The position numbers and the translations under genes are program-made. A stretch of DNA of 64,000 bases from the NCBI GenBank assembly GCA_963719425.1, contig OY970382.1, positions 244,862 to 308,861 on the forward strand, given 5' to 3'. Numbering within the stretch: the stretch's first letter is position 1; the number at the start of each line of letters is the position of its first letter. The DNA comes from an uncultured bacterium (GTDB lineage: Bacteria; Patescibacteriota; Minisyncoccia; UBA6257; 2-01-FULL-56-20). Below are positions 1 to 64,000 of the stretch, one piece after another. The notes beneath the pieces are model-generated. The model was not told where the DNA came from, made no database searches, and was given only the letters and a program-made list of their open reading frames with translations.

Positions 1-9
1 GGCGCAATT

Positions 10-729
10 TCATTTTTCAAAGGTATCGGTCGTGTGACGGCGCTTTGCGACCTTTTCATCGGAGTCCAGCCGACCGTCCAAAAGATGGAGGATACGTTCC
101 GCATGTTCTGCCGTATGCGTCTCGTGCGTGATGAGGATAATCGTATGGCCTTGTTCTTCGTTCAGCTGTTGGATCGTTTGCATGACCTGCTGTCCTGATT
201 TTGAATCTAGGTTGCCCGTCGGTTCATCGGCGAAGATCACCTGCGGCGAGAGGATGAGCGCCCGGGCGATCGCGACGCGTTGTCGTTCGCCACCGGAGAG
301 CTGGGACGAGTGGTGGTGGAGGCGGTGGGCGAGCCCCACCGTTTCTACGGCCTTCATTGCCATGTCATCCCACTGCGATTCCGGGATGTCCGAGTAGAGC
401 AGGGGAAGCTTCACGTTGTCCAGCACGGTTGAGCGCGCGAGTAGGTTGAATGCTTGGAACACGAATCCCATCTTATGATTGCGGATGTGGGCGAGTTCGT
501 CCTCGGTATATTCCGACATTTCTTTTCCGTCAAAAAAATAGGTGCCGCTTGTGTAGCGGTCAAGAAACCCGAGGATGTGGAGCAGGGTTGATTTGCCGGA
601 TCCGGAAGGTCCCATAATGGACACGAACTCTCCCGCTTTGATGGAAAGCGAAACATCTTCTACGGCAACGGTTTCCGACCCTTCCTCGCCGTACACTTTT
701 CGGAGTGACTTGGCTTCAATGAGTGCCAT
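10..729 (-). CDS. ABC transporter ATP-binding protein (MacB/LolD-like)
   Basis: Walker [13 protein letters not shown] signature [15 protein letters not shown], Walker [13 protein letters not shown]-loop ITHE. Lies downstream of the adaptor gene on the same strand. Confidence 0.9.
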
Positions 730-746
730 GGGCCATACGGGGGCGC

Positions 747-2315
747 TTATGATGACGTGGGCGACCGGAGCACGACCTCTCCTTCGTTCAATCCCGAAGT
801 AATTTCAATGTTGCCTTGCGTGTCGCGGACGCCGACCGTCACGGCGCGCGTTTCAAGCGGCTGGTTCACGCCGTGATAGACTTGGACCGTGCGGCTGCCG
901 TCGGCGTTCGTCACGACCGCCCGTTGGGGGACATAGATCACGTTCTCGTGCGTCGCAGTTGTAATATCAATATTCGTGGTCATACCGGGTTTTACGTCCG
1001 AGCCAAAGGCGAACTGGAACGTGGTCTTATACGTCGGTACGCCTTCAATCACGGTTTCGCCGGGATCAATGTACGTTACTTTTCCCGAGAAGGTTTGACC
1101 CTGGAAAGCGTCAAGGGTCATCACGGCTGCGTCGCCCACGGTCACTTTGCCGATATCGGCTTCGGGGATATCCGCGTCCACTTCAAGGCCTTGGTCGGAA
1201 AGAAGAGAGACGAGGACGACCCCCGGCGTCGCGATTTCGCCGACCTTCGCGTTTTGCGTCGTCACTACGCCAGAAACTGGCGCTATGAGGGACGCCTTCG
1301 CGATTTTCACTTGTATGCCTTGGACGGTCGCTTGCGCTTGTTCCACTTGCGCCTGTTGCGCCTGGATATCCTCCGTGGTCGGGCCGGCAATTGTTTTCTG
1401 AAGTGTGGCCTCCAGTCCCTGGATTGTGATTTTTTGCGAAGCGATGTTCTGCGCGGCACCGTTCACGCCATTCACCGCGTTCGTGGTTTCGGTAAGCGCC
1501 GCGGTGAGCGCGGTCTTGTAGGCATCGAGCGTCGCCGTGGGAAGCCCCGTTTGTTCCACAATGGCGGCGCTTGCCGTCGTGAGAAGATCGTTTACGACCG
1601 AAAGATGCATGGCGCCGCTTTGGAGCGCGGCCTCAAGCGTTGAGGTGGGGGAGGCGGCGTTGATGCCGCCGAGCTCCGCCTGCCACGCATTGAGCTCGGC
1701 ACTTGCTTGAATTCTCTGGAATTGGACACGGTTCATCGTTTGCGAGTCATTGAGGACGAACGTGAGTTGCGGGTTCACGCTTTCGGGGTTGGAGAAAAAG
1801 GGAGCGAGCTGGTTGCGAACGGCATCGTTTGTCTCTGCATACGCGCTCGTAAGCGCGCCGTCCACATTCCCATACATATTGATAAGGTCTTGTTCCGCCC
1901 CGTCCAGATTGGCCTGCGCGGTTTGAATATCCTCCGGCCGTGATCCGATCTGGAGCGATCGAAGATTCGCGGTCTGGGTATCTACGTCTGCTTGTGCTTG
2001 GGCGAGCTGGGCTGCAAGGTCGCTCGTATCCAAACGCGCGATGGCACCGCCCACATTCACGTGATCGCCCACGTCGGCATTGACCGCCGCAATCGTCCCA
2101 CCGATTTCAAAAGCAAGATCCACGCTGTGGACCGGTGCGGTATTGCCCGTCACGCTTACGATTTGGACGATCGTGCCGCGTGCGGCCGTCGCAAGCTGAT
2201 AGTCGGGATTTTTCGGAGCAAACCATAATTTATAAATGCCCCATCCGAGAAGTAGGACTATCACTGCTGCCACGATTTTTTTGGTGGTGCTGAGCCGCAC
2301 AAAGAATGATTTCAT
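747..2315 (-). CDS. HlyD/MacA-family periplasmic adaptor (membrane fusion protein)
   Basis: N-terminal TM helix (IVAAVIVLLLGWGIY), a long Q/A-rich coiled-coil and a C-terminal beta-rich region. The ORF-track 5' extension to 2591 was rejected in favour of the internal ATG (MKSFFVRL) just before the TM. Confidence 0.75.
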   Translation of the reverse strand: MKSFFVRLSTTKKIVAAVIVLLLGWGIYKLWFAPKNPDYQLATAARGTIVQIVSVTGNTAPVHSVDLAFEIGGTIAAVNADVGDHVNVGGAIARLDTSDLAAQLAQAQADVDTQTANLRSLQIGSRPEDIQTAQANLDGAEQDLINMYGNVDGALTSAYAETNDAVRNQLAPFFSNPESVNPQLTFVLNDSQTMNRVQFQRIQASAELNAWQAELGGINAASPTSTLEAALQSGAMHLSVVNDLLTTASAAIVEQTGLPTATLDAYKTALTAALTETTNAVNGVNGAAQNIASQKITIQGLEATLQKTIAGPTTEDIQAQQAQVEQAQATVQGIQVKIAKASLIAPVSGVVTTQNAKVGEIATPGVVLVSLLSDQGLEVDADIPEADIGKVTVGDAAVMTLDAFQGQTFSGKVTYIDPGETVIEGVPTYKTTFQFAFGSDVKPGMTTNIDITTATHENVIYVPQRAVVTNADGSRTVQVYHGVNQPLETRAVTVGVRDTQGNIEITSGLNEGEVVLRSPTSS

Positions 2316-2354
2316 ATCGCTAGTATACCACATTCCGATTGTCCACACGGTCGC

Positions 2355-2384
2355 TTGACATGCGCGGCCGATGCCGGCTATAAT
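2355..2384 (+). promoter_or_regulatory. sigma-70-type promoter, TTGACA-N18-TATAAT
   Basis: ttgaca tgcgcggccgatgccggc tataat sits about 37 nt upstream of the ABC-2 ATPase ATG at 2422. Confidence 0.5.
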
Positions 2385-2421
2385 AGTTAAGTATATTAAC
2401 CATTTAAATATACTAACCATT

Positions 2422-3228
2422 ATGGATAACATTATTGAGGTGAAGAATTTGGTGAAGCAGTTCGGCGGTTTTGTGGCAGTGAACCATATTTCCTTTGATG
2501 TCAAAAAAGGGGAGGTTTTCGCCTTTTTGGGGCCGAATGGGGCAGGGAAGTCCACTACGATCAAGATGCTCACCACGCTCCTGCATCCCACGGGCGGCTC
2601 GATCGTGCTCGACGGTCACAGCCCAACGGAGGACCCCGAAGAAGTGCGGCGCTCGTTCGGCATCGTGTTCCAGGACCCGAGTTTGGACGACGAACTTACG
2701 GCGAAAGAAAACATGGAATTCCATGGGATTCTGTATAATGTTCCTGCGGAATTGCGCAAAGAGCGCGTTGAACAACTTATGAAGTTCGTGGAATTGTGGG
2801 ACCGGCGCGACAGCTTGGTCAAGGAATTTTCCGGCGGCATGAAGCGGCGGTTGGAAATCGCGCGCGGGCTTTTGCACCATCCGAAAGTGATATTTTTGGA
2901 CGAGCCGACGCTCGGCCTTGATCCGCAGACGCGCAACCATATGTGGACCTATCTGCAGGACTTGAACAAGAAGGAAGGCGTCACGGTATTTTTCACGACC
3001 CACTACATGGAAGAGGCGGCGCGCATAGCCCAGCGGATCGCGATCATTGATCACGGGGAGATCGTCGCCATAGGAAGCACGCAAGAACTCATGAAGCAGA
3101 CGGGAACTCCTTCGCTTGAAGACGCATTCCTTAAGCTGACTGGCAACGTGATCCGAGAAGAGGAGTCCAACGCGGTTGACCGGTTGCGTTCGCGTGCGCG
3201 CGCATGGGGCAACCGGGGAAGAAGGTAA
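2422..3228 (+). CDS. ABC-2 type transporter ATP-binding protein
   Basis: Walker A GPNGAGKST, signature FSGGMKRRLEIARGL, Walker B IFLDEPTLGLD. Start taken at MDNIIEVKNL (ATG 2422). Confidence 0.9.
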   Translation: MDNIIEVKNLVKQFGGFVAVNHISFDVKKGEVFAFLGPNGAGKSTTIKMLTTLLHPTGGSIVLDGHSPTEDPEEVRRSFGIVFQDPSLDDELTAKENMEFHGILYNVPAELRKERVEQLMKFVELWDRRDSLVKEFSGGMKRRLEIARGLLHHPKVIFLDEPTLGLDPQTRNHMWTYLQDLNKKEGVTVFFTTHYMEEAARIAQRIAIIDHGEIVAIGSTQELMKQTGTPSLEDAFLKLTGNVIREEESNAVDRLRSRARAWGNRGRR

Positions 3229-3246
3229 CAATATAATTCATTCACC

Positions 3247-3993
3247 ATGAAAACCATCTATATAATGTGGCTCCGTGAGTTGAAGCGGTATTTCCGTTCA
3301 AGGTCGCGGATGATCGGTTCGCTTGGCCAGCCGCTTCTCTTTCTGCTTGCGCTCGGTTACGGCCTGGGATCCGTTTTCCAGGCCGCAGGCCAAGGGAATT
3401 ATTTTCAGTTTTTGGTGCCGGGCATTGTCGGCATGAGCATTATTTTTACCGCGATTTTTTCCGGTATCCAGCTCATTTGGGATCGGCAGTTCGGATTTTT
3501 GAAGGAGACGCTTGTCGCGCCGGTATCGCGGCTCAACATCATGATCGGCCGCACGCTCGGCGGCGCGACCGTCGCGACATTCCAGGGAATCATCGTTTTC
3601 TTGATCTCCATGGTGTTCGGTTTCCGTCCGGATAATTGGTGGCTTCTGCCCGTCGCAGTCATCTTTATGCTTCTCGTCGCGCTGCTCTTTACCGCGCTCG
3701 GCACCGGCATCGCTTCGCTCCTTGAAGACATGCAGGGCTTCCAACTCATCATGAACTTCCTTGTCATGCCTTTGTTCTTCCTGTCTGGGGCGCTTTTTCC
3801 GCTCACCGGCTTGCCCGCTATCCTTACTGGCCTCACGACGGTTGACCCGCTCTCGTATGGCATTGATTCCTTCCGCGCGCTCCTTGTGAATACCACGCAT
3901 TTCGGCCTCGGCATTGACTTCGTCGTGCTTGCCGTCATCACCGCCGTGTTCTTGGGTGTCGGGAGCTATCTCTTTTCAAAGATCGAGGTATAA
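3247..3993 (+). CDS. ABC-2 type transporter permease
   Basis: Six predicted TM helices, ABC-2 family length and hydropathy. Immediately downstream of the ATPase. Confidence 0.8.
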   Translation: MKTIYIMWLRELKRYFRSRSRMIGSLGQPLLFLLALGYGLGSVFQAAGQGNYFQFLVPGIVGMSIIFTAIFSGIQLIWDRQFGFLKETLVAPVSRLNIMIGRTLGGATVATFQGIIVFLISMVFGFRPDNWWLLPVAVIFMLLVALLFTALGTGIASLLEDMQGFQLIMNFLVMPLFFLSGALFPLTGLPAILTGLTTVDPLSYGIDSFRALLVNTTHFGLGIDFVVLAVITAVFLGVGSYLFSKIEV

Positions 3994-4012
3994 AGGATAT
4001 AATTGAGAGGTC

Positions 4013-4726
4013 ATGAAAGTGGAGTGGAACAAGGTGACGTGGTATTCCAAGGTCATTGCACTCATTCTTTTTGTGGCGTTGCCCTTCATCGGATTCTATT
4101 ACGGTGTTGGATATGGAATAGCTCTCCAGGAATCACGCGATATCTTGGCGCTCGCACAACAGAATGTCACTACGAGCGTGAGCTACTACGAAAACGTCGC
4201 TGCGTGGCAGGTCAGCGATAGGAGCGATGCGGGATTTTCTATCGCATATCCAATTGATTTTGATACAAACGATATTTATTCAATAGCGACGTCCACCGAT
4301 TGGCAGTTTGGCGCGGACGAGTCGCAGCCGGACGCTCTTGCCTTCACCCTTATGATACCGCGGGTTTTTGAACCGCAAACGAACTTTGCCGATGCGAAAC
4401 TCACCGTTGGCTATAGCGCAAACGGCGCTGCCGTTGCGCAGTGCCTTGCGACGGGTCCGGCATCCGGCCCTTCGAGTGCGACTTCCAGCGTTACGATGGA
4501 TGGCGTCCAGTTCACCGTGTTTCATTTCGCGGACGCCGGCGCGGGCAATTATTACGAGACGACAAGTTACCGGACGATTCGGGCGGGAAAATGCTGGGCG
4601 GTGGAATATACCATTCATTCGTCACAGATTGCGAACTATCCGGAATCCTACGGATTGCATCCGTTTGATCACGCAATGGTAACGGCCGTGCTCAACCGGA
4701 TCGTGAACACGTTCCGTTTTGAGTGA
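4013..4726 (+). CDS. hypothetical membrane-anchored extracytoplasmic protein
   Basis: N-terminal TM or signal anchor (VIALILFVALPFIGFYY). TATAAT at 3998-4003, nine nt before the ATG. Confidence 0.55.
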   Translation: MKVEWNKVTWYSKVIALILFVALPFIGFYYGVGYGIALQESRDILALAQQNVTTSVSYYENVAAWQVSDRSDAGFSIAYPIDFDTNDIYSIATSTDWQFGADESQPDALAFTLMIPRVFEPQTNFADAKLTVGYSANGAAVAQCLATGPASGPSSATSSVTMDGVQFTVFHFADAGAGNYYETTSYRTIRAGKCWAVEYTIHSSQIANYPESYGLHPFDHAMVTAVLNRIVNTFRFE

Positions 4727-4733
4727 TCATATC

Positions 4734-5399
4734 ATGCGAAGGACCAGTGCCATTGTCCTCGTCACCGTCATGTTCCTCGTCATTATTGTCGGCATGGGCC
4801 GGTTTTTTACGTATTCAAATCTGGCAGCGCCGGGGAGCCAGCCCTCGGGAAACCAATTACAGGAAACCCAGATCAACACCTATGTGCCGATAATGCCGGC
4901 GAGTTCTACGCCGGTGGTTGTGGGCTCCTGCTTTACGAACTCAATCGCGGCGCCCTACCGCTCGGACGCGTGGCGCTGTTCCGTCGGGAATGCTATAAGC
5001 GATCCTTGTTTTGAGATTCCCAATAGCAAAAATCTTTTCTGCGGCGCTGATCCCGCGGCACCGGCGGCGACTTCTTCCTTTGTGCTCAAGCTTACGAAAT
5101 CCCTCCCCGCATCCGAAGTGCCCTCAAGTACTGTTCCCTCAAACTGGGCGTGGCTTGTGGTGCTTTCGGACGGGACATTGTGTACGCCGTTCACCGGCAC
5201 GCGTCCGTTTGCCGCGGGCGGTGAAGTCGCCTTGTATGCCTGCAACGGCGGAGTGGGCGAGGAGATGATATTCGGCGATCTTCACAATGCTGGGGCAGTA
5301 TGGACGGCAATGGTTGGTTCGCTTTCGCGGTCAACTTCAACGTTCCCGCCTGTTATTGAGTCGTCGTCTACGGTTTCCGTGTCAGCCGTCTGGCAGTAG
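4734..5399 (+). CDS. hypothetical membrane-anchored Cys-containing protein
   Basis: N-terminal TM (AIVLVTVMFLVIIVGM) and several Cys. The ORF track starts at TTG 4719; the ATG at 4734 is preferred. Confidence 0.5.
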   Translation: MRRTSAIVLVTVMFLVIIVGMGRFFTYSNLAAPGSQPSGNQLQETQINTYVPIMPASSTPVVVGSCFTNSIAAPYRSDAWRCSVGNAISDPCFEIPNSKNLFCGADPAAPAATSSFVLKLTKSLPASEVPSSTVPSNWAWLVVLSDGTLCTPFTGTRPFAAGGEVALYACNGGVGEEMIFGDLHNAGAVWTAMVGSLSRSTSTFPPVIESSSTVSVSAVWQ

Positions 5400-5412
5400 T
5401 GGCAGCACCTCA

Positions 5413-5982
5413 CTAGTCGTTTTTCCCGTGCGTTGCAAGGAGCGCCGTGAATTCCTTTTCCAACTTTTGCACCTTTGGTTCAATGATAATTTGGCAGTAG
5501 GGCTGCGCGGGATTGTTTTTGAAATAATTCCGGTGATAATCCTCGGCTTCGTAAAATTTTTCCAAAGGCTTCACTTCGGTAACCACCGGCTTTCCGTGCG
5601 GATCGGAATCGTTTAATTTTTTGATAAACGTTTCTGCGGCGCGCTTTTGCGCGTCGTTTGCGTAGAGGATGATGGAACGATATTGCGGACCCACGTCATT
5701 GCCCTGGCGATTGATTGTCGTGGGGTCATGCGTGGCAAAGAAGACCGTTAAAAGATCATTAAAGGACACTTGACTCGGGTCAAATTTAATCCTCGCGACC
5801 TCGGCATGGCCCGTTTTGCCCGTGCAGACGGCCTCCCAAGAGGGGTTCGCGAGCGTTCCGCCGGCATAGCCCGGAACCACAGAAATAACACCTTTTAGGG
5901 ACTGGAAGACCGCCTCGGTGCACCAGAAGCATCCGCCGCCAAAGACCCCAATTTCGTGTTGATTTGAATGTTGGTTTTGCAT
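5413..5982 (-). CDS. msrA: peptide methionine sulfoxide reductase MsrA
   Basis: Catalytic motif [12 protein letters not shown], MsrA-length protein. Confidence 0.9.
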
Positions 5983-6000
5983 GGATTTTTATTCTAACAC

Positions 6001-6024
6001 AAATCCCCGCTGGGGCGGGGATTT
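6001..6024 (-). terminator. perfect 10-bp GC-rich hairpin (AAATCCCCGC-tggg-GCGGGGATTT) between the giant gene stop and the msrA start
   Basis: Palindrome visible in the sequence. No clean U-run follows, so it may be a terminator or processing/regulatory stem for the giant gene transcript. Confidence 0.3.
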
Positions 6025-6055
6025 GTGTCGCGTTTCGCACGTCCGCGCGGGCGTT

Positions 6056-9000
6056 CTACTGCGAGCAGAGCTGATTCAGGACTGATCGGGTCGCGGAACC
6101 TACGTAACCGTTGCCGGAAGTGAGGCCGTTCGGTGCAAGGATCTCATCGGCAAAGATGTTCTGGAAGATGATGACCGCATTCTTCGTGGCGTCGCCGAAG
6201 TAGGTGCTTTCATTGCCCGGCGAGCCCACGCCGCTCTGCGCCACTTGCGTGAGGTCGCTCATGTTCAGGACCGTTTGGAGCATTTTTACGTCGGCGTTGT
6301 TCATCCCTTGAGACAGGTTTTGGTTGAACTGGGCCGAACAAGAAGCGTCTTTCAGCTGCTGGGTGACCAGTTTTTTCTCAAGCGCGATAAGCTGTTGCAT
6401 CAAGCTTTGGAGAAGCTGGAGGAGTACTCCGGGATTCGTCGTTGAAGCGCCCAAGACCTGGCCGCCGCCCGTCGTGATCGTCGGTGGGTAATAGCCAGTA
6501 CCACCGCCCCCACCGCCTCCGCCGCCGGAAGTCACTACTATTCCACCTCCGTTGCCGGTATTACCTCCGGGCTGCGTTGCGCTGCCCGTAGTTGTTACTG
6601 TTATTTCGTTACCTACACTCTCCGGTGAGCCGTGCGAGACAGAGCGAAGATAGTAGGTGGTACCCGGCGTGAGGCCGGAAACCGTCACGCTGTGGTCGGT
6701 CGTCGTTGCTGCGTTCTCGTCCGTAGAGTTCGCGTAACCGTAGTTCGGCTCACCAGCTGCGGTGCTGGAAGCATCAGAAACCGATGCAGTGCCATATACC
6801 ACGCGGCTCGTCGCCGGATGATCGGTGGTCCAGGTGATCGTAACAGAGGTATCCGTCGGGTTGGTGGAGGTTTGTTCGGAAATGATCGGCGCTGGCAGAG
6901 CGAAGGTTTCTGTAAAGGCGCAAGGAATTGAATTGCCCGCAGGGGCCGTCTTGCCCTGACAGTCTCCATTGTTGCCCACCGTATAGTTGGTGAGCGATGA
7001 AATATTCGCGCCGTACGTCATTTTCTCATCCACCGTTACGAGTGTTCCTGAAGCGTTGCCTGGGAAGGTGGATGTGCTCGGGTGGCCTCCAATGATTGTC
7101 ACCGTAAAGTCGGAAGGCGTCGCCGAGCCACCTGCTGAGTTGTCAACTGTCACTGTAACGTTCAGGGTGCTTGTCGGCGTCGGCGGTGGGGGAGGCAGCT
7201 CGCTTATGATAAGCGTGTAGTGCTGCGCTGTTGAGAGCGAGCCATCCGAGACGCTTGTCGCTGTGATATCAAGCGGGAAGGTGCCTGTAGCCGTTGGGGT
7301 TCCGGAGAGAAGGCCGTCCGCAAAGTTCAAGCCAGGGATCGTGCCGCTCGCGTTCCAATTGAAGGTGTCAGAGGCGTTCCCGCTGTTCGTTGCCGTGAAG
7401 GTCTGCGAGTAGCTCGTGTCCGTCTCGGTGCCGGGAAGCGCGCCAGCCGCGGGGCTTATCGTAATGGTAGAGATGGAGGCCGGCGCTTCAACCACTTTGA
7501 TGCTGTAATCGCCGCTTGCGCTCTGCGAATTGTCCGAGTCGCTGGTCGCGTTCACGGAGAAGTTGAAGGTGCCGGTTGCGGTCGGCGTCCCCGAGATGCT
7601 CAGTGAGAAGCCGTCCGAAGAGGTGCTTACGTCCATGCCCGTCGGGATCGCGCCTGCGGTGATTGCGAAGATAAAGGTGTCAGTAGCATTCGCGGAGTTC
7701 GTTGCGTGGATCGTGGCCGGTGCCGGGTAGAGCACGTTCACTGTCGCGTCGTTGAATCCGCCGCTCGGAGGAGTAAGTGTCACCGTGGAGCTTGGCGTTG
7801 ACGTTGGAGCCGCAGCTTCCACCGTCAAGGTGTAGTTCTTGCTCGCCACGTTGCTTTGCACGTTACTGCCATTCACCGAGACGTTGATCGTCGAACTGCC
7901 AACATCACTCGCGTGCGGAGTGCCGCTCACCGTTGTGGTGTCACCGGCGGGCGTCGAGGTCGCCCATGCGGGCAGGCCCGCGATTTGCCAGGTCAAAGTG
8001 TCCGCCGGGTCGGTTGAAGTCGCAACGATGGTCGCGCTGTACGGGGTCTCCGCAGTCGCCGTGTCAGGCGTGAGGCCCGAGACGATCGTGATCGTTGGCG
8101 CGTTGCTTACCGCGAAGTCAAAGTGCTGGGTCGCTGTGCTCGCGCCGTTCGTGTTGTTTGTCGCGGTTACGTCAATCGGGAAGGTTCCGGTTGCGGCCGG
8201 GGTGCCAGTGAGGTTGCCATCGGTGAAGGTCAAGCCAGGGATTGTTCCGCTCGCGTTCCAGTTGAAGGTATCAGAAGCGTCCGCGTCAGAAGCCGTGAAG
8301 TTTCCGCTATAGGAAACGCCTATCGTCGCGTTGAGCGAGGGCGGTGTGATGGTTACTGCCGGCGCCGCAAGAACCGAGATCGAGAAATCCTGGGCCGTCG
8401 GGGCGCTCGCCGGGTTCGCGCCCGTTGCAGTCATATTCACCGTTGAGGAGCCGAGATCGGCTGATTCAGGCGTACCAGAGATGGTCGCTGTGTCGCCATT
8501 CACCGCAAACGATGTAATCCATGCAGGCAGCGGCGTTGAGGTGCTGAGAGTCAGGGTATCTGCTGGATTGGTTGAAGTGGCCGTAATCGTCGCCGTGTAG
8601 GGGATGCCAACTGTCGCATCCGGAAGCGGCGAGGTCGTTATGAAGGAAATGGCTGGAGCATTGCCAACCGTGATTGTGTCGGTCAAGGAGCCCGCGCTTG
8701 CGACATTTAAGGTACTCGTCGCATTCACGTTGAGAACAATTGAATCAGTCGTGGTCGGGGTGCCAGCGATGGTGAGCGTCGTTGGGGTTGAAGTGCTCGT
8801 GAAGCCGTCAGGCAAACCAGCCACACCGAAGGTAAAGGTGTCAGTCGCATTGCTGTCGCTTGCCGTGAAGGTTTGGCTGAAGGACACGCCTACTTCAGCT
8901 ACGTCAGGCGATGAGGTCGCGATCGTGATCGCCGGGGCGTCGCTTACCGTGAGGGGATAGGTTTGCGTTACGGTGGTTGAAGCGTTCGTTTCGTTCGTCG

Positions 9001-12000
9001 CGGTCACCGAGACCGTTGTTGAGGTCGGGGTCGTGGGCGTTCCGGAGATCGTGAGCGTGTTGCCCGTCGGGATGCTCGTTATGCCATCCGGCAAATCGCT
9101 CACTGTCCAGTTGAAGACACCAGTGTCAGTTGAAGAGACTGTGAGGATCGCGCCCGCGTAGGGGACACCCACCGTCGCCGTGTCGGGCACCTCGCCCGTG
9201 ATCGCTACATCCGCGGAGTTCACGGTGATTATATTCGGAGCGTTATTCACAGTGAAGGTCTGTGGAACGTTGGGAGCTGCCTCATGGTTCAAGTCGCTGG
9301 CCTGTTCTGCCGTGATCATGCAGCTGCCTGGGCCCATGAGGTGGACCGTGTTCGCAGAGATTGTACAGACGTCGGACGAGGTTGCGGTGAAGGTTACCGC
9401 GAGGCCCGAGGTTGATGTTGCGCTGATTGAGAAATCGGGATCGCCGATCGTCACATCAGCGAGGGGAGCGAACGCGATCGTCTGGCTCGCCTGTGCGATG
9501 ACGAGCGTGCCGGTAGCCGTACCCGCATAGTTCGGGTCAGTGATCGTGGCAGCTACTGCGTATGTTCCCGCGTCTACAGGAGTGGTCGTCGCATTATCGT
9601 ACGTCACAATATTTGCAAGGTTGTCCGGATTTGTCGTGACGCCAACCGTCTTCGGATTGCCATCATAAACCTGATTGAGATCTGCACTGTTCAGAGCAAT
9701 CGTAATAGACGATGGAGCGATCGCGTCAGCCACCGTGCCGGTCGCGTTGTTGTAGTTGCCGGTCGCGTCCGTGAAGGTCCAGGGATCGGTGGGGTAGCCC
9801 GCCGCGTCCGTGTGCGTCGTGCCCGTGAGATCAAGGCCGCTCAGGGCTTCGTCCAATACCCCTTTCGCGGTCCCGGTCGCGGTGTGGGCCGCGCCGTCAA
9901 ACGGCACTGCGTAGGGCGTGACTATGATGGTCGGGTTGGCTTTGGTGATCGCGATCGCTACCGTGCCGCTCGCATCGTTGTAGTTGGTACCGCCCGTGAA
10001 GGTCCAGGAGGCGGTGCCGCCAGGAACGTTCGTGAAGGAAGCACCGAGATCAAGCGAGGCCGCGAGGTCCGCACCGCCGATACCGGTCGCCGTCCCGGTC
10101 GCGCTGTGCGCCGCGCCATCGTAGACGCCGGTGTAGCCGGTGACATTGATGGTCGCATCCACCTTGCCGATCGCGTCAGCCACCGTGCCGGTCGCGTTGT
10201 TGTAGTTGCCGGTCGCGTCCGTGAAGGTCCAGGGATCAGTGGGGTAGCCCGCCGCGTCCGTGTGCGTCGTGCCCGTGAGATCAAGGCCGCTCAGGGCTTC
10301 GTCCAATACCCCTTTCGCGGTCCCGGTCGCGGTGTGGGCCGCGCCGTCAAACGGCACTGCGTAGGGCGTGACTATGATGGTCGGGTTGGCTTTGGTGATC
10401 GCGATCGCTACCGTGCCGCTCGCATCGTTGTAGTTGGTACCGCCCGTGAAGGTCCAGGAGGCGGTGCCGCCAGGAACGTTCGTGAAGGAAGCACCGAGAT
10501 CAAGCGAGGCCGCGAGGTCCGCACCGCCGATACCGGTCGCCGTCCCGGTCGCGCTGTGCGCCGCGCCATCGTAGACGCCGGTGTAGCCGGTGACATTGAT
10601 GGTCGCATCCACCTTGCCGATCGCGTCAGCCACCGTGCCGGTCGCGTTGTTGTAGTTGCCGGTCGCGTCCGTGAAGGTCCAGGGATCAGTGGGGTAGCCC
10701 GCCGCGTCCGTGTGCGTCGTGCCCGTGAGATCAAGGCCGCTCAGGGCTTCGTCCAATACCCCTTTCGCGGTCCCGGTCGCGGTGTGGGCCGCGCCGTCAA
10801 ACGGCACTGCGTAGGGCGTGACTATGATGGTCGGGTTGGCTTTGGTGATCGCGATCGCTACCGTGCCGCTCGCATCGTTGTAGTTGGTACCGCCCGTGAA
10901 GGTCCAGGAGGCGGTGCCGCCAGGAACGTTCGTGAAGGAAGCACCGAGATCAAGCGAGGCCGCGAGGTCCGCACCGCCGATACCGGTCGCCGTCCCGGTC
11001 GCGCTGTGCGCCGCGCCATCGTAGACGCCGGTGTAGCCGGTGACATTGATGGTCGCATCCACCTTGCCGATCGCGTCAGCCACCGTGCCGGTCGCGTTGT
11101 TGTAGTTGCCGGTCGCGTCCGTGAAGGTCCAGGGATCAGTGGGGTAGCCCGCCGCGTCCGTGTGCGTCGTGCCCGTGAGATCAAGGCCGCTCAGGGCTTC
11201 GTCCAATACCCCTTTCGCGGTCCCGGTCGCGGTGTGGGCCGCGCCGTCAAACGGCACTGCGTAGGGCGTGACTATGATGGTCGGGTTGGCTTTGGTGATC
11301 GCGATCGCTACCGTGCCGCTCGCATCGTTGTAGTTGGTACCGCCCGTGAAGGTCCAGGAGGCGGTGCCGCCAGGAACGTTCGTGAAGGAAGCACCGAGAT
11401 CAAGCGAGGCCGCGAGGTCCGCACCGCCGATACCGGTCGCCGTCCCGGTCGCGCTGTGCGCCGCGCCATCGTAGACGCCGGTGTAGCCGGTGACATTGAT
11501 GGTCGCATCCACCTTGCCGATCGCGTCAGCCACCGTGCCGGTCGCGTTGTTGTAGTTGCCGGTCGCGTCCGTGAAGGTCCAGGGATCAGTGGGGTAGCCC
11601 GCCGCGTCCGTGTGCGTCGTGCCCGTGAGATCAAGGCCGCTCAGGGCTTCGTCCAATACCCCTTTCGCGGTCCCGGTCGCGGTGTGGGCCGCGCCGTCAA
11701 ACGGCACTGCGTAGGGCGTGACTATGATGGTCGGGTTGGCTTTGGTGATCGCGATCGCTACCGTGCCGCTCGCATCGTTGTAGTTGGTACCGCCCGTGAA
11801 GGTCCAGGAGGCGGTGCCGCCAGGAACGTTCGTGAAGGAAGCACCGAGATCAAGCGAGGCCGCGAGGTCCGCACCGCCGATACCGGTCGCCGTCCCGGTC
11901 GCGCTGTGCGCCGCGCCATCGTAGACGCCGGTGTAGCCGGTGACATTGATGGTCGCATCCACCTTGCCGATCGCGTCAGCCACCGTGCCGGTCGCGTTGT

Positions 12001-15000
12001 TGTAGTTGCCGGTCGCGTCCGTGAAGGTCCAGGGATCAGTGGGGTAGCCCGCCGCGTCCGTGTGCGTCGTGCCCGTGAGATCAAGGCCGCTCAGGGCTTC
12101 GTCCAATACCCCTTTCGCGGTCCCGGTCGCGGTGTGGGCCGCGCCGTCAAACGGCACTGCGTAGGGCGTGACTATGATGGTCGGGTTGGCTTTGGTGATC
12201 GCGATCGCTACCGTGCCGCTCGCATCGTTGTAGTTGGTACCGCCCGTGAAGGTCCAGGAGGCGGTGCCGCCAGGAACGTTCGTGAAGGAAGCACCGAGAT
12301 CAAGCGAGGCCGCGAGGTCCGCACCGCCGATACCGGTCGCCGTCCCGGTCGCGCTGTGCGCCGCGCCATCGTAGACGCCGGTGTAGCCGGTGACATTGAT
12401 GGTCGCATCCACCTTGCCGATCGCGTCAGCCACCGTGCCGGTCGCGTTGTTGTAGTTGCCGGTCGCGTCCGTGAAGGTCCAGGGATCAGTGGGGTAGCCC
12501 GCCGCGTCCGTGTGCGTCGTGCCCGTGAGATCAAGGCCGCTCAGGGCTTCGTCCAATACCCCTTTCGCGGTCCCGGTCGCGGTGTGGGCCGCGCCGTCAA
12601 ACGGCACTGCGTAGGGCGTGACTATGATGGTCGGGTTGGCTTTGGTGATCGCGATCGCTACCGTGCCGCTCGCATCGTTGTAGTTGGTACCGCCCGTGAA
12701 GGTCCAGGAGGCGGTGCCGCCAGGAACGTTCGTGAAGGAAGCACCGAGATCAAGCGAGGCCGCGAGGTCCGCACCGCCGATACCGGTCGCCGTCCCGGTC
12801 GCGCTGTGCGCCGCGCCATCGTAGACGCCGGTGTAGCCGGTGACATTGATGGTCGCATCCACCTTGCCGATCGCGTCAGCCACCGTGCCGGTCGCGTTGT
12901 TGTAGTTGCCGGTCGCGTCCGTGAAGGTCCAGGGATCAGTGGGGTAGCCCGCCGCGTCCGTGTGCGTCGTGCCCGTGAGATCAAGGCCGCTCAGGGCTTC
13001 GTCCAATACCCCTTTCGCGGTCCCGGTCGCGGTGTGGGCCGCGCCGTCAAACGGCACTGCGTAGGGCGTGACTATGATGGTCGGGTTGGCTTTGGTGATC
13101 GCTGCAGTCGTTGTCGCTGTGTCGTTGAAGTTGTAGTTCGCCGCACTCGTTCCATTCAATATAATTCCCGTTACCGTGACGAGCTTCGCCGTGCCAGCAT
13201 TCGCGTCGGCAAATAATGCCGTGCCGCTTGCGGTCAGAAGGTCACCGTTCACGACGCCGTTCACCGTGAGATTGGCGGTCGCGTTCGTCGTGCCGTCGTA
13301 GACCTTATCGTGGCCGGTGGCCGAGACCGTGACCGAGGCCGCCGTGATGTTCAGTGTGCTTGTAACAAACGTCAGCGTGTAGTTGCCATTCAGGGCGAGA
13401 GTGCCCTGTTTGATAGCGTAAGCGCCGACGTTCTCGCCCGCATCGCGGATCAAGGCACCCGAAAAGGTATCACTTGCGATGAGTGTGCCGCTTGTGATCT
13501 GATAGGTCAAAGCCGGATCAACGGCGCCATATACCTTGGTCTTTGCGTCTGCTGTCACCGTAATCGCTCGCGGGATTACATTTACGGTGCGGACCACCGG
13601 AGTGGCGGCGTTGCCATGCGCGTCACTGACGTTATAGGTCACCGTGTACGCACCGAGCTGATTAATATTAACAGTACTCGTCGTAACGATGTGCGTGGTA
13701 AGGTCGCCGTCTATGTTATCAAGTGCGGTAGCGCCCGCGTCTACATAGGGAGTTCCCACTTCAGTGTTCACGGTGCTTGAGCCGATGAGTGTGATGACCG
13801 GCGGAGTGGTGTCATTTATATTTATGTATTGCGCCATCACGTCATGGATGGTGTCCACGCCGATCTGGCCGTTTCCCGTTCCCTTTTTGCCATTCAGATA
13901 GTCCACGGTGTCTTGGAGCACGGCCTGCGTCGTGCCATCCACTTCGGTGGCAAGCGGAGCAGTAGAGGTCTCTATCTGGTGGAAAAGTAGAATGAGCCAA
14001 ACCTTGTTCGCTGCTGCGTAATCAATCCATGAGTGTATCGTGTTCGTCGCAACCGATGCGTCAACAACTTGAACTTGGAGCGCATACGGATCGGTGTTTT
14101 TCAAGTTGTAACCCTGGATGACGCTGCGTCCGGCGGCGAAGTTATCAGCACTCAAAAGCCCTTCTATACTAGTGTTTCCCGCGCCTGAGCCGTAAGGATA
14201 CGCAAATGTGTCAACGGGCGTCACGCCTATGTCAGTGAGGGCGGTCTTGGATCCGTCTATCTGATCTTGGGCCGTTGACGGCGCTGGAAGCGGGTTATCG
14301 GGGCAGCCGACCGTTGTCATTGCCGAGTTGGGGTCATTGAAGAGCTGAACAAGGTCGCAGTGGTCTTCTGTGTGCGAACCGATTTCTTCTCCGTATGTGT
14401 TCTGGAGCGAGAGTACGCTTGAGGTGCTCATAAAGCTTAAATCTGGATCGTCAGGGCTGTTGAGCATCGCGTTGGTGATGATATAGAACGTTCCATGAAG
14501 ATGGGCGGCGTACAGCACCGGCACCGCATTGTCGAATTGCGATTGCCAACCATCGTCAAAAGTGAGCGAGACCAGTCCTTGGGGGAAAAGGTACGCACCC
14601 GGCTCTGCCACCAGGGTAAGCGAATAATTAGTAGTTGCGAGCGATCCATTGCCGCTGATGAAGTGATAGACCGTGACCGAAACAGCGTTCGGGGGCGCAG
14701 TAAACTGCTGCGTGGCGCTCGTCCATACACCGCCCGTCGAAGGAAGTGTGGCAAGGATGGGATATGTATTGGAGTTATCAGCGAGGGTGTATTCCGCAGC
14801 CAGGTAGCTCGTGTTTGTTGAGTTGTACCAGTCGGAGAACGAGTAGGTTGCGCCGCCTGTTATCGCCACGTGGTCAAAATACCAATCTGCGGCGCCATCC
14901 ACGTAGTTAGAGACGGAAACCTCGGCGGCTTTGTCTCCCGGATTCGGTCCGGCGAGCAGCGGGTAGCTGAATATTCTTGTGTTGTTGCCGTAACCGCCCT

Positions 15001-17881
15001 GATGCCAATAATCGGGATTGCTGGCTGATACCGTCGCGTCCAGCATGTTCGGATTCTGGATAAGGTTCGCTACTGCTGCGCTCACCGTGATGGTGTAGCC
15101 CTGCGTTGAGGATGTCAAACCGACAGTTGCTTTTATGGTGAAGTTGAATACTCCGGTCACACTTGGGGTTCCGGCGATGGAGGTTGTGGGGCCCGTGGCA
15201 GAAGTGAGCGAAAGCCCGTTAGGCAATGCGCCGGAAGTGAGTGTCCACGAAATCGTCCCCGTCGCCGCGGTTGTTGCCGTAAGCGTTTGCGCGTAGGGAG
15301 CGTCGATTGTGCCGTTCGCAAGCTCGGTCGGGCTGATGCCGAGCGGAGGCGGGACGAAAGTGTTCGTTATCGTACACGTGACCGTGCTCGTGCCCATCGT
15401 GCCCGTGCACGAAGCGGAGGGTGACACCGTGTAATATTGGGAGTTCGTGGTCGTTGCTTCAGCCACGCGGTATGTGTCGCCGACATTCAGCGTATAACTC
15501 TGCGTGCTTGAAGCAGAGCCGTTGAATACTGTTGTTGAGCCGTTCTTCAAAACGGTCAGGATGAAATCCCCATAGGTTGCGGAACCACTCGTACTGTTCA
15601 CGAGATTTACAACAAGCGTTGCGGAACTTATTTTAGTGGAGGTCAGCGAGCCCGATCCGGTGTTTCCAGCCGCATCCGTTTGCGATACGGTCGCGGTCAG
15701 GGTTCCGTCGGGAAGCGTGCTCAAATTAAGAACTTTTGACCACGCGCTTGAAGCGCAGGTTGAGGTGGCGTTCACACTGCTTGAAGCGTTCGTCACTGCA
15801 AGTGAAACCGTAAGGCCAGTTTCGCAGGCGCCCGAAAGGGTTACGGCGGTATTATTCGCGTTCGTGACCGCCGGGAATGAAGTGACCGTAACGCTCGGGG
15901 CGGTGTTATCCACCGTAAAAGTCGTGCTTGGTCCGGCAGCTGGAGCAGTGTTGCCCGCGTTGTCGCTTGCCGTTCCTGCCGCGATGCTGATGCCGAGCGT
16001 GCCGTCCCCAGTGATCGATGAGATCGTGACCGTTCTCGTGCTGGTCCCCGAGCCGGTCACCGCTACGGTGCCGGTGGTCGTTCCCGTCTTATTCAAAGCC
16101 ACATTGGCGTTCACAAGGGTAACGGTATCTGCGCCGCCATAGGTGATGGTGTAGGTGATCGGTCCGCTCTTTGTGAGTGACGCAGAGGGTGAGCCGATGG
16201 TAACGGTCGGCGCCGTGTTGTCGATTTGAATTTGTCGGTTCGCCGAAATTTGTGAATTGCCGACGGCATCCGCCACAGTGACCGTAAGCTGTTTGGCGCC
16301 GTCCGCGCCACCATTCGTGATCGTAAGGATGCCCGTGCATTTCTGCGTGGTAGTGCTGTAGGTGATCGATCCGGTAAACGATGTTACCCCGCTTATCGCT
16401 GGATTACAGCTTGTGCCATTTGTTATTCCCGAACCGGTTTCGGTGATTGAAACATCCACCGAGGTTGTCGCATTGTTTTTATAGCGTGAGTCCGTCGCAG
16501 GGGAGTTGAAGGAGTATGACGGAGCAGTCGTGTCGGGAGTTACTGCCACTGCAGTGCCGGTGCCGGTATTTCCCGCGTTGTCCGTTCCGCGGACGTTGAT
16601 TGAGGTCGCTGCGGCAGTGTTTACTCCGCTTGCACTACAGCTGCCGGCCGAAAATGTCCCCGCCGTCCACGTAGTGCCACCATTTATAGTGTATTGGCAG
16701 GAAGCAACGCCGCTTCCGGAGTCGCTCACCGTTGCGGAGATGGTTGAGGTTCCCGAGATATATTTCGGAGAAGAGCCGCTCGTCGGGGTTATTGTGACTG
16801 TTCCAATGGTCGGGGCGGCGGTGTCAATCTTCGCGACATTCGTAGACGTGTAGGTCGCCGTGTTGCCAGCGTTATCTGAGATAAGATATTGATATTCGTA
16901 ACAATTGCTGTTCGCAACAGTGGTGTCGTTATAGGGGCTCGTGGAGGTTGTTACGAGATTCGCGAAAGAGCCGAATGTTCCGCAGGAACCGTTGCTCAAT
17001 GTCGCCGAAGCCCGCTGGATTTTCCCCGAAGCCGTGTTTATGCCGGAACCACTATCGGTCCCAAGCGTAAAGGTGACGGAAACCGAAGTCGTCGTGGCGT
17101 AACCGTTGAGGTATGAGATGGAACCGCCGGAAGGAGGCGTTGTATCTGGGCGCAATGCAATGAGCTGTGCTTCCCAGGCGTCATTAGCTGCTCCGCTTGC
17201 AGTCTTTGCGCCGCTTGCACCTGTCGCGGACTGGACAGCGTCAGCTGTCTCTTCGTTTGGTCCGCTTGACTGAGTCTGGTCAAAACGCTCCGTCATACCG
17301 GTTGGGGGCGTCATCGATCCACTGCTATCGCTTGCAAAAGCCGCAACAAGCAAATCGTTTGCGACGGTAGTCGTAACATTTGAGGCAGATGGCGAAGCTG
17401 AAGTCCCTGTATTACCGCTCGAAGTATCAACTGGATTTGAAGTGTCAACGCCCGTATAGCGGAGAATGCCACCACCTGCTCGGTTCCCATGCGATCCATA
17501 GTTAAGGGTCCACGCGAAAGTAGATCCCTCTGAGCCGGTTACCACATGATAATAAGTAGCCAACGCATTATTAGTTCCATTGTTCGTCCTTAGTATCAGA
17601 GTCCAGCCGGACGGTGGTGTAATTGTGTCGTCGCTCCCACCATGGGCAGCAATGGTGGCGATGAGGATGTCGCCAGCTGCAGTGGATGCTGGCTTTGAAA
17701 TCGTGAGCGTGGTATTTGTGGTTGTCGCGTTCGCTTCCGTCCCGAAACTGATTGCTGCAAAGGCTTGTGGCACAACAAGTAGCATCCCGAGCGCCACCGC
17801 CGAACTGATTTTTATTAAATTTGTTTTTTGGAAAATGTTTTTCACTGATCTTTTATTTTTTATTTTTGTTTCTATTTTCAT
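6056..17881 (-). CDS. giant secreted cell-surface protein (3,941 aa)
   Basis: Signal peptide (KISSAVALGMLLVVPQAFAA). NodB motifs LVSLTFDDGW ... SHTEDH. DUF5011-like Ig domain (TPPVITLIGSSTVN...YNVSDAHGNAA). About 16 MBG/YDG domains (KVYDGTTNA...; YTGVYDGAAHSATG). Repeated He_PIG-like modules (LPDGIT ... ISGTPT). An FN3-like domain (TSVTITWTT ... GTTYYLRSV). A Gly9 run. C-terminal PG_binding_1-like domain (YFGDATKNAVIIFQ). Confidence 0.85.
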   Translation of the reverse strand: MKIETKIKNKRSVKNIFQKTNLIKISSAVALGMLLVVPQAFAAISFGTEANATTTNTTLTISKPASTAAGDILIATIAAHGGSDDTITPPSGWTLILRTNNGTNNALATYYHVVTGSEGSTFAWTLNYGSHGNRAGGGILRYTGVDTSNPVDTSSGNTGTSASPSASNVTTTVANDLLVAAFASDSSGSMTPPTGMTERFDQTQSSGPNEETADAVQSATGASGAKTASGAANDAWEAQLIALRPDTTPPSGGSISYLNGYATTTSVSVTFTLGTDSGSGINTASGKIQRASATLSNGSCGTFGSFANLVTTSTSPYNDTTVANSNCYEYQYLISDNAGNTATYTSTNVAKIDTAAPTIGTVTITPTSGSSPKYISGTSTISATVSDSGSGVASCQYTINGGTTWTAGTFSAGSCSASGVNTAAATSINVRGTDNAGNTGTGTAVAVTPDTTAPSYSFNSPATDSRYKNNATTSVDVSITETGSGITNGTSCNPAISGVTSFTGSITYSTTTQKCTGILTITNGGADGAKQLTVTVADAVGNSQISANRQIQIDNTAPTVTIGSPSASLTKSGPITYTITYGGADTVTLVNANVALNKTGTTTGTVAVTGSGTSTRTVTISSITGDGTLGISIAAGTASDNAGNTAPAAGPSTTFTVDNTAPSVTVTSFPAVTNANNTAVTLSGACETGLTVSLAVTNASSSVNATSTCASSAWSKVLNLSTLPDGTLTATVSQTDAAGNTGSGSLTSTKISSATLVVNLVNSTSGSATYGDFILTVLKNGSTTVFNGSASSTQSYTLNVGDTYRVAEATTTNSQYYTVSPSASCTGTMGTSTVTCTITNTFVPPPLGISPTELANGTIDAPYAQTLTATTAATGTISWTLTSGALPNGLSLTSATGPTTSIAGTPSVTGVFNFTIKATVGLTSSTQGYTITVSAAVANLIQNPNMLDATVSASNPDYWHQGGYGNNTRIFSYPLLAGPNPGDKAAEVSVSNYVDGAADWYFDHVAITGGATYSFSDWYNSTNTSYLAAEYTLADNSNTYPILATLPSTGGVWTSATQQFTAPPNAVSVTVYHFISGNGSLATTNYSLTLVAEPGAYLFPQGLVSLTFDDGWQSQFDNAVPVLYAAHLHGTFYIITNAMLNSPDDPDLSFMSTSSVLSLQNTYGEEIGSHTEDHCDLVQLFNDPNSAMTTVGCPDNPLPAPSTAQDQIDGSKTALTDIGVTPVDTFAYPYGSGAGNTSIEGLLSADNFAAGRSVIQGYNLKNTDPYALQVQVVDASVATNTIHSWIDYAAANKVWLILLFHQIETSTAPLATEVDGTTQAVLQDTVDYLNGKKGTGNGQIGVDTIHDVMAQYININDTTPPVITLIGSSTVNTEVGTPYVDAGATALDNIDGDLTTHIVTTSTVNINQLGAYTVTYNVSDAHGNAATPVVRTVNVIPRAITVTADAKTKVYGAVDPALTYQITSGTLIASDTFSGALIRDAGENVGAYAIKQGTLALNGNYTLTFVTSTLNITAASVTVSATGHDKVYDGTTNATANLTVNGVVNGDLLTASGTALFADANAGTAKLVTVTGIILNGTSAANYNFNDTATTTAAITKANPTIIVTPYAVPFDGAAHTATGTAKGVLDEALSGLDLTGTTHTDAAGYPTDPWTFTDATGNYNNATGTVADAIGKVDATINVTGYTGVYDGAAHSATGTATGIGGADLAASLDLGASFTNVPGGTASWTFTGGTNYNDASGTVAIAITKANPTIIVTPYAVPFDGAAHTATGTAKGVLDEALSGLDLTGTTHTDAAGYPTDPWTFTDATGNYNNATGTVADAIGKVDATINVTGYTGVYDGAAHSATGTATGIGGADLAASLDLGASFTNVPGGTASWTFTGGTNYNDASGTVAIAITKANPTIIVTPYAVPFDGAAHTATGTAKGVLDEALSGLDLTGTTHTDAAGYPTDPWTFTDATGNYNNATGTVADAIGKVDATINVTGYTGVYDGAAHSATGTATGIGGADLAASLDLGASFTNVPGGTASWTFTGGTNYNDASGTVAIAITKANPTIIVTPYAVPFDGAAHTATGTAKGVLDEALSGLDLTGTTHTDAAGYPTDPWTFTDATGNYNNATGTVADAIGKVDATINVTGYTGVYDGAAHSATGTATGIGGADLAASLDLGASFTNVPGGTASWTFTGGTNYNDASGTVAIAITKANPTIIVTPYAVPFDGAAHTATGTAKGVLDEALSGLDLTGTTHTDAAGYPTDPWTFTDATGNYNNATGTVADAIGKVDATINVTGYTGVYDGAAHSATGTATGIGGADLAASLDLGASFTNVPGGTASWTFTGGTNYNDASGTVAIAITKANPTIIVTPYAVPFDGAAHTATGTAKGVLDEALSGLDLTGTTHTDAAGYPTDPWTFTDATGNYNNATGTVADAIGKVDATINVTGYTGVYDGAAHSATGTATGIGGADLAASLDLGASFTNVPGGTASWTFTGGTNYNDASGTVAIAITKANPTIIVTPYAVPFDGAAHTATGTAKGVLDEALSGLDLTGTTHTDAAGYPTDPWTFTDATGNYNNATGTVADAIGKVDATINVTGYTGVYDGAAHSATGTATGIGGADLAASLDLGASFTNVPGGTASWTFTGGTNYNDASGTVAIAITKANPTIIVTPYAVPFDGAAHTATGTAKGVLDEALSGLDLTGTTHTDAAGYPTDPWTFTDATGNYNNATGTVADAIAPSSITIALNSADLNQVYDGNPKTVGVTTNPDNLANIVTYDNATTTPVDAGTYAVAATITDPNYAGTATGTLVIAQASQTIAFAPLADVTIGDPDFSISATSTSGLAVTFTATSSDVCTISANTVHLMGPGSCMITAEQASDLNHEAAPNVPQTFTVNNAPNIITVNSADVAITGEVPDTATVGVPYAGAILTVSSTDTGVFNWTVSDLPDGITSIPTGNTLTISGTPTTPTSTTVSVTATNETNASTTVTQTYPLTVSDAPAITIATSSPDVAEVGVSFSQTFTASDSNATDTFTFGVAGLPDGFTSTSTPTTLTIAGTPTTTDSIVLNVNATSTLNVASAGSLTDTITVGNAPAISFITTSPLPDATVGIPYTATITATSTNPADTLTLSTSTPLPAWITSFAVNGDTATISGTPESADLGSSTVNMTATGANPASAPTAQDFSISVLAAPAVTITPPSLNATIGVSYSGNFTASDADASDTFNWNASGTIPGLTFTDGNLTGTPAATGTFPIDVTATNNTNGASTATQHFDFAVSNAPTITIVSGLTPDTATAETPYSATIVATSTDPADTLTWQIAGLPAWATSTPAGDTTTVSGTPHASDVGSSTINVSVNGSNVQSNVASKNYTLTVEAAAPTSTPSSTVTLTPPSGGFNDATVNVLYPAPATIHATNSANATDTFIFAITAGAIPTGMDVSTSSDGFSLSISGTPTATGTFNFSVNATSDSDNSQSASGDYSIKVVEAPASISTITISPAAGALPGTETDTSYSQTFTATNSGNASDTFNWNASGTIPGLNFADGLLSGTPTATGTFPLDITATSVSDGSLSTAQHYTLIISELPPPPPTPTSTLNVTVTVDNSAGGSATPSDFTVTIIGGHPSTSTFPGNASGTLVTVDEKMTYGANISSLTNYTVGNNGDCQGKTAPAGNSIPCAFTETFALPAPIISEQTSTNPTDTSVTITWTTDHPATSRVVYGTASVSDASSTAAGEPNYGYANSTDENAATTTDHSVTVSGLTPGTTYYLRSVSHGSPESVGNEITVTTTGSATQPGGNTGNGGGIVVTSGGGGGGGGGTGYYPPTITTGGGQVLGASTTNPGVLLQLLQSLMQQLIALEKKLVTQQLKDASCSAQFNQNLSQGMNNADVKMLQTVLNMSDLTQVAQSGVGSPGNESTYFGDATKNAVIIFQNIFADEILAPNGLTSGNGYVGSATRSVLNQLCSQ
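9790..13101 (-). repeat. about 7.4 nucleotide-identical tandem copies of a 450-bp unit (150 aa, two MBG/YDG domains) inside the giant gene
   Basis: Identical sequence lines recur every 450 bp. Identical shadow ORFs fall at 9958, 10408, ..., 12658. Only the edge copies differ (e.g. cggt vs cagt at 9788 vs 10238). Confidence 0.9.
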
Positions 17882-18172
17882 TTTTATTTTTTGATTTTAG
17901 ATTTGATGTGATGTTATTCCCGACCCTTTCTTTTTGACTGCACCTGGAACATAAGAGGATTCGGCGGAGGAGATATGCACATGCCTCCTCTATGGACGCC
18001 GAAAAGCTCCCACAGAGGAGAGTTCCTGTATTGGCCACTTTCTGTGCCCTGGAAGGCCCGTAAATCCACACTCTTCATGGTTAATGATGGCCGTTTTAAT
18101 GCTCCTTTAATTTGCGGGGAGAATAGCATATTACAAGAAGGCGTGTCAAGGGCACTAAAACAGGAGCGAATG

Positions 18173-18202
18173 AAAAACCTCACTCGCACGAATGAGGTTT
18201 TT
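18173..18202. terminator. bidirectional intrinsic terminator (AAAAACCTCA-ctcgcacgaa-TGAGGTTTTT)
   Basis: A-tract/T-tract flanked hairpin 17 bp downstream of the GT2 gene stop. Separates the glycan operon from the giant gene promoter region. Confidence 0.45.
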
Positions 18203-18218
18203 CATTGCGGTGGGTAAT

Positions 18219-19610
18219 TTAAACCGCTCTCCTCGTCGGGCTAATCCACTGTCCGGAAGATTTGGTCAACAACGCCTTAGGCATCGCTCCCAGAAATGCC
18301 AGCGCGTCAAAAAAACGCACCAAAGGAAACGCGAGGCCTAACAATAAATATTGCGGTCTTCTTCGGGCTGCGATTAAGGTCATTAAATAATCGGGCAGCA
18401 AGACCGCGAACAGGACAATTCCGAGCAAAACCTTGGAAACTGCCGGGAAAGCAAAAAGAATCGAAAGACCTGCTGAGTGCTGTATTGTGATTTGGCCGGA
18501 AAAAATTATAAAGAGCAAAGCAAACGGCAGCAGTAAAAATGCTAAGCTAGCCAAAAATGTTTCCAGCAAAGTTATGCAAAGTGCGGCCCAGAATTTGCTT
18601 GGCCAAAAACCGTGCAAACGGATAGTTTGCCAAAATCCCAAATACCACCTTTTTACCTGACGGTAATAATCGCGCAAATTATCAGGATCCTGGGTATGAG
18701 CGATTATGCTGGGGTGGTGGGCTATGATCCCGAGGTGTTTATGGTGCAATTCAAACGTCATATTAAAATCTTCTATCACGGGCCCTTGCGGGTTCATATT
18801 CATTTTTTCCAGGACGGATGTCCGGTAAATACTGGCAAAGCCCGGCACTATGGGCGTAACGTTGGTATGCCGCCATGTCTGGCCGAATTTAATGAGGATC
18901 TGGCTTAGAAAATAGACCCGGTCTCTATGCGCCAGAAAAAGCATCTGCCGCCACGACTGCTTTTTTGGGTCCCATATTGTCCGCGCGTAACCGGCCACGG
19001 CAGCGACTTCTGGGTCGCGGAAAAAAGGCAGCGCGTTTTCCAGATAATCATTTTTGAGGCGCGTATCCGCATCCACAAACAATACGGCTTTGTAGGCATG
19101 ATATAAATTAAAATGCCTTAAACATTCTTCCAACGCGCCGGCTTTGCCGTGAGAGGCCTCCAGGTTCAGCACCTGAACATTAAAACTTTGGGCAATGGTT
19201 ACGGTTGAGTCTGTCGAGCCGTCCGAGACGACGAACAAATTTTTTGCGGGTACAATTTTTAAAAGCGCGTTCAAGGTGTCAGCAATGACCAGTTCCTCGT
19301 TGTGCGCCGGCACCAAGACCGCCACCTCGTCATGCGTAATACTTGGAGGTTCGTCCATCCCATCTTGTTTAGTCGGGGCTTTTTGAAAAAAAGTTTCGAA
19401 AATCAGCCTCGTGAGACCAATAGTGCCCCAAACAAAAAAATTTATTCCCCACGTAAGCACTATACCCAGCAGTAGCCACCAGATGTGCGCCCCCCTGCAA
19501 AAAAAAGAGCCGACTTGGCTTAAAACCGGCAATAAAACAGCCCCAAATCCAAACGGCCAACCTGAAATATGGTAATAGTATGAGATATGGGAAATAAAAG
19601 AATTAAACAT
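18219..19610 (-). CDS. integral-membrane family-2 glycosyltransferase (synthase-type, TM helices at both ends)
   Basis: GT2 motifs VLVPAHNEELVIADTL, VSDGSTDST, DADTRL and a QxxRW-like region (RQVKRWYLGFWQ), with N- and C-terminal TM bundles like HAS/Cps3S/PgaC-type synthases. Confidence 0.8.
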   Translation of the reverse strand: MFNSFISHISYYYHISGWPFGFGAVLLPVLSQVGSFFCRGAHIWWLLLGIVLTWGINFFVWGTIGLTRLIFETFFQKAPTKQDGMDEPPSITHDEVAVLVPAHNEELVIADTLNALLKIVPAKNLFVVSDGSTDSTVTIAQSFNVQVLNLEASHGKAGALEECLRHFNLYHAYKAVLFVDADTRLKNDYLENALPFFRDPEVAAVAGYARTIWDPKKQSWRQMLFLAHRDRVYFLSQILIKFGQTWRHTNVTPIVPGFASIYRTSVLEKMNMNPQGPVIEDFNMTFELHHKHLGIIAHHPSIIAHTQDPDNLRDYYRQVKRWYLGFWQTIRLHGFWPSKFWAALCITLLETFLASLAFLLLPFALLFIIFSGQITIQHSAGLSILFAFPAVSKVLLGIVLFAVLLPDYLMTLIAARRRPQYLLLGLAFPLVRFFDALAFLGAMPKALLTKSSGQWISPTRRAV

Positions 19611-20619
19611 TTTGTTCCGCTACTTCTTGCCCCGCCATAAAACCAGGCTTGGCTGAGGTCTTACCCATTTCGACAATGCGGTATTTAAACGCCTCCAAGG
19701 TCTGCTTGAGGCCATGCTTTAAGTCGATCTTGCTTTTCCAGCCCAAAGCTTGGATTTTTTGTAGGTCCGGCAAACGGCCCGAGTGGTCGTGGGCGGCTCT
19801 GGGAATGATAGTGATCTTGCTGGAAGAATTAGCCAAGCCAACTATTAAAACAACCAAGTCTTTTATTTTAATCGGTTGGTTGCTGCCTAGATTGTATACC
19901 TGTCCTGGCACGCCCTTTTCCATGATAATTTCAAACCCATCTAATATATCTTCCACGTAGCATAAGGTTCTGCTCTGCTCCCCGTCTCCATATAGGGTGA
20001 TGGGAAGATTGTTTAAAGCTTGCCATCCGAAGCGGGGCACCACGCGCATATCGGAAAAAGACATCCTCGGGCCATAGGCATTGAACAGTCTGACGATTTT
20101 AGCGTTAAGCCCATAGCGGCGCACGAACCAAGCCACCAAAGTTTCGGAAAAACGCTTGCCTTCTTCATAGTTGGCGCGCGGCCCGGTTGGGTCGACATTT
20201 CCTTCATAGCTTTCCTTTTGTGGAGAGACTAAGGCCTCTCCGTAAATTTCCGAACTGCTGGTAAAAAGCAATTCCGAGCCATGGTCAAGCGCCAGTCTTA
20301 ACACCTGCCAAGTGCCGGTGCTTGATGCCTGCAGCATTTCTTCGCCCAAAACTTGGATGTTCGGCACGCCTGTGGGACAGGCCAGATTGTAAATGCGCTG
20401 GAACTTAACCTTAGCGGCGGAGCAGAAGCCCAAAAATTGCGGGGTTTCTATGCCGCATTGGCCAAAAGAAAAATTAGGATATTTTTTCAAAAACTCAATG
20501 TTTTGCAGATCACCGGTGAGCAGGTTATCAACACCCCAGACGGTATGCCCCGCCCGAAGCAAGCGCTCGCATAAGCTTGAGCCCAAAAACCCTGCTGCCC
20601 CCGTAACGAGAATATCCAT
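19603..20619 (-). CDS. NAD-dependent epimerase/dehydratase, UDP-glucuronate decarboxylase (UXS)-like
   Basis: Rossmann GAAGFLGS and SDR-extended family features. Adjacent to a UDP-sugar dehydrogenase. Confidence 0.75.
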   Translation of the reverse strand: MDILVTGAAGFLGSSLCERLLRAGHTVWGVDNLLTGDLQNIEFLKKYPNFSFGQCGIETPQFLGFCSAAKVKFQRIYNLACPTGVPNIQVLGEEMLQASSTGTWQVLRLALDHGSELLFTSSSEIYGEALVSPQKESYEGNVDPTGPRANYEEGKRFSETLVAWFVRRYGLNAKIVRLFNAYGPRMSFSDMRVVPRFGWQALNNLPITLYGDGEQSRTLCYVEDILDGFEIIMEKGVPGQVYNLGSNQPIKIKDLVVLIVGLANSSSKITIIPRAAHDHSGRLPDLQKIQALGWKSKIDLKHGLKQTLEAFKYRIVEMGKTSAKPGFMAGQEVAEQNV

Positions 20620-20620
20620 G

Positions 20621-21916
20621 TTATCTTCCTATGCCGCCATAGAGAATGTTGGCGGCCAGAAATTCCTGTTTATTGAAGCAATTGCGTCCGTCAATTACTA
20701 TCCCGACGCCGTGCCGGGAAAAATATTCCGGCTTTAAATCTCTGAATTCTTTATGGGCGGTTGTAATAATGACTCCTTGGGTTCCCTGTAAAGCTTGGCG
20801 TAAGCTCTTTGTCGATTTGGCAGGCAGGTAGGGATCGTAGGCTGTCGTCTCTATCCCTTGAGCCTGTAAATGAGCGATAACTTCATAAGCCGGGCTTTCG
20901 CGATCGTCGGCCACATCCGGCTTGTACGCAAGCCCCAAAACGGCCACTTTTGAACCGGCAGGGGAAATATTTTTTTCTTTAAATTTTTTCAACAATAAAC
21001 CCACCGTAAAGTTGGGCATTTGATTGTTAATTTTTCTGGCTAGGGAAAGGAACTCATGCCGGAAGCCGTTTTGCTTGGCGTACTCTATTAAGTAGTAAGG
21101 GTCAACAGGAATACAATGGCCGCCAACACCTGCGCCGGGATAGTGCGCCATAAATGCGAATGGTTTTGTTGCCGCACCATTGATGACGTTCACCACGTCA
21201 ATACCAAGCTTCGCGAACGACATCGCGAGTTCGTTCACAAAGGCAATGTTGATATCACGGAAAGAGTTTTCTACGATTTTCACTGCTTCGGCCTCCTTGA
21301 GTGATTCCATTTCTTTTACGGGAGCTTTCACGATGGAACGATAAAATTTGGCGGCACGTTGGAGGCTCTCCGTATTAAAACCGCCGACAACGCGCGGAAT
21401 GTTCTCTACGTTCCATTTCAAGTCTCCGGGATTGATCCGCTCGGGACAATGTGCCATGAAGAAATCCTTCCCAACCGTGAGACCGGAGGTCTTTTCCAAA
21501 ATCGGGATTGCCACTTCATCACACACACCGGGGTTCACCGTTGATTCAAGAATAACGAGTTGTCCTTTTTTCAGATGTTTCCCGATTGATTCACACGCCT
21601 TTTGTACCGGACCAAGATCTGGACGATAGTCTTCGTGAACCGGAGTGGGTACACAAATTACGACGATGTCTACATTCCTAAGAACGCCAAAGTCGGCCGT
21701 TGCACGAAGCGACGACTTTTTGAGAAGCAGGGCCAACCCTCTCTCTGGGATTAAGGACGGGGGCAGCGTTCTCTTATTTATCGCTGCTATCTTTTTAGTA
21801 TCTAAATCAATACCGATCACGTCGTATCCTCTACGGTCAGCTAAAATGGCGAGGGGGAGCCCGACATAGCCCAGGCCAACAATTGCAACGTTTTTAGGCG
21901 TCCTTGCTTTTTTCAT
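20621..21916 (-). CDS. nucleotide-sugar dehydrogenase (UDP-glucose/UDP-GlcNAc 6-dehydrogenase family)
   Basis: N-terminal NAD fold VAIVGLGYVGLPLA, catalytic Cys region GGHCIPVDPYYL, about 431 aa. Confidence 0.85.
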   Translation of the reverse strand: MKKARTPKNVAIVGLGYVGLPLAILADRRGYDVIGIDLDTKKIAAINKRTLPPSLIPERGLALLLKKSSLRATADFGVLRNVDIVVICVPTPVHEDYRPDLGPVQKACESIGKHLKKGQLVILESTVNPGVCDEVAIPILEKTSGLTVGKDFFMAHCPERINPGDLKWNVENIPRVVGGFNTESLQRAAKFYRSIVKAPVKEMESLKEAEAVKIVENSFRDINIAFVNELAMSFAKLGIDVVNVINGAATKPFAFMAHYPGAGVGGHCIPVDPYYLIEYAKQNGFRHEFLSLARKINNQMPNFTVGLLLKKFKEKNISPAGSKVAVLGLAYKPDVADDRESPAYEVIAHLQAQGIETTAYDPYLPAKSTKSLRQALQGTQGVIITTAHKEFRDLKPEYFSRHGVGIVIDGRNCFNKQEFLAANILYGGIGR

Positions 21917-22048
21917 CGTTCGTTAAGGCTTTATTAAATCCCGCTACTTATACTCCATTACGAATGATTTGTAAAGGGGAGGAATGTATGCTCTTAGTGA
22001 TGCGGCGCATAGCTCGAATGCTATGCGCCGTTGTCCTCTTGCTCTGCC

Positions 22049-22831
22049 CTACTTGCAAAAGCCATTCATTTTCAGGATGAGATCCCGGGGGATCCCGAGA
22101 TCTTTGATCACCGTGAGGAGGGTCTGATATCCTACGAAGAGTCGCTTAGCCTGACTCGAAACTGTCTCGGAACTGTATTTCGTGTTAATTTTTTCGGAAA
22201 TGTGTGGTCCGTACAGTGCCGGATGGGGAATCTCGGTCACTCTCGCTTCCGGTTTGGCATCCCATATCCGGAGAACAATTTCCATCGGAACGCCATAGCC
22301 TGCGGTGATGAGATTGGATCCCAAGAGATGAGCGTAGCGGCCCGGAAAACCCACATACCCACTACGGACATCGGTCAGGTTCCACGATGTAATCGTCCGG
22401 ACCATCTTCGTAAACATCATGTTGAGGAGGATCCGGTCAGTGGGCGTATGTGTCTGTTTGGAAAACGGATGGAAACGTGAACAAATTACAAGATCGCTCC
22501 CGTCCTTCAGGTTGGAAACGACGCTTGGCAAAAGCTCGAGGTCATGCTGCCCGTCGCCATCGAGCTTCACGACCCACATAACACCCTTGAGCTTCGCCGC
22601 GATGAAGGCGAGGCCCGTGCGCGTAGCTGCCCCGACCCCCTCATGGACGTCTGACTCCAGAACGAAGTCGGTATACCTTTTGGCGATTCCTGCGGTTCCA
22701 TCAGTCGAGCGATCGTCCGAGACAACGATCGTTGTTAGATGGCCGCAAACACTTTTGGGAACCGCGGACAGAATATTCCCGATAGTCTCACACTCATTTC
22801 TTGCCGGTATCAAAATTACCAGCTTTCCCAT
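22049..22831 (-). CDS. family-2 glycosyltransferase, polyprenol-phosphate sugar transferase (DPM1-like)
   Basis: LVILIPARNECETI ... VVSDDRSTDGT, a GT-A DxD region, soluble of about 260 aa. Start taken at MGKLVIL. Confidence 0.7.
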   Translation of the reverse strand: MGKLVILIPARNECETIGNILSAVPKSVCGHLTTIVVSDDRSTDGTAGIAKRYTDFVLESDVHEGVGAATRTGLAFIAAKLKGVMWVVKLDGDGQHDLELLPSVVSNLKDGSDLVICSRFHPFSKQTHTPTDRILLNMMFTKMVRTITSWNLTDVRSGYVGFPGRYAHLLGSNLITAGYGVPMEIVLRIWDAKPEARVTEIPHPALYGPHISEKINTKYSSETVSSQAKRLFVGYQTLLTVIKDLGIPRDLILKMNGFCK

Positions 22832-23198
22832 GTTTTTACCCTCTCTTTCTGTGCGTTGCGGCAAGCCGCAAAACTGCTGGGAATCTAATGTAATTTTAAT
22901 CTTTTGTCAATAGCAGTGGCCCGCACATATCTGCTTCACAAAAAGCCGCGGGTTCTTGCGGTCCGCCTTCTCTGGAAACGAGTGGTCTTCGTTAGAACTC
23001 GGAGGATATTTGAGGGAGTTGCCAAAGCTGATAAATAGAACGTTGGTAATGGTGTAATTTCCAAAAATGATGTCGGTGTTGGCAGTGATGGCAAGGGTCT
23101 AGCGACATTCACAACGTACATACGTTCATTTGTCCGAATCCTGCGCAGATTATCATCTCGTCTTTGCAACGAGACTTTTTTTCATCTATGCTGTTTGT

Positions 23199-23963
23199 AT
23201 GGAAAACCTCGAAAAGCGAGAAATAAAAGAGGGGCGTCACTACCCATACGATGCCATTATTGTTTTCGGTGGCGGGTTGCATAAGCTCGGAGAAAAGTAT
23301 TATCCCACGGATTACCGCCAAGGCGATCAATTTGGGATGCTCGGCGCAGGAATACGCATGGCAGCGGCGCTTGAGCTTTATTTCCAAAAGAAAGCCAAAG
23401 AGTTTGTTTTTACGACCGGGGTCACTGAGAAAAGTAGGTCCGAATATGGCCCTGATGTGCCCACGGAGGCCGCGGTGTATAGAGAAAAATTTCTTCGTTC
23501 TTTAGACGCCCTGAAGAAGCGCGGAGATTATAAGGAAAAGTTTAAGGAAGTAGAAGCGCCAGATGTTATACTGGAAGATAAATCCTTTAGTACGCTGAGT
23601 AATATACAAGAAATTTTGCAGATTATTCAGAATAGGGGGTGGAAGAAGGTCGCCATTGTGAGTAGTGATTATCATATGCCCCGCGTTAGGGCGTTGTACC
23701 AGCAAGCCCTCGGGCAGCATAAAGAAATTCTTATCGACATTGATTTTCGTTCTGCGGAAGACATTGTCAAGGAAGCTGAGCCTGGCAAATACGATGACGT
23801 GATCAAGAGGGCTTACAAATCAGAAGAAGCCCGCAGGAGAGTATCAAATGAGGCTAGGGGTCTGGAAGATATAAAATCTGGCAAATACGCAGTTGGTGAA
23901 TTTCAATTGAAAAATGAGGGAGATCAGAAAACTGACTCCGACCAAAAGCACCGTAATGATTAA
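23199..23963 (+). CDS. DUF218/YdcF-like (SanA/ElyC family) protein
   Basis: YDAIIVFGGG ... KVAIVSSDYHMPRV pattern typical of DUF218. Start taken at MENLEKRE. Confidence 0.55.
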   Translation: MENLEKREIKEGRHYPYDAIIVFGGGLHKLGEKYYPTDYRQGDQFGMLGAGIRMAAALELYFQKKAKEFVFTTGVTEKSRSEYGPDVPTEAAVYREKFLRSLDALKKRGDYKEKFKEVEAPDVILEDKSFSTLSNIQEILQIIQNRGWKKVAIVSSDYHMPRVRALYQQALGQHKEILIDIDFRSAEDIVKEAEPGKYDDVIKRAYKSEEARRRVSNEARGLEDIKSGKYAVGEFQLKNEGDQKTDSDQKHRND

Positions 23964-24129
23964 TAGCTTGGAATAGCTTTCAAAATCGTTCGAAGATCGC
24001 CCGAGTTCAACTCCACTTGCTTCTCAGAGTTTTCTGGTCAAAAAACGCAAAAATGGCGCTCTGTGAGTATTGATTTTACTAGAGTTCCGATATCAATAGA
24101 ACTGTGGAAGTGCTGGGTCTTGAACGAAC

Positions 24130-26268
24130 CTACCAATTCACTTGACTCGTGGTTATAACCGTTGTCCAGGGACCAGAAGGGACGTTGCTCGCGGGGACAA
24201 ATTGCCAGTTAACCTGGTTTTCGGCGTTGTCTAATCCGTTGAAGCCCAAACAATCCCTCAAGGCCGGAGACACGTCCATGCCCGCACTGTTGGCTTGCTT
24301 GTTGAGTGGGCGCTGGTCATTCGTGCCAAAAACATAATTGTAGTCGGCGTAGTCAAAGGGTCCGGCGTCTTCGTTCTGGCCGTAGCAAACATTGCTGCCC
24401 TTGGTCAGCTTAACCCAGACGTTTTTCATATAGGAATAATTTTGTGAAGTGTTGCCGGTATACCAGGGAATATTCACTCTCCAGGCATAAGCCGTCGGAT
24501 TATTTATGTCGTCAAACGGCACATCCAAATAGAAAGGATTTTCTTTCGGGTAAAAACTCGTCGGGAAAAAAGGATAGGTACGGAGAGCGGTGTCATCCAC
24601 TCCGCCATAGTCCGCTTCCCACGAACCATCATACGTTGAGATGGTATTGACCTCGGTATAACCGGGAATGGAGCCTTCACCTATCCAAAACACGGTGGCG
24701 GTAATGTTAGTGTGCCAGGGATAAGGACTGCCGGTAGAAGTCGGGGTTGTTGAGGTCGGCGTTGAGGTCGGCGTGCTCTGCACGAAGGTGTTCGTGATAG
24801 CACAGGTGACCGCGCTCGCGCCCATCGTTCCCGCGCAGGCGTTGCCCAGCGCGATCGTGTAACTCGCAGAGTTTGTTGTTGTCGCTTCGGCCACGGAATA
24901 GGCGTCGCCTTGCGTGATCGCAAAGTTTTTGCTCGCTGCAGCGGCTCCGCTAAAGACGGTCGTCGCGGCATCCTTCACGGTAAGGTTAAAATTCGCAGCC
25001 GTTGCCGAACCGCCGTTTACGGAAATCGTCACGGTGAGCGTTGATGTCGGCGTGGGGGCCGGCGGGGTAACCGGCGCTGCAGCGATGCCTATCGTATAGC
25101 TCCGCGTGGATGAGCTCGCGCCGTTCGTGGCTTTTATGGAAAAGGTGGATGTTCCTGCCGTTCCTGGCATTCCTGCGATCGTGGTGGTAACGCTCACCGA
25201 GGAAGTATTGAGCGATAGACCGTTCGGCAAGCTTCCCGAATTTACGCTCCAGGCGAAAGGCCCGTTTGCGGTTGTTGAAGCAGTGAGAACGGCCGGCCCA
25301 TAGGCGACGCTTGCGGTGCCATTCGGGATCGTTGAAGGAATAATGGCGAGAGCGGGCGCGGGTGCGGGTGGGGGCGGGGGAACGTAGGTGTCCGTAATGG
25401 TGCAGTTTGTACTCGCGGTTCCCGCGGTGCCGGAACAGGCAGTGCTCATACTTATGGTATAGTTGGCCGAGTTTGAAGTGGTTGCTTCACTTACGAGATA
25501 GGCATCGCCCTGCGTGAGGGTAAAGGAAAGCGGTGTGGAAGATCCTGCGCCGGAGAAGAGAGTTAACGACGCGGTGTTGTCTATCGCCGTGACATTGAAG
25601 TCGCTCGCGGCCGCCGTACCTCCGTTCACAACAAGGTTAATGGTAAGGGTGGTCGTTGCGGGGGAGGGAGATGTGCCTGAACCACCACCACCCCTGCCAC
25701 CGCCACCGCCTCCTCCGGAAGGAGGAGTTGAAGTTGGCGTGGGAGTCGGTGTCGGAGTTTTGTGTTTATTCTGCAGCGACCAAAGTTGTTGGAAGAGACC
25801 ACCGATGCGTGCTTGGAGGAGCGTCACCGAATTCAAGCTGGTCGGGGTCTGAATCCCTGTCGGCGGCGTTGTCGTTGTAGAACTTGTCACTGGGCCGATT
25901 TGGAATGCGCCAAATTGGCTCTGATAGGTTTGCAGTTCCAATGCGAGCACGTCATTCGCTTTCGCCCGAGTGAGGGGGCCGAAGTAACCACTCACCGGCG
26001 AGATATTGTTCTTTGTCTGGAAATCCTTCACGCCCTTTAGCGTGAGCGAGAAGAAATTGCCGGTGATGGGGCCGGAGTAAGCTCCTTCGTTCGTAAGGAA
26101 TTGCTGGAGATTGGTAACGTCGGCGTTGTTCGTTAGTCCGAAATAAAGATTGTTCGCGAAAGATTGGCTCGCTGCGCCCACAGAGATCGGCGCGCCCAAA
26201 AGGCCGAAAGAAGCTACTCCCGCAACCCCAAGCGCTATACCGATAGAATAAGGCTTGCGCATGGTCAT
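24130..26268 (-). CDS. secreted peptidoglycan-binding protein with two Ig-like two-Cys modules and an unknown C-terminal domain
   Basis: Signal peptide. N-terminal PG_binding_1-like region (TNLQQFLTNEGAYSGPITGNF). PT-rich linkers. Two about 95-aa modules that resemble modules in the giant protein. Aromatic-rich C-terminal domain about 240 aa long. Confidence 0.75.
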   Translation of the reverse strand: MTMRKPYSIGIALGVAGVASFGLLGAPISVGAASQSFANNLYFGLTNNADVTNLQQFLTNEGAYSGPITGNFFSLTLKGVKDFQTKNNISPVSGYFGPLTRAKANDVLALELQTYQSQFGAFQIGPVTSSTTTTPPTGIQTPTSLNSVTLLQARIGGLFQQLWSLQNKHKTPTPTPTPTSTPPSGGGGGGGRGGGGSGTSPSPATTTLTINLVVNGGTAAASDFNVTAIDNTASLTLFSGAGSSTPLSFTLTQGDAYLVSEATTSNSANYTISMSTACSGTAGTASTNCTITDTYVPPPPPAPAPALAIIPSTIPNGTASVAYGPAVLTASTTANGPFAWSVNSGSLPNGLSLNTSSVSVTTTIAGMPGTAGTSTFSIKATNGASSSTRSYTIGIAAAPVTPPAPTPTSTLTVTISVNGGSATAANFNLTVKDAATTVFSGAAAASKNFAITQGDAYSVAEATTTNSASYTIALGNACAGTMGASAVTCAITNTFVQSTPTSTPTSTTPTSTGSPYPWHTNITATVFWIGEGSIPGYTEVNTISTYDGSWEADYGGVDDTALRTYPFFPTSFYPKENPFYLDVPFDDINNPTAYAWRVNIPWYTGNTSQNYSYMKNVWVKLTKGSNVCYGQNEDAGPFDYADYNYVFGTNDQRPLNKQANSAGMDVSPALRDCLGFNGLDNAENQVNWQFVPASNVPSGPWTTVITTSQVNW

Positions 26269-26320
26269 ATATTGGTACGGTAGAGGATACTTTATGTTAC
26301 ATAAAAGGTCAAGCACTCTT

Positions 26321-27073
26321 TTAAGGAACGGGTTTCGCGAGTTCTCTCGCGAGCCAAAGATGCTCGGCGGTGTTTACTCCGACGCCCTCGAGCGGATTGG
26401 CATCCATGGAGGCAACAGCATCGCCCCCATCAATAGCAATCCGCACAAGGTCGGTGAGGTAATATTCTTGCCGCGCGTTATCGTTCGTGAGTTTTTTGAG
26501 ATGCTCCCAAAGCCATTCAGCGTTGAAGCAGAAATAGGAGGGACTTATCTCACAAATCTCAAGTTCGTGTGGCAGTGCATCCTTTTTCTCAACGATTCGC
26601 ACGATGCGACCTTTGTTATCGCGCACGATCCGCCCGGAATCGTAAAATGGCGCACGCCACTCTTTGAAGTCGGGGACGAAGGTGGTCATCATCGTGAGCA
26701 TCGGCCCATCGCGGCGGTGGAGCGCCTCCAGATCTCTAATAGTGGAGGGACGAACGAAAGGGTGGTCTCCGTAAAGCACCACAACCGCGTCCGTTTTACC
26801 TTTCAGGACCGGCTCGGTCTGTTGCACGGCATGTCCCGTTCCCAATTGTGATTTTTGAAGCACGTACGTATAGCGTGGCCCGAAAGTTTGTTGCACCTCT
26901 GCGGCGCCATGCCCCACCACAATGACCGGCTCGCTATCAACACCCGACGATGCGACGGACTCAAGCAAATATGACATCATCGGTTTTCCTTGAAGGGGAA
27001 TAAGCACCTTCGGCTTTTCCGAGAGCATTCGCTTGCCTTTACCGCCGGCAAGCACGACAACGCGGGTTTTCAT
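26321..27073 (-). CDS. sugar-1-phosphate nucleotidyltransferase, GlmU N-terminal-domain-like (uridylyltransferase only)
   Basis: LAGGKGKRM, LGTGHAVQQ, VLYGDHPF motifs. No left-handed beta-helix acetyltransferase domain is present (250 aa). Confidence 0.7.
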   Translation of the reverse strand: MKTRVVVLAGGKGKRMLSEKPKVLIPLQGKPMMSYLLESVASSGVDSEPVIVVGHGAAEVQQTFGPRYTYVLQKSQLGTGHAVQQTEPVLKGKTDAVVVLYGDHPFVRPSTIRDLEALHRRDGPMLTMMTTFVPDFKEWRAPFYDSGRIVRDNKGRIVRIVEKKDALPHELEICEISPSYFCFNAEWLWEHLKKLTNDNARQEYYLTDLVRIAIDGGDAVASMDANPLEGVGVNTAEHLWLARELAKPVP

Positions 27074-27139
27074 TTACCCCATTTGTATATGGCGCCTTCC
27101 TATTTGTCAAGGGAGATTTTTTGTCCTACGCTTGAGGGG

Positions 27140-27275
27140 AAGGGAGTCCGGAAGAGCTTCGTGGGGTCCAACTCCACCGCCTGTGGGTGTGCCATACACA
27201 TACCACAAAAAGGAGTGGACCTCTCCGGACTCCCTCAAAAACAAAAACGCCCATTGGAGGGCGTCTTTGCGTTGT
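27140..27275 (+). ncRNA. candidate structured small RNA with downstream hairpin
   Basis: A 14-bp outer helix GGGAGTCCGGA(A)GAG (27142-27156) pairs with CTCTCCGGACTCCC (27221-27234). It encloses nested helices (GTCCAACTCC with GGAGTGGAC). The ACGCCC-attgga-GGGCGT hairpin follows at 27247-27266. A possible TTGTCA-N17-TACGCT promoter lies at 27104-27132. Confidence 0.2.
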
Positions 27276-27316
27276 ATACGTTTTTCTTTGGGGTTGTGTT
27301 GCGCTATAATCACGGT

Positions 27317-28684
27317 ATGGATGCCATACAGGGCATTTTGAATGCGGCAGGCGAGGTGTTTTGGTATGCGTGGTGGCTATGGATCCCCCTCATTTTGTTC
27401 CCGCTCTTTGAGTCCACGTGGCTTTTCTGGCGGCAGCAGGTTTTCAAGCGCGAATTGGAGTTCGTGCACATGGAGATCCGCATTCCCCGCGAGGTCAAGA
27501 GGAGCCCGAGGGCGATGGAGCAGGTACTCATGACCATCCACCAACTCCGGAACGAAGCGGCAGACCCGGAAGAAAAATGGTGGGACGGCGAGGTCACGCG
27601 CTGGTACGCGCTGGAGTTAGTAAGCTTCGGCGGAGATATCCACCTGTACGTACGCGCGTGGAGAAAGCAGAAGGAGATTATCCAGGCGGCGTTCTTTGCC
27701 CACTATCCTGACGTGGAGATCGTGGAAACGGATGATTATATTGACCGATTGCCTGCGAGCGTAGGAGAAATGTATAAAAGTGGCTACGACCTTTGGGGGT
27801 CCGAATTCGTCCTCGCGCGCGAACCTGCCTACCCTATCAGGAGCTACATGGATTTTGAATCGCCGGATGAGGAAAAACAGTTTGATCCCATGTCCACCTT
27901 CCTTGAGGTTCTCGGTAAGGTGAAGCGCGAGGAGGTTATATGCATTCAGTATCTCATCGCGCCGGCGAGCATGGATTGGAGAGACAGGTATCAACCCTTG
28001 GTTGAAGATTTGCGCACGAGGCATCAAAAGATTGGCGCGGCCGGAGGAGCGAAACACACCCTCGGGATGGAATTCCCGCACATCCTCCCAACATTCCCGG
28101 TGAAAAAGAGCGGAGAAGGTGAGGATAGTCTGCGCGTCATTGGAAGGGCGATCATGACGCGGACGCCGGGCGAGACAGATGTTTTAAAGGCGGTGGAGGA
28201 GAACATCGCTCTCCCGCCGTTTAATACCCTCATCCGGTTCGTCTATCTCTCGCCGAAGGAACTGTATTTTGACACGCTGCCGCGCCGTGGATTGCGCGGC
28301 GCATTCAACCAATATGCCGCTGCTGACCTTAACTGGTTTGAGCGGAACGAGAAAATCAGCACGAGGGTGAAGATATGGGACTTTCCGTTCTTTTTTCCGC
28401 ATGCACGCCTTGATCGCAGAAAAAACCGCGTGCTTGCGGACTATCGCGCGCGGGAAATCCCGCCGGAGACCTCCGTGGGGAAGCTTATCCGCTCCAAATT
28501 TTTGCATTGGGAGCATTCCCGTCGGGTTCTTTTGAGTGTGCGGTCGCTTGCGACGCTCTTCCATCCGCCAACCTATCAGGTGCTCACGGCACCACACATC
28601 AAACGGGTGGAGAGCAGGAAGGCGGGCGCGCCGGCGGGTCTTGCGATCTACGGCGGGGAAGAGGAAATGGAAAAGTTCAAATAA
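27317..28684 (+). CDS. hypothetical membrane-anchored protein (455 aa), first gene of the ATPase-1 operon
   Basis: N-terminal TM (VFWYAWWLWIPLILFPLF). No recognisable domain. TATAAT at 27305-27310 lies exactly 6 nt before the ATG. The ORF-track 5' extension to 26990 would overlap the divergent GlmU-like gene and was rejected. Confidence 0.6.
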   Translation: MDAIQGILNAAGEVFWYAWWLWIPLILFPLFESTWLFWRQQVFKRELEFVHMEIRIPREVKRSPRAMEQVLMTIHQLRNEAADPEEKWWDGEVTRWYALELVSFGGDIHLYVRAWRKQKEIIQAAFFAHYPDVEIVETDDYIDRLPASVGEMYKSGYDLWGSEFVLAREPAYPIRSYMDFESPDEEKQFDPMSTFLEVLGKVKREEVICIQYLIAPASMDWRDRYQPLVEDLRTRHQKIGAAGGAKHTLGMEFPHILPTFPVKKSGEGEDSLRVIGRAIMTRTPGETDVLKAVEENIALPPFNTLIRFVYLSPKELYFDTLPRRGLRGAFNQYAAADLNWFERNEKISTRVKIWDFPFFFPHARLDRRKNRVLADYRAREIPPETSVGKLIRSKFLHWEHSRRVLLSVRSLATLFHPPTYQVLTAPHIKRVESRKAGAPAGLAIYGGEEEMEKFK

Positions 28685-29259
28685 TGGTAATACTCACAAT
28701 TATCAAGTGGATCTGCATTGTGATTGTGATACTGCTCATTGTGGGCTTCATCTTTGCGTTTTATACGGGCTGGTTTTACCACCCGTTCATGGTGATTATC
28801 ACAATTATCAAGTGGATCTGCATTGTGATTATGATACTGCTCGCCGGGGGCTTCATCTTTGCGTTGTATAAGGGTTGGTCGTACCACCCGCGTTATGAAT
28901 TGGAAACGCGGAAAGCGAAGAAAATATTCACCCTGCGCGACGTGGTGACGAAGGAGCACTGGGAATCCATTGTGAGGAAGTTCTCGCTGGGAACGCCGGA
29001 GGCCGCGCGGGAAGCCGTCATTGAGGCCGATGCGCTCGTGGACACAGTGTTGAAGAGTATGGAAATTCCCGGGCAGCATCTCGCCGACCGGTTGTCCAAT
29101 CTGGAGCCGGAGGAAATTGCGTCGCTCGATCGGGCATGGCGGGCGCACCGCACGCGGAACGATCTCGTGCACACGCCGGGATTTGCGCTGACCGAAAAGG
29201 AGGCGCAAAAGACGCTTGAGGACTACGAGGCTTTTCTCAAAGATTTGGGAGTGCTATAA
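28684..29259 (+). CDS. two-TM membrane protein with duplicated TM segment and helical cytoplasmic C-terminal domain
   Basis: TAATG overlap with the upstream gene. Two near-identical segments (TIIKWICIVI(V/M)ILL..GFIFA.Y.GW.YHP). Confidence 0.55.
   Translation: MVILTIIKWICIVIVILLIVGFIFAFYTGWFYHPFMVIITIIKWICIVIMILLAGGFIFALYKGWSYHPRYELETRKAKKIFTLRDVVTKEHWESIVRKFSLGTPEAAREAVIEADALVDTVLKSMEIPGQHLADRLSNLEPEEIASLDRAWRAHRTRNDLVHTPGFALTEKEAQKTLEDYEAFLKDLGVL
28690..28893 (+). repeat. approximately 102-bp tandem direct duplication (about 90% identical) encoding two TM helices
   Basis: atcacaattatcaagtggatctgcattgtgatt ... appears at about 28693 and again at about 28796. Confidence 0.6.
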
Positions 29260-29266
29260 CGAGGCC

Positions 29267-30745
29267 ATGCCAAGAGCGGGAAAAATACAGATCATCAGAT
29301 ACGCGCCGCCGCCGCCGGAGCTGCCAATCTACGGGCAAGTGGATCCGGCGGAGGTTTCTTTCATCGGCCGCACGAACTATGTAGCGCAGCTTGAGGAGAA
29401 GAAATTTGTCTTTGGCATCAAGCGCCACGACCGGCGCCGGCATCTCTACATCGTGGGAAAAAGCGGCGTGGGGAAATCCAAGTTGCTTGAACTCCTCATC
29501 CGGCAGGATGTTGCGTACGGTCACGGGATGTGCATTATGGACCCGCACGGGGATGTGATAGACGCCGTCCTCGATTTCATTCCGGAGAATCGGATTAACG
29601 ACGTCGTGATCATTGATCCGACCGATATGAGCTATCCATCGTCCTTCAATCCTTTGCAGAACGTGGATCCCAGTTTCAAACACCAACTTGCGCAGGGATT
29701 GATCGAGGTGATGGAGAAGCAGTTCGGCGCGAACTGGACACCGCGCCTGGAGCATGTGTTCCGCTTCAGCGTCCTCGCACTCCTTGATTATCCGCATGCA
29801 ACGATGCGCGGGATGATTTCCATGCTCACGGACAGGAACTATCGACAGAAGGTGGTGGAATACATAGAGGACGACATGGTGAAGCGCTTCTGGGCCATTG
29901 AGTTCGCCGACTGGTCGGAAAAATTTGATACGGACGCGATCATCCCGCTCGTGAATAAGCTCGGCCAGTTCCTTTCCGACCCGCTTCTGCGGAACATCTT
30001 CGGCCAGAAAGAGAACAAGATCAATCTGGAAGAATTGATGGAGCAGAAAAAACTGATCTTCATCAATCTTTCCAAGGGTCGCCTCGGGGAAGAAAATTCA
30101 AGCTTCTTGGGCGCAATGTTCATTACGAAGATCAAGCAGGCCGGCATGGCACGCGCATCCATTCCCGAAAAGGACCGGCACGATTTTTATCTCTATGTGG
30201 ACGAGTTCCACAATCTCGTTACGGAAACCTTTGAGAACATTCTTACCGAAGCGCGGAAGTACGCATTGTGCCTTACGATAGCGCATCAATATATGGGCCA
30301 GCTTATCCAGCGCGTGCAGGCGGCAGTACTCGGGAACGTAGGAAGCATCATCATCTTCCGCATCGGCGGCGAGGATGCGGTCCACTTGAAGCCCGAAATG
30401 GCACCGATCTTTGACGTGAAAGACATGATCAACCTCGGCATGCAGGAATTTTTCATCAAAATGATGATTGACGGTGAAAGCTACGATCCTTTCTCTGCCG
30501 AAACACTCAAAGTGCTTCCGCCGCCGCACCGCTCGTTCCGAAAGGAAATCGTGGAACAGTCCCGGAAGAAGTACACCATCCCCGCCGACGCCGCGAAGAA
30601 ACTTATTCAAGAAGAAGAGGCCACCATCCTCCGGAGCGCTCAGGAAAAAGCCATTATTGAAGGCAAGCCGAGAGGCGGCGCGGGAGGCGGGGCGGGTGCC
30701 GCAAAAGAAGAGGCAGTAGACAAGACCCCCGAGCCTTTGATATAA
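29267..30745 (+). CDS. soluble FtsK/HerA-superfamily P-loop ATPase, VirD4/TraD (type IV coupling protein)-like, copy 1
   Basis: Walker A IVGKSGVGKSKLL, Walker B LYVDEFHNL, C-terminal sensor region LTIAHQYMGQL. No N-terminal TM. Paralogous to the gene at 40469..42430. Confidence 0.75.
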   Translation: MPRAGKIQIIRYAPPPPELPIYGQVDPAEVSFIGRTNYVAQLEEKKFVFGIKRHDRRRHLYIVGKSGVGKSKLLELLIRQDVAYGHGMCIMDPHGDVIDAVLDFIPENRINDVVIIDPTDMSYPSSFNPLQNVDPSFKHQLAQGLIEVMEKQFGANWTPRLEHVFRFSVLALLDYPHATMRGMISMLTDRNYRQKVVEYIEDDMVKRFWAIEFADWSEKFDTDAIIPLVNKLGQFLSDPLLRNIFGQKENKINLEELMEQKKLIFINLSKGRLGEENSSFLGAMFITKIKQAGMARASIPEKDRHDFYLYVDEFHNLVTETFENILTEARKYALCLTIAHQYMGQLIQRVQAAVLGNVGSIIIFRIGGEDAVHLKPEMAPIFDVKDMINLGMQEFFIKMMIDGESYDPFSAETLKVLPPPHRSFRKEIVEQSRKKYTIPADAAKKLIQEEEATILRSAQEKAIIEGKPRGGAGGGAGAAKEEAVDKTPEPLI

Positions 30746-30752
30746 TAATGTC

Positions 30753-30932
30753 ATGTTCGTGCACCCCGTTATTTTTGTCATTGGTGTTCTGTTCATCATT
30801 TACCTCGTTGCGGTCGATGTTCACATGCACCGGCGTGTCAAGCATTTGGAAAAGACCATGAGGAAGATGGAGGGCATGAACAGCGTGGAACATAAAAAGC
30901 CTCGCTGGGAGAATAAGGAGGATCTTTCATAG
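30753..30932 (+). CDS. small single-TM protein (59 aa)
   Basis: MFVHPVIFVIGVLFIIYLVAVDVHMHRRVKHLEK... Preceded by TATAAT (30741-30746) 6 nt before the ATG. Below the ORF-track size cutoff. Confidence 0.3.
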   Translation: MFVHPVIFVIGVLFIIYLVAVDVHMHRRVKHLEKTMRKMEGMNSVEHKKPRWENKEDLS

Positions 30933-31017
30933 CGCGACCAGCACCTCGCATTAAAAAAACATTAAAAACTATTTGACGCGGGATGTGGCGTTGCTATAAT
31001 TAAGGAAATCTTTGGGA

Positions 31018-31461
31018 TTACCCACCGATCCCCGCCTCACGAGAGGCGGGGTGAAGATTTTTTGGGGGATTATAAAACGCAAGAAAGGCCTCAATTATCT
31101 CCCGAAAGTTGCCGGCGCTCAACATGCCGATCTTTTTGATAAGACGTTTCGCGTCCAAAACCCTGACTTGGTTAAGAATCGCCATACGTTTCTTCTCGCC
31201 GTGTGCGACAGGAACATACCAGTTGCCAGTTTTTTGTTGCGTGGTGAGCGGGATGCCAAAAAAGGAATCGGCACTGAATTTTTTGAATATGATGACTGGA
31301 CGCGCGAACCGCTCGCCTTTGCCGTAAATCTCCACGCCGATATTCATCCCGATGCTGCACCACCAGATTTCGCCTTCCTTGAAAAGCGTTTTTGGTTTGG
31401 CGGTTTGCAGTATGACCGCTGTCCGCCACCAGCCAAGCAGCGCGGGAAAATATTTCAGCAT
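31018..31461 (-). CDS. MazF/PemK-family endoribonuclease toxin-like protein
   Basis: GEIWWCSIGMNIGVEIYGKGERFARPVIIF ... GIPLTTQQKTGNWYVPV ... ILNQVRVLDAKRL follows the PemK/MazF core pattern. No cognate antitoxin ORF is evident. Confidence 0.55.
   Translation of the reverse strand: MLKYFPALLGWWRTAVILQTAKPKTLFKEGEIWWCSIGMNIGVEIYGKGERFARPVIIFKKFSADSFFGIPLTTQQKTGNWYVPVAHGEKKRMAILNQVRVLDAKRLIKKIGMLSAGNFREIIEAFLAFYNPPKNLHPASREAGIGG
31031..31063 (+). terminator. intrinsic terminator (CCCCGCCTC-acga-GAGGCGGGG followed by TGAAGATTTTTTGG)
   Basis: GC-rich 9-bp stem plus a U-run downstream of the ATPase-1 operon. Lies inside the 3' end of the convergent MazF-like ORF. Confidence 0.5.
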
Positions 31462-31516
31462 ATCGCCACCCTATCACATCACCCGTTAAAACTTTGTTAA
31501 ATGTCCGACCCACAAC

Positions 31517-31527
31517 GGTGTTATACT
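31517..31527 (+). promoter_or_regulatory. extended -10 element TGtTATACT, 6 nt upstream of the ATG at 31534 (leaderless-type geometry)
   Basis: Read directly. The same -10/N6/ATG geometry occurs at 27305/27317 and 30741/30753. Confidence 0.35.
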
Positions 31528-31533
31528 GTTTCT

Positions 31534-33318
31534 ATGGCGGGCGAGACCAGAATTTGCCAAAACTGCAAGCAATCGTTCACGATTGAAGTCGAAGACTTTG
31601 ATTTCTATAAGCGAGTCGCCGTCCCGCCGCCGACCTTCTGCCCAGAGTGCCGAGCACAAAGAAGGATGCTGTGGCGAAACGAACGCGCCCTATATAAGAG
31701 AGCCTGCAACGCTCCCGGCCATACCGAAATGCTCATTGCGAACATTTCTGCCCAAACCCCAACGCCGGTGTACGATCAAGATTACTGGTGGTCAGATAAC
31801 TGGGATCCTCTTTCCTATGGCAGAGAATACGATTTCAGCAAACCTTTCTTTAATCAGTTGAAAGATCTTTTCCGCGTTTTCCCGCTTCCCAATGTAGTTA
31901 ACCTGGAATCGGTGAACAGCGACTATTGCAATTTCACCTATCAGTGCAAAAATTGCTATCTTGCCTTCGCGAGCAATCTCAACGAAGATAGTGCCTATCT
32001 TTGCCATGCGGAAAGCTGCAAAAGCTCCTTTGATCTTCTCGGCTGCAATTCGGATCAGTTTTGTTACGAATCCATTCATTCTCATAATTCGTACCAATCC
32101 GCATATTTGTTCTACTCCAACGGCTGCATACATTGCCGCTTTCTCTATAACTGTCGGAACTGCCACGATTGCTTTGGCTGTGTGAATTTGAGGAATGCGG
32201 AATATCAGATCTTCAATACGCAATACTCAAGAGACGAGTACGAGAGGAAGGTCAAAGAATTGGATTTGGGCAATTACTACACTAAGGAGGGCGTAGCGGC
32301 GCGATTCGGGAATCACATAAAGGCCTATCCCAAAAAGTACGCGACGGCCGTTCAAACCGTCGGGAGCACAGGGGACTACATTAGCCAACTAAAAAACTCT
32401 CATTTTTGCTTTGACTGCGAAGGTCCTCTTGAGGATTCAAAATATCTCATTTACGGTGTGCCGAATGCTAAGGATTGTTTTGACGGATATGGGATCGGGG
32501 AGGGAGCGGAACTCATTTATGACACGACTGTCGCCGGTGCATCTGCCAGCAGATCGCTCTTCTCCTTTGCGGCGGTCGGTGGTCGTTCCCATCAATATTC
32601 GTACTTTTGCCGCGGGTGCTCGAATATATTCGGCTGCATCGGCATCCGCAATAAGGAATATTGCATTCTCAATAGACAGTATAGTAAAGACCAGTATCTC
32701 GCATTGCTTCCGAAAATAATTGACCACATGAACGCGATACCTTACGTTGACGCGAAGGGCCGAACCTACGCGTACGGCGAGTTTTTCCCTTACGAGATAG
32801 GCCATTTTGCTTACAACGAAACAATCGCGCAGGAATATTTTCCACTGACGAAAGAGCAAGCTATATCTCAGGGCTACCGATGGTTGGATGTTGAAGAAAA
32901 GAGCCACGGAAAGACCAAGGATCCCGCCCATCTCCCCGCCCACACAAGAGACGTATCCGATGACATTCTCAAAGAAACGATCGGCTGTGCCCATGAGGGG
33001 AAGTGTGCCGAACAGTGCACTGTCGCCTTCAAGATAATCCCACAAGAACTTCAGTTTTACAAAGCGATGAATTTGCCATTGCCGCGCCTTTGCCATAATT
33101 GCCGCCACTACGAAAGATTGAAGCAACGCAACCCCTTCAAGCTTTGGGAAAGAGAGTGCAGCTGCAATGGCAGGGCGTCAAAAGATGGTATATATACCAA
33201 TGCCACTAACCATTTTCACAATGAGAATCGTTGTCCCAACACTTTTCAGACCTCCTATGCCCCGGACCGGCCGGAGATCGTCTACTGCGAACAGTGTTAC
33301 AACACGGAGGTAGCATAG
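31534..33318 (+). CDS. Cys-rich multi-zinc-ribbon protein, array member 1
   Basis: N-terminal ribbon CQNCKQSFTIEVEDFDFYKRVAVPPPTFCPECRAQRRM. Trp-rich YDQDYWWSDNWDP..YGREYDF. Two Cys-ladder repeats ending CFGC.NLRN..Y.IFN.QYS..EY. Conserved YGEFFP..FAYNET.AQ.YFPLTK. A second ribbon C..C..AFKIIPQELQFYKAMNLPLPRLCHNCR. C-terminal knuckle RPEIVYCEQCYN. Start chosen at MAGETRICQNC by analogy with its paralogs; an alternative ATG lies at 31501. Confidence 0.75.
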   Translation: MAGETRICQNCKQSFTIEVEDFDFYKRVAVPPPTFCPECRAQRRMLWRNERALYKRACNAPGHTEMLIANISAQTPTPVYDQDYWWSDNWDPLSYGREYDFSKPFFNQLKDLFRVFPLPNVVNLESVNSDYCNFTYQCKNCYLAFASNLNEDSAYLCHAESCKSSFDLLGCNSDQFCYESIHSHNSYQSAYLFYSNGCIHCRFLYNCRNCHDCFGCVNLRNAEYQIFNTQYSRDEYERKVKELDLGNYYTKEGVAARFGNHIKAYPKKYATAVQTVGSTGDYISQLKNSHFCFDCEGPLEDSKYLIYGVPNAKDCFDGYGIGEGAELIYDTTVAGASASRSLFSFAAVGGRSHQYSYFCRGCSNIFGCIGIRNKEYCILNRQYSKDQYLALLPKIIDHMNAIPYVDAKGRTYAYGEFFPYEIGHFAYNETIAQEYFPLTKEQAISQGYRWLDVEEKSHGKTKDPAHLPAHTRDVSDDILKETIGCAHEGKCAEQCTVAFKIIPQELQFYKAMNLPLPRLCHNCRHYERLKQRNPFKLWERECSCNGRASKDGIYTNATNHFHNENRCPNTFQTSYAPDRPEIVYCEQCYNTEVA

Positions 33319-33341
33319 TAGCTCTGGAGTAAAATAAAGAC

Positions 33342-35126
33342 ATGACCGCCGAGACCAAGACCTGCCAGAACTGCAAGCATTCGTTTGTGATAGAGCAGGA
33401 GGATGTGAATTTTTATCAGAAGATGACTGTCCCGCCGCCGACGTTCTGTCCGCTCTGCCGCGCCCAGCGGCGGATGGCATGGCGCAACGAGCGGGCGCTC
33501 TTCAAGCGGAAAAGCGATTTTGCAGGGAAGGAGATCTTTTCCGCGTTTGCGCCGGACGCACCAGTCAAGGTTTATGAGAAAGAGGTGTGGCTTACTGACC
33601 AGTGGGATCCGATGACGTACGGGCGCGATTATGATTTTTCGCGGCCGTTCTTTGAGCAATTCAAGGAGTTGCTCTATACTGTCCCACTCAAAAACCTGAA
33701 TTTGGTCGGCGGCACAAACAGCGATTATTGCAACAACTTTACCGACGCGAAAAATTGCTACTTGATTTTCAATGGAAATTATTCGGAGGATTGCATGTAC
33801 GGGAACGGCTTTACTAATTCAAAGCATTGCTTTGACACCTCGCATGTTGCAAAGTGCGAGCGTTGTTACGGCAGCTTTTGGCTCACCGGATGTCACAATG
33901 TCGTTTATTCTTCGCAGTGCGAGAATTCCTACGACCTGGCGTTTTGCCGCGATTGTGTAGGGTGTAACAGTTGCTTTGGATGTGCGGGGCTTCGCAACAA
34001 GTCATACCGTATTTTTAATGCGCAATACTCAAAAGAGGATTATGTGAAAAAAATAAAGGAGTTTGATCTGGGGTCGTATGAGGTCGTAGAGCAGCTGAAG
34101 CGGAAGGCGGGCGAGTTTTGGAGCACTGTTCCGATCAAATACATTGAAGGATTGCAAAATACCAACGTTTCCGGCAACTACATTGACCACTCGCGGAATG
34201 TGAAGCAAAGTTTCTTGGTGCGCGAGAGTGAGAACATCCATTACAGCCAGTATGTGCATGAACTGCCGGGAAGCCGCGATGTATGGGATTACACCGCATG
34301 GGGCGATTCCAACGAGCTTGTGTATGAGTGTTCCGCTTGTGGCATCGGCACGCACAACATAAAGTTTTGCTATAACGCACAGGAGAACGTGCACAACATT
34401 GAGTATTCCTATATGTGCGCCGGCTCCTCAGACCTTTTTGCCTGCGTGGGATTGCGGAAAAAACAATACTGCGTTTTTAATAAGCAATATTCAAAAGAGG
34501 AGTATGGCGCGTTAGTAGCTAAGATAAAATCCCATATGGACGCGATGCCGTATGCGGACAAAAAGGGGAGAGTATATAAATATGGTGAATTCTTTCCGGT
34601 TGAGCTCTCGCCCTTCGCGTACAACGAGACGCTCGCCCAACAGTATTTTCCCCTTACAAAACAAGCGGTGGAGGCAGCGGGTTTCTTCTGGCGTGATCCC
34701 GCCGAACGCAGTCACACTGCAACCGTTGAGGCCGCGAACCTGCCCGAAAATATCAAGAACGTAAAGGACGATATCGCCACAGCAACGATTGGTTGCGCGC
34801 ACAAGGGTTCATGCAACGACCAGTGCACCATCGCGTTCCGTATCATTCCCGACGAACTGAACTTCTACCGTTCCATGGGTATTCCGCTGCCGCGCCTCTG
34901 TCCCAACTGCCGCTTTGAGGAACGTATAGCGCAGCGGACGAAGCTCGCGGTGTTTCCTCGCGATTGCGAGTGCGCGGGAATCGCATCTGATAACGGGAAA
35001 CACAAAAACGCCGGTAAACATTTTCACGGCGAGGGCCATTGCCCCAATAAATTTGAAACTTGTTATCCGCCGGAGAGACCGGAGATCGTCTACTGCGAGC
35101 AGTGCTATAATGCCGAGGTGGCATGA
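33342..35126 (+). CDS. Cys-rich multi-zinc-ribbon protein, array member 2
   Basis: Same architecture: CQNCKHSFVIEQEDVNFYQKMTVPPPTFCPLCRAQRRM ... RPEIVYCEQCYNAEVA. Confidence 0.75.
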   Translation: MTAETKTCQNCKHSFVIEQEDVNFYQKMTVPPPTFCPLCRAQRRMAWRNERALFKRKSDFAGKEIFSAFAPDAPVKVYEKEVWLTDQWDPMTYGRDYDFSRPFFEQFKELLYTVPLKNLNLVGGTNSDYCNNFTDAKNCYLIFNGNYSEDCMYGNGFTNSKHCFDTSHVAKCERCYGSFWLTGCHNVVYSSQCENSYDLAFCRDCVGCNSCFGCAGLRNKSYRIFNAQYSKEDYVKKIKEFDLGSYEVVEQLKRKAGEFWSTVPIKYIEGLQNTNVSGNYIDHSRNVKQSFLVRESENIHYSQYVHELPGSRDVWDYTAWGDSNELVYECSACGIGTHNIKFCYNAQENVHNIEYSYMCAGSSDLFACVGLRKKQYCVFNKQYSKEEYGALVAKIKSHMDAMPYADKKGRVYKYGEFFPVELSPFAYNETLAQQYFPLTKQAVEAAGFFWRDPAERSHTATVEAANLPENIKNVKDDIATATIGCAHKGSCNDQCTIAFRIIPDELNFYRSMGIPLPRLCPNCRFEERIAQRTKLAVFPRDCECAGIASDNGKHKNAGKHFHGEGHCPNKFETCYPPERPEIVYCEQCYNAEVA

Positions 35127-36835
35127 CGACCGGAATCGAAACGCGCACGTGCCAGAATTGCAAGCAGGCGTTTGTCATTGATCCGGAGGACTTTCAGTTC
35201 TACGGGAAAGTTAGCGTCCCTCCGCCGACCTTTTGCCCGGACTGCCGTTTTCAACGGCGGCTTTTATTTTGGAATCCAATCTATCTTTACAAGCGGCCCT
35301 GCGATTTGTGTAAGAAGTTTAATGTGTCGGCGTATGCACCTGACGCGCCCTATACCGTGTATTGTCCTTTGTGTTGGTGGAGCGACAGCTGGGACCCATT
35401 GGAATACGGACGGGAGTACGATTTCAAACGCCCATTCTTTGAACAACTGAACGAGCTATGGCACACGGTGCCGTTGTGCGGCTTGTCTATGGATTTGCCG
35501 ACCGCGCGCTCCTCGCCCTATAATCACGACGCCGGCTATCTAAAAAATTGTTATCTCCTTTTTCATGCCGATACTTGCGAGGATTGTGCGTACGGTTACT
35601 TCTTGGACAAATCTCGAATGCTTTTTGATTGCACCGCCATGGAGCAGAGCGAGTACGGTTATGACTCCATGCACTCGTACAAAACAAACCGGTGTATCGG
35701 AACGCGGGACCAGCTCTCGGAATCGGTAGAGTGCCTCTTCTGCCGCGACTGCCAGGGCTGCCAGAGCTGTTTCGCCTCCGCGAACCTGAAGGGTCAGAAA
35801 TATTATGCGTGGAACAAGCCGCTTTCCAAACAAGAATATCTTACGGAAATCGGTAAGTATGATTTGGGATCCTACCGCGCCTATCAAGCGTTGCAGAAAA
35901 AAGCCGCGGAGCACTGGAAGACGCAGATACCCAAATCGGAATACAACGAGTTCGTGGAGAACTGCACCGGCTCAAATGTTTTCTTCTCCAGGAACGCCAA
36001 GGATTGCATTGAGGTGTACAACGTGGAGGATGGTCGGTATTGTTACCGCATGTTCGCGCCTACCAACAAGGATTGCTATGACGTTTCCATGTGGGGGAAG
36101 AATCTCTCGTTGACGTACGATAGCTGTGTGGTAGGAGAAGATTCCACACGGCTCCGGTTTTCCTATCAGTCCGGCATCAACCTTAGCGATGCTGAATATT
36201 GTCAACTGTCCACGGGTGGTTCCCACCATTTTGGCTGCGTTTCAATCAAGAAAGGGGAATATCGGATTTTCAACAGGGCATATTCCGCAAAGGAGTATGA
36301 GGCGCTAACGGGAAAAATCCGGAAGCATATGAATGAAATGCTGTATGCGGATGCGCGAGGTAACGTCTATCGCTATGGCGAGTTTTTCCCACCGGAGATG
36401 TCACCCTTCGCCTATAATGAAACGCTGGCGCAGAATTTCTTTCCGCTCACGAAGGAAAAAATCGCCGCAAAGAAATACGTGTGGCGAAATATTGAAGTGA
36501 AAGAAATGGAGGCAACCATGTCGTCAGCCGATTTGCCCGATCATATAAAAGATGTCCCTGACGACATTCTCCAGGAAACCATAAAGTGCGAAACGTGCAG
36601 CCGCTCGTATCGGATCGCTGAGATGGAACTGGCCTTCCTTCGGCAGATGAAGCTGTCCTTGCCGCGCCGCTGCCCTTTCTGCCGGGTAAACGAGAAATTG
36701 AACATTTGGGTGAAGGACAATGAACGCAACCGGCGCACGTGTGCCGATTGCGGCGTCGCGATGGAGTCAAAGTATCGGGAAGACGAAGCGCCGGAGGTAT
36801 ATTGCCGGAAGTGTTATTTGCAAAGGATAATGTAG
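35123..36835 (+). CDS. Cys-rich multi-zinc-ribbon protein, array member 3
   Basis: ATGA overlap with member 2. N-terminal ribbon plus a second ribbon PCDLCKK...PYTVYCPLCWWSD. C-terminus diverged (EVYCRKCYLQRIM). Confidence 0.75.
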   Translation: MTTGIETRTCQNCKQAFVIDPEDFQFYGKVSVPPPTFCPDCRFQRRLLFWNPIYLYKRPCDLCKKFNVSAYAPDAPYTVYCPLCWWSDSWDPLEYGREYDFKRPFFEQLNELWHTVPLCGLSMDLPTARSSPYNHDAGYLKNCYLLFHADTCEDCAYGYFLDKSRMLFDCTAMEQSEYGYDSMHSYKTNRCIGTRDQLSESVECLFCRDCQGCQSCFASANLKGQKYYAWNKPLSKQEYLTEIGKYDLGSYRAYQALQKKAAEHWKTQIPKSEYNEFVENCTGSNVFFSRNAKDCIEVYNVEDGRYCYRMFAPTNKDCYDVSMWGKNLSLTYDSCVVGEDSTRLRFSYQSGINLSDAEYCQLSTGGSHHFGCVSIKKGEYRIFNRAYSAKEYEALTGKIRKHMNEMLYADARGNVYRYGEFFPPEMSPFAYNETLAQNFFPLTKEKIAAKKYVWRNIEVKEMEATMSSADLPDHIKDVPDDILQETIKCETCSRSYRIAEMELAFLRQMKLSLPRRCPFCRVNEKLNIWVKDNERNRRTCADCGVAMESKYREDEAPEVYCRKCYLQRIM

Positions 36836-36881
36836 CCCACTTGGCAGCTTGTGAAAAGGAGTAAAATGGAGGGGTAAGGCC

Positions 36882-38624
36882 ATGGCTGCAGAGGCTAAAA
36901 CTGAAGCTGAGACCAAGGTCTGCGAGGCTTGCAAGGGAGAGTTCGCGGTTGAACCGGAGGACCTTGCGTTCTACGGGAAGTTCGGTGTGCAGGTGCCGAA
37001 GATGTGCCCGCGGTGCCGCGCGCGGCGGCGGATGGCGTTCCGGAACGAGCGCGTGTTCTACAAGCGTAAGTGCGACAAGTGCGGGCGCGAGGTGGTTTCC
37101 ATGTACAGTCCGGGGAAGCCGTATATGGTGTATTGCTATGAGTGCTGGTTCGCGGACGATTGGGATGCGTTGAGCTACGGGATGGAATACGATCCCGCGC
37201 GGCCGTTCATGGAACAGTTCCGCGAACTTTGGGAAAAGGTGCCGAAAGTCGCGCTGGTTTACATGCGGAGCGTGAACTCGGAATACGTGAACATCTCGGC
37301 GGACAACAAGGACTGCTACATGCTGGTGGAATCGTCCAACAACGAGGGGTGCATCAATTGTTATTGGGTTCAGCAGTGCCGTGATCTTGTGGATGTCTCG
37401 TTCTCGCATCAGACGGAGCTTTCCTATGAGTGCGACGATTGCTTCAATTGCTACGGACTGCAGTATGCGAAAGGTTGCCACGATTGCCGCAATGGTTATT
37501 TCTTGTTTGACTGCGTGGGATGCTCGGATTGCATCGGTTGCACGAACCTCCGCAGCAAGCAGTATCATATTTGGAACGAGCCGCACTCTAAAGAGGAATA
37601 TGAAGAGCTTCTCGCGGAGATGAAGCTTGATACGCACGCCGGGGTGGAGGCGGCGCACAGAAAGTTTGAGGAATTCTTGAAAACCCAGCCGCACAAGTTC
37701 GCGGAGATTATCAATGCGCCCGGTTCAACCGGCAATTACATCAAGAACGCCAAGAATTGCCGGCAGATTTTCCACTGCTACGACGCGGAGGATGCGAAAT
37801 ACGGCATCCACGTGTGGCGCGACGCAAAGGACTGCATGGATGTGGATACGGCGGGCCGTGGCGCCCGATTGATCTACAACTCCATCAATTCGGGCATTGA
37901 GGTTTCAAATTATGTCGCCTGTGCGCAGTGCTGGACGTGTTCGTTCATGGAATATTCCTATTATTGCTTCAACTGCAACCATTGCTTCGGCTGTGCCGGA
38001 CTTCGGAAGAAAGATCGCTGCATTCTGAACCACGAGTACGATAAGGCGTCGTATGAACGTTTGCGCGACGCCATCGTGTCCGAGATGAAAGCAAAAAGGG
38101 AGTACGGCGAGTTTTTCCCGATTGCGATTAGCGCGTTCGGTTACAACGAGAGTGCCGCACAGGAGCAGTTTCCACTCACGAAGGCGGAGGCGATTGCGCG
38201 CGGGTGCAAGTGGGAGGATACTCCGCGCGGCACGTATGGGAAGGGAACAATCGGATGGGACAAGGTTCCCGATACCTATGATGGGTTCAATCCGACCAAG
38301 CACGTTTTCACCTGCACGAATTGCAAAAGGAATTATCTTGTCATTCCCAACGAGGCCACGTTCTACAAGAAGCTCGCGATTCCCGTGCCGCGCCTATGCC
38401 CCGATTGCCGCCACGAACGCCGCTTTGCCGCCCGCGGCCCGAACCGTGTTTCGCGGCAGCACTGCGATTGCGCGGGCACGACGTCGGAGAACGGACGATA
38501 TCGCAACACGCGGGCCCATGCCCACGCAAACGCCCCATGCCCCAACGAGTTTTGGACAAGCTATGCTGCAAACGACGAGCGGATCGTCTACTGCGAGCAG
38601 TGCTACAATGCAGAGGTGGTGTAG
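36882..38624 (+). CDS. Cys-rich multi-zinc-ribbon protein, array member 4 (GC-richer)
   Basis: VCEACKGEFAVEPEDLAFYGKFGVQVPKMCPRCRARRRM, CDKCGREVVSMYSPGKPYMVYCYECW ... RIVYCEQCYNAEVV. Noticeably higher GC than its siblings. Confidence 0.75.
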   Translation: MAAEAKTEAETKVCEACKGEFAVEPEDLAFYGKFGVQVPKMCPRCRARRRMAFRNERVFYKRKCDKCGREVVSMYSPGKPYMVYCYECWFADDWDALSYGMEYDPARPFMEQFRELWEKVPKVALVYMRSVNSEYVNISADNKDCYMLVESSNNEGCINCYWVQQCRDLVDVSFSHQTELSYECDDCFNCYGLQYAKGCHDCRNGYFLFDCVGCSDCIGCTNLRSKQYHIWNEPHSKEEYEELLAEMKLDTHAGVEAAHRKFEEFLKTQPHKFAEIINAPGSTGNYIKNAKNCRQIFHCYDAEDAKYGIHVWRDAKDCMDVDTAGRGARLIYNSINSGIEVSNYVACAQCWTCSFMEYSYYCFNCNHCFGCAGLRKKDRCILNHEYDKASYERLRDAIVSEMKAKREYGEFFPIAISAFGYNESAAQEQFPLTKAEAIARGCKWEDTPRGTYGKGTIGWDKVPDTYDGFNPTKHVFTCTNCKRNYLVIPNEATFYKKLAIPVPRLCPDCRHERRFAARGPNRVSRQHCDCAGTTSENGRYRNTRAHAHANAPCPNEFWTSYAANDERIVYCEQCYNAEVV

Positions 38625-38631
38625 TTAAGAC

Positions 38632-40425
38632 ATGGGGCCTGAAACGAAAACCTGTCAAAATTGCAAGCAGCCGTTCGTCATTGATCTGGAGGATTTTCGG
38701 TTTTACGAGAAAATTAATGTCCCGCCGCCCACGTGGTGCCCAGATTGCCGGCTGCAACGGCGGCTTTCGTTTCTGAACCACCGCACGCTTTATAAGCGGA
38801 ATTGCAGCTCTTGCGGGAAAAGCATGGTGTCGCTGTATGACACCGGCGCGCCTTTTCCCGTGTATTGCCCGGACTGCTGGTGGTCGGACAAATGGGATTC
38901 AAAAAGCTACGGGCGGCCGTATGATTTTTTGCTGCCGTTCTTTGAGCAATTCAAGCGGCTAAGCATGGGAGTTCCGCGCATGTCACTTGAGGGGCTCCAT
39001 GAGACGTGGATCAATAGCGAATACAACAACCTTGCCCACGAACTCAAAAATTGCTATCTGCTTTTCAATTCGGACGTGGACGAGAATTGCCTGTATGGTT
39101 CGGAGGTGGAGAGCTCAAATAATTGCGTGGATACGACCATGATAGAGTCATCGGAACTTTGCTATGGAAGCATCAATCTCGTGAACTGCCACCGCGTGTT
39201 TTTCTCCGCCGATTGTGTGGACTGCCACAATGTGTGGTTCGGAAGAGACCTCGCGAATTGCAACGACTGCTTCGGCTGCACGAATTTGCGCAACCGAAAG
39301 TATCATATTTTCAACAAATCATATTCCAAGGAAGATTATGCAAAGGAGATAGCGACATTCGGTTTAAGTTCGCGGGCCGGCATCGCAGAATGCATGAAGC
39401 GGACGCAGGCGCTTTCTCTAAGTTTCCCCCGCAAGTTCATGCACGGGAGGCACAACGTGAATGTGTCGGGCGACTATGTGAATTACTCAAAAAATACCCA
39501 CGATGCCTACATTGCCCTCGGCGCCGAGGACTGCCGCTATGCGATGTGGCTCATTATAAAGCCGAACAGGGACTGCTACGATTTTACCCAATTCGGCGGC
39601 AATGCCGAGCGCGTGTACGAGTCACTCGTGTGCGGGAAGGGCGTGAGCGATACCAAATTCAGCATAAATTGCGTTGATGAGATTTCTTCTGTGACATACT
39701 CCGACCATTCCTTTTGTTCAAATGCCTTCGGCTGCGTGTCACTGAAGAAAGGGAACAAGTACTGCATTTTGAACAAGCAGTATGCCGAGGATGAATATCG
39801 AGCGCTCGTGCCGAAGATCGTCGCCCATATGAACGAGATGCCGTATGTTGACCGACAAGGAAGAGAATATCGCTACGGGGAATTTTTCCCGCCGGAGTTG
39901 TCTCTCTTCGCCTACAACGAAACGGAGGCGCAGGGATATTTCCCGCTTACGAAAGCAGAGGCGCTGCGGCAGGGCTTCTTGTGGAAAGAGCCGGATACGA
40001 AAAGCTATAAAATTACGTTAAGCGGTGCGCAGATTCCTGACTCGCTTCGGGATACGCCGGATGCCATCGTGGACGTGGACGAGGTGCTTGAATGCGCCCA
40101 CAAAGGACAATGTAACGAGCAGTGCGCCACGGCATTCCGCATCATCCCCGACGAACTTACGTTCTACAAGAAATTTTCGCTGCCGATTCCCAATCTGTGC
40201 TCCAATTGCCGCTCCGCAGCGCGGCTTGCGCTACGAAACGGACACAAACTTTGGCACAGGAAATGCGAGTGCGCCAGACAAAAGTCCGATAACGGCGCGT
40301 ATCAAAATGCGGCGGCACATTTCCACGCCCAAGGCCACTGTCCCAACGAATTTGAAACTTCCTACGCTCCCGACCGACCCGAGATCGTCTACTGCGAGCA
40401 GTGCTATAACGCGGAGGTGGTATAG
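38632..40425 (+). CDS. Cys-rich multi-zinc-ribbon protein, array member 5
   Basis: CQNCKQPFVIDLEDFRFYEKINVPPPTWCPDCRLQRRL, CSSCGKSMVSLYDTGAPFPVYCPDCWW ... RPEIVYCEQCYNAEVV. Confidence 0.75.
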   Translation: MGPETKTCQNCKQPFVIDLEDFRFYEKINVPPPTWCPDCRLQRRLSFLNHRTLYKRNCSSCGKSMVSLYDTGAPFPVYCPDCWWSDKWDSKSYGRPYDFLLPFFEQFKRLSMGVPRMSLEGLHETWINSEYNNLAHELKNCYLLFNSDVDENCLYGSEVESSNNCVDTTMIESSELCYGSINLVNCHRVFFSADCVDCHNVWFGRDLANCNDCFGCTNLRNRKYHIFNKSYSKEDYAKEIATFGLSSRAGIAECMKRTQALSLSFPRKFMHGRHNVNVSGDYVNYSKNTHDAYIALGAEDCRYAMWLIIKPNRDCYDFTQFGGNAERVYESLVCGKGVSDTKFSINCVDEISSVTYSDHSFCSNAFGCVSLKKGNKYCILNKQYAEDEYRALVPKIVAHMNEMPYVDRQGREYRYGEFFPPELSLFAYNETEAQGYFPLTKAEALRQGFLWKEPDTKSYKITLSGAQIPDSLRDTPDAIVDVDEVLECAHKGQCNEQCATAFRIIPDELTFYKKFSLPIPNLCSNCRSAARLALRNGHKLWHRKCECARQKSDNGAYQNAAAHFHAQGHCPNEFETSYAPDRPEIVYCEQCYNAEVV

Positions 40426-40448
40426 CGCTGGCAAAATCGCCGAAACCG

Positions 40449-40457
40449 TGGTATAAT
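40449..40457 (+). promoter_or_regulatory. extended -10 promoter TGgTATAAT, 11 nt upstream of the ATPase-2 ATG
   Basis: gtggtataatgggagcagaat ATG, read directly. Confidence 0.4.
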
Positions 40458-40468
40458 GGGAGCAGAAT

Positions 40469-42430
40469 ATGGAGGAAGCCCCTGACAAAAACGTAATTTA
40501 TTTCGCACGAACCGATTTTCGCAATCAAGATCGGCTTTTTGGTATCAAGCGGACCGACCGGCGCCAGCACATGTACGTCATAGGAAAAACGGGCACTGGT
40601 AAAAGCGCGCTCCTCAACAATATGGCTGTGCAGGACATCGCGAACGGCGAGGGGCTTTGCGTCGTTGATCCGCACGGCGAGCTTGTGGAGGGACTCATGA
40701 GAAGGATCCCGGAGGAGCGAATGAAAGACGTTATCTATTTCAATCCGGCCGATACGGATTTTCACATCGGCTTCAACGTGCTGGAGCTGCCTGACCCGAG
40801 GTACAAGCACCTTGTGGCGTCGGGACTCATGGGAATTTTCACGAAGATCTGGGCAGGTGTCTGGTCGCCGCGCATGGAATACATTTTGAATAATTGCGTG
40901 CTCGCGCTCTTGGATACTCCAGGTTCCACGCTCCTTGGTATCCCTCGGCTTCTGACCGACAAAGATTACCGGCAGAAGATCATCGCGAACATAAAGGACC
41001 CCGTCGTGAAGGCCTTCTGGATCCATGAATTTGAAGGATGGCAGGACCGGTTCAGGAACGAAGCCATCGCGCCGATACAAAACAAGGTAGGCCAATTTCT
41101 TTCCACCTCTCTCGTCCGCAACATCGTCGGTCAGTCAAAGAGCACCGTGGACATTTTTGACGTGATGAACGAGGGGAAGATTTTCCTCGTGAACGTTTCC
41201 AAGGGCCGCATCGGAGAGGATAACTCCGCGCTTTTGGGTGCCATGCTCATCACGAAGATTCAGCTTGCTGCCATGGAACGCGTCCGCATTCCCGAAGAGG
41301 AACGCGTGGACTTTTACCTTTATGTGGACGAGTTTCAGAACTTCGCTACGGATTCCTTCGCGGGAATTCTTTCCGAAGCGCGAAAGTACCGTTTGGACCT
41401 TATCCTTGCGCACCAGTATGTCGGGCAGCTCGTTACTGATACTTCCACGAGGGTGCGCGACGCGATCTTCGGCAACGTGGGGACGATGATCATATTCCGC
41501 GTGGGTGCCACCGATGCAGAATTTCTGGAGAACGAGTTTACACCAGAGTTCACGATAGAAGACATCGTGAACCTCCCGAACTACTCCATCTATCTGAAGC
41601 TCATGGTGAGCGGGGTGACCTGCCGCCCGTTTTCTGCGATCACGCTCCCACCGCTTCAGGTGAAAACCTCCGCGGTGGTGGAATCCGAGATCATCAAAAT
41701 GGCGCAGAAGCGCTATTCCCGGCCGCGCGAGGTTGTGGAAGAGGAAATTAACCGTTGGAGCGGGGTAATGGGACCGCCTGCGTCTGCGGAAGGAGAAAAG
41801 AAAGAGGGAGGCGCAACAAGATACGAAGCGATATGCTCTTCGTGTGGCAAGATGACGACGTTGCCGTTTGAACCGACCCCCGGCCGGCCGGTGTATTGCC
41901 GCGAGTGTCTGAAAAAAATTGAGGCCGGCGAACTTCAGCCGGTGCGGATGCCGCGCGTGCCGGTCGCACGCGCAAGGCCGCAAAAGAAATACGCGGAAGA
42001 TTTGAGTTATCTCGGCATTGAATTCCCGGAACAGGGAGCGCCAAGCGAATCGCAGCCAGCGGTGAGAAGGGCGCCCGCGCCAGTGCGTCCCATGGGCGAA
42101 GGGGCGGGGACATGGACGCCGGTTTCCGGACCAAAAGCAGCTACCGTGCCAGCCGCCGCACCGGCTGCCGCGCCATCCGAGCCGGTTGGGCCGACACTTT
42201 CGCTGTCCGAATTGAAGTCGGCCGACCGGAAACCGAAGTTGAAGAAAACACAACAGCGCGAGGAGATTAATATTTCCGAGCTTCGGGAGGCGATCAAGGC
42301 GTCTTTGAACGCAGATGCCGGTGCGAGCTCCACGCAAACCGCCGGGACAGAGAAGGATGGTACTGCCCCCGCTCCCGTCCACGCTGGCGAGGAGGAGGAA
42401 AACGGCGAAGAGGAGCACTTGACGCGCTAA
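40469..42430 (+). CDS. VirD4/TraD-like P-loop ATPase copy 2, with C-terminal zinc ribbon and a long Ala/Pro/Glu-rich tail
   Basis: Walker A VIGKTGTGKSALL, Walker B LYVDEFQNF, sensor LILAHQYVGQL. C-terminal CSSCGKMTTLPFEPTPGRPVYCRECL (C-x2-C-x17-C-x2-C), then an approximately 180-aa low-complexity tail. Confidence 0.75.
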   Translation: MEEAPDKNVIYFARTDFRNQDRLFGIKRTDRRQHMYVIGKTGTGKSALLNNMAVQDIANGEGLCVVDPHGELVEGLMRRIPEERMKDVIYFNPADTDFHIGFNVLELPDPRYKHLVASGLMGIFTKIWAGVWSPRMEYILNNCVLALLDTPGSTLLGIPRLLTDKDYRQKIIANIKDPVVKAFWIHEFEGWQDRFRNEAIAPIQNKVGQFLSTSLVRNIVGQSKSTVDIFDVMNEGKIFLVNVSKGRIGEDNSALLGAMLITKIQLAAMERVRIPEEERVDFYLYVDEFQNFATDSFAGILSEARKYRLDLILAHQYVGQLVTDTSTRVRDAIFGNVGTMIIFRVGATDAEFLENEFTPEFTIEDIVNLPNYSIYLKLMVSGVTCRPFSAITLPPLQVKTSAVVESEIIKMAQKRYSRPREVVEEEINRWSGVMGPPASAEGEKKEGGATRYEAICSSCGKMTTLPFEPTPGRPVYCRECLKKIEAGELQPVRMPRVPVARARPQKKYAEDLSYLGIEFPEQGAPSESQPAVRRAPAPVRPMGEGAGTWTPVSGPKAATVPAAAPAAAPSEPVGPTLSLSELKSADRKPKLKKTQQREEINISELREAIKASLNADAGASSTQTAGTEKDGTAPAPVHAGEEEENGEEEHLTR

Positions 42431-42555
42431 AGAGATGCGATTAGGATAAAAGAAATGAAACCTTTCACCCCCAAGTTTTACTTCTGGTTTAGCACGCAAC
42501 CTCTCTCGAAGAAGGGGCACTTTGTTTAACCGTTCACACGCGATTTCCCAACAAA

Positions 42556-42586
42556 CAACCTCTTCTTCGGAAGAGGTTGTTTCGTT
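42556..42586 (+). terminator. intrinsic terminator (CAACCTCTTC-ttcg-GAAGAGGTTG + TTTCGTT)
   Basis: Perfect 10-bp stem with a UUCG loop, about 125 bp downstream of ATPase-2. Confidence 0.4.
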
Positions 42587-42637
42587 CCAACAGCACTTTT
42601 CCGAGAAGTTCTTCAAATCCAAATACGAGAGGAAGAT

Positions 42638-42946
42638 ATGATACGAAAGATATGGTTGTGGGGGAAGAAAGAGTTCGCTAAGATAAGATACAAAATTTGT
42701 CTCCTGATAGCACGGGCAGAGGCAAAATGGTGGCTAGCTGGAATCCCAAAGGACCAGCGGAAGTCGGCCGGCGATTACTTGCACGCATTTCGGTGCGAAA
42801 GCCGCGAGCACAGAATTGAGGCGATGAGGGACAATAGGCTTGCTTTGCCAACCTCAGTCGCCCATCCCAAAATGACCTCACCGCGCCGTTTCCAATTATT
42901 TTGGGGAGCAGCGATGGGGATGACGAGGCAAAAAGGAAAGAAGTAG
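42638..42946 (+). CDS. hypothetical small basic protein (102 aa)
   Basis: An ORF that is directly followed by a hairpin+T-run terminator, which supports its expression. No recognisable domain. An overlapping antisense ORF 42678..43169 is the alternative. Confidence 0.35.
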   Translation: MIRKIWLWGKKEFAKIRYKICLLIARAEAKWWLAGIPKDQRKSAGDYLHAFRCESREHRIEAMRDNRLALPTSVAHPKMTSPRRFQLFWGAAMGMTRQKGKK

Positions 42947-42985
42947 GAAGCTGTTCCTCCGCATTTATTAAGGGTATTGCCCCCC

Positions 42986-43034
42986 CCTGGCGCATGCATG
43001 CACGATCGCACGACGCGCCAGGGGTTGCTTTTTT
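42986..43034 (+). terminator. intrinsic terminator (CCCTGGCGC ... GCGCCAGGG + GTTGCTTTTTT)
   Basis: 9-bp GC stem with a 20-nt loop, followed by a T6 run. Confidence 0.45.
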
Positions 43035-43083
43035 ATAAGGGTGTATAATGGAGGTAAAAAGGTCGGGAATAAAAACCACGCAT

Positions 43084-43374
43084 ATGGCGAAACAGGTTAT
43101 TAAGAAAGGCGGAAAGCGCGAGCCGTTTCGGGCCGAGAAGTTGAAAAAGTCCGTCCGCATGGCGTGCAAGGATGCTCATGTGGGTGCAGTGCGGGCGAGG
43201 AAAGTGGTGACGAAGGTCGCGGGCCCCGTGCTGCGCTTTGCGGCAAAGAGGAAAACCGTCAAGGTCGCAACATTGCGGAAGAAAGTGATCGCGGGATTGC
43301 GAAAGATTGAACCGACTGTGGCGAAGGCATGGCTTCGGTACGAGCGTAGGCGGCGGGTCCACAGACGCCGGTGA
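43084..43374 (+). CDS. stand-alone ATP-cone domain protein with a basic C-terminal tail
   Basis: MAKQVIKKGGKREPFRAEKLKKSVRMACKDA matches the ATP-cone consensus (V.KR.G..E.F...KI..S...A). TATAAT at 43044-43049. The ORF-track start at 43048 overlaps the -10 element. Confidence 0.5.
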   Translation: MAKQVIKKGGKREPFRAEKLKKSVRMACKDAHVGAVRARKVVTKVAGPVLRFAAKRKTVKVATLRKKVIAGLRKIEPTVAKAWLRYERRRRVHRRR

Positions 43375-43440
43375 TGGCCGGGGCGCGAGACGCGCAACAA
43401 AAAACGGCGCCCATGCGCCGTTTTTTGTTGAGAACTTTTT

Positions 43441-44589
43441 TTATCGCCCGAATCTGTTCTTAAAAAGGTTTTGCAGATTCTGCATCTGTTGGAAGAGCTG
43501 GTTCAGGCGATTAGTGAAGTCGTTTGTGTTGGGACCGTTGGGACCACTTGTGCTGTTTCCATTTCCATTCTCATTTCCGTAGTGATTCCCATTATTTTCG
43601 TTGCCGCCGAACGAACCGTTCATGTTCCCGTGCGGCGGCATGTTCGTACGCCGAACGGTGATACTGTAATCGCGAATGACGGTTGCGTTCACAACGAGCG
43701 GGGAGCCGGCAGAGACCAATCCCGAAACGCCAAGCTGATCTCCTGTTTGGAGCTGACTCACGTCAAATGCCCCACCGCTTCCGCCTCCGCGGAGATAGAA
43801 TTCAGGCCTCGCACCTCCGTTGGTGGACGATGCGACATTCACCGTATAGGTGATGCCCCAGATCGTTGCCGTGAATAAATTCCCGCTTACGCTCTGCACA
43901 ATGAGATCGCGCGCAAGGAAGTTGCCGTTCGGGCCGATTTGGAGCTCCGGTGGAAGATTGACCGAGGTATGCGTCGGAGGAGTGGTAGATGCACTCGTGC
44001 CGAAATACGTGACTGTCCCATAACACGAACCGTTGGCTATGGTTGAGGAAGCATCCGTTGCACGGACGCTCGCGCTATATGTGCCATTTGCTCCGTACGT
44101 TGCCGTGATCGAGGTGCTCGTGCTGCCCGCGACGCTCGCATCGCCCGACCAGAGGTAGGTATAAGGAGCGACACCGCCGCTCGAGGATGCTGTCCAGACA
44201 ATCGTATTATTGAATACGCTGGCTGTGCAGGACGCCTGGAGGGGAGGAGGGGTAACAATAGAGGTGATAACCCCGTAACACGAACCAGTGGCCACACTTG
44301 AAGATGCATCCGTTACTTTAACGCTTGCGCTGTAGGTGCCGTTTGCGCCATAGGTTCCCGTGATCGAGGTGCTCGTGCTGCCCGCGACGCTCGCATCGCC
44401 CGACCAGAGGTAGGTATAAGGAGCAACGCCGCCGCTCGTGGGAGCCGTCCAGGTAATCGTGTTGTTAGACACCGAAGCTACGCAATTTGTTTGGAGCGTA
44501 GCGGTTTGGGCACTGGCGAAGGATACGCCGATAATGATCGCTGCAAATGCAGTAGTAACTATTGCACCGATAATAATCTTACGTTTCAT
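43441..44589 (-). CDS. secreted protein with two near-identical Ig-like modules and an Asn/Gly-rich C-terminal tail
   Basis: Signal peptide MKRKIIIGAIVTTAFAAIIIGVSFASA. Duplicated SGGVAPYTYLWSGDASVAGSTSTSIT.TYGANGTYSASV..TDASS module. Confidence 0.7.
   Translation of the reverse strand: MKRKIIIGAIVTTAFAAIIIGVSFASAQTATLQTNCVASVSNNTITWTAPTSGGVAPYTYLWSGDASVAGSTSTSITGTYGANGTYSASVKVTDASSSVATGSCYGVITSIVTPPPLQASCTASVFNNTIVWTASSSGGVAPYTYLWSGDASVAGSTSTSITATYGANGTYSASVRATDASSTIANGSCYGTVTYFGTSASTTPPTHTSVNLPPELQIGPNGNFLARDLIVQSVSGNLFTATIWGITYTVNVASSTNGGARPEFYLRGGGSGGAFDVSQLQTGDQLGVSGLVSAGSPLVVNATVIRDYSITVRRTNMPPHGNMNGSFGGNENNGNHYGNENGNGNSTSGPNGPNTNDFTNRLNQLFQQMQNLQNLFKNRFGR
44040..44480 (-). repeat. approximately 240-bp tandem direct repeat (2 copies, near-identical) inside the secreted-protein gene
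   Basis: gtgatcgaggtgctcgtgctgcccgcgacgctcgcatcgcccgaccagaggtaggtataaggagc occurs at about 44107 and again at about 44347. Confidence 0.6.
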
Positions 44590-44664
44590 GGTAGTGATTT
44601 ACTTGATCGACCTTTCGCTTGGATTATACGAAGATTGCTGCCGATTAGTTACACGAACGGTGTT

Positions 44665-46494
44665 TTAGTGAATCCACCCTGGCTCATCCGTCTCGTCGAG
44701 CGGGCTTGCCCCTTCGCCTTCGCGGAATCCTCCGGCCTGGATGCTCCAGAGTTTCTTATAGAGGCCACCTTGTGCAAGGAGTTTCCGATGGCTTCCTTGT
44801 GCCACGATTTTTCCCCGTTCAATGACGATGATGCGGTCCATTTTCATGATGGTGGAAAGGCGATGGGCGATCACGAGGACGGTTTTCCCCTTCATAAGGG
44901 TTTGAAGGGCGTCCTGAATGAGCGCTTCGGATTCGGAATCCAGGCTGGAAGTGGCTTCGTCCAACATGAGAATCGGCGCGTTTTTCAAGATCGCACGCGC
45001 GATTGCTACACGTTGGCGTTCGCCGCCCGAAAGTTTTACACCACGCTCTCCCACAAAGGTTTGGTATCCTTCCGGCAGCGCCGAAATGAATTCATGGCAG
45101 TGCGCTTTCTTGGCGGCTGCTATTACTTCTTTATCGCTTGCTTCGCGGCGGCCGTAGCGAATGTTTTCCATAAGCGTTCTATGAAAGAGAATAGGTTCCT
45201 GCGGCACGAAGGCGATGGCGTTCCGCAAGCTGTCTTGCGTAACTGCGGTAATGTTCTGCCCGTCTATTTCAATTCCGCCCTTTTGCATGTCATAGAGACG
45301 CAAGAGGAGTTTTGTGATGGTTGTTTTGCCGGCTCCCGACGGCCCCACAAACGCAAGCTTTTCGCCGCTCTTCACAAGCAGATCGAAATCCTGCAGTACG
45401 GGCCTGCCTTTGTAAAAATAGAAATCAACGTGCTTGAACGCGAGCTCCGCATGAGTCACCTTAAGCTGCGCGGCATTCGGGCGATCCTGGATCTCGTGGG
45501 GAGTTTTCAAGATTTCCACCATTTCCACCGCATCCGCGTAGGCGTCGTAGAAGCGACGGATATCCCGATTCATTCCTGCCAGCTGGTCAAAAAGGCCAAG
45601 GAGATAGCTTTGGATCAATACGAAATCGCCAATGGTGATGAGCTGCCGTTCCCAAAAGATCACCGCGCCATAGAGAAGGCCAATGTTGATGCCAAGCATG
45701 AGGATGCCCTGTACGGACCAGATGAGCTCGTCGGCGTTCCAGGAGCGCATCACCGTCTTGCGCCAAAATTCCACGACGCCCCCGAAAAGATTGAGTTCAA
45801 ACGCACTGCCGGAGAAAAGCGTGATTGTGTTCTGGTTTGAAATAGCGTCCGCAAGCGCCCCTACCATCCTGCTGTCCGCTTCGGAGCGCGCGACGCGGAG
45901 CGGTTGCCGCAGGCGTGCCACGAAGACCTGGAAAGCAACGAAACAAATGACCCAGATGCCGAGCGCGATGCCGAGCGTGTGATTGCGGAGAAAAAGAACC
46001 GCTACGACGCCGATCACGAAGATAATAGCAGGAAAGAACGTGACCATGACGCCGTCCATCATCGTCTCAAAGGAGGCGGCGAACTTACTCACCCTGCGCG
46101 TGAGGGTTCCGCTGAAACGGGAAATGAAAAAATGGTATGAGTGTTTGATGAGATAATCAAATGCGGTTGAGTAAAGCGACGCCATTACCCCGGAGTCCAG
46201 ATAGTTGAGGCCGTAAATCTGCGCGCGGCGCATGAGCCAGCCGCCGAGAGAAATAGCGGCGATGATGCCGACGAGAATAAGAAGATGCGGCGCCGTGTCT
46301 GGCGCGCCGTTGTAAGCGACGAGGATATTGAAAAGTTGGCGTAAGTAGAGAGGCGAGATAAGGCTCGCCGCTTGGATGCCGATGGAGCCCGCGAGCACCA
46401 GCACAAAAAGCCGCCAATGCTTGCGCACTTCGCGGATGTATGCGCCAAATACATCATTTGCCCGTACGACGGGTTTTTCGGGAACGTCCGCCAT
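44665..46494 (-). CDS. ABC exporter, fused TMD-NBD (MsbA-like type I exporter)
   Basis: Six TM helices then Walker A GPSGAGKTT, signature [16 protein letters not shown], Walker B LMLDEATSSLD. Confidence 0.9.
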   Translation of the reverse strand: MADVPEKPVVRANDVFGAYIREVRKHWRLFVLVLAGSIGIQAASLISPLYLRQLFNILVAYNGAPDTAPHLLILVGIIAAISLGGWLMRRAQIYGLNYLDSGVMASLYSTAFDYLIKHSYHFFISRFSGTLTRRVSKFAASFETMMDGVMVTFFPAIIFVIGVVAVLFLRNHTLGIALGIWVICFVAFQVFVARLRQPLRVARSEADSRMVGALADAISNQNTITLFSGSAFELNLFGGVVEFWRKTVMRSWNADELIWSVQGILMLGINIGLLYGAVIFWERQLITIGDFVLIQSYLLGLFDQLAGMNRDIRRFYDAYADAVEMVEILKTPHEIQDRPNAAQLKVTHAELAFKHVDFYFYKGRPVLQDFDLLVKSGEKLAFVGPSGAGKTTITKLLLRLYDMQKGGIEIDGQNITAVTQDSLRNAIAFVPQEPILFHRTLMENIRYGRREASDKEVIAAAKKAHCHEFISALPEGYQTFVGERGVKLSGGERQRVAIARAILKNAPILMLDEATSSLDSESEALIQDALQTLMKGKTVLVIAHRLSTIMKMDRIIVIERGKIVAQGSHRKLLAQGGLYKKLWSIQAGGFREGEGASPLDETDEPGWIH

Positions 46495-46503
46495 AAGAAA
46501 ATA

Positions 46504-47424
46504 CTAAAGCACGGAGCGGAGAAGCGCCATCCGGACGTAGACGCCGTTCTTGGTCTGCCGGAAGTATGCCGCCCGCACATCGTCATCCACTTCCTTTGCG
46601 ATCTCGTGCACGCGGGGCAGGGGATGCATGATAATGGCTTCTTTCTTCAACATCGCAAGCACTGCACTGTCTATAGTGTAGGAATCCTTCACCTTGTTAT
46701 ATTCCGCTTCCGATTGGAATCGTTCTTTTTGAACCCGCGTGACGGATAGCACGTCGGTTTTTCCCGCAATTGTTTTGATGTCGGGGGATTCCTCAATGGG
46801 GATATTATGTTGCGCGAGGTATGCGGTGTATTCCTCGGGAAGCCGCAACTGCGCGGGCGTGACGCAGTGCACACGCACGTTGCGGAAAAGCGGCAGAAGA
46901 TACACCGTGGAGTGAACGGTGCGGCTGTAGCGCAGATCACCGACGAACGTGATTACCAAGTCATCTATTCTCCCCAGCTCTTTTTGTATCGTGTAGAGAT
47001 CCAGAAGTGCCTGCGTGGGGTGCTCTTTGCTGCCATCGCCTGCGTTGATGACGGGTACGGGCGAGGTGGACGCCATTCGCTCTGCGGCGCCCTCCTCCGG
47101 ATGACGAACAATGATCGCGTTTGCATAGCCTCCGACCACGCGCGCCGTATCCTCCAGGGTCTCGCCTTTCTTCGCGGAAGAGAATTCCTCGGCGCTTTCG
47201 GCAGAAATAACGTGGCCCCCGAGTTTGTACATTGCGGTTTCAAATGAAAATCGCGTGCGCGTGCTCGGTTCATAGAAAATAGTGGCCGCGATCTTGTCGC
47301 GGCATTCTACCGATGAAGGTTTTCCTTCTTGGTCTTTTTTTTCCATCTCGCCGGCGGTTCGGAAGAGTTCTTCAAGGAGTGATCGGTCCAGAAATTGTTT
47401 TGCGCTTAAAATGTGTTTCATCAA
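46504..47424 (-). CDS. pyrB: aspartate carbamoyltransferase catalytic subunit
   Basis: STRTRFSFE carbamoyl-phosphate binding motif and HPLPR motif, about 306 aa. Confidence 0.9.
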   Translation of the reverse strand: MMKHILSAKQFLDRSLLEELFRTAGEMEKKDQEGKPSSVECRDKIAATIFYEPSTRTRFSFETAMYKLGGHVISAESAEEFSSAKKGETLEDTARVVGGYANAIIVRHPEEGAAERMASTSPVPVINAGDGSKEHPTQALLDLYTIQKELGRIDDLVITFVGDLRYSRTVHSTVYLLPLFRNVRVHCVTPAQLRLPEEYTAYLAQHNIPIEESPDIKTIAGKTDVLSVTRVQKERFQSEAEYNKVKDSYTIDSAVLAMLKKEAIIMHPLPRVHEIAKEVDDDVRAAYFRQTKNGVYVRMALLRSVL

Positions 47425-48671
47425 GAATTATTATACACCTTTCCTCCGACAATGGTGTGCGTGACGCTTCCGGGGAATCTCACGCCTTCAAATGGCGACC
47501 AGCCGCACTTTGTTTTTAATTCGTCGGCCCGAACTATTGTCGGACAGTTAAGGTTTATGATGGTGAACGAACCGTAGTATCCCTCTTCGATCACGCAGAA
47601 GCCTTTCCCGTATTTTGGGGGAAGATAGGGATTTACGAAATTGCCCGGATTGAATGCGGAAACGCGTGCGACCTCGCTTGGAGTGAATTTGTGTTCTCGC
47701 ATCAGCCACGTTGCGAACGGCCCGTACGTATCAAGATGCGGCATTCCCGAAGTGCCTTTCAATTTTTCTTCTCTTGTATGCGGCGCGTGGTCGGTTGCGA
47801 GATAATCAATGTCTCCCGTGCGGAGAAGCGCAATGAGCTCCTTTCGCTCTGCGGGATTTGTGCGCAGTGCCGGATTTACCTGGAGCCAACGCCGCTTTTC
47901 GTCGCTCACCGAGGCAGCATCAAAATAGAGGTGGTGCGGCGCGATCTCAATCGTGACCGGGACGCCGCGCTTCTTCGCCTCAATAATTTTTCGCACGGCA
48001 GACAGCGTGGAGGCGTGGCATATTTTTCCTTTAAGATCATATTTATGGATGAGCGTAAGCGCGAAGTCAACGGCGATGGTCTCTGTTTCGGGCGGGCGGC
48101 GCAGTTCGTGCGTAGGTTCGTGCTCATGCGCCTTGAGCGTTACCGGATCTTCGCAATGGAAGCTTACGTTTTGGCCGCGGTAGCTTTTGATGACCGATTC
48201 CAGTTCTTCCTGCGAGGTAAAGAAGAGATCTCCGACTGACGGTCCCATAAATACCTTGTAGGGAACAGGGAATGAGAGTGGTTTCGTTTTCGGCCCGATG
48301 CCGCCATAGAGGACGACGGGGACGAGCGACTGTTTGGTAAGCTTCTCCTTTTCCCAATAGCGTTCGTCAGTGACAGGCGCCACGGGATTGTTCGGCATTT
48401 CAGCGAAAAACGTGACCCCGCCGTGAACTGCCGCCTCCGAGGCCGTCCGGAAGGTTTCTTTATACGATTGCGTGCCGCCTGCGTCCTCGCGTGCGTGGAC
48501 ATGGATATCGCCGAAACCGGGAAAAATGAGGCAGCCGGCGGTATCAATATCGGATGATCCCTGCGCGCGGCCCACGCGCCCAATCAGTCCCGTTTCCCGG
48601 TTCACTTCCACCCGCCCGTCAAATTCCCTGTCGTGGTTGGCAAATTTTCCTTCCAGAATAAGCGTGCTCAT
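47421..48671 (-). CDS. pyrC: dihydroorotase (amidohydrolase superfamily)
   Basis: DIHVHAREDAGG metal-binding motif plus pyr-operon context. Overlaps pyrB by 4 nt. Confidence 0.8.
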   Translation of the reverse strand: MSTLILEGKFANHDREFDGRVEVNRETGLIGRVGRAQGSSDIDTAGCLIFPGFGDIHVHAREDAGGTQSYKETFRTASEAAVHGGVTFFAEMPNNPVAPVTDERYWEKEKLTKQSLVPVVLYGGIGPKTKPLSFPVPYKVFMGPSVGDLFFTSQEELESVIKSYRGQNVSFHCEDPVTLKAHEHEPTHELRRPPETETIAVDFALTLIHKYDLKGKICHASTLSAVRKIIEAKKRGVPVTIEIAPHHLYFDAASVSDEKRRWLQVNPALRTNPAERKELIALLRTGDIDYLATDHAPHTREEKLKGTSGMPHLDTYGPFATWLMREHKFTPSEVARVSAFNPGNFVNPYLPPKYGKGFCVIEEGYYGSFTIINLNCPTIVRADELKTKCGWSPFEGVRFPGSVTHTIVGGKVYNNS

Positions 48672-49753
48672 TTGTTTTTTGTGCCGATTACTTCTTCTAT
48701 AGAAGAGAAACCGTCCCGTTCAAGAAGTCTTATCAATCCCATTTTTATTTTCTTTACGAGCCCCGGTCCTTCATACACAAGACCGGTATAGATTTCAACC
48801 AGCGAAGCTCCCGCCTGTATTTTCTCATATGCGTCCTCCGCGGAAAAGATGCCGCCGGCGCCCACGAGCGGAATGGCCCCGTGCGATCTTTTATAAAGGT
48901 AGCGGATGACTTCGCTGGAACGTTCCCGGAGCGGTCGCCCGCTTAATCCACCGGCGCCCATAGCGGCTACTTTCGCTTCGGGTGTTCCGAGATTCAGGCG
49001 GGCAATCGTCGTATTCGTCGCGACGATGCCGCTCGCGCCGGTTTCGCGGACGATATCCACAATGTCGTTGAGTTGCCCTTCGGTGAGGTCCGGCGCGATC
49101 TTCAACAAGATCGGTTTCGGGTCTTTTAGCGCACGATCGAGCTTCTGTAGCGCCCTTAAGAGCTTTGTGAGCGCATCTTTTTCCTGAAGTTCGCGGAGTC
49201 CCGGGGTATTGGGAGAACTCACATTCACGACCATATAATCGGCGAGGGGAGAGAGCGTGCGGAAACATGTCATGTAGTCATCCACCGCGTTTTCGTTTGG
49301 TGTGACCTTGTTCTTGCCGATGTTAATGCCGAGTACGCAGTCCCGCTTTCCCGCGTGCGCCATAAGATTATTTCTTGCCGCTTCTGCGCCGTGCCCGTTG
49401 AATCCCATCCGATTGATGATCGCTCCGTCTTTGGGAAGCCGGAAGAGGCGCGGCTTGGGGTTGCCCGGTTGGGGCCGCGGCGTGATAGTGCCCACTTCCA
49501 CGAATCCGAAGCCGAGCGCGGAGAGGATAGGGGTGATCTCTGCATTCTTATCAAACCCTGCCGCGAGGCCGACCGGGTTCTTGAACGAAAGGCCGAAGGC
49601 ATTCACGCGGAGCCGCTCGTCCTCAAACGCATAGAGCGACTTCACCATTCCGCGGAAAGGGGAATGCCCGAGACCCCTTCCAAGCGTGTGGGTTCTCTCG
49701 TGCGCCACCTCGGCGTCCGGCAGGAAAAGGAACGGCCTTATGAGCTTATACAT
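48668..49753 (-). CDS. pyrD: dihydroorotate dehydrogenase, class 2 (quinone) type
   Basis: N-terminal membrane-association extension, FGLSFKNPVGLAAGFDKN ... GIVATNTT motifs. Confidence 0.85.
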   Translation of the reverse strand: MYKLIRPFLFLPDAEVAHERTHTLGRGLGHSPFRGMVKSLYAFEDERLRVNAFGLSFKNPVGLAAGFDKNAEITPILSALGFGFVEVGTITPRPQPGNPKPRLFRLPKDGAIINRMGFNGHGAEAARNNLMAHAGKRDCVLGINIGKNKVTPNENAVDDYMTCFRTLSPLADYMVVNVSSPNTPGLRELQEKDALTKLLRALQKLDRALKDPKPILLKIAPDLTEGQLNDIVDIVRETGASGIVATNTTIARLNLGTPEAKVAAMGAGGLSGRPLRERSSEVIRYLYKRSHGAIPLVGAGGIFSAEDAYEKIQAGASLVEIYTGLVYEGPGLVKKIKMGLIRLLERDGFSSIEEVIGTKNK

Positions 49754-49756
49754 AGA

Positions 49757-50554
49757 TTACCGGAACGCATTTATCGCATCTTTCAGTCGCCGGGTTTCAT
49801 GAGCCGGGTCTTTTGCAAAGATGATGCCGCGGGAGGAGTTCACGATCATTCCCTTTTTCTCGGCGTTCAGGCCCGCTTGCACCATCTTTTTAACATCGCC
49901 GCCTTGTATACCAACGCCGGGCACAAGGAAGGTCATATCGCCCGTGAGTTTTCTAAGCATCGCCATTTCTTCCGGATAGGTAGCGCCTACGACGAGCAGG
50001 CAATTCCCGTTCTCATTCCATTCGTCCCGCACCTTTTCCGCGATGATCTGCCAGAGCGGCTTCCCGTCAGTTTTGAGATCTTGCACCTCGCGCGCGCCGG
50101 GGTTAGAAGTGCGGCAGAGGATGATACATCCTTTGTCCTTTCGCGCGAGAAATGGCGTGAGCGGTTCTTTTCCGAGATAGGGAGAGACCGTAACGGCATC
50201 AAAGCCGAACCAGTCAAAGAGTTCCTTTGCGTACTGTTCGTTGGTGTTTGCGGTATCTCCGCGTTTGGCGTCGCAGATGGTGACGATACCAGGATGATTT
50301 TTTTGGATGTATTCCACGGTGAGTTTCAGTTCGTGCATGCCCTTGTCGCCTCGGGATTCATAAAAGGCGATGTTCGGCTTGTAGGCGGCGACGTCCTCGT
50401 GGGTGAGGTCAACAATATGTTTATTGAACGCGAACTGCGGGAATTTTTCCTTGCGGAAGGAGGCGGGGATCTGCTCAAAATCGGAATCCAACCCGGCGCA
50501 GACGAGCGATTGTGCCGCATCCGCGCGAAGGTTGTACTTTTGGACCATATTCAT
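49757..50554 (-). CDS. pyrF: orotidine 5'-phosphate decarboxylase
   Basis: LVCAGLDSD ... ICDAKRGDTANT catalytic Lys region, long (type 2-like) form. Confidence 0.85.
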   Translation of the reverse strand: MNMVQKYNLRADAAQSLVCAGLDSDFEQIPASFRKEKFPQFAFNKHIVDLTHEDVAAYKPNIAFYESRGDKGMHELKLTVEYIQKNHPGIVTICDAKRGDTANTNEQYAKELFDWFGFDAVTVSPYLGKEPLTPFLARKDKGCIILCRTSNPGAREVQDLKTDGKPLWQIIAEKVRDEWNENGNCLLVVGATYPEEMAMLRKLTGDMTFLVPGVGIQGGDVKKMVQAGLNAEKKGMIVNSSRGIIFAKDPAHETRRLKDAINAFR

Positions 50555-50566
50555 GGAGTCGCGCGG

Positions 50567-51292
50567 TTAAAATTTCAGCGGTTGCTCGCCGTATTTTGCA
50601 AATGCATTTTCCAATTCCTTTTTTATGAACTCGCTCGGCTGGAGTTTGTGAAGCAGCTTGGGCAAAAACGCTTTTGCGTCCGTAAGGGCGTAATAGGGAA
50701 TATTTTTTTCTTTGAGCGCCTGGGCAACCGTGGTGCCGTCGTCGCGCTTTTCGTTGCGGTGGGTAAGTGCGATGGCAGCAATGATATTTACTTTTGCCTC
50801 AAGCAGCGCGTCCGCGGTGGTGAGTAGCGAGCCGCCGGTGGTGACGGCATCCTCCAAAACAACGGTTTTTCCGGAGGGGATACCAACAAAGTGCCGATCT
50901 TTGACCTCGCCGTGGTCCTTCGGCTTGCCGCGGCCCATTGCAAGTGGATACGACCGGGTTGTGTAATCCGGTTGCCGCTTCGCCCATTTGTATTGCGCGA
51001 GGATCCCGAGTTTCGTCGCGCCCTCCGGCACTCCATAAAAACAATCCGGCGAGAGCCCCAAATCTTCCACGAATGCAATCACGAAGTCAGTAAGTTCGTC
51101 CATGGCATGTACATCGCCTGCGACCGTCCGCCAGTTTGCATACCACGGAGAGAGCCGCCCCGATACCAATTTGATCGGCGTTTCGTAAAACCCAGCCACG
51201 TTATGATCCAGCATAAACGCCTCAAACGCTTGTTGGTCGAAGTTGCGTCCACGGTCCATTGAACTAAGTATACAAAACTGGCGTAATTGCAA
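50567..51292 (-). CDS. pyrE: orotate phosphoribosyltransferase
   Basis: PRPP-binding VVLEDAVTTGGS motif of type I PRTases. Confidence 0.85.
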   Translation of the reverse strand: MQLRQFCILSSMDRGRNFDQQAFEAFMLDHNVAGFYETPIKLVSGRLSPWYANWRTVAGDVHAMDELTDFVIAFVEDLGLSPDCFYGVPEGATKLGILAQYKWAKRQPDYTTRSYPLAMGRGKPKDHGEVKDRHFVGIPSGKTVVLEDAVTTGGSLLTTADALLEAKVNIIAAIALTHRNEKRDDGTTVAQALKEKNIPYYALTDAKAFLPKLLHKLQPSEFIKKELENAFAKYGEQPLKF

Positions 51293-51333
51293 AAAGTTAG
51301 CACCAGGTGTAGTTTGCTTGCAGGGGGTGCGCT

Positions 51334-51504
51334 ATGACAAGAGAAGAACGGAAAAAAGAGCAGCAAGTTGAGGCAAGGTTGCGGGAGCAACGCAGGGTAA
51401 TGGAAGCATATTCTCAAGCAGTGGCCAATGAGGATTTCGCGAAAGCCAAAGAACTTGTTACGAAAGGTCTTGGGATGGGAATTTCACTGGGGCGTCTCCG
51501 ATGA
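51334..51504 (+). CDS. possible small ORF (56 aa, Lys/Glu-rich helical) in the carB-pyrE gap
   Basis: ATG at 51334 is preceded by GGGGGTG 5 nt upstream. Below the ORF-track cutoff and on the opposite strand to the pyr genes. Confidence 0.2.
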   Translation: MTREERKKEQQVEARLREQRRVMEAYSQAVANEDFAKAKELVTKGLGMGISLGRLR

Positions 51505-51651
51505 GATTTCAAGACTTTTACCTCGCTTGGAGTGCTCCCGAGTGGAAGGGCGGGCAATGGATATTTTCTCCACCTGCACCGCCCTCCAAACCTGAATCCA
51601 CAAACGCGTTGCGGATTGAGGTTTGGAAAGGATCGCACGGAGAAATTTGCC

Positions 51652-54600
51652 CTAATTCTTTTTCTGTTTTCTCCTCCCAAGATATTCCTGCCAAGAGCGG
51701 ATCGCGATGTCGCGGAGGCCATAGGTCACGCGGGCGCGGACGAAAGCCCGCGCGAGCTGAAGATCGGTGAAGAGAGGGATGTTCGTGTCCACGGCGGCAC
51801 GGCGGATGAGATAGCCGTCGGTCCGCCGCGCGCGCGATTCCTTTGAGTGGTTCATGTGGTTCTCGTGATTGCTCACGTTCACTACGAACGCGATCTTTTT
51901 CTTTCGGATGAGCTCAAGCACGTTTGGATTTCTTCCTTCGCTTACTTTATATATCCGCGTTGCGCGGATGCCGCGGTTATTAAGGAACTCGGCGGTGCCC
52001 TGGGTGGCGTACAGCGTGAAACCGTTCGCGGCGAGCGCCTGTGCCGATTCTAGAAATTCCCGCTTGTTGGTAGACCCACCAAGTGAGATGAATGCACCTT
52101 TTCCTTCGCTTAATGGCATGCTTGCCGCAACGGAGGTGAGCAATGCCTCTTCAAAATCGCGGCCGAAGCAGGCGACCTCTCCGGTGGAGGCCATTTCCAC
52201 GTGGAGCACCGGATCGGAACCGGGGAGCCGGCCGAAGGAGAATTGCGGCGACTTTACAACGGCGTATTCGGGATAGTGGAGCGCAACGGCGCGCGCGTGA
52301 CCGTAGAACGCGTCCACGATCATGTCGGCGAAATTTACGCCGCTCGCCTTGCTGATAAAGGGGAATGTGCGGGACGCCCGCGCATTAAGCTCTATCACAT
52401 ATACCTTATTATCCTTCACGAGGCATTGCAGGTTGAAGGGGCCGGTGATGCGGAGCGCGCGGGCGAGTTTCACAGCGACGGTTTGGATCTCGTTCGCGGT
52501 TTTTGCGTACACCTTCTGCGGCGGATAGACGATGGTGGCGTCGCCGGAGTGCACGCCGGCGTTTTCAATATGCTCGGCGATTGCGGAAACTTTGACGGTC
52601 CCGTTCTGCGCAACCGCGTCAAACTCTATTTCCTTGGCGCCGCGGATGAACTTGGAGATTGTTACCGGGTGCTCGCGGTTCAGAAGGATCGCACGCTTCA
52701 CGAATTCCTTGAGTTCCGCCGCATCGGTGCACACGCGCATAGCGCTTCCCGAGAGCACATACGAGGGTCGGACAAGCACAGGATAATCGACTTTCTCGGC
52801 GAAGTGCGCAGCGGCTTTTACGGTGGTGAAGGTATCCCACTCCGGCTGGGCGATGCGAAGCGAATCAAGCAGTGCGGAGAATTTGCTGCGATCTTCGGCG
52901 CGATCAATGTTCTGGGGGTCGGTGCCCATGATCGGTACGCTGAGTGCGGATAATTTCTGGACGATGTTGTTCGGCGCCTGACCGCCGACCGATACTACAA
53001 TCCCCGACGCACGTTCAAATTCATAAATGTCCGCCACCGATTCCAAACTGACGTTTTCAAAATAGAGACGGTCGGAAATGTCGTAATCGGTGGAAACCGT
53101 TTCGGGATTGCAGTTCACGATCACGGCCTGCTTGCCATGCTTTTTGAGTGCAAGGGCGGTGTGTACCGCCGACCAGTCAAATTCAACGGAAGAGCCAATG
53201 TGATAGGGCCCCGAGCCAAGCACCATGACGCTCTTTTTGCCGAGCGGGACGACGTCATTATGGGAACCGTTGTACGTGAGGTAAAGATAATTCGTCCGCG
53301 CGGGAACCTCGCCCGCGAGCGTGTCAATCTGGAACACCGACGGCACGACGCGGAATTGTTTTCTCAGAGCGCGGATTTCCATTTCTGCGGCTCCGCGAAG
53401 GTGGCCGATGTGCGCGTCGGAAAAGCCGAACTGCTTCGCGCGGAGGAGTTTGTCCTTCGTGAGCCCTCCGCTTTTTGTTTCTTTTTCCGTCCGGACGATG
53501 TTCTGAATGCGGTAGAGAAACCAGGGATCAATGCCCGTCAGTTTGTAAATGGTTTTCGGCGAGATCCCGGCGCGAAGTCCCGCTGCGATTGCAAAGAGCC
53601 GGTGGGGAGTAGGGATCTTGAGGCGCCGTACGATGGGAACCTCCGCTTCACCCGGCACTTCGTCCGTCACGCCCTGGAGATGGAGGTGGAGCATACGGAC
53701 TGCTTTCTGAATGGCTTCCTCAAATGTCCGCCCGATCGCCATCACTTCACCCACCGATTTCATTGCGCTCGTGATGGTTTCCTCGGCGCGCGCGAACTTG
53801 CTGATGTCCCAGCGGGGGATTTTCACGACCACATAGTCCAGCGCAGGCTCAAAGAACGATTGCGTCACTTTTGTGATCTGGTTCGGCACGTCGTGGAGGG
53901 CGTGGCCCAGGGCGAGCTTCGCCGCAACGTAGGCAAGAGGATAACCGGTTGCCTTTGAAGCGAGCGCGGAAGACCGCGAGAGCCGCGCATTTACTTCAAT
54001 CACATAGTAATCGAGCGCGCCGTTCTTTGGCTTCGGGTTCAGCGCGAACTGTACGTTGCACTCGCCGATGATCCCCAAACTTTTCACGATCTTGATTGAT
54101 GCCGCACGCAACTCGTGATATTCGGTATTTGTGAGCGTTTGACTCGGCGCGATAACGATGGAATCGCCAGTATGAATGCCCAAGGGATCCATGTTTTCCA
54201 TGTTGCAGACCGTGACGCAGTTGTCGTACCTATCCCGCACCACTTCGTATTCAATTTCTTTGTAATGATGCAGATATTTTTCAATGAGCACTTGCGGCGA
54301 GAGGGCGAGCGCTCCCGAAACGATGGTGCGGAGTTCTTGGCTGTTTTTTGCGACGCCGGATTTCTGCCCGCCGAGTGCGAAGGCTGCGCGTACCATGACG
54401 GGGAAGCCAACGGTTTTCGCAATGTTTTCCGCTTCGCGGACGCTCACCGCCGCTCCGGACGGCGGCACAGGAAGGCCGATTTTTTTTAGATGGTGAGCAA
54501 ATTTCTCGCGGTCTTCCGTAAGGATGATGCTTTTGAGCGGCGAACCCAGCACCTCAATGCCGTATTTTTTGAGGATGCCGCGCTCGCCAAGACGCACACC

Positions 54601-54891
54601 GCAATTCAGGGCCGTCTGCCCGCCGAATGCGAGCGCGATGCCCTGAGGGCGCTCTTTCTTGATTATTTTTTCCACGAAATAATCCGTGACCGGCAGGAAA
54701 TATATTTTGTCGGCAAGGAGGGGCGAGGTCTGGATCGTCGCGATGTTCGGGTTCACGAGCATCGTCACAAGCCCCGCTTCCTTGAACGCCTTCATCGCCT
54801 GCGAGCCGGAGTAGTCGAATTCACCCGCTTCGCCGATCTTGAGCGCGCCCGAGCCGAGCACCAGAACTTTTTTGATTTTCTTTGGCGGCAT
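51652..54891 (-). CDS. carB: carbamoyl-phosphate synthase large subunit
   Basis: 1,079 aa, duplicated ATP-grasp halves, MGS-like C-terminal domain. The N-terminus MPPKKIKKVLVLGSGALKIGEAGEFDYSG is canonical CarB. Confidence 0.95.
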   Translation of the reverse strand: MPPKKIKKVLVLGSGALKIGEAGEFDYSGSQAMKAFKEAGLVTMLVNPNIATIQTSPLLADKIYFLPVTDYFVEKIIKKERPQGIALAFGGQTALNCGVRLGERGILKKYGIEVLGSPLKSIILTEDREKFAHHLKKIGLPVPPSGAAVSVREAENIAKTVGFPVMVRAAFALGGQKSGVAKNSQELRTIVSGALALSPQVLIEKYLHHYKEIEYEVVRDRYDNCVTVCNMENMDPLGIHTGDSIVIAPSQTLTNTEYHELRAASIKIVKSLGIIGECNVQFALNPKPKNGALDYYVIEVNARLSRSSALASKATGYPLAYVAAKLALGHALHDVPNQITKVTQSFFEPALDYVVVKIPRWDISKFARAEETITSAMKSVGEVMAIGRTFEEAIQKAVRMLHLHLQGVTDEVPGEAEVPIVRRLKIPTPHRLFAIAAGLRAGISPKTIYKLTGIDPWFLYRIQNIVRTEKETKSGGLTKDKLLRAKQFGFSDAHIGHLRGAAEMEIRALRKQFRVVPSVFQIDTLAGEVPARTNYLYLTYNGSHNDVVPLGKKSVMVLGSGPYHIGSSVEFDWSAVHTALALKKHGKQAVIVNCNPETVSTDYDISDRLYFENVSLESVADIYEFERASGIVVSVGGQAPNNIVQKLSALSVPIMGTDPQNIDRAEDRSKFSALLDSLRIAQPEWDTFTTVKAAAHFAEKVDYPVLVRPSYVLSGSAMRVCTDAAELKEFVKRAILLNREHPVTISKFIRGAKEIEFDAVAQNGTVKVSAIAEHIENAGVHSGDATIVYPPQKVYAKTANEIQTVAVKLARALRITGPFNLQCLVKDNKVYVIELNARASRTFPFISKASGVNFADMIVDAFYGHARAVALHYPEYAVVKSPQFSFGRLPGSDPVLHVEMASTGEVACFGRDFEEALLTSVAASMPLSEGKGAFISLGGSTNKREFLESAQALAANGFTLYATQGTAEFLNNRGIRATRIYKVSEGRNPNVLELIRKKKIAFVVNVSNHENHMNHSKESRARRTDGYLIRRAAVDTNIPLFTDLQLARAFVRARVTYGLRDIAIRSWQEYLGRRKQKKN

Positions 54892-54896
54892 AGGCG

Positions 54897-56003
54897 TCAG
54901 TGGTGCGGGATGCGTTCTAGGAAGTAGTCAAAAATCCAGCCCGTATCAAGGGGCCCTGGACTCGCTTCCGGATGGAACTGTGTGGACATAAATGGCAAGC
55001 GCTCGTGGATCAGACCCTCGTTCGTGCCGTCGTTCGCATTCACAAACCAGGGACGGAAACCGCGCGGGATCCGTTTCACCGCAAAACCATGATTTTGGGT
55101 TGTGAGGTACGAGCGATTGGTACCTATGAGCCGGCAGGGTTGGTTCTGCCCGCGGTGGCCGAATTTAAGTTTATAGGTGGTACCGCCGGCCGCGAGCGCC
55201 AAAATTTGATTGCCGAGACAAATACCCAGCATCGGGACCTTTTGGAGAAGTGCCTCGCGGACGTTTGCGATAGTGGCGCGGGCCATCATGGGATCACCCG
55301 GGCCGTTTGAGATTACAATGGCGTCAAAGGCGGGGGCATCTTTTTTAAAGATCGGATAATTCCACGGCACAGTGAGAACCCGCGCGCCGCGTGCAAGCAA
55401 GTTGCGACGGATGTTTTCCTTCACACCGCAGTCAATGAGCGCGACCGTTCGGGTGCCCCTGCCTTCAGAGGTCACTCTCTTTATGGAAACCTCATTCACG
55501 AGGTTCCGCCGGTTTGGGTCGTCAAATGGAATATTTTTCCCACCGGTCAAAATCTTTCCGAGCATCGCGCCTTCCCCCCGTATCTTTTGCGCAAGCGCGC
55601 GGGTGTCTTTTATTTCAAGCGCGGGTACGCCTTCGCGCCGAAGCCATTCGCCCAGGGTCATCGTACTTGTGGGGTGCGATGGCGTGTCAACGTAATGCGA
55701 TACGATGACTCCTGCCACATGAATTCTTTTTGATTCCCAATGCGCTCTGTCTGGTACGCCGTAATTGCCAAGCAGGGGATAGGTGAAAATAAGGATCTGA
55801 CCCTCGTACGAAGGGTCAGTGAGCGATTCCGGATATCCGACCATGCCGGTCGTAAAAACGATTTCGCCGGCAACGGAGATTGGTTTGCCGAAACTTACCC
55901 CCTCAAAAACTACGCCGTCTTTAAAGACAAGTTCGCCGCGCTTCATATAAATGGGCATCCGCCCGTTCGTACGATTATAGCAAAGCGATGATGGTTCGCA
56001 CAA
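54897..56003 (-). CDS. carA: carbamoyl-phosphate synthase small subunit (glutamine amidotransferase)
   Basis: Class I GATase triad region (LGICLGNQILALAAGG ... H.E). The ORF track starts at TTG 56003; the true start is probably MKRGELVF at about 55946. Confidence 0.9.
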   Translation of the reverse strand: MCEPSSLCYNRTNGRMPIYMKRGELVFKDGVVFEGVSFGKPISVAGEIVFTTGMVGYPESLTDPSYEGQILIFTYPLLGNYGVPDRAHWESKRIHVAGVIVSHYVDTPSHPTSTMTLGEWLRREGVPALEIKDTRALAQKIRGEGAMLGKILTGGKNIPFDDPNRRNLVNEVSIKRVTSEGRGTRTVALIDCGVKENIRRNLLARGARVLTVPWNYPIFKKDAPAFDAIVISNGPGDPMMARATIANVREALLQKVPMLGICLGNQILALAAGGTTYKLKFGHRGQNQPCRLIGTNRSYLTTQNHGFAVKRIPRGFRPWFVNANDGTNEGLIHERLPFMSTQFHPEASPGPLDTGWIFDYFLERIPHH

Positions 56004-56062
56004 GGACGCCCGTTTGCTTTTCCTCGTTTTTCTGCTCTTTCTGGGTCTTGAGATAGCTCCCT

Positions 56063-56692
56063 TTATAGATCAATACCGTAACTCCTTAGATCTCTTTCTA
56101 ATCGTTGTTTGCTTGTAAAGAGGATTGTTTGAAAACCCATCTCTCTGGCTGGAACAAGCAGAGACTTCTTATTGTCTATAAAAAGGCAGTCCCCGGCTTT
56201 CGCATCCGCTCTTTCAATGAGAATTTCATAAATTCTCTTATCTGGTTTTGCATACCCGACATACCCAGATGTTATAAAATCTTTAAAAAATCTTTTTAAT
56301 CCAAACTTTCTTATTCTGATATTCATCCACTCTTTCCCTTCGTCGTTTAAGGCGTAGAGGGGTAAAACAGGATATTTTTTGTGTAACCTCTCAATAATCT
56401 CGAACGCATCTTTTTTAAGAATGCATCCATAATAAAGCTTCCTCAATTCTTTTAAAGAAATTCTTCTTTTGGCAACATTTATCAAACCTTGAAAAAACGC
56501 GTTTTCGCCTTCTTTACCAACCCTTATTCCAGGCCAGTATTTATGGAAAATTTCATTTCCTCTTTCCTTACTTATTCCCAGTCTTTTGGGAATAACATCG
56601 TACGACGGCTCTCCCCCTCTGCTATTCCAAGCGTTAGACAAAATTACGCCACCACAATCAAAAGCTATTGCTTTTACGGTCGGAAGACTCAT
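56063..56692 (-). CDS. HAD-superfamily hydrolase (subfamily IA-like)
   Basis: Motif I AIAFDCGGVIL, Lys/Asp motifs of HAD phosphatases. Confidence 0.75.
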   Translation of the reverse strand: MSLPTVKAIAFDCGGVILSNAWNSRGGEPSYDVIPKRLGISKERGNEIFHKYWPGIRVGKEGENAFFQGLINVAKRRISLKELRKLYYGCILKKDAFEIIERLHKKYPVLPLYALNDEGKEWMNIRIRKFGLKRFFKDFITSGYVGYAKPDKRIYEILIERADAKAGDCLFIDNKKSLLVPAREMGFQTILFTSKQRLERDLRSYGIDL

Positions 56693-56806
56693 TTTCTAAC
56701 TTTTTGCTTTTAATGATTTTTTATTTCGCAAACCTCCATAAAAATCGAGTCCTAGTATTGTTCTTTACAGAGAAACTTTTTTCTTCTATAAATTATACAC
56801 AACTCC

Positions 56807-58636
56807 ATGTGCGGGATTGTGGGGTATAAAGGGGACAAACAGGCGGCGCCTATACTGCTGGACGGCTTGAAGCGCCTGGAATATCGTGGTTACGATTCCG
56901 CCGGCTTGAATGTCATTGACGGCAACGCTGTGGCGAAAACCGTGAAATCGGTTGGGAAAGTAAGCGCGCTTGAAGAGCTTGCAAAGAATGCCGATTTGAA
57001 CGGGAATATCGGGATTGCGCACACGCGGTGGGCGACGCACGGGATTCCGTCCCAAAAAAATGCCCATCCTCATTCCGACTGCAAAGAAGAAATTTTCATT
57101 GTGCATAACGGGATCGTAGAAAATTACCGGGAACTCAAAGAACAACTCGTAAAGGAGGGTCATGTTTTTTCTTCAGAGACCGACTCCGAAGTGATTGCGC
57201 ACCTTGTTGAGAAGTTTTTTAAAACCGACCTTGAGGATGCGGTGATAGAGGCCTTGAAAATCGTGAAAGGCACCTATGGCCTCATCGTTATTTCAAAGAA
57301 GGAGCCCGGCACGATGGTTGTGGCGAGGAACTCGTCGCCGATCGTGATCGGAATGGGAAACAATGAATTCGTGGTTGCCTCTGACGCATCGGCGATTTTG
57401 ACGCATACCAAACAGGTTGCGTATTTGAATGACGGGGAAGCGGCGGTGATAGATTCCCGCGGGATACGCTTTACGAACTTGGCTCGGGAAAAGCTGCTGA
57501 AGCGCGCGGTGACGCTTGAGTGGAGCATCAAAGAAGCGAAAAAAGGCGGATACCCTCATTTCATGCTCAAAGAAATATTTGAACAGCCGGAGAGCGTAAA
57601 AATCTCAATGGCGGGCAGGATGGTAGAAAGCGAAGGATTGGCAAAGCTCGGCGGGTTGGAAAGCGTGGAAAAAAGATTGAGAGAAGTGGAAAGAATTATC
57701 ATCGTGGGCTGCGGAACGGCCTACTTTGCGGGATTGGTCGGGGAATACATGCTTGAGGAATATGCGGGCATTCCGGTGGAGGTTGAGTACGCATCTGAAT
57801 TCAGATACCGAAAACCCGTTTTAGACAAAAATACCGCTCTTCTCTGCATCTCCCAGTCGGGAGAAACGGCGGATACCTTAGCCGCCCTGAACGAGGCGAA
57901 GAGAAAAGGCGTTTTGACTCTGGGAATCGTAAATGTCGTTGGTTCCACGATCGCGCGGGAAACGGATGCCGGAGTGTACAATCACATCGGCCCGGAAATT
58001 GGCGTGGCTTCAACCAAGGCATTCACTTCGCAGTTGGTCATATTGGCGCTCCTTACCTTGTTTTTAGGGAGGCAACGAGCGATGTCTCTCGCAACCGGCC
58101 AGAGGATGATAAGAGAGTTGAAACGCCTGCCTGATGCAATGAAGATGGTTCTCAAGAGAGAGAGCCAAATAAAGAAACTGGCTGAAAAATATCATCGCTA
58201 CGGAAACTTCTTGTACATAGGAAGGAAATATAATTTCCCCATTGCGCTTGAAGGTGCTTTGAAGCTCAAGGAGGTGTCCTATCTCCATTCGGAAGGGTAT
58301 GGCGCCGGCGAGATGAAGCATGGCCCCATTGCGCTTATCAATGAGAATTTCCCAACGGTGGGGATAGCCCCATCGGACAGCGTCTATGAAAAGATGATTT
58401 CAAATCTTGAGGAGGTGAAGGCAAGAAAGGGACCGATTATCGCGATCGCCTCGGAAGGCGACGAAGCAATCAAAAGGATATCCGACGATGTGATTTATAT
58501 TCCCAAAACGCTGGAGATGCTCACCCCCATCGTATCGGTAGTGCCCCTGCAATTATTCGCGTATTATTGCAGCGTCTTGAACGGCGTGGATCCGGATAAG
58601 CCCAGAAACTTGGCAAAGAGCGTTACGGTTGAGTAG
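56807..58636 (+). CDS. glmS: glutamine--fructose-6-phosphate aminotransferase (isomerising)
   Basis: N-terminal MCGIVGY (Cys1 Ntn amidotransferase), two SIS domains, 609 aa. Confidence 0.95.
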   Translation: MCGIVGYKGDKQAAPILLDGLKRLEYRGYDSAGLNVIDGNAVAKTVKSVGKVSALEELAKNADLNGNIGIAHTRWATHGIPSQKNAHPHSDCKEEIFIVHNGIVENYRELKEQLVKEGHVFSSETDSEVIAHLVEKFFKTDLEDAVIEALKIVKGTYGLIVISKKEPGTMVVARNSSPIVIGMGNNEFVVASDASAILTHTKQVAYLNDGEAAVIDSRGIRFTNLAREKLLKRAVTLEWSIKEAKKGGYPHFMLKEIFEQPESVKISMAGRMVESEGLAKLGGLESVEKRLREVERIIIVGCGTAYFAGLVGEYMLEEYAGIPVEVEYASEFRYRKPVLDKNTALLCISQSGETADTLAALNEAKRKGVLTLGIVNVVGSTIARETDAGVYNHIGPEIGVASTKAFTSQLVILALLTLFLGRQRAMSLATGQRMIRELKRLPDAMKMVLKRESQIKKLAEKYHRYGNFLYIGRKYNFPIALEGALKLKEVSYLHSEGYGAGEMKHGPIALINENFPTVGIAPSDSVYEKMISNLEEVKARKGPIIAIASEGDEAIKRISDDVIYIPKTLEMLTPIVSVVPLQLFAYYCSVLNGVDPDKPRNLAKSVTVE

Positions 58637-58664
58637 AGATCTTTCCTAATGCTGCCCTTGTCGC

Positions 58665-59018
58665 TTACTCCCGTTTTCCCCTTGGGCCCTTTCCCAAAAT
58701 CGCATCGAGTAGTTTCCGCTCTGACTTTGTGAGGGGAGGTTCATTTCGAATTGATTCGCGAGTAAGAATTCGCCAGGTAACACTTTTAAGAGCGCTTTTT
58801 CTTTTCTGTTCTTCAGAATAATCACCCCAATATCGAAAAGGTACTTCATCAACCCGCGCATTCGCATCTTGGATAACCCGCTGGATTTCATCCTCTGTTA
58901 TTCCCTTAAGCACGCGCTCCCTCAGGGACGCACCTGCCTTTCGCCACTCTTCATGCTGCTCAAGTTCACGTGCCGCTTCTTCTCGCAAGGACATCTTTGG
59001 CCCTCCTTCCATATTCAT
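58665..59018 (-). CDS. hypothetical protein (117 aa), charged and helical
   Basis: ORF with plausible coding composition. No recognisable motif. Confidence 0.4.
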   Translation of the reverse strand: MNMEGGPKMSLREEAARELEQHEEWRKAGASLRERVLKGITEDEIQRVIQDANARVDEVPFRYWGDYSEEQKRKSALKSVTWRILTRESIRNEPPLTKSERKLLDAILGKGPRGKRE

Positions 59019-59182
59019 ATGAGGAGTATATCAACTGAAGATATTTTTGGTCAATTGTAGGAGCCATCAATTCCCAACTCACTTCCCATAGGGAAAAAGC
59101 GGAAAAAGTAGGTTTACGGGGTTATCCACAGGAGGTATTGACTTTTTTGTAACTCGGAGCGTACAATACTAGTGTCATTCGG

Positions 59183-59207
59183 AAAACGCCACGCTTCGTG
59201 GCGTTTT
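59183..59207. terminator. bidirectional intrinsic terminator (AAAACGCCACG-ctt-CGTGGCGTTTT)
   Basis: Perfect 11-bp stem flanked by A4/T4, 10 bp downstream of the NYN gene stop. A TTGACT-N18-TACAAT promoter-like sequence lies just upstream on the + strand. Confidence 0.5.
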
Positions 59208-59216
59208 CTATTTATG

Positions 59217-59843
59217 TTAGTTTGTCGGCACCACGTCTCTTTTAATTCTAAACTTCAGCGAATCAATATCTATAAGATCAACTTGTGTAGGAAATTCCCG
59301 AAAGAGATCTTTTAATTTTTTTGCTAATCTTTTATTTGGTATTGTTACACCAAGAGGCATAAAACTTTTACTGCTAGAAACTATATGAACTTTGCTCACG
59401 CCCTTGTCCAAAGACTTTCTCACTAAAGGTGCGAAATCTCCATCTCCGGTGAAAAAATAAAACTCATTGTCCGCTCCGGCGTTTTCAAGTGCATCTATGG
59501 TTAAATCAACATCACAATTTCCTTTCCTTTCATATCCCATATCTACTATAACAACATTATTTTCTCCACACTTTGAACATTGATTATTTACCATCCGATT
59601 CGGCTTTTTATAAATCTGTATCGTCTTCGTTCTTACTATGCCACAATCAAGCTTGGAAATGGAATCAAACTCTCTCGCTGTTGTATCATCACCATTTTCA
59701 ATCCCTGCATAAAAGAACGTTTTTTCGCAGCCCCATTCTATTTTCAGATACACACACAATTTGTGCCAATCCACCGAAAAACCGCATAGCTTGTGCGTTG
59801 TTCCCTCAGTGTTGTGAATATCAACAAACGCGAATTTTGCCAC
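59217..59843 (-). CDS. NYN (LabA-like) domain protein with an inserted zinc ribbon
   Basis: NYN/PIN-like acidic motifs (FVDIHN, NCDVDLTIDA, FFTGDGDFAPLV) and a CSKCGE insert. Lower GC than its neighbours. Confidence 0.65.
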   Translation of the reverse strand: MAKFAFVDIHNTEGTTHKLCGFSVDWHKLCVYLKIEWGCEKTFFYAGIENGDDTTAREFDSISKLDCGIVRTKTIQIYKKPNRMVNNQCSKCGENNVVIVDMGYERKGNCDVDLTIDALENAGADNEFYFFTGDGDFAPLVRKSLDKGVSKVHIVSSSKSFMPLGVTIPNKRLAKKLKDLFREFPTQVDLIDIDSLKFRIKRDVVPTN

Positions 59844-59972
59844 GCACCCATTTTACTATAAAAATCGATAAAAATCGACAACTAGCAATTTTAGGGTAAC
59901 TTTGTATATCATTCCCGAAAAATCCCCACTGGAGGGATTTTATTCTGACTCTTCAAAGCATCTTCTGCTTGC

Positions 59973-60750
59973 TTATGGAGGTGCCGAAATGCCGGCGTCG
60001 CGCACGAGTGCGAGAAAGTCGTTATGGATGACGCCGTTTGAGGCGATGAAGAAATTTTCTTCAAAGTGCCACGGGTTGCCGTAGAAGTCGGTGGCCATCC
60101 CGCCACCTTCTTGGACGAGGAGCATCCCGCCCGCATAGTCCCATTTTGCGTTCCCTAAGCTTATGAACCCCTCCGTGCCGCCGCGCGCGAGGATGGCAAG
60201 TTCAAGTGCGGCGGAGCCGACGTAGCGATAGGTTTTCACGTGGTTGGGGCTTTCACGAAAGAGCGCCGCGAGTTTTTCCTTGACACCGGGAATTCTCCCG
60301 ACGCCTGCGGTGATCATCGCGGCGTCTTTTCCCTGCGACGAAACGTGCGAGCGTATTCCGTTGGACCAAAGCCCTTTGCCCCGTTCCGCGTGGACGAGAA
60401 GATTGATGAGAGGATTGTGGACGACGGCGCACTCAATGATGCCGTCTTTCACAAGTGCGACGGAGACCGCCCAGAGCGGGAGGCCATTCACGAAGTTCGC
60501 GGTGCCATCCAGCGGATCAATAACCCAGGTATAGGGCGACTTGTTTTCCGATGCCCCCGTTTCTTCGGCGAGAAAGGCATGATCAGGAAATCGCGACTTG
60601 AGAACGCCAAGGATCGCGTCCTCGGACTCGCGGTCGGCCTTCGTGACGAAAGTTTTGTCGTCTTTCACCTCGTGCTCAAGCTCGGTCTCAAAGTAACCGA
60701 GGAGAATATCGCCGCCCTTCTTCGCTGCTTCAATGGCAGTTTCTATCATT
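59973..60750 (-). CDS. inositol monophosphatase family protein (SuhB/IMPase-like)
   Basis: WVIDPLDGTANFVNG metal-binding motif. Start at MIETAIEAAKKGG, a 4-nt overlap with the upstream fba stop. The ORF-track extension to 60848 was rejected. Confidence 0.8.
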
Positions 60751-61765
60751 GTGCAGCGTATTTCCCCTCGCGTGCAAGCGCGGTTTCCCGTACCCGCGTC
60801 GCAAAGATTTCTTGGGCCTTTGCAACATTGGCATCCTGCCCCGCCCACGCGTCCATGGCAGGCTCTTGTAGCGCGCGGGCGTAGGAAAAAGAAAGTTGCC
60901 AGGGATATTCTCCCGTTTTTACCGTCGCGCTCTGAACGATCACATTCAAGTTCTCGGTTGCCTCGCGGGGGGATTGGCCTCCCGAGAGGAAGACGATGCC
61001 GGGGATTTCGGGCGGCACCGACGCCTTGAGCGCGCGGAGCGTGGCCGCCGCCACTTCCTGCGGCGTCGCCCTTATGCCCGATTCTTTTCCCGGGAGCGCC
61101 ATGCTGCTTTTCAAGATTACGCCTGGGAGGGAGACGCGATATTTTTTGAGCGCGGCAAAGACCGTCGTGAGCGTTCGTACGAGCGCCGCTTCGGATTGAG
61201 CGAGGGTATGATCGCCGTCAATCAGCACTTCCGGCTCCACAATGGGCACGAGCCCCGCCTCCTCCGAAAGCACGGCATATTGCGCAAGCAGATATGCGTT
61301 CGCTTCAAGGCATTCCGCCGTGGGGATTCCATTCCCGATTTTCATAACCGCGCGCCACTTTGTGAAGCGCGCACCCATTGTTGCATATTCCTGAAGCCGC
61401 TTCAGAAGCCCGTCCAGCCCCTCCGTCACTTTCTCTTCGGGAAAGTTCGGAAGCGCGACCGTCCCCTTGTCCACCTTGATCCCGACCGCGATGCCGCGCT
61501 TCGCGAGAACTTCCCGCAAAGGAGTGCCGTCCTTAGCGTTTTGCCGAATGGTTTCATCATAGAGAATTACGCCGCCAAGGCCTTTCTCAATTTCCAGTGC
61601 CGTAAAGAGAAGCTCGCGCCATCGCCGCCGCATCTCTTCGCTTTGCGGGATGTTGCGCGCGGCAAAGCGCTTATCGGCCGTGCCCGTGCTTTCGTCCGCC
61701 GCTAGGATACCTTTTCCTGGCGCAAGGAGGCGCGACACGGTTTCTTGAAGTGAGTGAATATCCAC
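60746..61765 (-). CDS. fba: fructose-bisphosphate aldolase, class I
   Basis: GKGILAADESTGT ... GGVILYDET ... GIKVDKG: classic class I (Schiff-base) aldolase motifs. GTG start. Confidence 0.85.
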   Translation of the reverse strand: MDIHSLQETVSRLLAPGKGILAADESTGTADKRFAARNIPQSEEMRRRWRELLFTALEIEKGLGGVILYDETIRQNAKDGTPLREVLAKRGIAVGIKVDKGTVALPNFPEEKVTEGLDGLLKRLQEYATMGARFTKWRAVMKIGNGIPTAECLEANAYLLAQYAVLSEEAGLVPIVEPEVLIDGDHTLAQSEAALVRTLTTVFAALKKYRVSLPGVILKSSMALPGKESGIRATPQEVAAATLRALKASVPPEIPGIVFLSGGQSPREATENLNVIVQSATVKTGEYPWQLSFSYARALQEPAMDAWAGQDANVAKAQEIFATRVRETALAREGKYAAQ

Positions 61766-62144
61766 GTACTCAAGTATATCAAAGACAGCCTTTCAAAGAC
61801 ATCAGGCCCCCCCCTTGCCCTCCGCACGCATTGATTTTCCTAAAAATTTTCGCCTTGACTTGAGTGAACAGGCGACGAGGCGTATGATGAAAATGATAAA
61901 GAAATGAGAGGCGGCAAAAAAACAAAAATCAAGCGCAACCGGAAAGCGCGGCCAAAGTTTAATAGTCGGGTTATTTACCCATCAGAAAGAAGGAGATGAT
62001 ACAGGAACTAAGAGACCTGGTCGAATTTCTAGTCTAGAACGCCACGAACGTTACGCGCGCATAAACGCTTGGTTTTACAAAAAACCACCGCTGAGAAAGC
62101 AAAGCTTACCTGATGATTGAGAATAGCAGCAGATAGAGCGGGCG

Positions 62145-62399
62145 TTGCTCCCGGTGATTCCGTTCACGGCCGCGAAGGACAGACGAACGCGGCTTGAGGT
62201 GATCGCGCCGTACGTGAAGAACGGCATGGTGCTCTTCCCGCGCACGGGTTGCGAGGAACTTTTGCAGCAGATTTTCTCGCTCGGAGCGGAGAAGCACGAC
62301 GATCTCTGTGACGCCTTCGTGTGGTTCGTTTGGGGCATGGCCATCACCCATGATCAAGCCAGCCAGCACGTTTGCTTTAATAAATCCTTAAGCGTATAA
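62145..62399 (+). pseudogene. C-terminal remnant of a phage terminase large subunit (nuclease-domain end)
   Basis: Ends ...GCEELLQQIFSLGAEKHDDLCDAFVWFVWGM, resembling the C-terminal HDD..DA motif of terminase large subunits (TIGR01630-like). An in-frame stop lies just upstream and there is no N-terminal ATPase domain. Confidence 0.35.
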
Positions 62400-62408
62400 C
62401 TAAACTAT

Positions 62409-62741
62409 ATGAGCAAGGGCTTTGGCATTGCGGCGTTGGTTCTTGCGATACTTGGCATCTTTGTCCCCATTGTTTCCATTTATGTTGTGTGGCTTGCCCT
62501 CATTCTAACCGCCGTAGCCGCCTTTGCTGGAGACAGGTCGTTGAGCATCGCCGCGTTCGTTATTTGTTTGGTCAACGTGCTCTTTCTGAGTCCTGCTACA
62601 TTGGTTGAGTTCGGGGCTAAACAGGGTGGTTCCGGCCTTGCGACATTCACCGTGATTCTTTTTGTAATCCCGCTCATCGGATTTATTGTGAAATACAAGA
62701 AGAAACCACTGACAACTGGCGAGAAACAAAAAAGCGTATAG
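62409..62741 (+). CDS. small membrane protein (3 TM, 110 aa)
   Basis: Hydrophobic segments ALVLAILGIFVPIVSIYVVWLALILTAVAAFA etc. Confidence 0.45.
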   Translation: MSKGFGIAALVLAILGIFVPIVSIYVVWLALILTAVAAFAGDRSLSIAAFVICLVNVLFLSPATLVEFGAKQGGSGLATFTVILFVIPLIGFIVKYKKKPLTTGEKQKSV

Positions 62742-62752
62742 TCTCTGTAAAT

Positions 62753-63277
62753 ATGAATTATTGCAAAAAATGCGGGGACCAGGTTAAGGCAGATGATGAT
62801 TTTTGTCCATCTTGCGGCATAAAAGTTTCGAATACAGAAAAAAGAGCCATCGCCCGGCCGGGCTGGCTGAAGAGAAGATGGGTGAAGTATGCAATAGCCC
62901 TTGTTGCACTGGTAGCCATACTCTGCCTTTTCAGTTTCTACATTTGGCAGCAAGTGGCAGTGGTGGTGACATTTAATTCGGGTGTAACGGAAAGCGCCGC
63001 ATTACAAACTCTCTCGAAATATGTTGGAGGAATAGAATCAAGAACGCCGCGAGATTACGACTATAATTTTTTTCGCGTGTTCAACGGGTTTAAAATGAAC
63101 GCGATTGAATTTGCAACATGCAGGTTGTGTGGGTACGTAATGGAAGGCCACATTGCAGCGGAGACGGGCGTTCGAAAGACGATTATCGTTGAACATCCTC
63201 CCACGATGCAGGAAGATCAAGAATTTTACAACAAGTATTTTGCATCTCAGATTACGACCACGACAAATGTTCAATAA
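62753..63277 (+). CDS. zinc-ribbon plus single-TM protein
   Basis: N-terminal CKKCGDQVKADDDFCPSCG zinc ribbon, then a TM (YAIALVALVAILCLFSFYIW) and an extracytoplasmic domain. Confidence 0.5.
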   Translation: MNYCKKCGDQVKADDDFCPSCGIKVSNTEKRAIARPGWLKRRWVKYAIALVALVAILCLFSFYIWQQVAVVVTFNSGVTESAALQTLSKYVGGIESRTPRDYDYNFFRVFNGFKMNAIEFATCRLCGYVMEGHIAAETGVRKTIIVEHPPTMQEDQEFYNKYFASQITTTTNVQ

Positions 63278-64000
63278 GCCGAATCTTCTTCTATTATTTG
63301 CTGCTTGTACGATCGTGGTTGTTGGATTCTCATTCCGTCAGCCGGTTGCGAATGCAAGCATTTGGGACGCTTTTACGAATCTATTCAATTTTGCCCAAAA
63401 CGGCAACCAAGCGGTCAGCGCGGTTTCAAACGCCGCAAATCAAGGCGTTGTCTCTGCGCAGGTTGAAGCGCAATTGAAGGCAAGCGGTCGCTGGGATGAT
63501 GCACAATCTCTCATTGACGGGGTGTGCGGACCGAGCGATTCAGCCTGCGCCGACCACATCATGGCCTATTACGTCGGATTGGATGAGGTCAGCAATCCAA
63601 ACTCTTCATTTAACCAATCCGTATCAAATGCCATAAACGCGGATGCCTCTCTGCAAACGTCTTTAGGAACAATAGGCGTTTCGAATAACATCGCACCATC
63701 AGTTCAAGAAATTGCGGCGCCATCGCCATGGTTGCAGATAGCCAAAATCGTCAGCAACGTGATCGACGGGACAAAAGCGGCCTTAAATCTAGTCGGCCAT
63801 CAACAGCCCAACGCAACAGTCGCACAAGGAAATTCCTCGGCTGCGTCTCTGCCACAGAATAATCCGTCCTCCCCACCGCCGCCGACTTTGCTTCCTAAAG
63901 TGCCGCCGTCCGTAAACAATCCACTCATTCCTACTCCACCCGCGCAATCGGGGAATTATGACATCACCGCACTGGTAGTCGATCAGTTCGACAATCCGGT
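63267..64000 (+). CDS. secreted protein, 5' part (runs off the window)
   Basis: ATG at 63267 overlaps the upstream stop. Signal peptide-like LLLLFAACTIVVVGFSF and a Pro-rich segment near the window end. No stop codon within the window. Confidence 0.4.
   Translation, partial: MFNKPNLLLLFAACTIVVVGFSFRQPVANASIWDAFTNLFNFAQNGNQAVSAVSNAANQGVVSAQVEAQLKASGRWDDAQSLIDGVCGPSDSACADHIMAYYVGLDEVSNPNSSFNQSVSNAINADASLQTSLGTIGVSNNIAPSVQEIAAPSPWLQIAKIVSNVIDGTKAALNLVGHQQPNATVAQGNSSAASLPQNNPSSPPPPTLLPKVPPSVNNPLIPTPPAQSGNYDITALVVDQFDNP

Follow-up and report, generated by a model that had tools for sequence, protein, structure and literature searches.

Gene and domain organization of the giant protein

The window, i.e. 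the whole 64,000-nucleotide stretch of DNA analysed, originates from a member of the Minisyncoccia (Patescibacteria) whose genome measures 0.89 Mb, and carries at 6056..17881 of the minus strand an uninterrupted open reading frame, starting with ATG and encoding a giant protein of 3,941 aa. The CarB encoded on its 887,956-bp contig falls into one cluster, at >=90% identity, with that of a Minisyncoccia MAG. Genes for a glycosyltransferase of family GT2 and for two nucleotide-sugar enzymes precede it on the same strand (Table 1). The reading frame was confirmed as genuine. A short-read contig from a separate assembly of the same sample (Logan, ERR10755942) matches window positions 13074-27457 with 100% identity, so codons 1-1602, the enzyme included, are independently confirmed. 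This contig breaks off 28 nt inside an array of identical 450-bp repeat units, and the copy number of the repeat is thus taken from the long contig only.

Domains were called by Pfam profile search on the whole protein as well as on its segments. The domain list of the original prediction proved largely correct, as the single ORF, the N-terminal beta-rich region, the two-Cys Ig-like modules, the NodB domain, the DUF5011-like and FN3 domains, the Gly9 run, the Gln/Leu-rich segment and the C-terminal PG_binding_1-like domain were all recovered.

Table 1. Parts of the giant protein and neighbouring features, in window coordinates
Feature	Residues (aa)	Position	Strand	Basis and remarks
Signal peptide (predicted)	1-42	17756..17881	-	K/R-rich n-region, hydrophobic core, AFA/A cleavage-type motif, read from translation
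N-terminal head	~43-245	17147..17755	-	Beta strands throughout, with an internal duplication; no match to a Pfam family; candidate tip for ligand binding
Two-Cys Ig-like array	~246-755	15617..17146	-	Weak Big_13 and Big_3_2 matches (aa 245-750 region)
Beta module with Cys825/Cys836	~756-845	15347..15616	-	Translation and Cys positions; no Pfam match
He_PIG Ig-like domain	846-934	15080..15346	-	Pfam E 3.2e-8; opens the He_PIG-CBM-CE4 cassette
CBM4/9/16/22-type jelly-roll	~958-1092	14606..15010	-	Homologues, AF2 model, Foldseek
NodB/CE4 polysaccharide deacetylase domain	~1095-1345	13847..14599	-	PF01522, motifs, PDB profile search
Bact_surface_Ig-like (former DUF5011)	1363-1435	13577..13795	-	Pfam E 5.7e-18
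MBG_2 and YDG	1440-1510; 1515-1589	13100..13576	-	Pfam E 4e-21; 1.5e-16
Tandem array of 15 MBG-like modules (label plausible), each ~75 aa	1595-2721	9719..13099	-	TRF
MBG_3	2733-2799	9485..9685	-	Pfam E 2.1e-23
Two-Cys Ig-like module, Cys 2839/2854	~2800-2880	9242..9484	-	Translation, Cys positions
Seven He_PIG modules with short Pro/Thr/Ser/Ala linkers	~2881-3560	7202..9241	-	Pfam, 3 + 4 stretches (within aa 2880-3580), E 1e-11 and 1e-13
FN3-like domain	3671-3755	6617..6871	-	Pfam Pur_ac_phosph_N E 1.2e-9; fn3 weak
Gly9 run	3786-3794	6500..6526	-	Translation; presumably a flexible hinge
Gln/Leu-rich helical segment	3819-3844	6350..6427	-	Translation
Divergent PG_binding_1, Cys3848/Cys3939	3848-3941	6059..6340	-	Pfam, homologues
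GT2 synthase, upstream neighbour	463 in length	18219..19610	-	Pfam Glycos_transf_2 and Glyco_trans_2_3
Sugar epimerase/dehydratase (NAD-dependent) and nucleotide-sugar 6-dehydrogenase (UDP-ManNAc DH/TviB-like)	338 and 431 in length	19603..21916	-	Pfam
Terminator-like hairpin (18187-18166), then promoter-like TTGACA-18-TATTCT (18149-18120)		18120..18187	-	Consensus matches only; in the 337-bp gap

Only one segment, aa 20-48 at the N terminus, is hydrophobic. The predicted signal peptide together with the Pfam and TRF results agrees with the earlier description of a modular surface protein of great length that is secreted and bears a tandem beta-module stalk, and the protein combines two attributes of a fibrillar adhesin, a predicted extracellular location (signal-peptide-like N terminus) and a tandem stalk (15 array modules, MBG_2, YDG, MBG_3 and seven He_PIG). 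In the head, both halves bear a likeness to receptor-binding heads and fibre tips of phages. The Cys pairs of the Ig-like array behind it are 300/327, 395/415, 492/515 and 686/709. The beta module that follows the array resembles aa 3573-3662 in sequence.

The repeat array consists of 7 x 450 bp and a half unit (TRF period 450, 7.5 copies, 99% match), and its seven full units are 100% identical, with 0 DNA differences. None of the 15 array modules gave a Pfam match even at E<=1, nor did their homologues; they constitute a widespread family of their own, with 2,114 cluster representatives. A profile built from this family weakly touches the Pfam-called YDG (iE 0.004) and MBG_3 (iE 0.001) segments, which makes the label 'MBG-like' plausible, at a sub-threshold level. 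Of the approximately 16 MBG/YDG domains claimed originally, only the MBG_2, YDG and MBG_3 modules exceed the Pfam threshold (PF18676, PF18657, PF18887). The claimed number of eight He_PIG modules stood, but not their placement in a row, as seven are contiguous and one lies upstream of the enzyme. The GC3 of the array is 0.83 vs 0.59-0.69 across the rest of the gene. Altogether the stalk would comprise approximately 30 beta modules (18 MBG-type, seven He_PIG, the FN3 and others), and its length would be on the order of 100 nm.

It is improbable that the count of 7.5 units of 450 bp, and with it the length of 3,941 aa, is an artefact of assembly, or that two halves of the reading frame have been misjoined across the repeat. 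The absence of any DNA difference among the seven units, the end of the same-sample short-read contig within the array and the absence of the exact 3,941-aa product from the gene catalogue searched would all agree with such an error. However, the frame stays open over 3.4 kb of repeat and a further 3.7 kb, and the modules behind the array extend the architecture logically, i.e. MBG_3 and the two-Cys Ig-like module, whose sequence type also closes the stalk of P0333, a protein with the same head and stalk modules as the giant protein and without the enzyme cassette. Furthermore, long reads are implied by the 888-kb size of the contig that holds the window, and surface adhesins often contain identical tandem units.

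The C-terminal domain is a probable member of PG_binding_1 as judged from its sequence; the match (aa 3862-3908) scores 19.8 bits (E 9e-4), under the cut-off of 23, and PF01471 is carried by 6 of the 10 close homologues of the domain (60-71% identity). It also aligns with the PG_binding_1 domain of a neighbouring 728-aa protein (E 0.011). Scanning of the C terminus revealed no transmembrane segment and no sortase motif. The domain is the sole candidate wall anchor, with predicted peptidoglycan binding, and the C terminus would thereby be the end of the fibre at the wall.

The CBM-deacetylase cassette and the adjacent synthase

The jelly-roll domain is assigned by homologues that carry PF02018 (CBM_4_9). 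The AF2 model of CBM and CE4 has a pLDDT of 91.7, and Foldseek matched its CBM part to CBM16, CBM22 and CBM4 (E 1e-7 to 1e-8). The CE4 domain is assigned by Polysacc_deac_1 (PF01522, aa 1101-1234) at 53.4 bits vs a cut-off of 23.1; 522 homologues were found, and those listed carry PF01522. Strands and helices alternate over aa 1100-1350 of the model, as in a CE4 barrel, which Foldseek matched to the CE4 structures 2w3z and 6h8l; PdaC and a CE4 of S. mutans are among its matches. The best whole-model match is gp31, the turret head of HFTV1 (8qpg_TA; E 2.9e-17, TM 0.56, 15% identity), the only solved structure with the same arrangement of CBM and deacetylase. In the PDB profile search with the CE4 domain, PplD (6dq3, E 1.7e-31) came first, followed by BC0361, BA0330 and BpsB/PgaB; 4hd5, 4v33 and 6go1 (BC0361, BA0330, BA0331) are among the matches. 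The best NCBIfam matches of the domain are HfsH and IcaB, both far under their equivalog cut-offs (IcaB 30.3 bits vs 248).

Conservation of the CE4 motifs was judged on alignments of 60 and 10 sequences. Motif 1, LTFDDGW, supplies D1108 and D1109 (catalytic base Asp and metal Asp), with F, D and G nearly invariant; both metal-binding His of motif 2 (H1170-T-E-D-H1174) are invariant, as is in both alignments the catalytic acid H1301 of motif 5 (WLILLFH); W1285 is also present. The Arg of the canonical motif 3 (RxPY), which coordinates the catalytic Asp, is missing from FAYPYG (1226-1231), and a family-invariant R1252 sits 21 residues past this motif. An Arg-less motif 3 with a distal Arg as substitute has been described for PplD, PgaB and IcaB (PMC8807736). 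The order of motifs (TFDD, HTxxH, AYPYG, LFH) is canonical, and the circular permutation seen in the BC0361 alignment, with LxH before TFDD, does not occur in the giant protein. As the catalytic Asp, the metal Asp/His/His and the catalytic His are all intact, the domain is apparently active and no pseudo-enzyme by its sequence.

The GT2 gene ends 337 bp upstream of the giant gene. Its product has the motifs of a membrane-embedded synthase of the processive type (DxD 'VDADT', 'ED', QxxRW 'QVKRW' and about five TM segments), and matches the NCBIfam model PgaC_IcaA over its full length (E 5.9e-23, 81.5 bits), under the equivalog cut-off of 422. The genes at 19603..21916 match TIGR03026 (408 bits) and show sub-threshold likeness to the UDP-ManNAc DH, TviB and TviC models. 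With the hairpin and the promoter-like site in the 337-bp gap, the arrangement implies adjacency and not co-transcription.

The pairing of GT2 with CBM-CE4 recurs across Patescibacteria: a GT2 homologue stands beside the CBM-CE4 gene in 27 of 48 Patescibacteria loci (GTDB), 18 of them with the GT2 gene on the same strand directly upstream and 4 directly downstream, as compared to only 4 of 24 loci outside the Patescibacteria. GT2 homologues also adjoin CBM-CE4 genes in all four further metagenome contigs. Within 10 kb of the gene for L006, the cassette protein of the closest relative, there is no GT2 homologue. The jelly-roll, the identity of the 450-bp units, the upstream GT2 gene and its recurring pairing with CBM-CE4 had been overlooked in the earlier reading of the sequence.

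Proposed role of the enzyme on the fibre

The conserved adjacency of the GT2 gene indicates the cell's own polymer as the substrate. We put the chances at about even that the protein is a wall-tethered fibre whose CE4 domain de-N-acetylates the polysaccharide made by the cell's own synthase. As a Sec-secreted fibrillar surface protein, it would grip the peptidoglycan of its own cell non-covalently through the C-terminal PG_binding_1 domain, and its distal third would hold the He_PIG-CBM-CE4 cassette, the Ig-like array and the N-terminal double jelly-roll head. The jelly-roll CBM would hold the glycan chain for a metal-dependent de-N-acetylase or de-O-acetylase with an Asp-His-His metal triad and a catalytic His, the catalytic Asp of which would be held by the distal Arg as in PplD, PgaB and IcaB. 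The likeliest substrate, we infer, would be an N-acetylated polysaccharide extruded by the adjacent PgaC/IcaA-like GT2; this polymer may contain N-acetyl-hexosaminuronic acid supplied by the neighbouring dehydrogenase and epimerase. After partial deacetylation it would be cationic and would adhere, as PNAG or holdfast does. With the fibre as a holder, the enzyme, and perhaps the polymer as well, would stay within the outer surface layer, and the head would bind a partner surface.

The nearest characterized relatives, as placed by sequence (PplD, BpsB/PgaB, HfsH and IcaB), act on envelope glycans of the producer, which also favours the own polymer as substrate. Against it, the enzyme of a C-terminally anchored fibre would lie approximately 2,600 residues from the wall, far from the exit of the polymer at the membrane; the hairpin and the promoter-like site occupy the gap between the two genes, L006 lacks a GT2 neighbour, and the motif order is canonical, unlike that of the permuted PplD and BC0361. 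Besides, to our knowledge, no deacetylase activity has been demonstrated for BC0361 or for the structural relatives BA0330 and BA0331. As the GT2 and CE4 scores fall far under the equivalog cut-offs, the matches to PgaC/IcaA, HfsH and IcaB do not fix the identity of the polymer.

A device for attack or attachment is rather unlikely, about half as probable as the action on the own polymer. In such a device the distal CBM and CE4, together with the head, would bind to a glycan on a foreign cell, whether peptidoglycan, capsule or S-layer glycan of a host or partner, and deacetylate it. Deacetylation would then open up sites for binding or make the surface weaker where the cells touch. Patescibacteria are commonly episymbionts, a habit with which the 0.89-Mb genome agrees, and the enzyme is in the distal third of a fibre anchored at its C terminus, beside the head with its two phage-like halves, and the giant gene appears to own a promoter (consensus match). 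The HFTV1 turret head, a CBM plus deacetylase-like protein for which binding and modification of host glycans have been suggested (PMC12494034), points the same way; this match, however, is at 15% identity and may reflect only the common pairing of CBM and CE4. The conservation of CBM-CE4 beside a processive GT2 across Patescibacteria is unexpected for a host-directed enzyme, and the characterized sequence relatives act on self glycans. The wall of a host or partner, suggested originally as the target, is thus not best supported, as the GT2 synteny favours the own polymer. An elaborated version, viz. a fibre of approximately 100 nm on the own wall as an analogue of the HFTV1 turret, with a distal double jelly-roll receptor-binding head and an active CBM-CE4 that remodels host glycan at contact, and with a recently amplified, foreign-looking stalk (GC3 as above) setting the reach, is less likely still.

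Resistance to lysozyme, or control over polymers bound to the wall, would follow if CE4 acted on the own peptidoglycan, or on the linkage unit of a wall polysaccharide, in the manner of PgdA, PdaC or PplD and with no relation of the fibre to the enzyme function. PplD, the top PDB profile match, is a de-N-acetylase of such a linkage unit, Foldseek matched PdaC and a S. mutans CE4, and a predicted peptidoglycan-binding domain is in the same protein; yet the stalk of approximately 2,600 residues between enzyme and peptidoglycan-binding end, a CBM of the 4/9/16/22 type, which as a rule goes with glycan chains that are soluble or extended and not with the sacculus, and the GT2 synteny make this very unlikely. 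We attach an equally low probability to a CE4 domain without turnover, serving the fibre as a lectin-like, glycan-binding adhesive module, a role suggested for some NodB-fold lipoproteins. The profile relatives BC0361, BA0330 and BA0331 would conform to it, as would an insertion of 18 residues that directly follows motif 2 and contains the Cys pair 1175/1193; but every catalytic and metal-binding residue is conserved, the insertion with its Cys pair is also present in the standalone homologue P0013, and the sequence bears no sign of decay.

Patescibacteria represent a large share of bacterial diversity, and knowledge of their surface construction and of their attachment to partners is scant. 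If confirmed, the processive GT2 and the secreted CBM-CE4 protein, encoded by a conserved pair of genes that appears widespread in Patescibacteria, would form a minimal synthase-dependent exopolysaccharide system and thereby a concrete candidate for their adhesive matrix. The giant protein would further illustrate how such a cassette can enter a fibrillar adhesin, a clear example of domains exchanged between enzymes that modify the matrix and fibres of the surface. Current ideas are not upset by either point; the parts are all of known kinds and the function is predicted from sequence.

Relation to known systems

All parts of the giant protein are of known kinds, and their combination is unseen among approximately 270 nearest relatives, where no protein with CE4, an MBG-like stalk and a PG_binding_1 tail was found. 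The He_PIG-CBM-CE4 cassette exists as a standalone 969-aa protein (L006) in a sister genome (MFD03726.bin.c.4). The occurrence of P0333 without the cassette and of L006 as the cassette by itself suggests that an exopolysaccharide-deacetylase cassette has been fused into a fibrillar adhesin.

In the PNAG pairs (PgaC-PgaB, IcaA-IcaB, BpsB) and in the system of the holdfast deacetylase HfsH, as here, the gene of a CE4 protein adjoins that of a processive, membrane-embedded GT2 with QxxRW, and motif 3 is without Arg, a distal Arg being present instead; the best NCBIfam matches of the present proteins are PgaC_IcaA for GT2 and HfsH/IcaB for CE4. The scores, however, are far under the equivalog cut-offs (81 vs 422 and 60 vs 400 bits, respectively), the motif order is not circularly permuted as in PgaB and IcaB, and the C-terminal glycoside-hydrolase-like domain of PgaB and the partners PgaA/PgaD or IcaC/IcaD are lacking; moreover, the enzyme resides within a fibre of 3,941 aa, with a CBM in front.

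The standalone CBM_4_9-CE4 proteins of Patescibacteria (P0013, 686 aa; L006) have the same cassette at 45-58% identity, the Cys-pair insertion being common with P0013 and the preceding He_PIG with L006, and the same GT2 neighbour in many genomes. They carry signal peptides, are 400-1,000 aa long and finish right after CE4, whereas the giant protein has approximately 2,600 extra residues of stalk and anchor behind the cassette and approximately 850 residues of head and Ig array ahead of it. Comparable too are the large, secreted GSDH-PKD-Big_7-CBM-CE4 proteins (L027, L030 and L044; 2,004-2,153 aa) of Lloydbacteria, Minisyncoccia and Saccharibacteria MAGs, in which the cassette is likewise fused to long Ig-like arrays and the gene is directly downstream of a GT2 homologue. 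They differ in a C-terminal CE4, an N-terminal beta-propeller (GSDH) and the absence of an MBG or He_PIG stalk and of a PG_binding_1 tail. An enzyme embedded in an adhesin scaffold was regarded as unusual in the original prediction, but enzymes on long Ig-rich scaffolds are recurrent in Patescibacteria.

The C-terminal anchor, also thought unusual at first, belongs to the classical topology of Gram-positive-type fibrillar adhesins, with head, repeat stalk and C-terminal wall anchor (Monzon et al. 2021, PMC8286594). The giant protein resembles these adhesins in its predicted signal peptide, non-repeat N-terminal head, long near-identical tandem stalk and candidate C-terminal anchor, and P0333, with the same head and stalk, is the minimal version. 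It departs from them in a predicted non-covalent PG_binding_1 anchor instead of a sortase LPxTG motif, in a head that belongs to no known adhesive family, and in the cassette with its apparently active carbohydrate esterase, which is inserted behind the head and ahead of the stalk. HFTV1 gp31, finally, has the two domains in the same order, a jelly-roll CBM at the N terminus and behind it a deacetylase-like barrel of the Zn type, but is a 412-aa capsid decoration of an archaeal virus, trimeric on the capsid.

Integrity and domain order of the giant protein

The frame of the giant fibrillar surface protein starts with ATG and runs without interruption. The protein contains 18% Thr, 13% Ala and 11% Gly, its Cys residues are paired, and its sole hydrophobic segment (aa 20-48) lies within a signal-peptide-like N terminus having a K/R-rich start and the motif AFA/A. 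A short-read Logan contig of the same sample from another assembly (ERR10755942) is 100% identical to window positions 13074-27457 and ends 28 nt inside the tandem array; it confirms the upstream genes and codons 1-1602 of the giant, enzyme included. Exact-sequence look-ups in the gene catalogue gave no match for the giant protein or for four downstream or nearby genes, so that no independent contig was obtained for the 3' half of the frame; the four empty gene look-ups are probably due to differing start-codon calls. No RNA family was detected when the entire window was searched with Rfam, and the 337-bp leader of the giant gene is therefore without a riboswitch.

Domains were assigned by Pfam scanning of the whole protein and of ten segments, and a Gly9 run and a Q/L-rich helix are visible by eye in the translation. 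Pfam matches and translation agree in showing the domain list of the original prediction to be essentially right, with amendments; the NodB domain stood, while the carbohydrate-binding module (CBM) in front of it had been overlooked. An antisense ORF at 9812-13216 (+; 1,134 aa) and seven regularly spaced 108-aa ORFs were rejected as genes, being by-products of the stop-free, GC-rich repeat.

Coordinates of the giant protein, its domains, other genes of the window and features of relatives' loci (L numbers, in locus coordinates)
Feature	Position (strand)	Residues	Assignment
Giant protein	6056-17881 (-)	3,941	
Head	17147-17755 (-)	43-245	no Pfam family
Two-Cys Ig-like modules		~246-755	Big_13, Big_3_2 (weak Pfam)
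He_PIG		846-934	Pfam
CBM-CE4 region modelled	13799-15031 (-)	951-1361	
Polysacc_deac_1		1101-1234	Pfam, 53 bits
Bact_surface_Ig-like (ex-DUF5011)		1363-1435	Pfam
MBG_2		1440-1510	Pfam
YDG		1515-1589	Pfam
Tandem array	9719-13099 (-)	1595-2721	zero Pfam matches
MBG_3		2733-2799	Pfam
Seven He_PIG stretches		2880-3580	Pfam
FN3-like domain		3671-3755	Pfam
PG_binding_1, sub-threshold		3862-3908	Pfam, 19.8 bits
GT2 synthase	18219-19610 (-)	463	PgaC_IcaA
Sugar epimerase/dehydratase	upstream of giant (-)		
Nucleotide-sugar 6-dehydrogenase	upstream of giant (-)		UDP-ManNAc-DH/TviB-like
Second wall-associated surface protein	24130-26316 (-)	728	PG_binding_1 (aa 64-118)
Coupling-protein-like ATPases	29216-30745; 40469-42430		VirD4/TraG type
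Five tandem paralogues	31501-40425 (+)	570-605	
Carbamoyl-phosphate synthase, large subunit	51652-54891 (-)	1,079	full length
L020 tail-like domain	6652-6906		
L027 large CE4 protein	4790-11116		
L030 large CE4 protein	5099-11110		
L044 large CE4 protein	4664-11122		

The five tandem paralogues elsewhere in the window are 33-47% identical and all open with a zinc-ribbon-like motif, CxxC...CPxC; Pfam gave no family for the two of them that were scanned. The block is flanked by the two ATPases, which are themselves paralogous (43% identical). Biosynthetic genes such as carbamoyl-phosphate synthase are frequently absent in Patescibacteria; the full-length gene found here belongs to a genome of ~0.89 Mb.

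Stalk, head and candidate anchor

The tandem array consists of a 450-bp unit in 7.5 copies (TRF), with no DNA difference among the seven full units. As the units are identical and cannot be spanned by short reads, the copy number is that of the long contig only, and an erroneous count is one of the lesser alternatives. Each unit encodes two ~75-aa modules of signature (Y/F)DG...NYN, which Pfam does not recognise; a match to Imm-NTF2-2 was rejected as a repeat artefact with no significant stretch. The module family is large, with 2,114 cluster representatives at E ≤ 1e-3. The proteins that contain it reach 5,107 aa and as many as 24 matched stretches; these stretches are likewise unseen by Pfam, and MBG_2, YDG and MBG_3 co-occur in the proteins. 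Outside the array, a family profile of ~1,100 segments matches only the YDG and MBG_3 domains of the giant, weakly (iE 0.004 and 0.001), making 'MBG-like' a reasonable description of the modules rather than a demonstrated one. GC3 reaches 0.83 in the array, compared with 0.59-0.69 elsewhere in the giant gene and 0.50-0.56 in the sugar genes beside it; the high value fits an array that was amplified recently and whose module was perhaps imported.

The head domain counts 113 homologues, from Actinomycetota, Chloroflexota, Planctomycetota and other groups. Its structural model is very confident, all-beta and internally duplicated, with no significant Foldseek match in the PDB, and it is a candidate new adhesive domain. 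The same head type recurs in P0333, an 825-aa protein of the repeat family having a signal peptide, six giant-type stalk modules and a closing Ig module that is the same as aa 2800-2880 of the giant; P0333 is thus a minimal head-plus-stalk adhesin without enzyme.

Hydrophobicity and motif scans of the giant's C terminus found neither a TM segment nor a terminal sortase motif; the 'LPSTG' at aa 1046 was rejected as a sortase signal because it lies inside the CBM, away from the C terminus. Ten proteins are close homologues of the last 138 aa (60-71% identity) and PF01471 is present in six of them; the C-terminal domain also aligns with the PG_binding_1 of a 728-aa protein encoded nearby (E 0.011). 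Judged by these alignments, it is a divergent PG_binding_1 domain and the only candidate anchor of the giant. The 728-aa protein, encoded beside the sugar genes, also contains He_PIG-like sequence resembling that in the cassette protein of the sister genome. A Saccharibacteria locus with a GT2 and CBM-CE4 pair (L020) encodes, just upstream of GT2, a domain that shares 55% identity with the PG_binding_1-like tail of the giant (aa 3855-3939).

The deacetylase cassette and its proposed partner synthase

With aa 951-1361 as the query, 522 homologues were retrieved, nearly all of 400-720 aa with PF01522 and frequently also PF02018 (CBM_4_9); the named ones belong to Patescibacteria (Saccharimonadia, Taylorbacteria) and Chloroflexota. 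All CE4 functional positions are retained in the giant, namely FDDG (D1108/D1109), H1170-T-E-D-H1174, FAYPYG, R1252, W1285 and LLFH1301, as judged on 60 homologues and on a trimmed 10-sequence set. A pseudo-enzyme, the outcome named beforehand as refuting the prediction, was rejected on the conservation of these motifs in both alignments, and the domain appears by sequence to be a competent enzyme; its acting as a non-catalytic lectin is a lesser alternative.

The AlphaFold model of this region, built on the homologue alignment (pLDDT 91.7, pTM 0.87), places a jelly-roll ahead of a beta/alpha barrel; in Foldseek the former resembles CBM16, CBM22 and CBM4, the latter CE4 enzymes. Searching the PDB with the CBM-CE4 region by single-sequence phmmer gave no match at E ≤ 0.01; the profile search placed PplD first (6dq3, E 1.7e-31), then BC0361, BA0330 and BA0331, then BpsB/PgaB. 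In PplD, PgaB and IcaB the motif-3 Arg is missing and an Arg from another part of the sequence is used (PMC8807736). The giant CE4 is similar in this respect (AYPYG, with R1252 elsewhere), but its motif order is canonical, without the permutation of PplD.

The window lies within an 887,956-bp contig, and its carbamoyl-phosphate synthase falls into one ≥90%-identity cluster with those of a Minisyncoccia MAG and of an 898,885-bp chromosome (OY970175.1), which makes the organism a Patescibacterium with a small genome. The genes for GT2, the epimerase/dehydratase and the 6-dehydrogenase lie directly upstream of the giant gene, a terminator-like hairpin and a promoter-like site separating it from GT2. 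The synthase carries the motifs DxD, ED and QVKRW and ~5 TM segments, and its best match, to PgaC_IcaA, is full-length.

Each of the four metagenome contigs examined has a GT2 homologue (E 1e-32 to 1e-43) no more than a few genes away from CBM-CE4. A GTDB scan with the trimmed 10-sequence alignment covered 80 loci (48 patescibacterial, 24 non-patescibacterial and eight without assigned taxonomy). A flanking GT2 homologue was found in 27 of the 48 patescibacterial loci, directly upstream on the same strand in 18 and directly downstream in four; the corresponding non-patescibacterial figures are 4/24 and two, downstream cases not being counted. Lloydbacteria, Minisyncoccia and Saccharibacteria MAGs encode GSDH-PKD-Big_7(xN)-CBM-CE4 proteins of 2,004-2,153 aa. 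These large proteins, those of L027, L030 and L044, are each encoded directly 3' of a GT2 homologue and combine PKD and a CBM with an N-terminal glucose/sorbosone-dehydrogenase-type beta-propeller, several Big_7 and a C-terminal CE4. The sister genome has He_PIG-CBM-CE4 (58% identical) as a separate protein of 969 aa, encoded at another place in the chromosome and without a neighbouring GT2. In Patescibacteria, the deacetylase cassette would normally partner a PgaC/IcaA-like synthase.

Probable substrate of the enzyme and standing of the fusion

The 150 best repeat-family proteins all lack a CE4 domain, and the array module occurs in none of the 120 CE4 homologues listed. On the most parsimonious reading, a fibrillar adhesin built of head, stalk and anchor gained an exopolysaccharide-deacetylase cassette. 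The synthase would extrude an N-acetylated polymer, the CBM would hold the chain, the CE4, using the metal-assisted chemistry standard for such enzymes, would strip acetyl groups from it, and the partly cationic polymer together with the fibre head would mediate attachment; this mechanism is considered the most likely, at about even odds.

Its main rival, proposed in the original prediction and considered rather unlikely, is that the distal enzyme acts on a partner-cell glycan. The episymbiotic lifestyle of the phylum and the distal position of the enzyme on the fibre favour it, as does the best match of the whole CBM-CE4 model, a turret head protein from an archaeal virus, HFTV1 (8qpg_TA; E 2.9e-17, TM 0.56), which outranks every bacterial CE4 structure in Foldseek and is a CBM plus deacetylase-like protein for which host-glycan modification has been proposed (PMC12494034). 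Deacetylation of the cell's own peptidoglycan or linkage unit is a lesser alternative to action on the synthase polymer.

The literature searched yielded no relevant description of a GT2/CE4 system or of giant deacetylase-bearing proteins in Patescibacteria, and a preprint on Omnitrophota giant genes does not mention deacetylases. The specific fusion of unknown head, Ig array, He_PIG-CBM-CE4, MBG-like stalk, He_PIG array, FN3 and PG_binding_1 was found in none of the nearest relatives on the cassette or the repeat side. Every part of the giant is of a known kind, long CE4 surface proteins are recurrent in Patescibacteria, and the conserved GT2 and CBM-CE4 pair is probably a more useful lead than the fusion itself.

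Follow-up and report, generated by a model that had tools for sequence, protein, structure and literature searches.

The window analysed here, a 64,000-nt stretch of DNA from a Minisyncoccia bacterium, contains a giant minus-strand open reading frame (ORF) that encodes a multi-domain protein, predicted to be secreted, and that harbours a long tandem array of 450-bp repeats. From the 5' end of the gene to its 3' end, the features are as follows, the ORF itself and its domains being assigned from the ORF list, the translation and Pfam.

6056..17881, minus strand: giant ORF of 3,941 aa, predicted secreted multi-domain surface protein, which holds the array
17756..17881, minus strand: candidate Sec-type signal peptide, aa 1-42 (by inspection of the translation only)
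14180..14581, minus strand: polysaccharide deacetylase domain (NodB-type), aa 1101-1234, in the N-terminal head (Pfam PF01522, E=3.1e-14)
13577..13795, minus strand: bacterial surface Ig-like domain, aa 1363-1435 (Pfam PF16403, E=5.7e-18)
13352..13564, minus strand: MBG_2 (YGX-type) domain, aa 1440-1510, upstream of the array (Pfam PF18676, E=6.5e-18)
13103..13345, minus strand: YDG-type MBG-like domain, aa 1513-1593, directly abutting the array (sequence, hhalign and junctions)
9718..13102, minus strand: whole tandem array, 7.52 periods of 450 bp, aa 1594-2722, domain order (A-B)x7-A, 15 Ig-like domains
9953..13102, minus strand: seven complete 450-bp copies (3,150 bp), all 100% identical
9718..9952, minus strand: partial eighth copy, 235 nt long, which closes the array on its 3' side and encodes one A-type domain (234/235 nt as in the other copies)
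9788..9788, minus strand: the only substitution in the array, synonymous, at Thr2698 (ACC here, ACT in the other copies)
9485..9685, minus strand: MBG_3 domain, aa 2733-2799, about 10 residues downstream of the array (Pfam PF18887, E=1.4e-23)
7202..9214, minus strand: about seven diverged He_PIG-type Ig domains, aa ~2890-3560 (Pfam PF05345, pairwise BLASTP)
6158..6298, minus strand: PG_binding_1-like segment, aa 3862-3908, putative non-covalent cell-wall anchor (Pfam PF01471)

The candidate signal peptide comprises, by inspection, a basic n-region, a hydrophobic core and an AFA/A cleavage motif, and homologues of the NodB-type domain are annotated as peptidoglycan, xylan or chitin deacetylases. 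At the C-terminus, the PG_binding_1 match (E=7e-4, 20.2 bits) falls under the 23-bit Pfam cut-off, and the topology of the protein is therefore uncertain; clear PG_binding_1 domains are present in related CPR proteins and in the neighbouring gene at 24130-26316. This protein is probably secreted and bound to peptidoglycan or the cell wall. A protein record identical to the 3,941-aa product exists, encoded by an 887,956-bp contig, and its protein cluster has one member.

The array has a period of 450 bp by TRF (9718-13102, 7.5 copies, 99% matches, no indels, score 6763), and thus begins at 9718 and not at 9790, as a preliminary description of this DNA had it. Comparison of the sequence with itself at a lag of 450 revealed 100% identity at every position from 9789 to 12652, so that 3,314 bp (9789-13102, 7.36 periods) repeat perfectly. 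Read in the orientation of the gene (13102-9953), all seven complete copies are free of differences from copy 2, and the sole mismatch within 9718-13102, found by lag-450 and copy-by-copy comparison, sets 9788 (G) against 10238 (A). The earlier claim of seven or more perfectly identical 450-bp repeats over more than 3.3 kb, inside a giant gene, is therefore borne out; its companion claim, that the edge copies carry substitutions, applies to the partial copy at the 3' end, which has one only, and not to the 5' edge copy, which is perfect. A 450-bp repeat array of this kind is far beyond chance. Since 450 nt correspond to 150 codons, the array is in frame, and it is internal to the ORF. Outside both edges, identity drops immediately to the random level of about 25-40%. 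Both edges fall on the same hexamer, GCGATC, which encodes Ala-Ile in the conserved last strand of a domain, and the array is consequently exactly 15 domain lengths long, as expected from unequal exchange between homologous domains. The last strand (ITKA) of the abutting YDG-type domain already belongs to the repeat.

Each unit consists of two related all-beta Ig-like domains of ~75 aa, A and B, whose sequences are only 53% identical as protein and about 67% identical as DNA, indicating that the duplication that gave rise to A and B is old and the amplification of A-B is new. An AF2 model of one unit (mean pLDDT 98.3) predicts an all-beta, two-domain structure, the best structural matches of which are the tandem Ig-like domains of chitinase 60, the RTX adhesin extender and LigA, as well as S-layer proteins, invasin and Rib. 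The units had been described as pairs of MBG domains, a label that we find valid at the family level only, given that the units themselves lack a Pfam match and that the wider family partly matches MBG_3. Pfam returned no family at E<=10 for the 150-aa unit, and none at E<=1 for the A domain alone. A profile of the unit family matched the adjacent MBG_3 domain with E=2.7e-4 and a probability of 41% in hhalign, the YDG-type domain weakly (E=0.006) and the MBG_2 domain of the same gene with a probability of 0.2%. Among 60 diverse single-domain homologues of the unit, 14 match MBG_3 in Pfam (best E=4.3e-7), three match MBG_2 and one matches MBG (PF17883). The kinship suggested by these homologues is also indicated by the bona fide MBG_2 (one domain upstream) and MBG_3 domains on either side of the array.

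Both the copy number and the perfect identity come from one metagenomic assembly, the 887,956-bp contig. One possible explanation is that the perfect 7.5-copy array is the true sequence of no single cell, either because the copy number was mis-estimated or because consensus or polishing erased differences between copies or strains. The Microflora Danica long-read set, which is Nanopore-only (metaFlye and one round of Medaka; median read N50 6.1 kb), is the source of a close relative, and errors of registration in the tandem repeat would be possible if the window shares that origin. The array is not crossed by short-read assembly, and in other assemblies the arrays of some family members, such as P0264, contain evident frameshifted segments. 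We nevertheless regard an artefact as unlikely. No interruption is seen in the 11.8-kb ORF and no indel in the 3.4-kb array, the array edges are in frame at equivalent domain positions, and the terminal copy retains a copy-specific SNP, which means that the consensus did not flatten everything. Collapse, the usual artefact, lowers copy number and would not make 7.5 copies, while many independent assemblies of the family hold near-identical arrays. With the array shorter than typical long reads, spanning reads are likely, if the inferred link to the long-read set holds. In further support of a real repeat, a short-read Logan contig (ERR10755942_374097) is 100% identical to 27457-13074 of the window and breaks off after 29 nt of the array, consistent with branching of a k=31 graph at a true repeat. 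Of the three origins first proposed (recent expansion, concerted evolution and assembly artefact), the last is therefore disfavoured. Short-read metagenomes systematically break or collapse surface proteins with identical repeats, as exemplified by this contig, and such proteins are for this reason almost unknown in uncultivated lineages.

The preliminary description held that arrays of this type are usually diverged elsewhere. This is true of most of them: in TRF analysis of 79 loci from 79 genomes, nucleotide identity within arrays ranged from 62% to 100% and was mostly 75-90%. Near-identity (>=95% nt) is nonetheless found in about 9 arrays among these loci, and at least 8 of the 79 have two-domain periods of about 450 bp. 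The unit family comprises 2,094 cluster representatives at E<=1e-3, and 16 of its top 150 proteins contain at least three tandem copies at >=95% aa identity, several of the 150 having 6-9 copies at 100%. By these comparisons near-identical arrays recur in the unit family and are not exceptional, and the domain family itself is distributed over many phyla, most of it escaping the Pfam models of its superfamily. Within the giant protein, the He_PIG domains serve as an internal control, with pairwise aa identities of 29-51% by BLASTP. Homology searches found neither a conspecific sequence nor an orthologous gene, and a scan of genome contigs with the repeat unit as query did not retrieve the genome of origin; the best matches to the flank and head regions reach <=51% identity or are partial only, and in the closest relative genome found (OY970175.1) the homologue has only 950 aa, with diverged domains.

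We conclude that the array is probably a genuine tandem amplification of a two-domain A-B module of the MBG-type superfamily, in stalk position, and that it is either very young or continuously homogenised. For copies related by a star tree, divergence since their last common ancestor is at most about 9.5e-4 per site (95% upper bound). A different possibility is that the expansion was real and recent but is now fixed, having lengthened the stalk neutrally or under past selection, with neither ongoing variation in copy number nor a regulatory "periscope" role. The preponderance in the family of arrays at 75-90% identity favours this idea, as it implies that arrays often cease exchange and drift apart. 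Perfect 450-bp tandem repeats are, however, intrinsically unstable, being subject to RecA-dependent and slippage-type deletion and duplication. The zero synonymous differences among the seven copies also point to very recent or continuing exchange, and in a survey of Periscope Proteins 84 of 180 clusters of comparable proteins vary in repeat number between strains (PMC9704523). Fixation thus appears improbable to us.

If the array is a young or homogenised amplification, unequal homologous recombination or replication slippage between perfect 450-bp repeats would add, remove and homogenise units. Because the unit equals 150 codons, every such event would be in frame and would change the stalk by two domains. 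The suggestion of phase-like variation is therefore misleading: with a unit that is a multiple of three and internal to the ORF, a change in copy number alters length and cannot switch the gene off. A phase-variable contingency locus, in which repeat number acts through reading frame or promoter spacing, was rejected on the same grounds, as the 450-nt unit leaves the frame unshifted and lies inside the ORF. By analogy with CdrA and the RTX extender, the array may form an anisotropic rod; on the dimensions of CdrA, one unit would contribute roughly 8-10 nm, and all 15 domains together would measure about 60-70 nm. Copy-number change would then alter the reach from the cell surface of the N-terminal 1,590-aa head, including its NodB-type deacetylase. 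Should copy number vary, the locus would offer a convenient marker for heterogeneity at the strain level and would be a candidate determinant of the contact of these tiny cells with hosts.

The array, though real, belongs to a familiar type, with CdrA and SasG as its nearest counterparts, and such a phenomenon is to be expected and comes as no surprise. The unit of SasG and Aap of staphylococci is made up of two different sub-domains, G5 and E, in near-identical DNA repeats, the strain-variable copy number of which sets the length of a rod that projects the N-terminal domain from a covalent LPXTG anchor. The pairing of different sub-domains resembles A-B; in contrast, the G5/E fold is unrelated to the Ig-like beta-sandwich, and E segments require the array context in order to fold, whereas A and B are each predicted to fold confidently. 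These G5-E repeat proteins are among the closest known systems (PMC4458895). CdrA of Pseudomonas aeruginosa has a stalk of MBG_2 repeats, the number of which differs between strains; the PAO1 protein has 15 of them and, by cryo-ET, a length of about 71 nm (PMC9704523). CdrA shares with the present array a stalk of MBG-superfamily domains, 15 in each, yet its repeats match Pfam MBG_2 directly, unlike the units described here, it is exported from a Gram-negative bacterium as a two-partner-secretion substrate, and what is repeated in our array is a heterotypic pair, A-B. In Rib/alpha-C, SHIRT (Sgo_0707), Esp/Bap and the RTX extender (e.g. MpIBP region II), the adhesin spacers are long series of identical or near-identical Ig-like domains, and structures of the RTX extender, Rib and LigA are among the best matches to the unit model.

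More broadly, Periscope Proteins are defined by highly identical tandem stalk domains of variable number (Whelan et al. 2021, PMC8201768; review PMC9704523). The giant protein, which may likewise be a monomeric single chain displayed at the cell surface, resembles this class in having repeats of more than 50 residues that are near-identical in both protein and DNA (seven copies at 100%, the eighth at 234/235) and that, according to the AF2 model of one unit, consist of globular beta domains that would fold individually. The proposed route from intragenic homologous recombination through repeat number to projection length is also the same. It differs in that the class is named for strain-to-strain variation in repeat number, whereas this array is known from one assembly, in that its host is an uncultivated CPR bacterium and not a culture-collection pathogen, in its putative non-covalent peptidoglycan-binding anchor in place of an LPXTG or outer-membrane anchor, and in the location of the array mid-protein, between other, diverged stalk domains. 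Periscope-type architecture has hitherto come mainly from cultured pathogens, and our example suggests its presence in a CPR/Patescibacteria genome.

The raised GC3 of the unit is left unexplained by the recombination model. At 0.83, it exceeds that of the rest of the gene (0.64 overall; 0.45-0.77 elsewhere in the gene) and of the 17 other genes of the window (0.50-0.73), and the excess of +0.19 tops all 62 comparable arrays (maximum +0.18). A possible reason is horizontal transfer or domain shuffling that brought in the A-B block, from another gene or a donor of higher GC, via recombination at the short conserved motif GCGATC. In support of this, the closest homologues of the unit are found in Acidobacteriota (71-73% aa) and not in CPR genomes (52-66%), and identity to the flanks ends abruptly at the same hexamer on both sides. 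Amplification could have preceded or followed arrival, and acquisition is compatible with a young or homogenised amplification rather than a strict alternative to it. We consider it doubtful, however, since homology searches found no donor sequence closer than 73% aa, the compositional argument has the small basis of one 150-codon sample, and the flanking domains belong to the same MBG superfamily, making an origin in situ equally simple. If acquisition did occur, it would provide an added route for stalk cassettes between phyla. It is also conceivable, although we hold it to be similarly improbable, that an ultra-small, probably episymbiotic CPR cell combines such a GC-rich A-B cassette, horizontally acquired and inserted at the 6-nt motif, with an actively length-switching stalk of heterogeneous copy number in the population, which would tune the reach of the deacetylase-bearing head toward the host cell envelope and would extend the Periscope mechanism to CPR-host attachment. 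Arrays of the family have a slightly raised GC3 in any case (mean excess +0.05), and among the 62 other arrays excess GC3 is not correlated with array identity (Spearman rho 0.04, p=0.74).

The perfect 450-bp tandem repeat that the preliminary description had placed within the giant gene is confirmed, and the interpretation attached to it is supported in part. TRF places a 450-bp period at 9718-13102, scoring 6763 with 7.5 copies, 99% matches and no indels, together with a nested period of ~222 bp at 67% identity. When each base is compared with the one 450 nt away, identity is 100% between 9789 and 13102, the array has a sole mismatch (9788 versus 10238), and identity beyond either array edge is at random level. 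Compared copy by copy, the array comprises:

13102-9953, minus strand: seven complete copies, zero differences
9952-9718, minus strand: eighth copy, partial (235 nt), a single synonymous substitution (Thr2698, ACT to ACC)

The coordinates first proposed, 9790-13101, were essentially right, except that the array begins at 9718; likewise, the substitutions ascribed to the edge copies come down to a single one, in the 3' partial copy. Each 150-aa unit is made up of two related domains, A and B, which share 53% identity as protein and ~67% as DNA; the array as a whole runs [A-B]x7-A, or 15 domains. A stop-free antisense ORF of 1,134 aa (9812-13216, plus strand) lies entirely over the array; it is almost certainly no gene, having arisen through repetition of an antisense frame that lacks stops.

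The array is in frame within an ORF of 3,941 aa (6056-17881, minus strand), whose product has the following features:

N-terminus: signal peptide, by inspection
After the signal peptide: Big-type Ig domains and one He_PIG domain (Pfam)
N-terminal part: CBM_4_9, a weak match
aa 1101-1234: NodB-type polysaccharide deacetylase (Pfam)
N-terminal side of the array: surface Ig-like domain, then MBG_2 (aa 1440-1510), then a YDG-type domain
aa 1594-2722: the array
aa 2733-2799, C-terminal side of the array: MBG_3
C-terminal to MBG_3: ~7 He_PIG domains, an FN3-like domain and a Gly-rich linker
C-terminal end: PG_binding_1 segment, a sub-threshold match

An AT-rich tract (TTTTAT x6.7, 17851-17891) overlaps the annotated ATG and, since the first ~10 codons are rich in Lys, Ile and Asn, the true start of the gene may lie slightly downstream. 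The surrounding genes encode UDP-sugar enzymes, glycosyltransferases and one PG_binding_1 protein.

Identity of this degree could also reflect a consensus artefact of assembly. The junction between flank and repeat is independently confirmed, as a junction and not as a copy number, by the Logan short-read contig ERR10755942_374097 (14,384 bp), which is 100% identical to 27457-13074 and stops 29 nt past the first repeated base. A genuine repeat would force a k=31 de Bruijn graph to branch at this very point. The host was probably at low coverage in run ERR10755942, since the Logan records cover just some of the window's genes. Further arguments against a consensus artefact are the intact 11.8-kb ORF, with an array free of indels; the one copy-specific SNP that has been retained; the in-frame position of both edges; and the length of the array, which at 3.4 kb is shorter than typical long reads. 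A closely related genome, whose CarB shares the 90% cluster, is represented by contig OY970175.1; it was produced in the Microflora Danica long-read project (Nanopore only; metaFlye and one round of Medaka; median read N50 6.1 kb), and we infer that the window was too. The short-read contig covers one edge of the array, and the exact copy number is therefore subject to some doubt. Among protein relatives of the unit, P0264 (953 aa) and the C-terminal ends of P0254, P0259 and P0283 contain Arg/Pro-rich out-of-frame stretches inside or after arrays, with the frame then regained, a pattern that points to indel errors, or to genuine frameshifts, in GC-rich repeat arrays of other assemblies.

Zero differences over 7 x 450 nt set a 95% upper bound of ~9.5e-4 substitutions/site since the last common ancestor of the copies, and the split between A and B is far older than that ancestor. 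The hexamer GCGATC, which encodes Ala-Ile in the conserved last beta-strand, occurs at both edges (13097-13102 and 9718-9724) as well as at every unit-unit junction. With both edges on this hexamer, the repeat spans exactly 15 domain lengths. The span and the matching edges would fit an unequal exchange between homologous domains, for instance in an ancestral A-B-A' arrangement, after which the units may have expanded and been homogenised. Gain or loss of units would keep the frame, so that length variation is the expected phenotype. ON/OFF phase variation is ruled out because the unit length is divisible by three, and the "phase-like" variation proposed in the preliminary description is therefore better read as a change in length.

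Within the giant protein itself, the He_PIG repeats reach only 29-51% identity. Near-identical arrays do occur elsewhere in the family: among the best 150 members, 16 carry three or more tandem copies that share >=95% aa identity, and several have 6-9 copies at 100% (near-identical examples include P0250, P0268, P0275-P0277, P0282 and P0283). At the DNA level, TRF was run on 79 loci from many phyla, with one genome per species, and array identity ranged from 62% to 100%, mostly 75-90%, with ~9 arrays at >=95%. Two-domain periods of 444-456 bp were found at 8 or more loci, at 78-93% identity. Near-perfect arrays in this survey include:

L024, 6267-9509: 270 bp x12, 99%
L024, 9776-10878: 222 bp x5, 96%
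L058, 8877-10011: 225 bp x5, 100%
L038, 10209-12014: 672 bp x2.7, 99%

These three loci are in long-read MAGs (Acidobacteriota, Chloroflexia), and their arrays need not all belong to the A/B domain family. The TRF score of the 9718-13102 array is above all others surveyed; it is the extreme of its kind, not a different kind.

In architecture and proposed mechanism the giant protein matches the Periscope Proteins (PMC8201768, PMC9704523), a class of surface proteins formed from one chain, in which tandem domains of high identity change in number through intragenic recombination. Variation in copy number between strains, the property that defines the class, would be a prediction for the giant gene. 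The closest precedent is CdrA of P. aeruginosa, a 71-nm protein with 15 MBG_2 repeats whose number differs between strains (PMC9704523). For a repeating unit of two sub-domains, the nearest precedent is SasG/Aap. The present case matters mainly because it comes from a CPR genome and belongs to a large domain family that Pfam models poorly.

The units had been described as MBG-domain pairs, which holds at the superfamily level and not as direct Pfam membership. The unit itself has no match in Pfam, even at permissive thresholds, and the family profile has none among PDB sequences. When diverse single domains from its relatives were searched, MBG_3 matched 14 of 60 (best 4e-7), MBG_2 three and MBG one, and hhalign gave E=2.7e-4 between the family profile and the MBG_3 domain next to the array. 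Among 1.84 billion cluster representatives, HMMER found 2,094 relatives of the unit with E<=1e-3, of which 633 reach E<=1e-30; in many of the relatives, 10-24 stretches match. An alignment of 60 single domains drawn from 150 proteins yields the ~75-aa consensus Y..YDG..H.A.G.A.GV.G..L...L.L..T.HTNAG.Y.D.WTFT...NYN...GTV.D.I.K. Since MBG_3 detects only ~1/4 of the sampled domains, this family of about 2,100 cluster representatives from many phyla is a candidate for a model of its own in the MBG clan.

The unit also stands out in GC3, at 0.83 compared with 0.64 in the rest of the giant gene and 0.50-0.73 in 17 other genes. In 62 other family arrays, GC3 exceeds that of the rest of the same ORF by a mean of +0.05, and the excess of +0.19 seen here is greater than in every one of them. 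GC-biased gene conversion, in its general form, is rejected as the cause, and a general link between such conversion and homogenisation is not supported, because excess GC3 does not track array identity across the 62 arrays (rho=0.04, p=0.74). A horizontal origin of the A-B block is possible; the unit scan of genome contigs found no close donor, the best match having 73% aa identity (Acidobacteriota).

The host belongs to the CPR, as the representative of the 90% cluster that contains the neighbouring CarB bears the name Minisyncoccia, and homologues of the array-flanking regions carry the names Minisyncoccia, Paceibacterota or Patescibacteria. An exact copy of the giant protein is recorded on a contig of 887,956 bp, and the genome measures ~0.9 Mb. 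No conspecific or orthologous giant-gene sequence was found in any collection searched. Protein searches with the unit, aa 950-1440 and aa 1-950, in which hits were limited to ~1.75x query length, returned distant relatives and no ortholog; the 79 loci from the unit scan of genome contigs, in many phyla, likewise include no ortholog; and the best identity in a scan of metagenome contigs with the upstream flank was 51%. The homologue in OY970175.1 is just 950 aa long, its domains are diverged, and synteny with the window locus is lacking. Exact look-ups of the downstream PMSR, ABC-2 permease and 237-aa ORF, and of the C-terminal fragment (aa 2689-3941) predicted for a downstream short-read contig, found none on record.

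Rfam and tRNA scans of the window gave nothing relevant. Elsewhere in the window, two genes for TraG/VirD4-like coupling-protein ATPases (29216-30745, 509 aa; 40469-42430, 653 aa, with a treble-clef zinc finger) bound a plus-strand region, 29216-42430, and between them lie five tandem paralogues (31501-40425, ~570-605 aa each) with pairwise identities of 33-47%, the single one tested having no Pfam match. Just upstream of the first TraG-like gene, TRF finds a 105-bp direct repeat (28694-28890, 1.9 copies, 89% identity) in overlapping ORFs.

Follow-up and report, generated by a model that had tools for sequence, protein, structure and literature searches.

Hyaluronan synthases (HAS) use two donors, UDP-GlcA among them. 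Synthases with a QxxRW motif make polymers, and none is known to glycosylate proteins. The Bacillus polymer pzX holds both XylNAc and GlcNAcA. CE4 and PIG-L are chiefly de-N-acetylase families, with O-acetyl-xylan esterases also found within CE4 (CAZy), and the GH18 mechanism requires a 2-acetamido group on the substrate. Incednine biosynthesis has been suggested to involve a UDP-GlcNAc 6-dehydrogenase together with a UDP-XylNAc synthase and a UDP-XylNAc deacetylase (PMC11284099), and a review describes pzX as a polymer of two amino sugars, XylNAc and GlcNAcA (PMC8861577).

We analysed a window, the whole stretch of 64,000 nucleotides, that carries genes for a nucleotide-sugar dehydrogenase (DH), a decarboxylase of the SDR superfamily (SDR) and a membrane GT2 synthase (GT2m). 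According to their ORF coordinates, the three genes abut or overlap on the - strand; DH and SDR are 1 nt apart, and SDR and GT2m overlap by 8 nt. The five ORFs described in an earlier note on this DNA are all present where it placed them and belong to the families it named. The features of the region are as follows.

6056-17881, - strand: giant surface protein, 3941 aa, with predicted signal/anchor, Ig-like modules, CE4 and a C-terminal PG-binding-like domain
6059-6346, - strand: giant protein aa 3846-3941, PG-binding-like C-terminal domain (sub-threshold PG_binding_1 match, 19.3 bits)
13967-14581, - strand: giant protein aa 1101-1305, CE4 polysaccharide deacetylase domain (PF01522, 53.4 bits against a cut-off of 23.1)
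18120-18149, - strand: upstream of the giant gene, a promoter-like site (TTGACA-18-TATTCT, with TG; consensus match only)
18167-18204, - strand: strong hairpin directly 3' of the GT2m stop; the scan also listed a terminator-like site here
18219-19610, - strand: GT2m, 463 aa, matching Pfam GT2 families
19603-20619, - strand: UXS-group UDP-uronic acid decarboxylase (SDR), an extended SDR of 338 aa; best PDB match human UXS1
20621-21916, - strand: nucleotide-sugar 6-dehydrogenase (DH), 431 aa, of the WecC/Cap5O/TviB/UGlcNAcDH clade
22049-22864, - strand: small soluble DPM1/PpgS-like GT2, called start 22831
23130-23963, + strand: divergent DUF218 protein (PF02698, 56 bits), called start 23199
24130-26316, - strand: PG-binding protein that carries domain X and is predicted to be anchored in the wall (called start ~26268)
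24133-24729, - strand: domain X, a double-psi beta-barrel (DPBB) of an unannotated family, spanning residues 530-728 of the PG-binding protein
25963-26127, - strand: PG_binding_1 domain of the X carrier, aa 64-118 (Pfam)
26321-27073, - strand: stand-alone GlmU N-terminal-type sugar-1-phosphate uridylyltransferase, 4 nt upstream of the X-protein ORF

We collected 80 loci by GT2m homology from CPR, Actinobacteria and a few Proteobacteria, and counted partners within 10 kb. Because the loci were gathered through GT2m, linkage is measured one way only: 74 have an SDR, 57 a DH, 61 a CE4 or PIG-L, 66 a predicted glycan cleaver or binder (X or GH18), and 76 any accessory gene. When the set is restricted to the 52 loci that extend 8 kb or more on each side, the corresponding counts are 49, 40, 42, 45 and 50. 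In CPR loci L003-L006 the genes run codirectionally in the order DH-SDR-GT2m-X-CE4, and the closest relative, L082, has DH, SDR, GT2m and X at 75%, 79%, 67% and 90% identity, respectively. These observations identify DH-SDR-GT2m as the predicted core of a so far undescribed set of polysaccharide-making genes shared by many ultra-small (CPR) bacteria and Actinobacteria.

The small GT2 and DUF218 genes had also been assigned to the cluster, an assignment at odds with their distribution: the former occurs near GT2m homologues at only 2 of the 80 loci, the latter at none, and neither is present in L082. Hydropathy revealed no TM segment in either protein. The best PDB match of the small GT2 is the Pyrococcus dolichol-P-mannose synthase (45 bits), and it scores 73 bits with the NCBIfam PpgS model against a cut-off of 370. 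Judged by gene linkage, both are neighbours rather than parts of the module.

GT2m has the features of a synthase-type enzyme that the earlier note had recognized. Its GT-A domain is flanked by two N-terminal and about four C-terminal TM helices (the hydropathy profile is hydrophobic over aa 20-66 and 340-442), and D134, DAD180-182, ED280-281 and Q318xxR321W322 (QxxRW) are invariant. An AF2 model (pLDDT 85) gave the Chlorella-virus HAS 7sp7 as the best Foldseek match (E 6e-15, TM 0.61, 461 columns, the whole length), followed by Xenopus HAS1, BcsA and chitin synthases. With 81.5 bits vs an NCBIfam cut-off of 422, GT2m does not qualify as a PgaC/IcaA equivalog. We propose that GT2m could act as both polymerase and exporter.

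The giant protein has a hydrophobic N-terminus in its hydropathy profile, consistent with a signal/anchor, and matches Polysacc_deac_1, Bact_surface_Ig-like and MBG_2 in Pfam. In motif alignments, the catalytic motifs of its CE4 domain are intact (TFDD, HTEDH, AYPYG and LLFHQ). By blastp, this domain matches CE4 proteins encoded immediately 3' of GT2m/X at loci L002-L013 and L061, as well as CE4 proteins of Actinobacteria, and aa 1101-1510 share the architecture of the 914-aa CE4 protein of L005. Furthermore, the C-terminal domain matches the extra N-terminal stretch of the longer GT2m homologues that L002 and L003 encode. The X carrier is ordered as signal/anchor, PG_binding_1, Thr/Pro linkers, Ig-like modules and domain X, the Ig-like modules being common to both proteins. 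In other genomes, CE4 and X are stand-alone proteins of 230-600 aa that adjoin GT2m, and a hydrophobic leader stands at the N-terminus of 102 of 120 X-family proteins and of the CE4 proteins examined. We propose that the giant protein is the putative deacetylase carrier of the module, and that domain X binds or cleaves the glycan chain. Both large proteins are tied to the cluster by the module domains that they bear, CE4 and DPBB (X), as predicted module components and not as glycosylation targets.

Together, the locus probably encodes a synthase-dependent surface-polysaccharide module, in which the DH-SDR-GT2m core would be complemented by extracellular processing by CE4 and X. The exopolysaccharide reading of the earlier note fits this picture and is reinforced by conservation of the trio across phyla. 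The family and fold assignments, the catalytic motifs and the linkage of the genes across phyla are results of this analysis; we infer how substrate passes from enzyme to enzyme, that CE4 and X lie outside the cell, and the polymer as such. DH would oxidize C6 of a UDP-sugar (UDP-HexNAc or UDP-Glc) to give a UDP-uronic acid, which SDR would decarboxylate to a UDP-pentose (UDP-XylNAc or UDP-Xyl). GT2m would then build a polymer from the UDP-pentose only, or from this donor and another UDP-sugar in alternation, and pass the chain out through a channel formed by its own TM helices. Outside the cell, the chain would be processed by the two wall-anchored proteins, the giant protein through CE4 and the PG-binding protein through X.

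The hairpin between the GT2m and giant genes (-26.9 kcal/mol, z = -5.9) folds better than all 200 shuffles. It had been described as a bidirectional terminator at 18173-18202. The strong hairpin is confirmed, but bidirectionality exceeds the data because the T-run lies within the stem, not behind it, and no gene on the + strand converges on it; a terminator or attenuator ahead of the giant gene is possible. Across the region, promoter-like sites are no more frequent than expected from shuffles. In this genome, domain X lies 4.5 kb off, in a different transcription unit from GT2m. With this separate unit and the hairpin, which both count against the module, any co-regulation is putative.

Cluster genes have a GC of 0.447-0.523 and a GC3 of 0.457-0.607, vs 0.529 ± 0.047 and 0.613 ± 0.085 for the window's remaining 34 genes. 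The GC drop noted earlier is thus real, but at only about 1 sd it is weak evidence for transfer. Of the flanks, reported at 58-62%, only the giant gene reaches this range (0.593; its GC2 of 0.576 reflects a Thr/Ala/Gly-rich composition), the pyr region being at 0.53-0.565. Genes at 31-33 kb resemble the cluster in GC, which falls much further, to 0.37, in two genes at 56-60 kb. Nor does the GT2 tree favor the horizontal acquisition suggested before: its CPR clade stands apart from the actinobacterial clade, which suggests that the module has long resided in CPR rather than being recently imported.

The predicted UDP-sugar 6-dehydrogenase proved to be a three-domain enzyme (three UDPG_MGDP_dh domains in Pfam; TIGR03026 at 408 bits). 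Its best PDB matches are the UDP-ManNAc/HexNAc-type dehydrogenases 4r16 (279 bits), Cap5O (243) and 3g79 (215), vs at most 135 bits with solved UDP-Glc dehydrogenases. Likewise, the NCBIfam TviB and UDP-ManNAc dehydrogenase models gave 247-329 bits vs 53-207 for Ugd models, and B. cereus UGlcNAcDH, a UDP-GlcNAc 6-dehydrogenase, is 36% identical (~252 bits). By these scores, DH groups with UDP-HexNAc dehydrogenases, about two-fold closer than to Ugd. The clade does not fix the substrate, because it also includes the TDP-glucose dehydrogenase CalS8 (200 bits) and DH stays below every NCBIfam equivalog cut-off.

SDR belongs to the UXS group, as anticipated. In the PDB, human UXS1 (hUXS1) scored 210 bits, twice the next best (106), and ArnA 46-48. 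The six hUXS1 active-site residues, whose roles are described in PMC3438964, are retained (T118, replaced by S, S119, E120, Y147, K151 and R277); E120 and R277 are invariant in UXS and exchanged in 4-epimerases (PMC3438964). SDR is neither a 4,6-dehydratase nor an epimerase. SDR scored 216 bits with hUXS1 vs 129 with B. cereus UXNAcS, and CPR-type SDRs including this one 206-260 vs 122-157, which favors UDP-GlcA as substrate. Conversely, actinobacterial module SDRs scored 197-251 bits with the characterized B. cereus UXNAcS vs 162-208 with hUXS1.

We tentatively favor a route from UDP-GlcNAc through UDP-GlcNAcA to UDP-XylNAc, leading to a putative beta-linked, partly de-N-acetylated polymer containing XylNAc, on the strength of the HexNAc-type DH, the deacetylases, the intact GH18s, the UXNAcS-like SDRs of Actinobacteria and the trio proposed for incednine; the CPR decarboxylase, being closer to UXS than to UXNAcS, leaves this route unproven. 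The UDP-GlcA/UDP-Xyl pathway proposed in the earlier note, in which UDP-Glc would feed the synthase for an exopolysaccharide containing Xyl and/or GlcA, for instance a xylan-like polymer or a GlcA/Xyl copolymer, is doubtful. It is consistent with an SDR nearest bona fide UXS with all UXS residues, with CalS8 in the DH clade, and with a GT2m fold nearest to that of HAS, a UDP-GlcA user; CE4 would be an O-acetyl esterase, as are the acetyl-xylan esterases of the family, or act on another substrate. However, the DH scores are of the HexNAc type, the module has no O-acetyltransferase, its actinobacterial versions have UXNAcS-like SDRs, and its usual partners are de-N-acetylases and GH18s: orthologous modules carry PIG-L deacetylases and GH18s that retain the DxDxE core. 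The window has neither GH18 nor PIG-L, and GT2m of the modules bearing them is only 42-50% identical to its own.

A HAS-like heteropolymer, in which GT2m would alternate UDP-GlcNAc with a uronic acid (GlcNAcA or GlcA) or a pentose while the decarboxylase supplied one of two donors or tuned the uronate/pentose ratio, is improbable. The best structural neighbours of GT2m are two-donor enzymes, pzX sets a precedent, and the GlmU-type gene adjoining the X-protein gene (at most 215 bits with NCBIfam GlmU models, over the uridylyltransferase half) may supply UDP-GlcNAc. Yet this gene accompanies GT2m in only 1 of the 80 loci, six CPR loci have an SDR-GT2m pair without DH within 10 kb, and the sequence offers no means of telling a one-donor from a two-donor enzyme.

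Glycosylation of the Thr/Ser/Pro-rich linkers, with the DPM1-like GT2 making a lipid-linked donor, is very improbable despite the long Thr/Pro-rich linkers of both surface proteins and the resemblance of that GT2 to polyprenol-phosphate sugar synthases, as this GT2 lacks TM segments and conservation, the ORFs scanned contained no transferase of the GT-C or PMT type, CE4 and X explain the tie to both proteins, and a QxxRW synthase is a polymer maker.

The locus lies almost entirely on the minus strand, and its ORFs and families, as read in the earlier note, were largely confirmed by Pfam and NCBIfam.

Features of the locus, with window coordinates and strand
22049-22864, minus strand: small DPM1-like GT2, 271 aa, first in transcription order (ORF and Pfam/NCBIfam)
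20621-21916, minus strand: dehydrogenase (DH), 431 aa, second in transcription order (Pfam/NCBIfam)
19603-20619, minus strand: decarboxylase-type SDR, 338 aa, third in transcription order (Pfam/NCBIfam)
18219-19610, minus strand: membrane GT2 synthase (GT2m), 463 aa, fourth in transcription order (Pfam/NCBIfam)
18167-18204: perfect 16-17 bp hairpin after the GT2m stop, -26.9 kcal/mol, z = -5.9
18149-18120: promoter-like hexamer pair upstream of the giant gene (sequence match)
6056-17881, minus strand: giant ORF, 3941 aa, following a 337-nt spacer after GT2m
23130-23963, plus strand: DUF218 gene, divergent to the cluster
24130-26316, minus strand: PG_binding_1 protein, 728 aa, beyond the DUF218 gene
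26321-27073, minus strand: GlmU-N-type uridylyltransferase, beyond the DUF218 gene

DH and SDR are separated by 1 nt, and the SDR and GT2m genes overlap by 8 nt. A second, identical copy of the locus is carried by an independent 14-kb assembly, and the nearest named relatives of the window GT2m are Patescibacteria. GT2m is followed by the hairpin and the promoter-like hexamers, an arrangement that may give the giant gene a start of its own. An untranslated leader of about 240 nt (17882-18119, minus strand) separates the promoter-like site from the ATG of the giant gene and has no Rfam match; Rfam and tRNA scans across the window found nothing. A 1134-aa ORF antisense to the giant gene (9812-13216, plus strand) most probably arises from the high GC and the repeats of the coding sequence on the opposite strand.

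GT2m carries the GT-A motifs D, DxD, (T)ED and Q(Q/R)xRW of processive membrane GT2 synthases, as D134, D180-A-D182, E280-D281 and Q318-V-K-R321-W322 are invariant across 28 homologues. Its hydrophobic segments (aa 20-66 and 340-442) correspond to two N-terminal and about four C-terminal helices, and the AF2 model (pLDDT 85) has long helices at 23-75, 339-377, 382-414 and 420-448. Hydropathy and model thus both place TM helices on either side of the GT domain, as in the HAS, BcsA, chitin synthase and PgaC class. The best whole-length neighbours found with Foldseek were the Chlorella-virus and Xenopus HAS (TM 0.61 over 461 columns for the GT2m-HAS alignment), followed by BcsA and chitin synthases. 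PgaC/IcaA TIGR03937 was the best NCBIfam model, yet its 81.5 bits against a cut-off of 422.3 indicate no equivalog. These features suggest that GT2m is a processive synthase that makes and exports a polymer.

SDR scored 210 bits with human UXS1 (hUXS1) against the PDB, the next match reaching 106 bits (epimerases, ≤106; RmlB, ≤89; ArnA, 46-48). Six residues form the hUXS1 active site, with roles described for residues such as S119, E120 and R277; E120 and R277 are invariant in UXS and are Ser and Thr in UDP-GlcA 4-epimerases (PMC3438964). The six, among them the SDR triad T/S-Y-K, are kept in SDR with T118 changed to S, the aligned segments reading SSSE for STSE, YEEGK for YDEGK, and HDHSGRLPD around the R. 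SDR thus groups with UXS and not with dehydratases or epimerases, in agreement with the UXS-like decarboxylase that had been proposed.

To compare these enzymes with the Bacillus cereus UDP-GlcNAc 6-dehydrogenase (UGlcNAcDH) and UXNAcS, reference sequences were taken from the supplement of PMC5078965; each DNA contained one frameshift, and the proteins were joined from two frames. UXNAcS is not the closest relative of the window SDR, which scored 216 bits with hUXS1 vs 129 with UXNAcS. The same holds for the SDRs encoded next to GT2m homologues in CPR and Proteobacteria (206-260 bits with hUXS1 vs 122-157 with UXNAcS), whereas their actinobacterial counterparts scored 197-251 bits with UXNAcS, to which they are 37-44% identical, vs 162-208 with hUXS1. 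On sequence grounds, two decarboxylase types therefore appear to serve the same gene module, one UXS-type (CPR, Proteobacteria) and one nearer to UXNAcS (Actinobacteria). Relative to UXS, the CPR enzymes form their own subgroup: the hUXS1 loop ASPASPPNY is ACPTGVPNI and is preceded by a 9-aa insertion, the R277 loop reads HDHxxR, and the partner dehydrogenase is not of the Ugd type. The GV of the CPR loop is common to UXNAcS (AAILGV) and to the actinobacterial enzymes (AAAVGV), which is suggestive only.

DH best matches the WecC/Cap5O/TviB/WbpA/UGlcNAcDH clade, which also holds the TDP-Glc dehydrogenase CalS8. Against the PDB, it scored 279 bits with the Pyrococcus horikoshii UDP-ManNAcA dehydrogenase, 243 with Cap5O, 215 with NDP-GalNAcA dehydrogenase and 200 with CalS8, while all solved UDP-glucose dehydrogenases remained at ≤135 bits. 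Among NCBIfam models, archaeal UDP-ManNAc-DH (329 bits) and TviB (247 bits) came first, both below their equivalog cut-offs; the Ugd models AglM, TuaD and PRK15057 reached 207, 157 and 53 bits against cut-offs of 670, 700 and 757, respectively. DH also shares 36% identity with the characterised B. cereus UGlcNAcDH. By these comparisons DH does not look Ugd-like. A literature search for residue-level rules separating HexNAc from Glc dehydrogenases returned nothing usable.

To examine gene linkage, 80 genome loci were fetched around GT2m homologues of 41-58% identity, comprising 14 CPR loci from several lineages, 62 from Actinomycetota and 4 from other MAGs (3 Proteobacteria, 1 Thermomicrobiales). 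Partners were counted within 10 kb by tblastn of the window proteins and locus representatives against the locus DNA. A decarboxylase-type SDR was found in 74/80 loci and a dehydrogenase in 57. CE4 was present in 39 loci and PIG-L in 24, so that 61 have one or the other; similarly, GH18 was found in 53, a domain that we call X (the C-terminus of the PG_binding_1 protein) in 30, and either of them in 66. By contrast with these counts, a DPM1-like GT2 occurred in 2 loci, a GlmU-like gene in 1 and DUF218 in none. The same pattern was observed when only the 52 loci with ≥8 kb of sequence on each side were considered. In four CPR loci (L003-L006), the genes are compactly arranged in one direction as DH-SDR-GT2m-X-CE4. 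A second version of the module, in which GH18, PIG-L and a WbqC-like protein replace X and CE4, is seen in L056 (11370-15223), L065 (5391-8158) and L022 (4417-9939); L035 and L044 are among the few loci with both accessory sets. In Mycobacterium sp. E2733 (L041, 9965-12259), one 764-aa ORF matches both GT2m and SDR and is either a synthase-decarboxylase fusion or an ORF-calling artefact in high-GC DNA.

The closest relative, L082, encodes GT2m, DH and SDR that are 67%, 75% and 79% identical, plus a convergent protein with domain X at its C-terminus; L082 lacks both DUF218 and the small GT2. Domain X is 90% identical between the window (24133-24729) and L082 (7891-8481), compared with 67-79% for GT2m, SDR and DH, which marks it as the most constrained of the module's components. 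In a GT2m neighbour-joining tree, a CPR clade that includes the Proteobacteria stands apart from an actinobacterial clade, and the module therefore appears to be old and widespread within CPR. Its parts are all of known kinds (synthase-type GT2, UXS, NDP-sugar dehydrogenase, CE4, DPBB fold), and their combination is conserved across CPR and Actinobacteria. The motifs, the HAS-like fold and this conserved DH-SDR-GT2m linkage support and extend the earlier proposal of a synthase-dependent exopolysaccharide. We found no description in the literature of a HAS-like synthase combined with a DH-decarboxylase pair, CE4/PIG-L and DPBB/GH18, and a search for a described CPR UXS/EPS system gave nothing usable.

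Domain X corresponds to aa 530-728 of its carrier. Pfam searches relaxed to E = 10 returned nothing but a single chance match, and the PDB gave no match by sequence. Its fold was resolved only by structure prediction: an AF2 model built from a 50-sequence alignment (pLDDT 92.7) predicts a double-psi beta-barrel (DPBB). At least 499 homologues (clusters at 90% identity) were found, all labelled 'hypothetical' and devoid of Pfam domains. Its closest known counterparts are the DPBB proteins of the expansin, RlpA, GH45, cerato-platanin and barwin kinds, from which it differs in matching no Pfam or PDB family by sequence and in having its own set of invariant residues, the acidic ones being D45, D69, D74, D121, D129 and D152. 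We propose a putative role in binding or cleaving glycan. N-terminal hydrophobic leaders are present in 102/120 X-family proteins, and in CE4 proteins.

The giant protein contains a Polysacc_deac_1 domain (CE4, PF01522) at aa 1101-1234, scoring 53.4 bits against a gathering cut-off of 23.1, with intact metal-binding and catalytic motifs (TFDD, HTEDH, AYPYG, LLFHQ). A blastp comparison showed homology between aa ~1100-1305 and the CE4 proteins found downstream of GT2m/X in other loci, and aa 1101-1510 (CE4, Bact_surface_Ig-like and MBG_2) have the same domain architecture as a 914-aa CE4 protein in L005. Through their CE4 and X domains, both large surface proteins would thus be components of the module, and the 'giant adhesin' is reassigned to a role in carrying an enzyme that modifies polysaccharide. 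In this genome, X and CE4 genes that were ancestrally small appear to have become incorporated into large scaffolds, anchored to the wall and sharing Ig-like modules; X appears to have been relocated to a site 4.5 kb upstream, so that DUF218 and the small GT2 now lie in between. PG_binding_1-like domains recur in the X carriers, at the C-terminus of the giant protein and in extensions at the N-terminus of certain GT2m homologues. In the giant protein, the final ~95 aa (6059-6346, minus strand; PG_binding_1-like, below threshold) are 39-54% identical to such extensions in 558-602-aa homologues (L002, 9497-11305; L003, 9563-11239), so that in some genomes the synthase itself carries this wall-binding-like module. 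Some Arthrobacter/Pseudarthrobacter CE4 proteins are degenerate (L064 from Arthrobacter gyeryongensis, 8598-10019; L076, 6587-8056), with TFDAG or TFDGG for TFDD and HTVTL or YTVTL for HxxxH, and may be inactive, binding-only deacetylase homologues.

The identity of the sugar was considered in light of these partners. CE4 and PIG-L are chiefly de-N-acetylase families, although CE4 also includes xylan esterases. The substrate-assisted mechanism of GH18 requires an N-acetyl group at C2, and the D-x-D-x-E core is kept in nearly all GH18s of the module. These accessory genes point to 2-acetamido sugars and, together with the clade of DH, would argue that the substrate of SDR is N-acetylated rather than UDP-GlcA. 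In incednine biosynthesis, a trio composed of UDP-GlcNAc 6-DH, UDP-XylNAc synthase and UDP-XylNAc deacetylase has been proposed (PMC11284099). On the other side, the window SDR is UXS-like, the DH clade includes the glucose-nucleotide enzyme CalS8, CE4 has its xylan esterases, and the window is without GH18 or PIG-L. For these reasons, we regard UDP-XylNAc as a credible donor that nonetheless falls a little short of an even chance; UDP-Xyl/GlcA seems unlikely, and mixed or other donors make up the remainder.

The UDP-GlcA/UDP-Xyl assignment made earlier is therefore doubtful, since DH is not Ugd-like and the accessory genes suit 2-acetamido sugars, and a classical GlcA/Xyl exopolysaccharide is, in our estimate, rather unlikely. 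A HAS-like heteropolymer is improbable. Glycosylation of surface-protein linkers via the DPM1-like GT2, the other role suggested in the earlier note, is very improbable, as this soluble enzyme is not conserved together with the module, a scan of the cluster ORFs and of those at 29-44 kb revealed no GT-C/PMT-type transferase, and the CE4 and X domains explain the association of the cluster with the big proteins. The small GT2 has no TM segment and scored 45 bits with DPMS, 73 with PpgS (cut-off 370) and 61 with AglJ (cut-off 325).

Five tandem paralogue-sized ORFs of 570-605 aa (31501-40425, plus strand) were considered as GT-C candidates for protein glycosylation and rejected; they have no Pfam match and are bracketed by VirD4/TrwB-type coupling-protein-like ATPases (29216-30745 and 40469-42430), the latter with a treble-clef zinc finger. 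The region 29216-42430 resembles a type IV secretion or DNA-transfer island.

The drop in GC from which horizontal acquisition had been suspected is real but amounts to only about 1 sd. The five cluster genes have a GC of 0.447-0.523 and a GC3 of 0.457-0.607, compared with 0.529 +/- 0.047 and 0.613 +/- 0.085 for the other 34 genes of the window (overall GC, 0.535), and genes at 31-33 kb match the cluster level. Given this small difference and the CPR/actinobacterial split of the GT2m tree, recent transfer is not supported. The GC of the giant gene (0.593) results from its Thr/Ala/Gly-rich composition (GC2, 0.576). Two genes of ~209 aa at 56-60 kb (56063-56692 and 59217-59843, both minus strand) deviate in composition far more than the cluster does, with a GC of 0.37 and a GC3 of 0.33.

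From the observed families, motifs and linkage, we infer a substrate flow in which DH would oxidise a UDP-sugar at C6 and SDR would decarboxylate the resulting UDP-uronate and then re-reduce it. A full UXS-type cycle is likelier than release of a 4-keto-pentose because E120 and R277 are kept and no aminotransferase is present. HAS-like GT2m would polymerise the donor and export the chain, which wall-anchored CE4 would partly de-acetylate and domain X bind or cleave. We tentatively propose, as one combined reading, a widespread and so far undescribed synthase-dependent exopolysaccharide system of CPR and Actinobacteria, in which a HAS-like GT2 would make a polymer of beta-linked N-acetylxylosamine, possibly mixed with GlcNAc or GlcNAcA. 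This product would be a 'chitin without C6', related to chitin as xylan is to cellulose. In the same reading, wall-anchored CE4 deacetylases would trim the polymer, the new double-psi beta-barrel family would handle it, and in CPR a UXS-type decarboxylase would have been re-tuned to act on UDP-GlcNAcA.

The attached, host-dependent life of CPR/Patescibacteria centres on surface structures that are almost uncharacterised, and the gene set of DH, decarboxylase, HAS-like synthase, CE4 and DPBB or GH18 probably builds one of them. If the donor is indeed UDP-XylNAc, the product would be a structural polysaccharide of a new class, and UXS-type enzymes would gain a new substrate range. The domain X family, sizeable and so far without annotation, now has a predicted fold and a genomic context. 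Furthermore, the module is carried by cultivable Actinobacteria (Arthrobacter, Pseudarthrobacter, Cryobacterium, Saccharopolyspora), which makes its chemistry directly testable.

Among known systems, class I HAS (Chlorella virus, Xenopus) resemble GT2m, being single membrane GT2s with TM helices flanking GT-A and the same D/DxD/ED/QxxRW motifs, and streptococcal hasA/hasB likewise couple a synthase gene to a UDP-sugar 6-dehydrogenase gene. GT2m and HAS are, however, only 16-18% identical, and the module differs from HAS systems by the decarboxylase between dehydrogenase and synthase, by its extracellular CE4 and DPBB partners, and by a dehydrogenase that is not Ugd-type. The B. cereus UGlcNAcDH-UXNAcS pathway (UDP-XylNAc; pzX) and the proposed incednine route IdnS2/S3/S1 resemble the module in pairing a WecC/TviB-clade dehydrogenase with a UDP-uronate decarboxylase, although the window SDR, unlike B. 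cereus UXNAcS, is UXS-type. We know of no HAS-like synthase, CE4 or DPBB partner in the Bacillus and incednine systems. A deacetylase is associated both in the module and in the Bacillus/incednine comparison (PMC11284099). PNAG systems (PgaABCD, IcaADBC) share with the module a GT2 synthase, an extracellular CE4 de-N-acetylase and a glycoside hydrolase activity, but need no dehydrogenase or decarboxylase; conversely, the module is without a counterpart of PgaD/IcaD or PgaA, and its hydrolase partner is a DPBB or GH18 protein, where that of PNAG systems is GH13-like or GH153.
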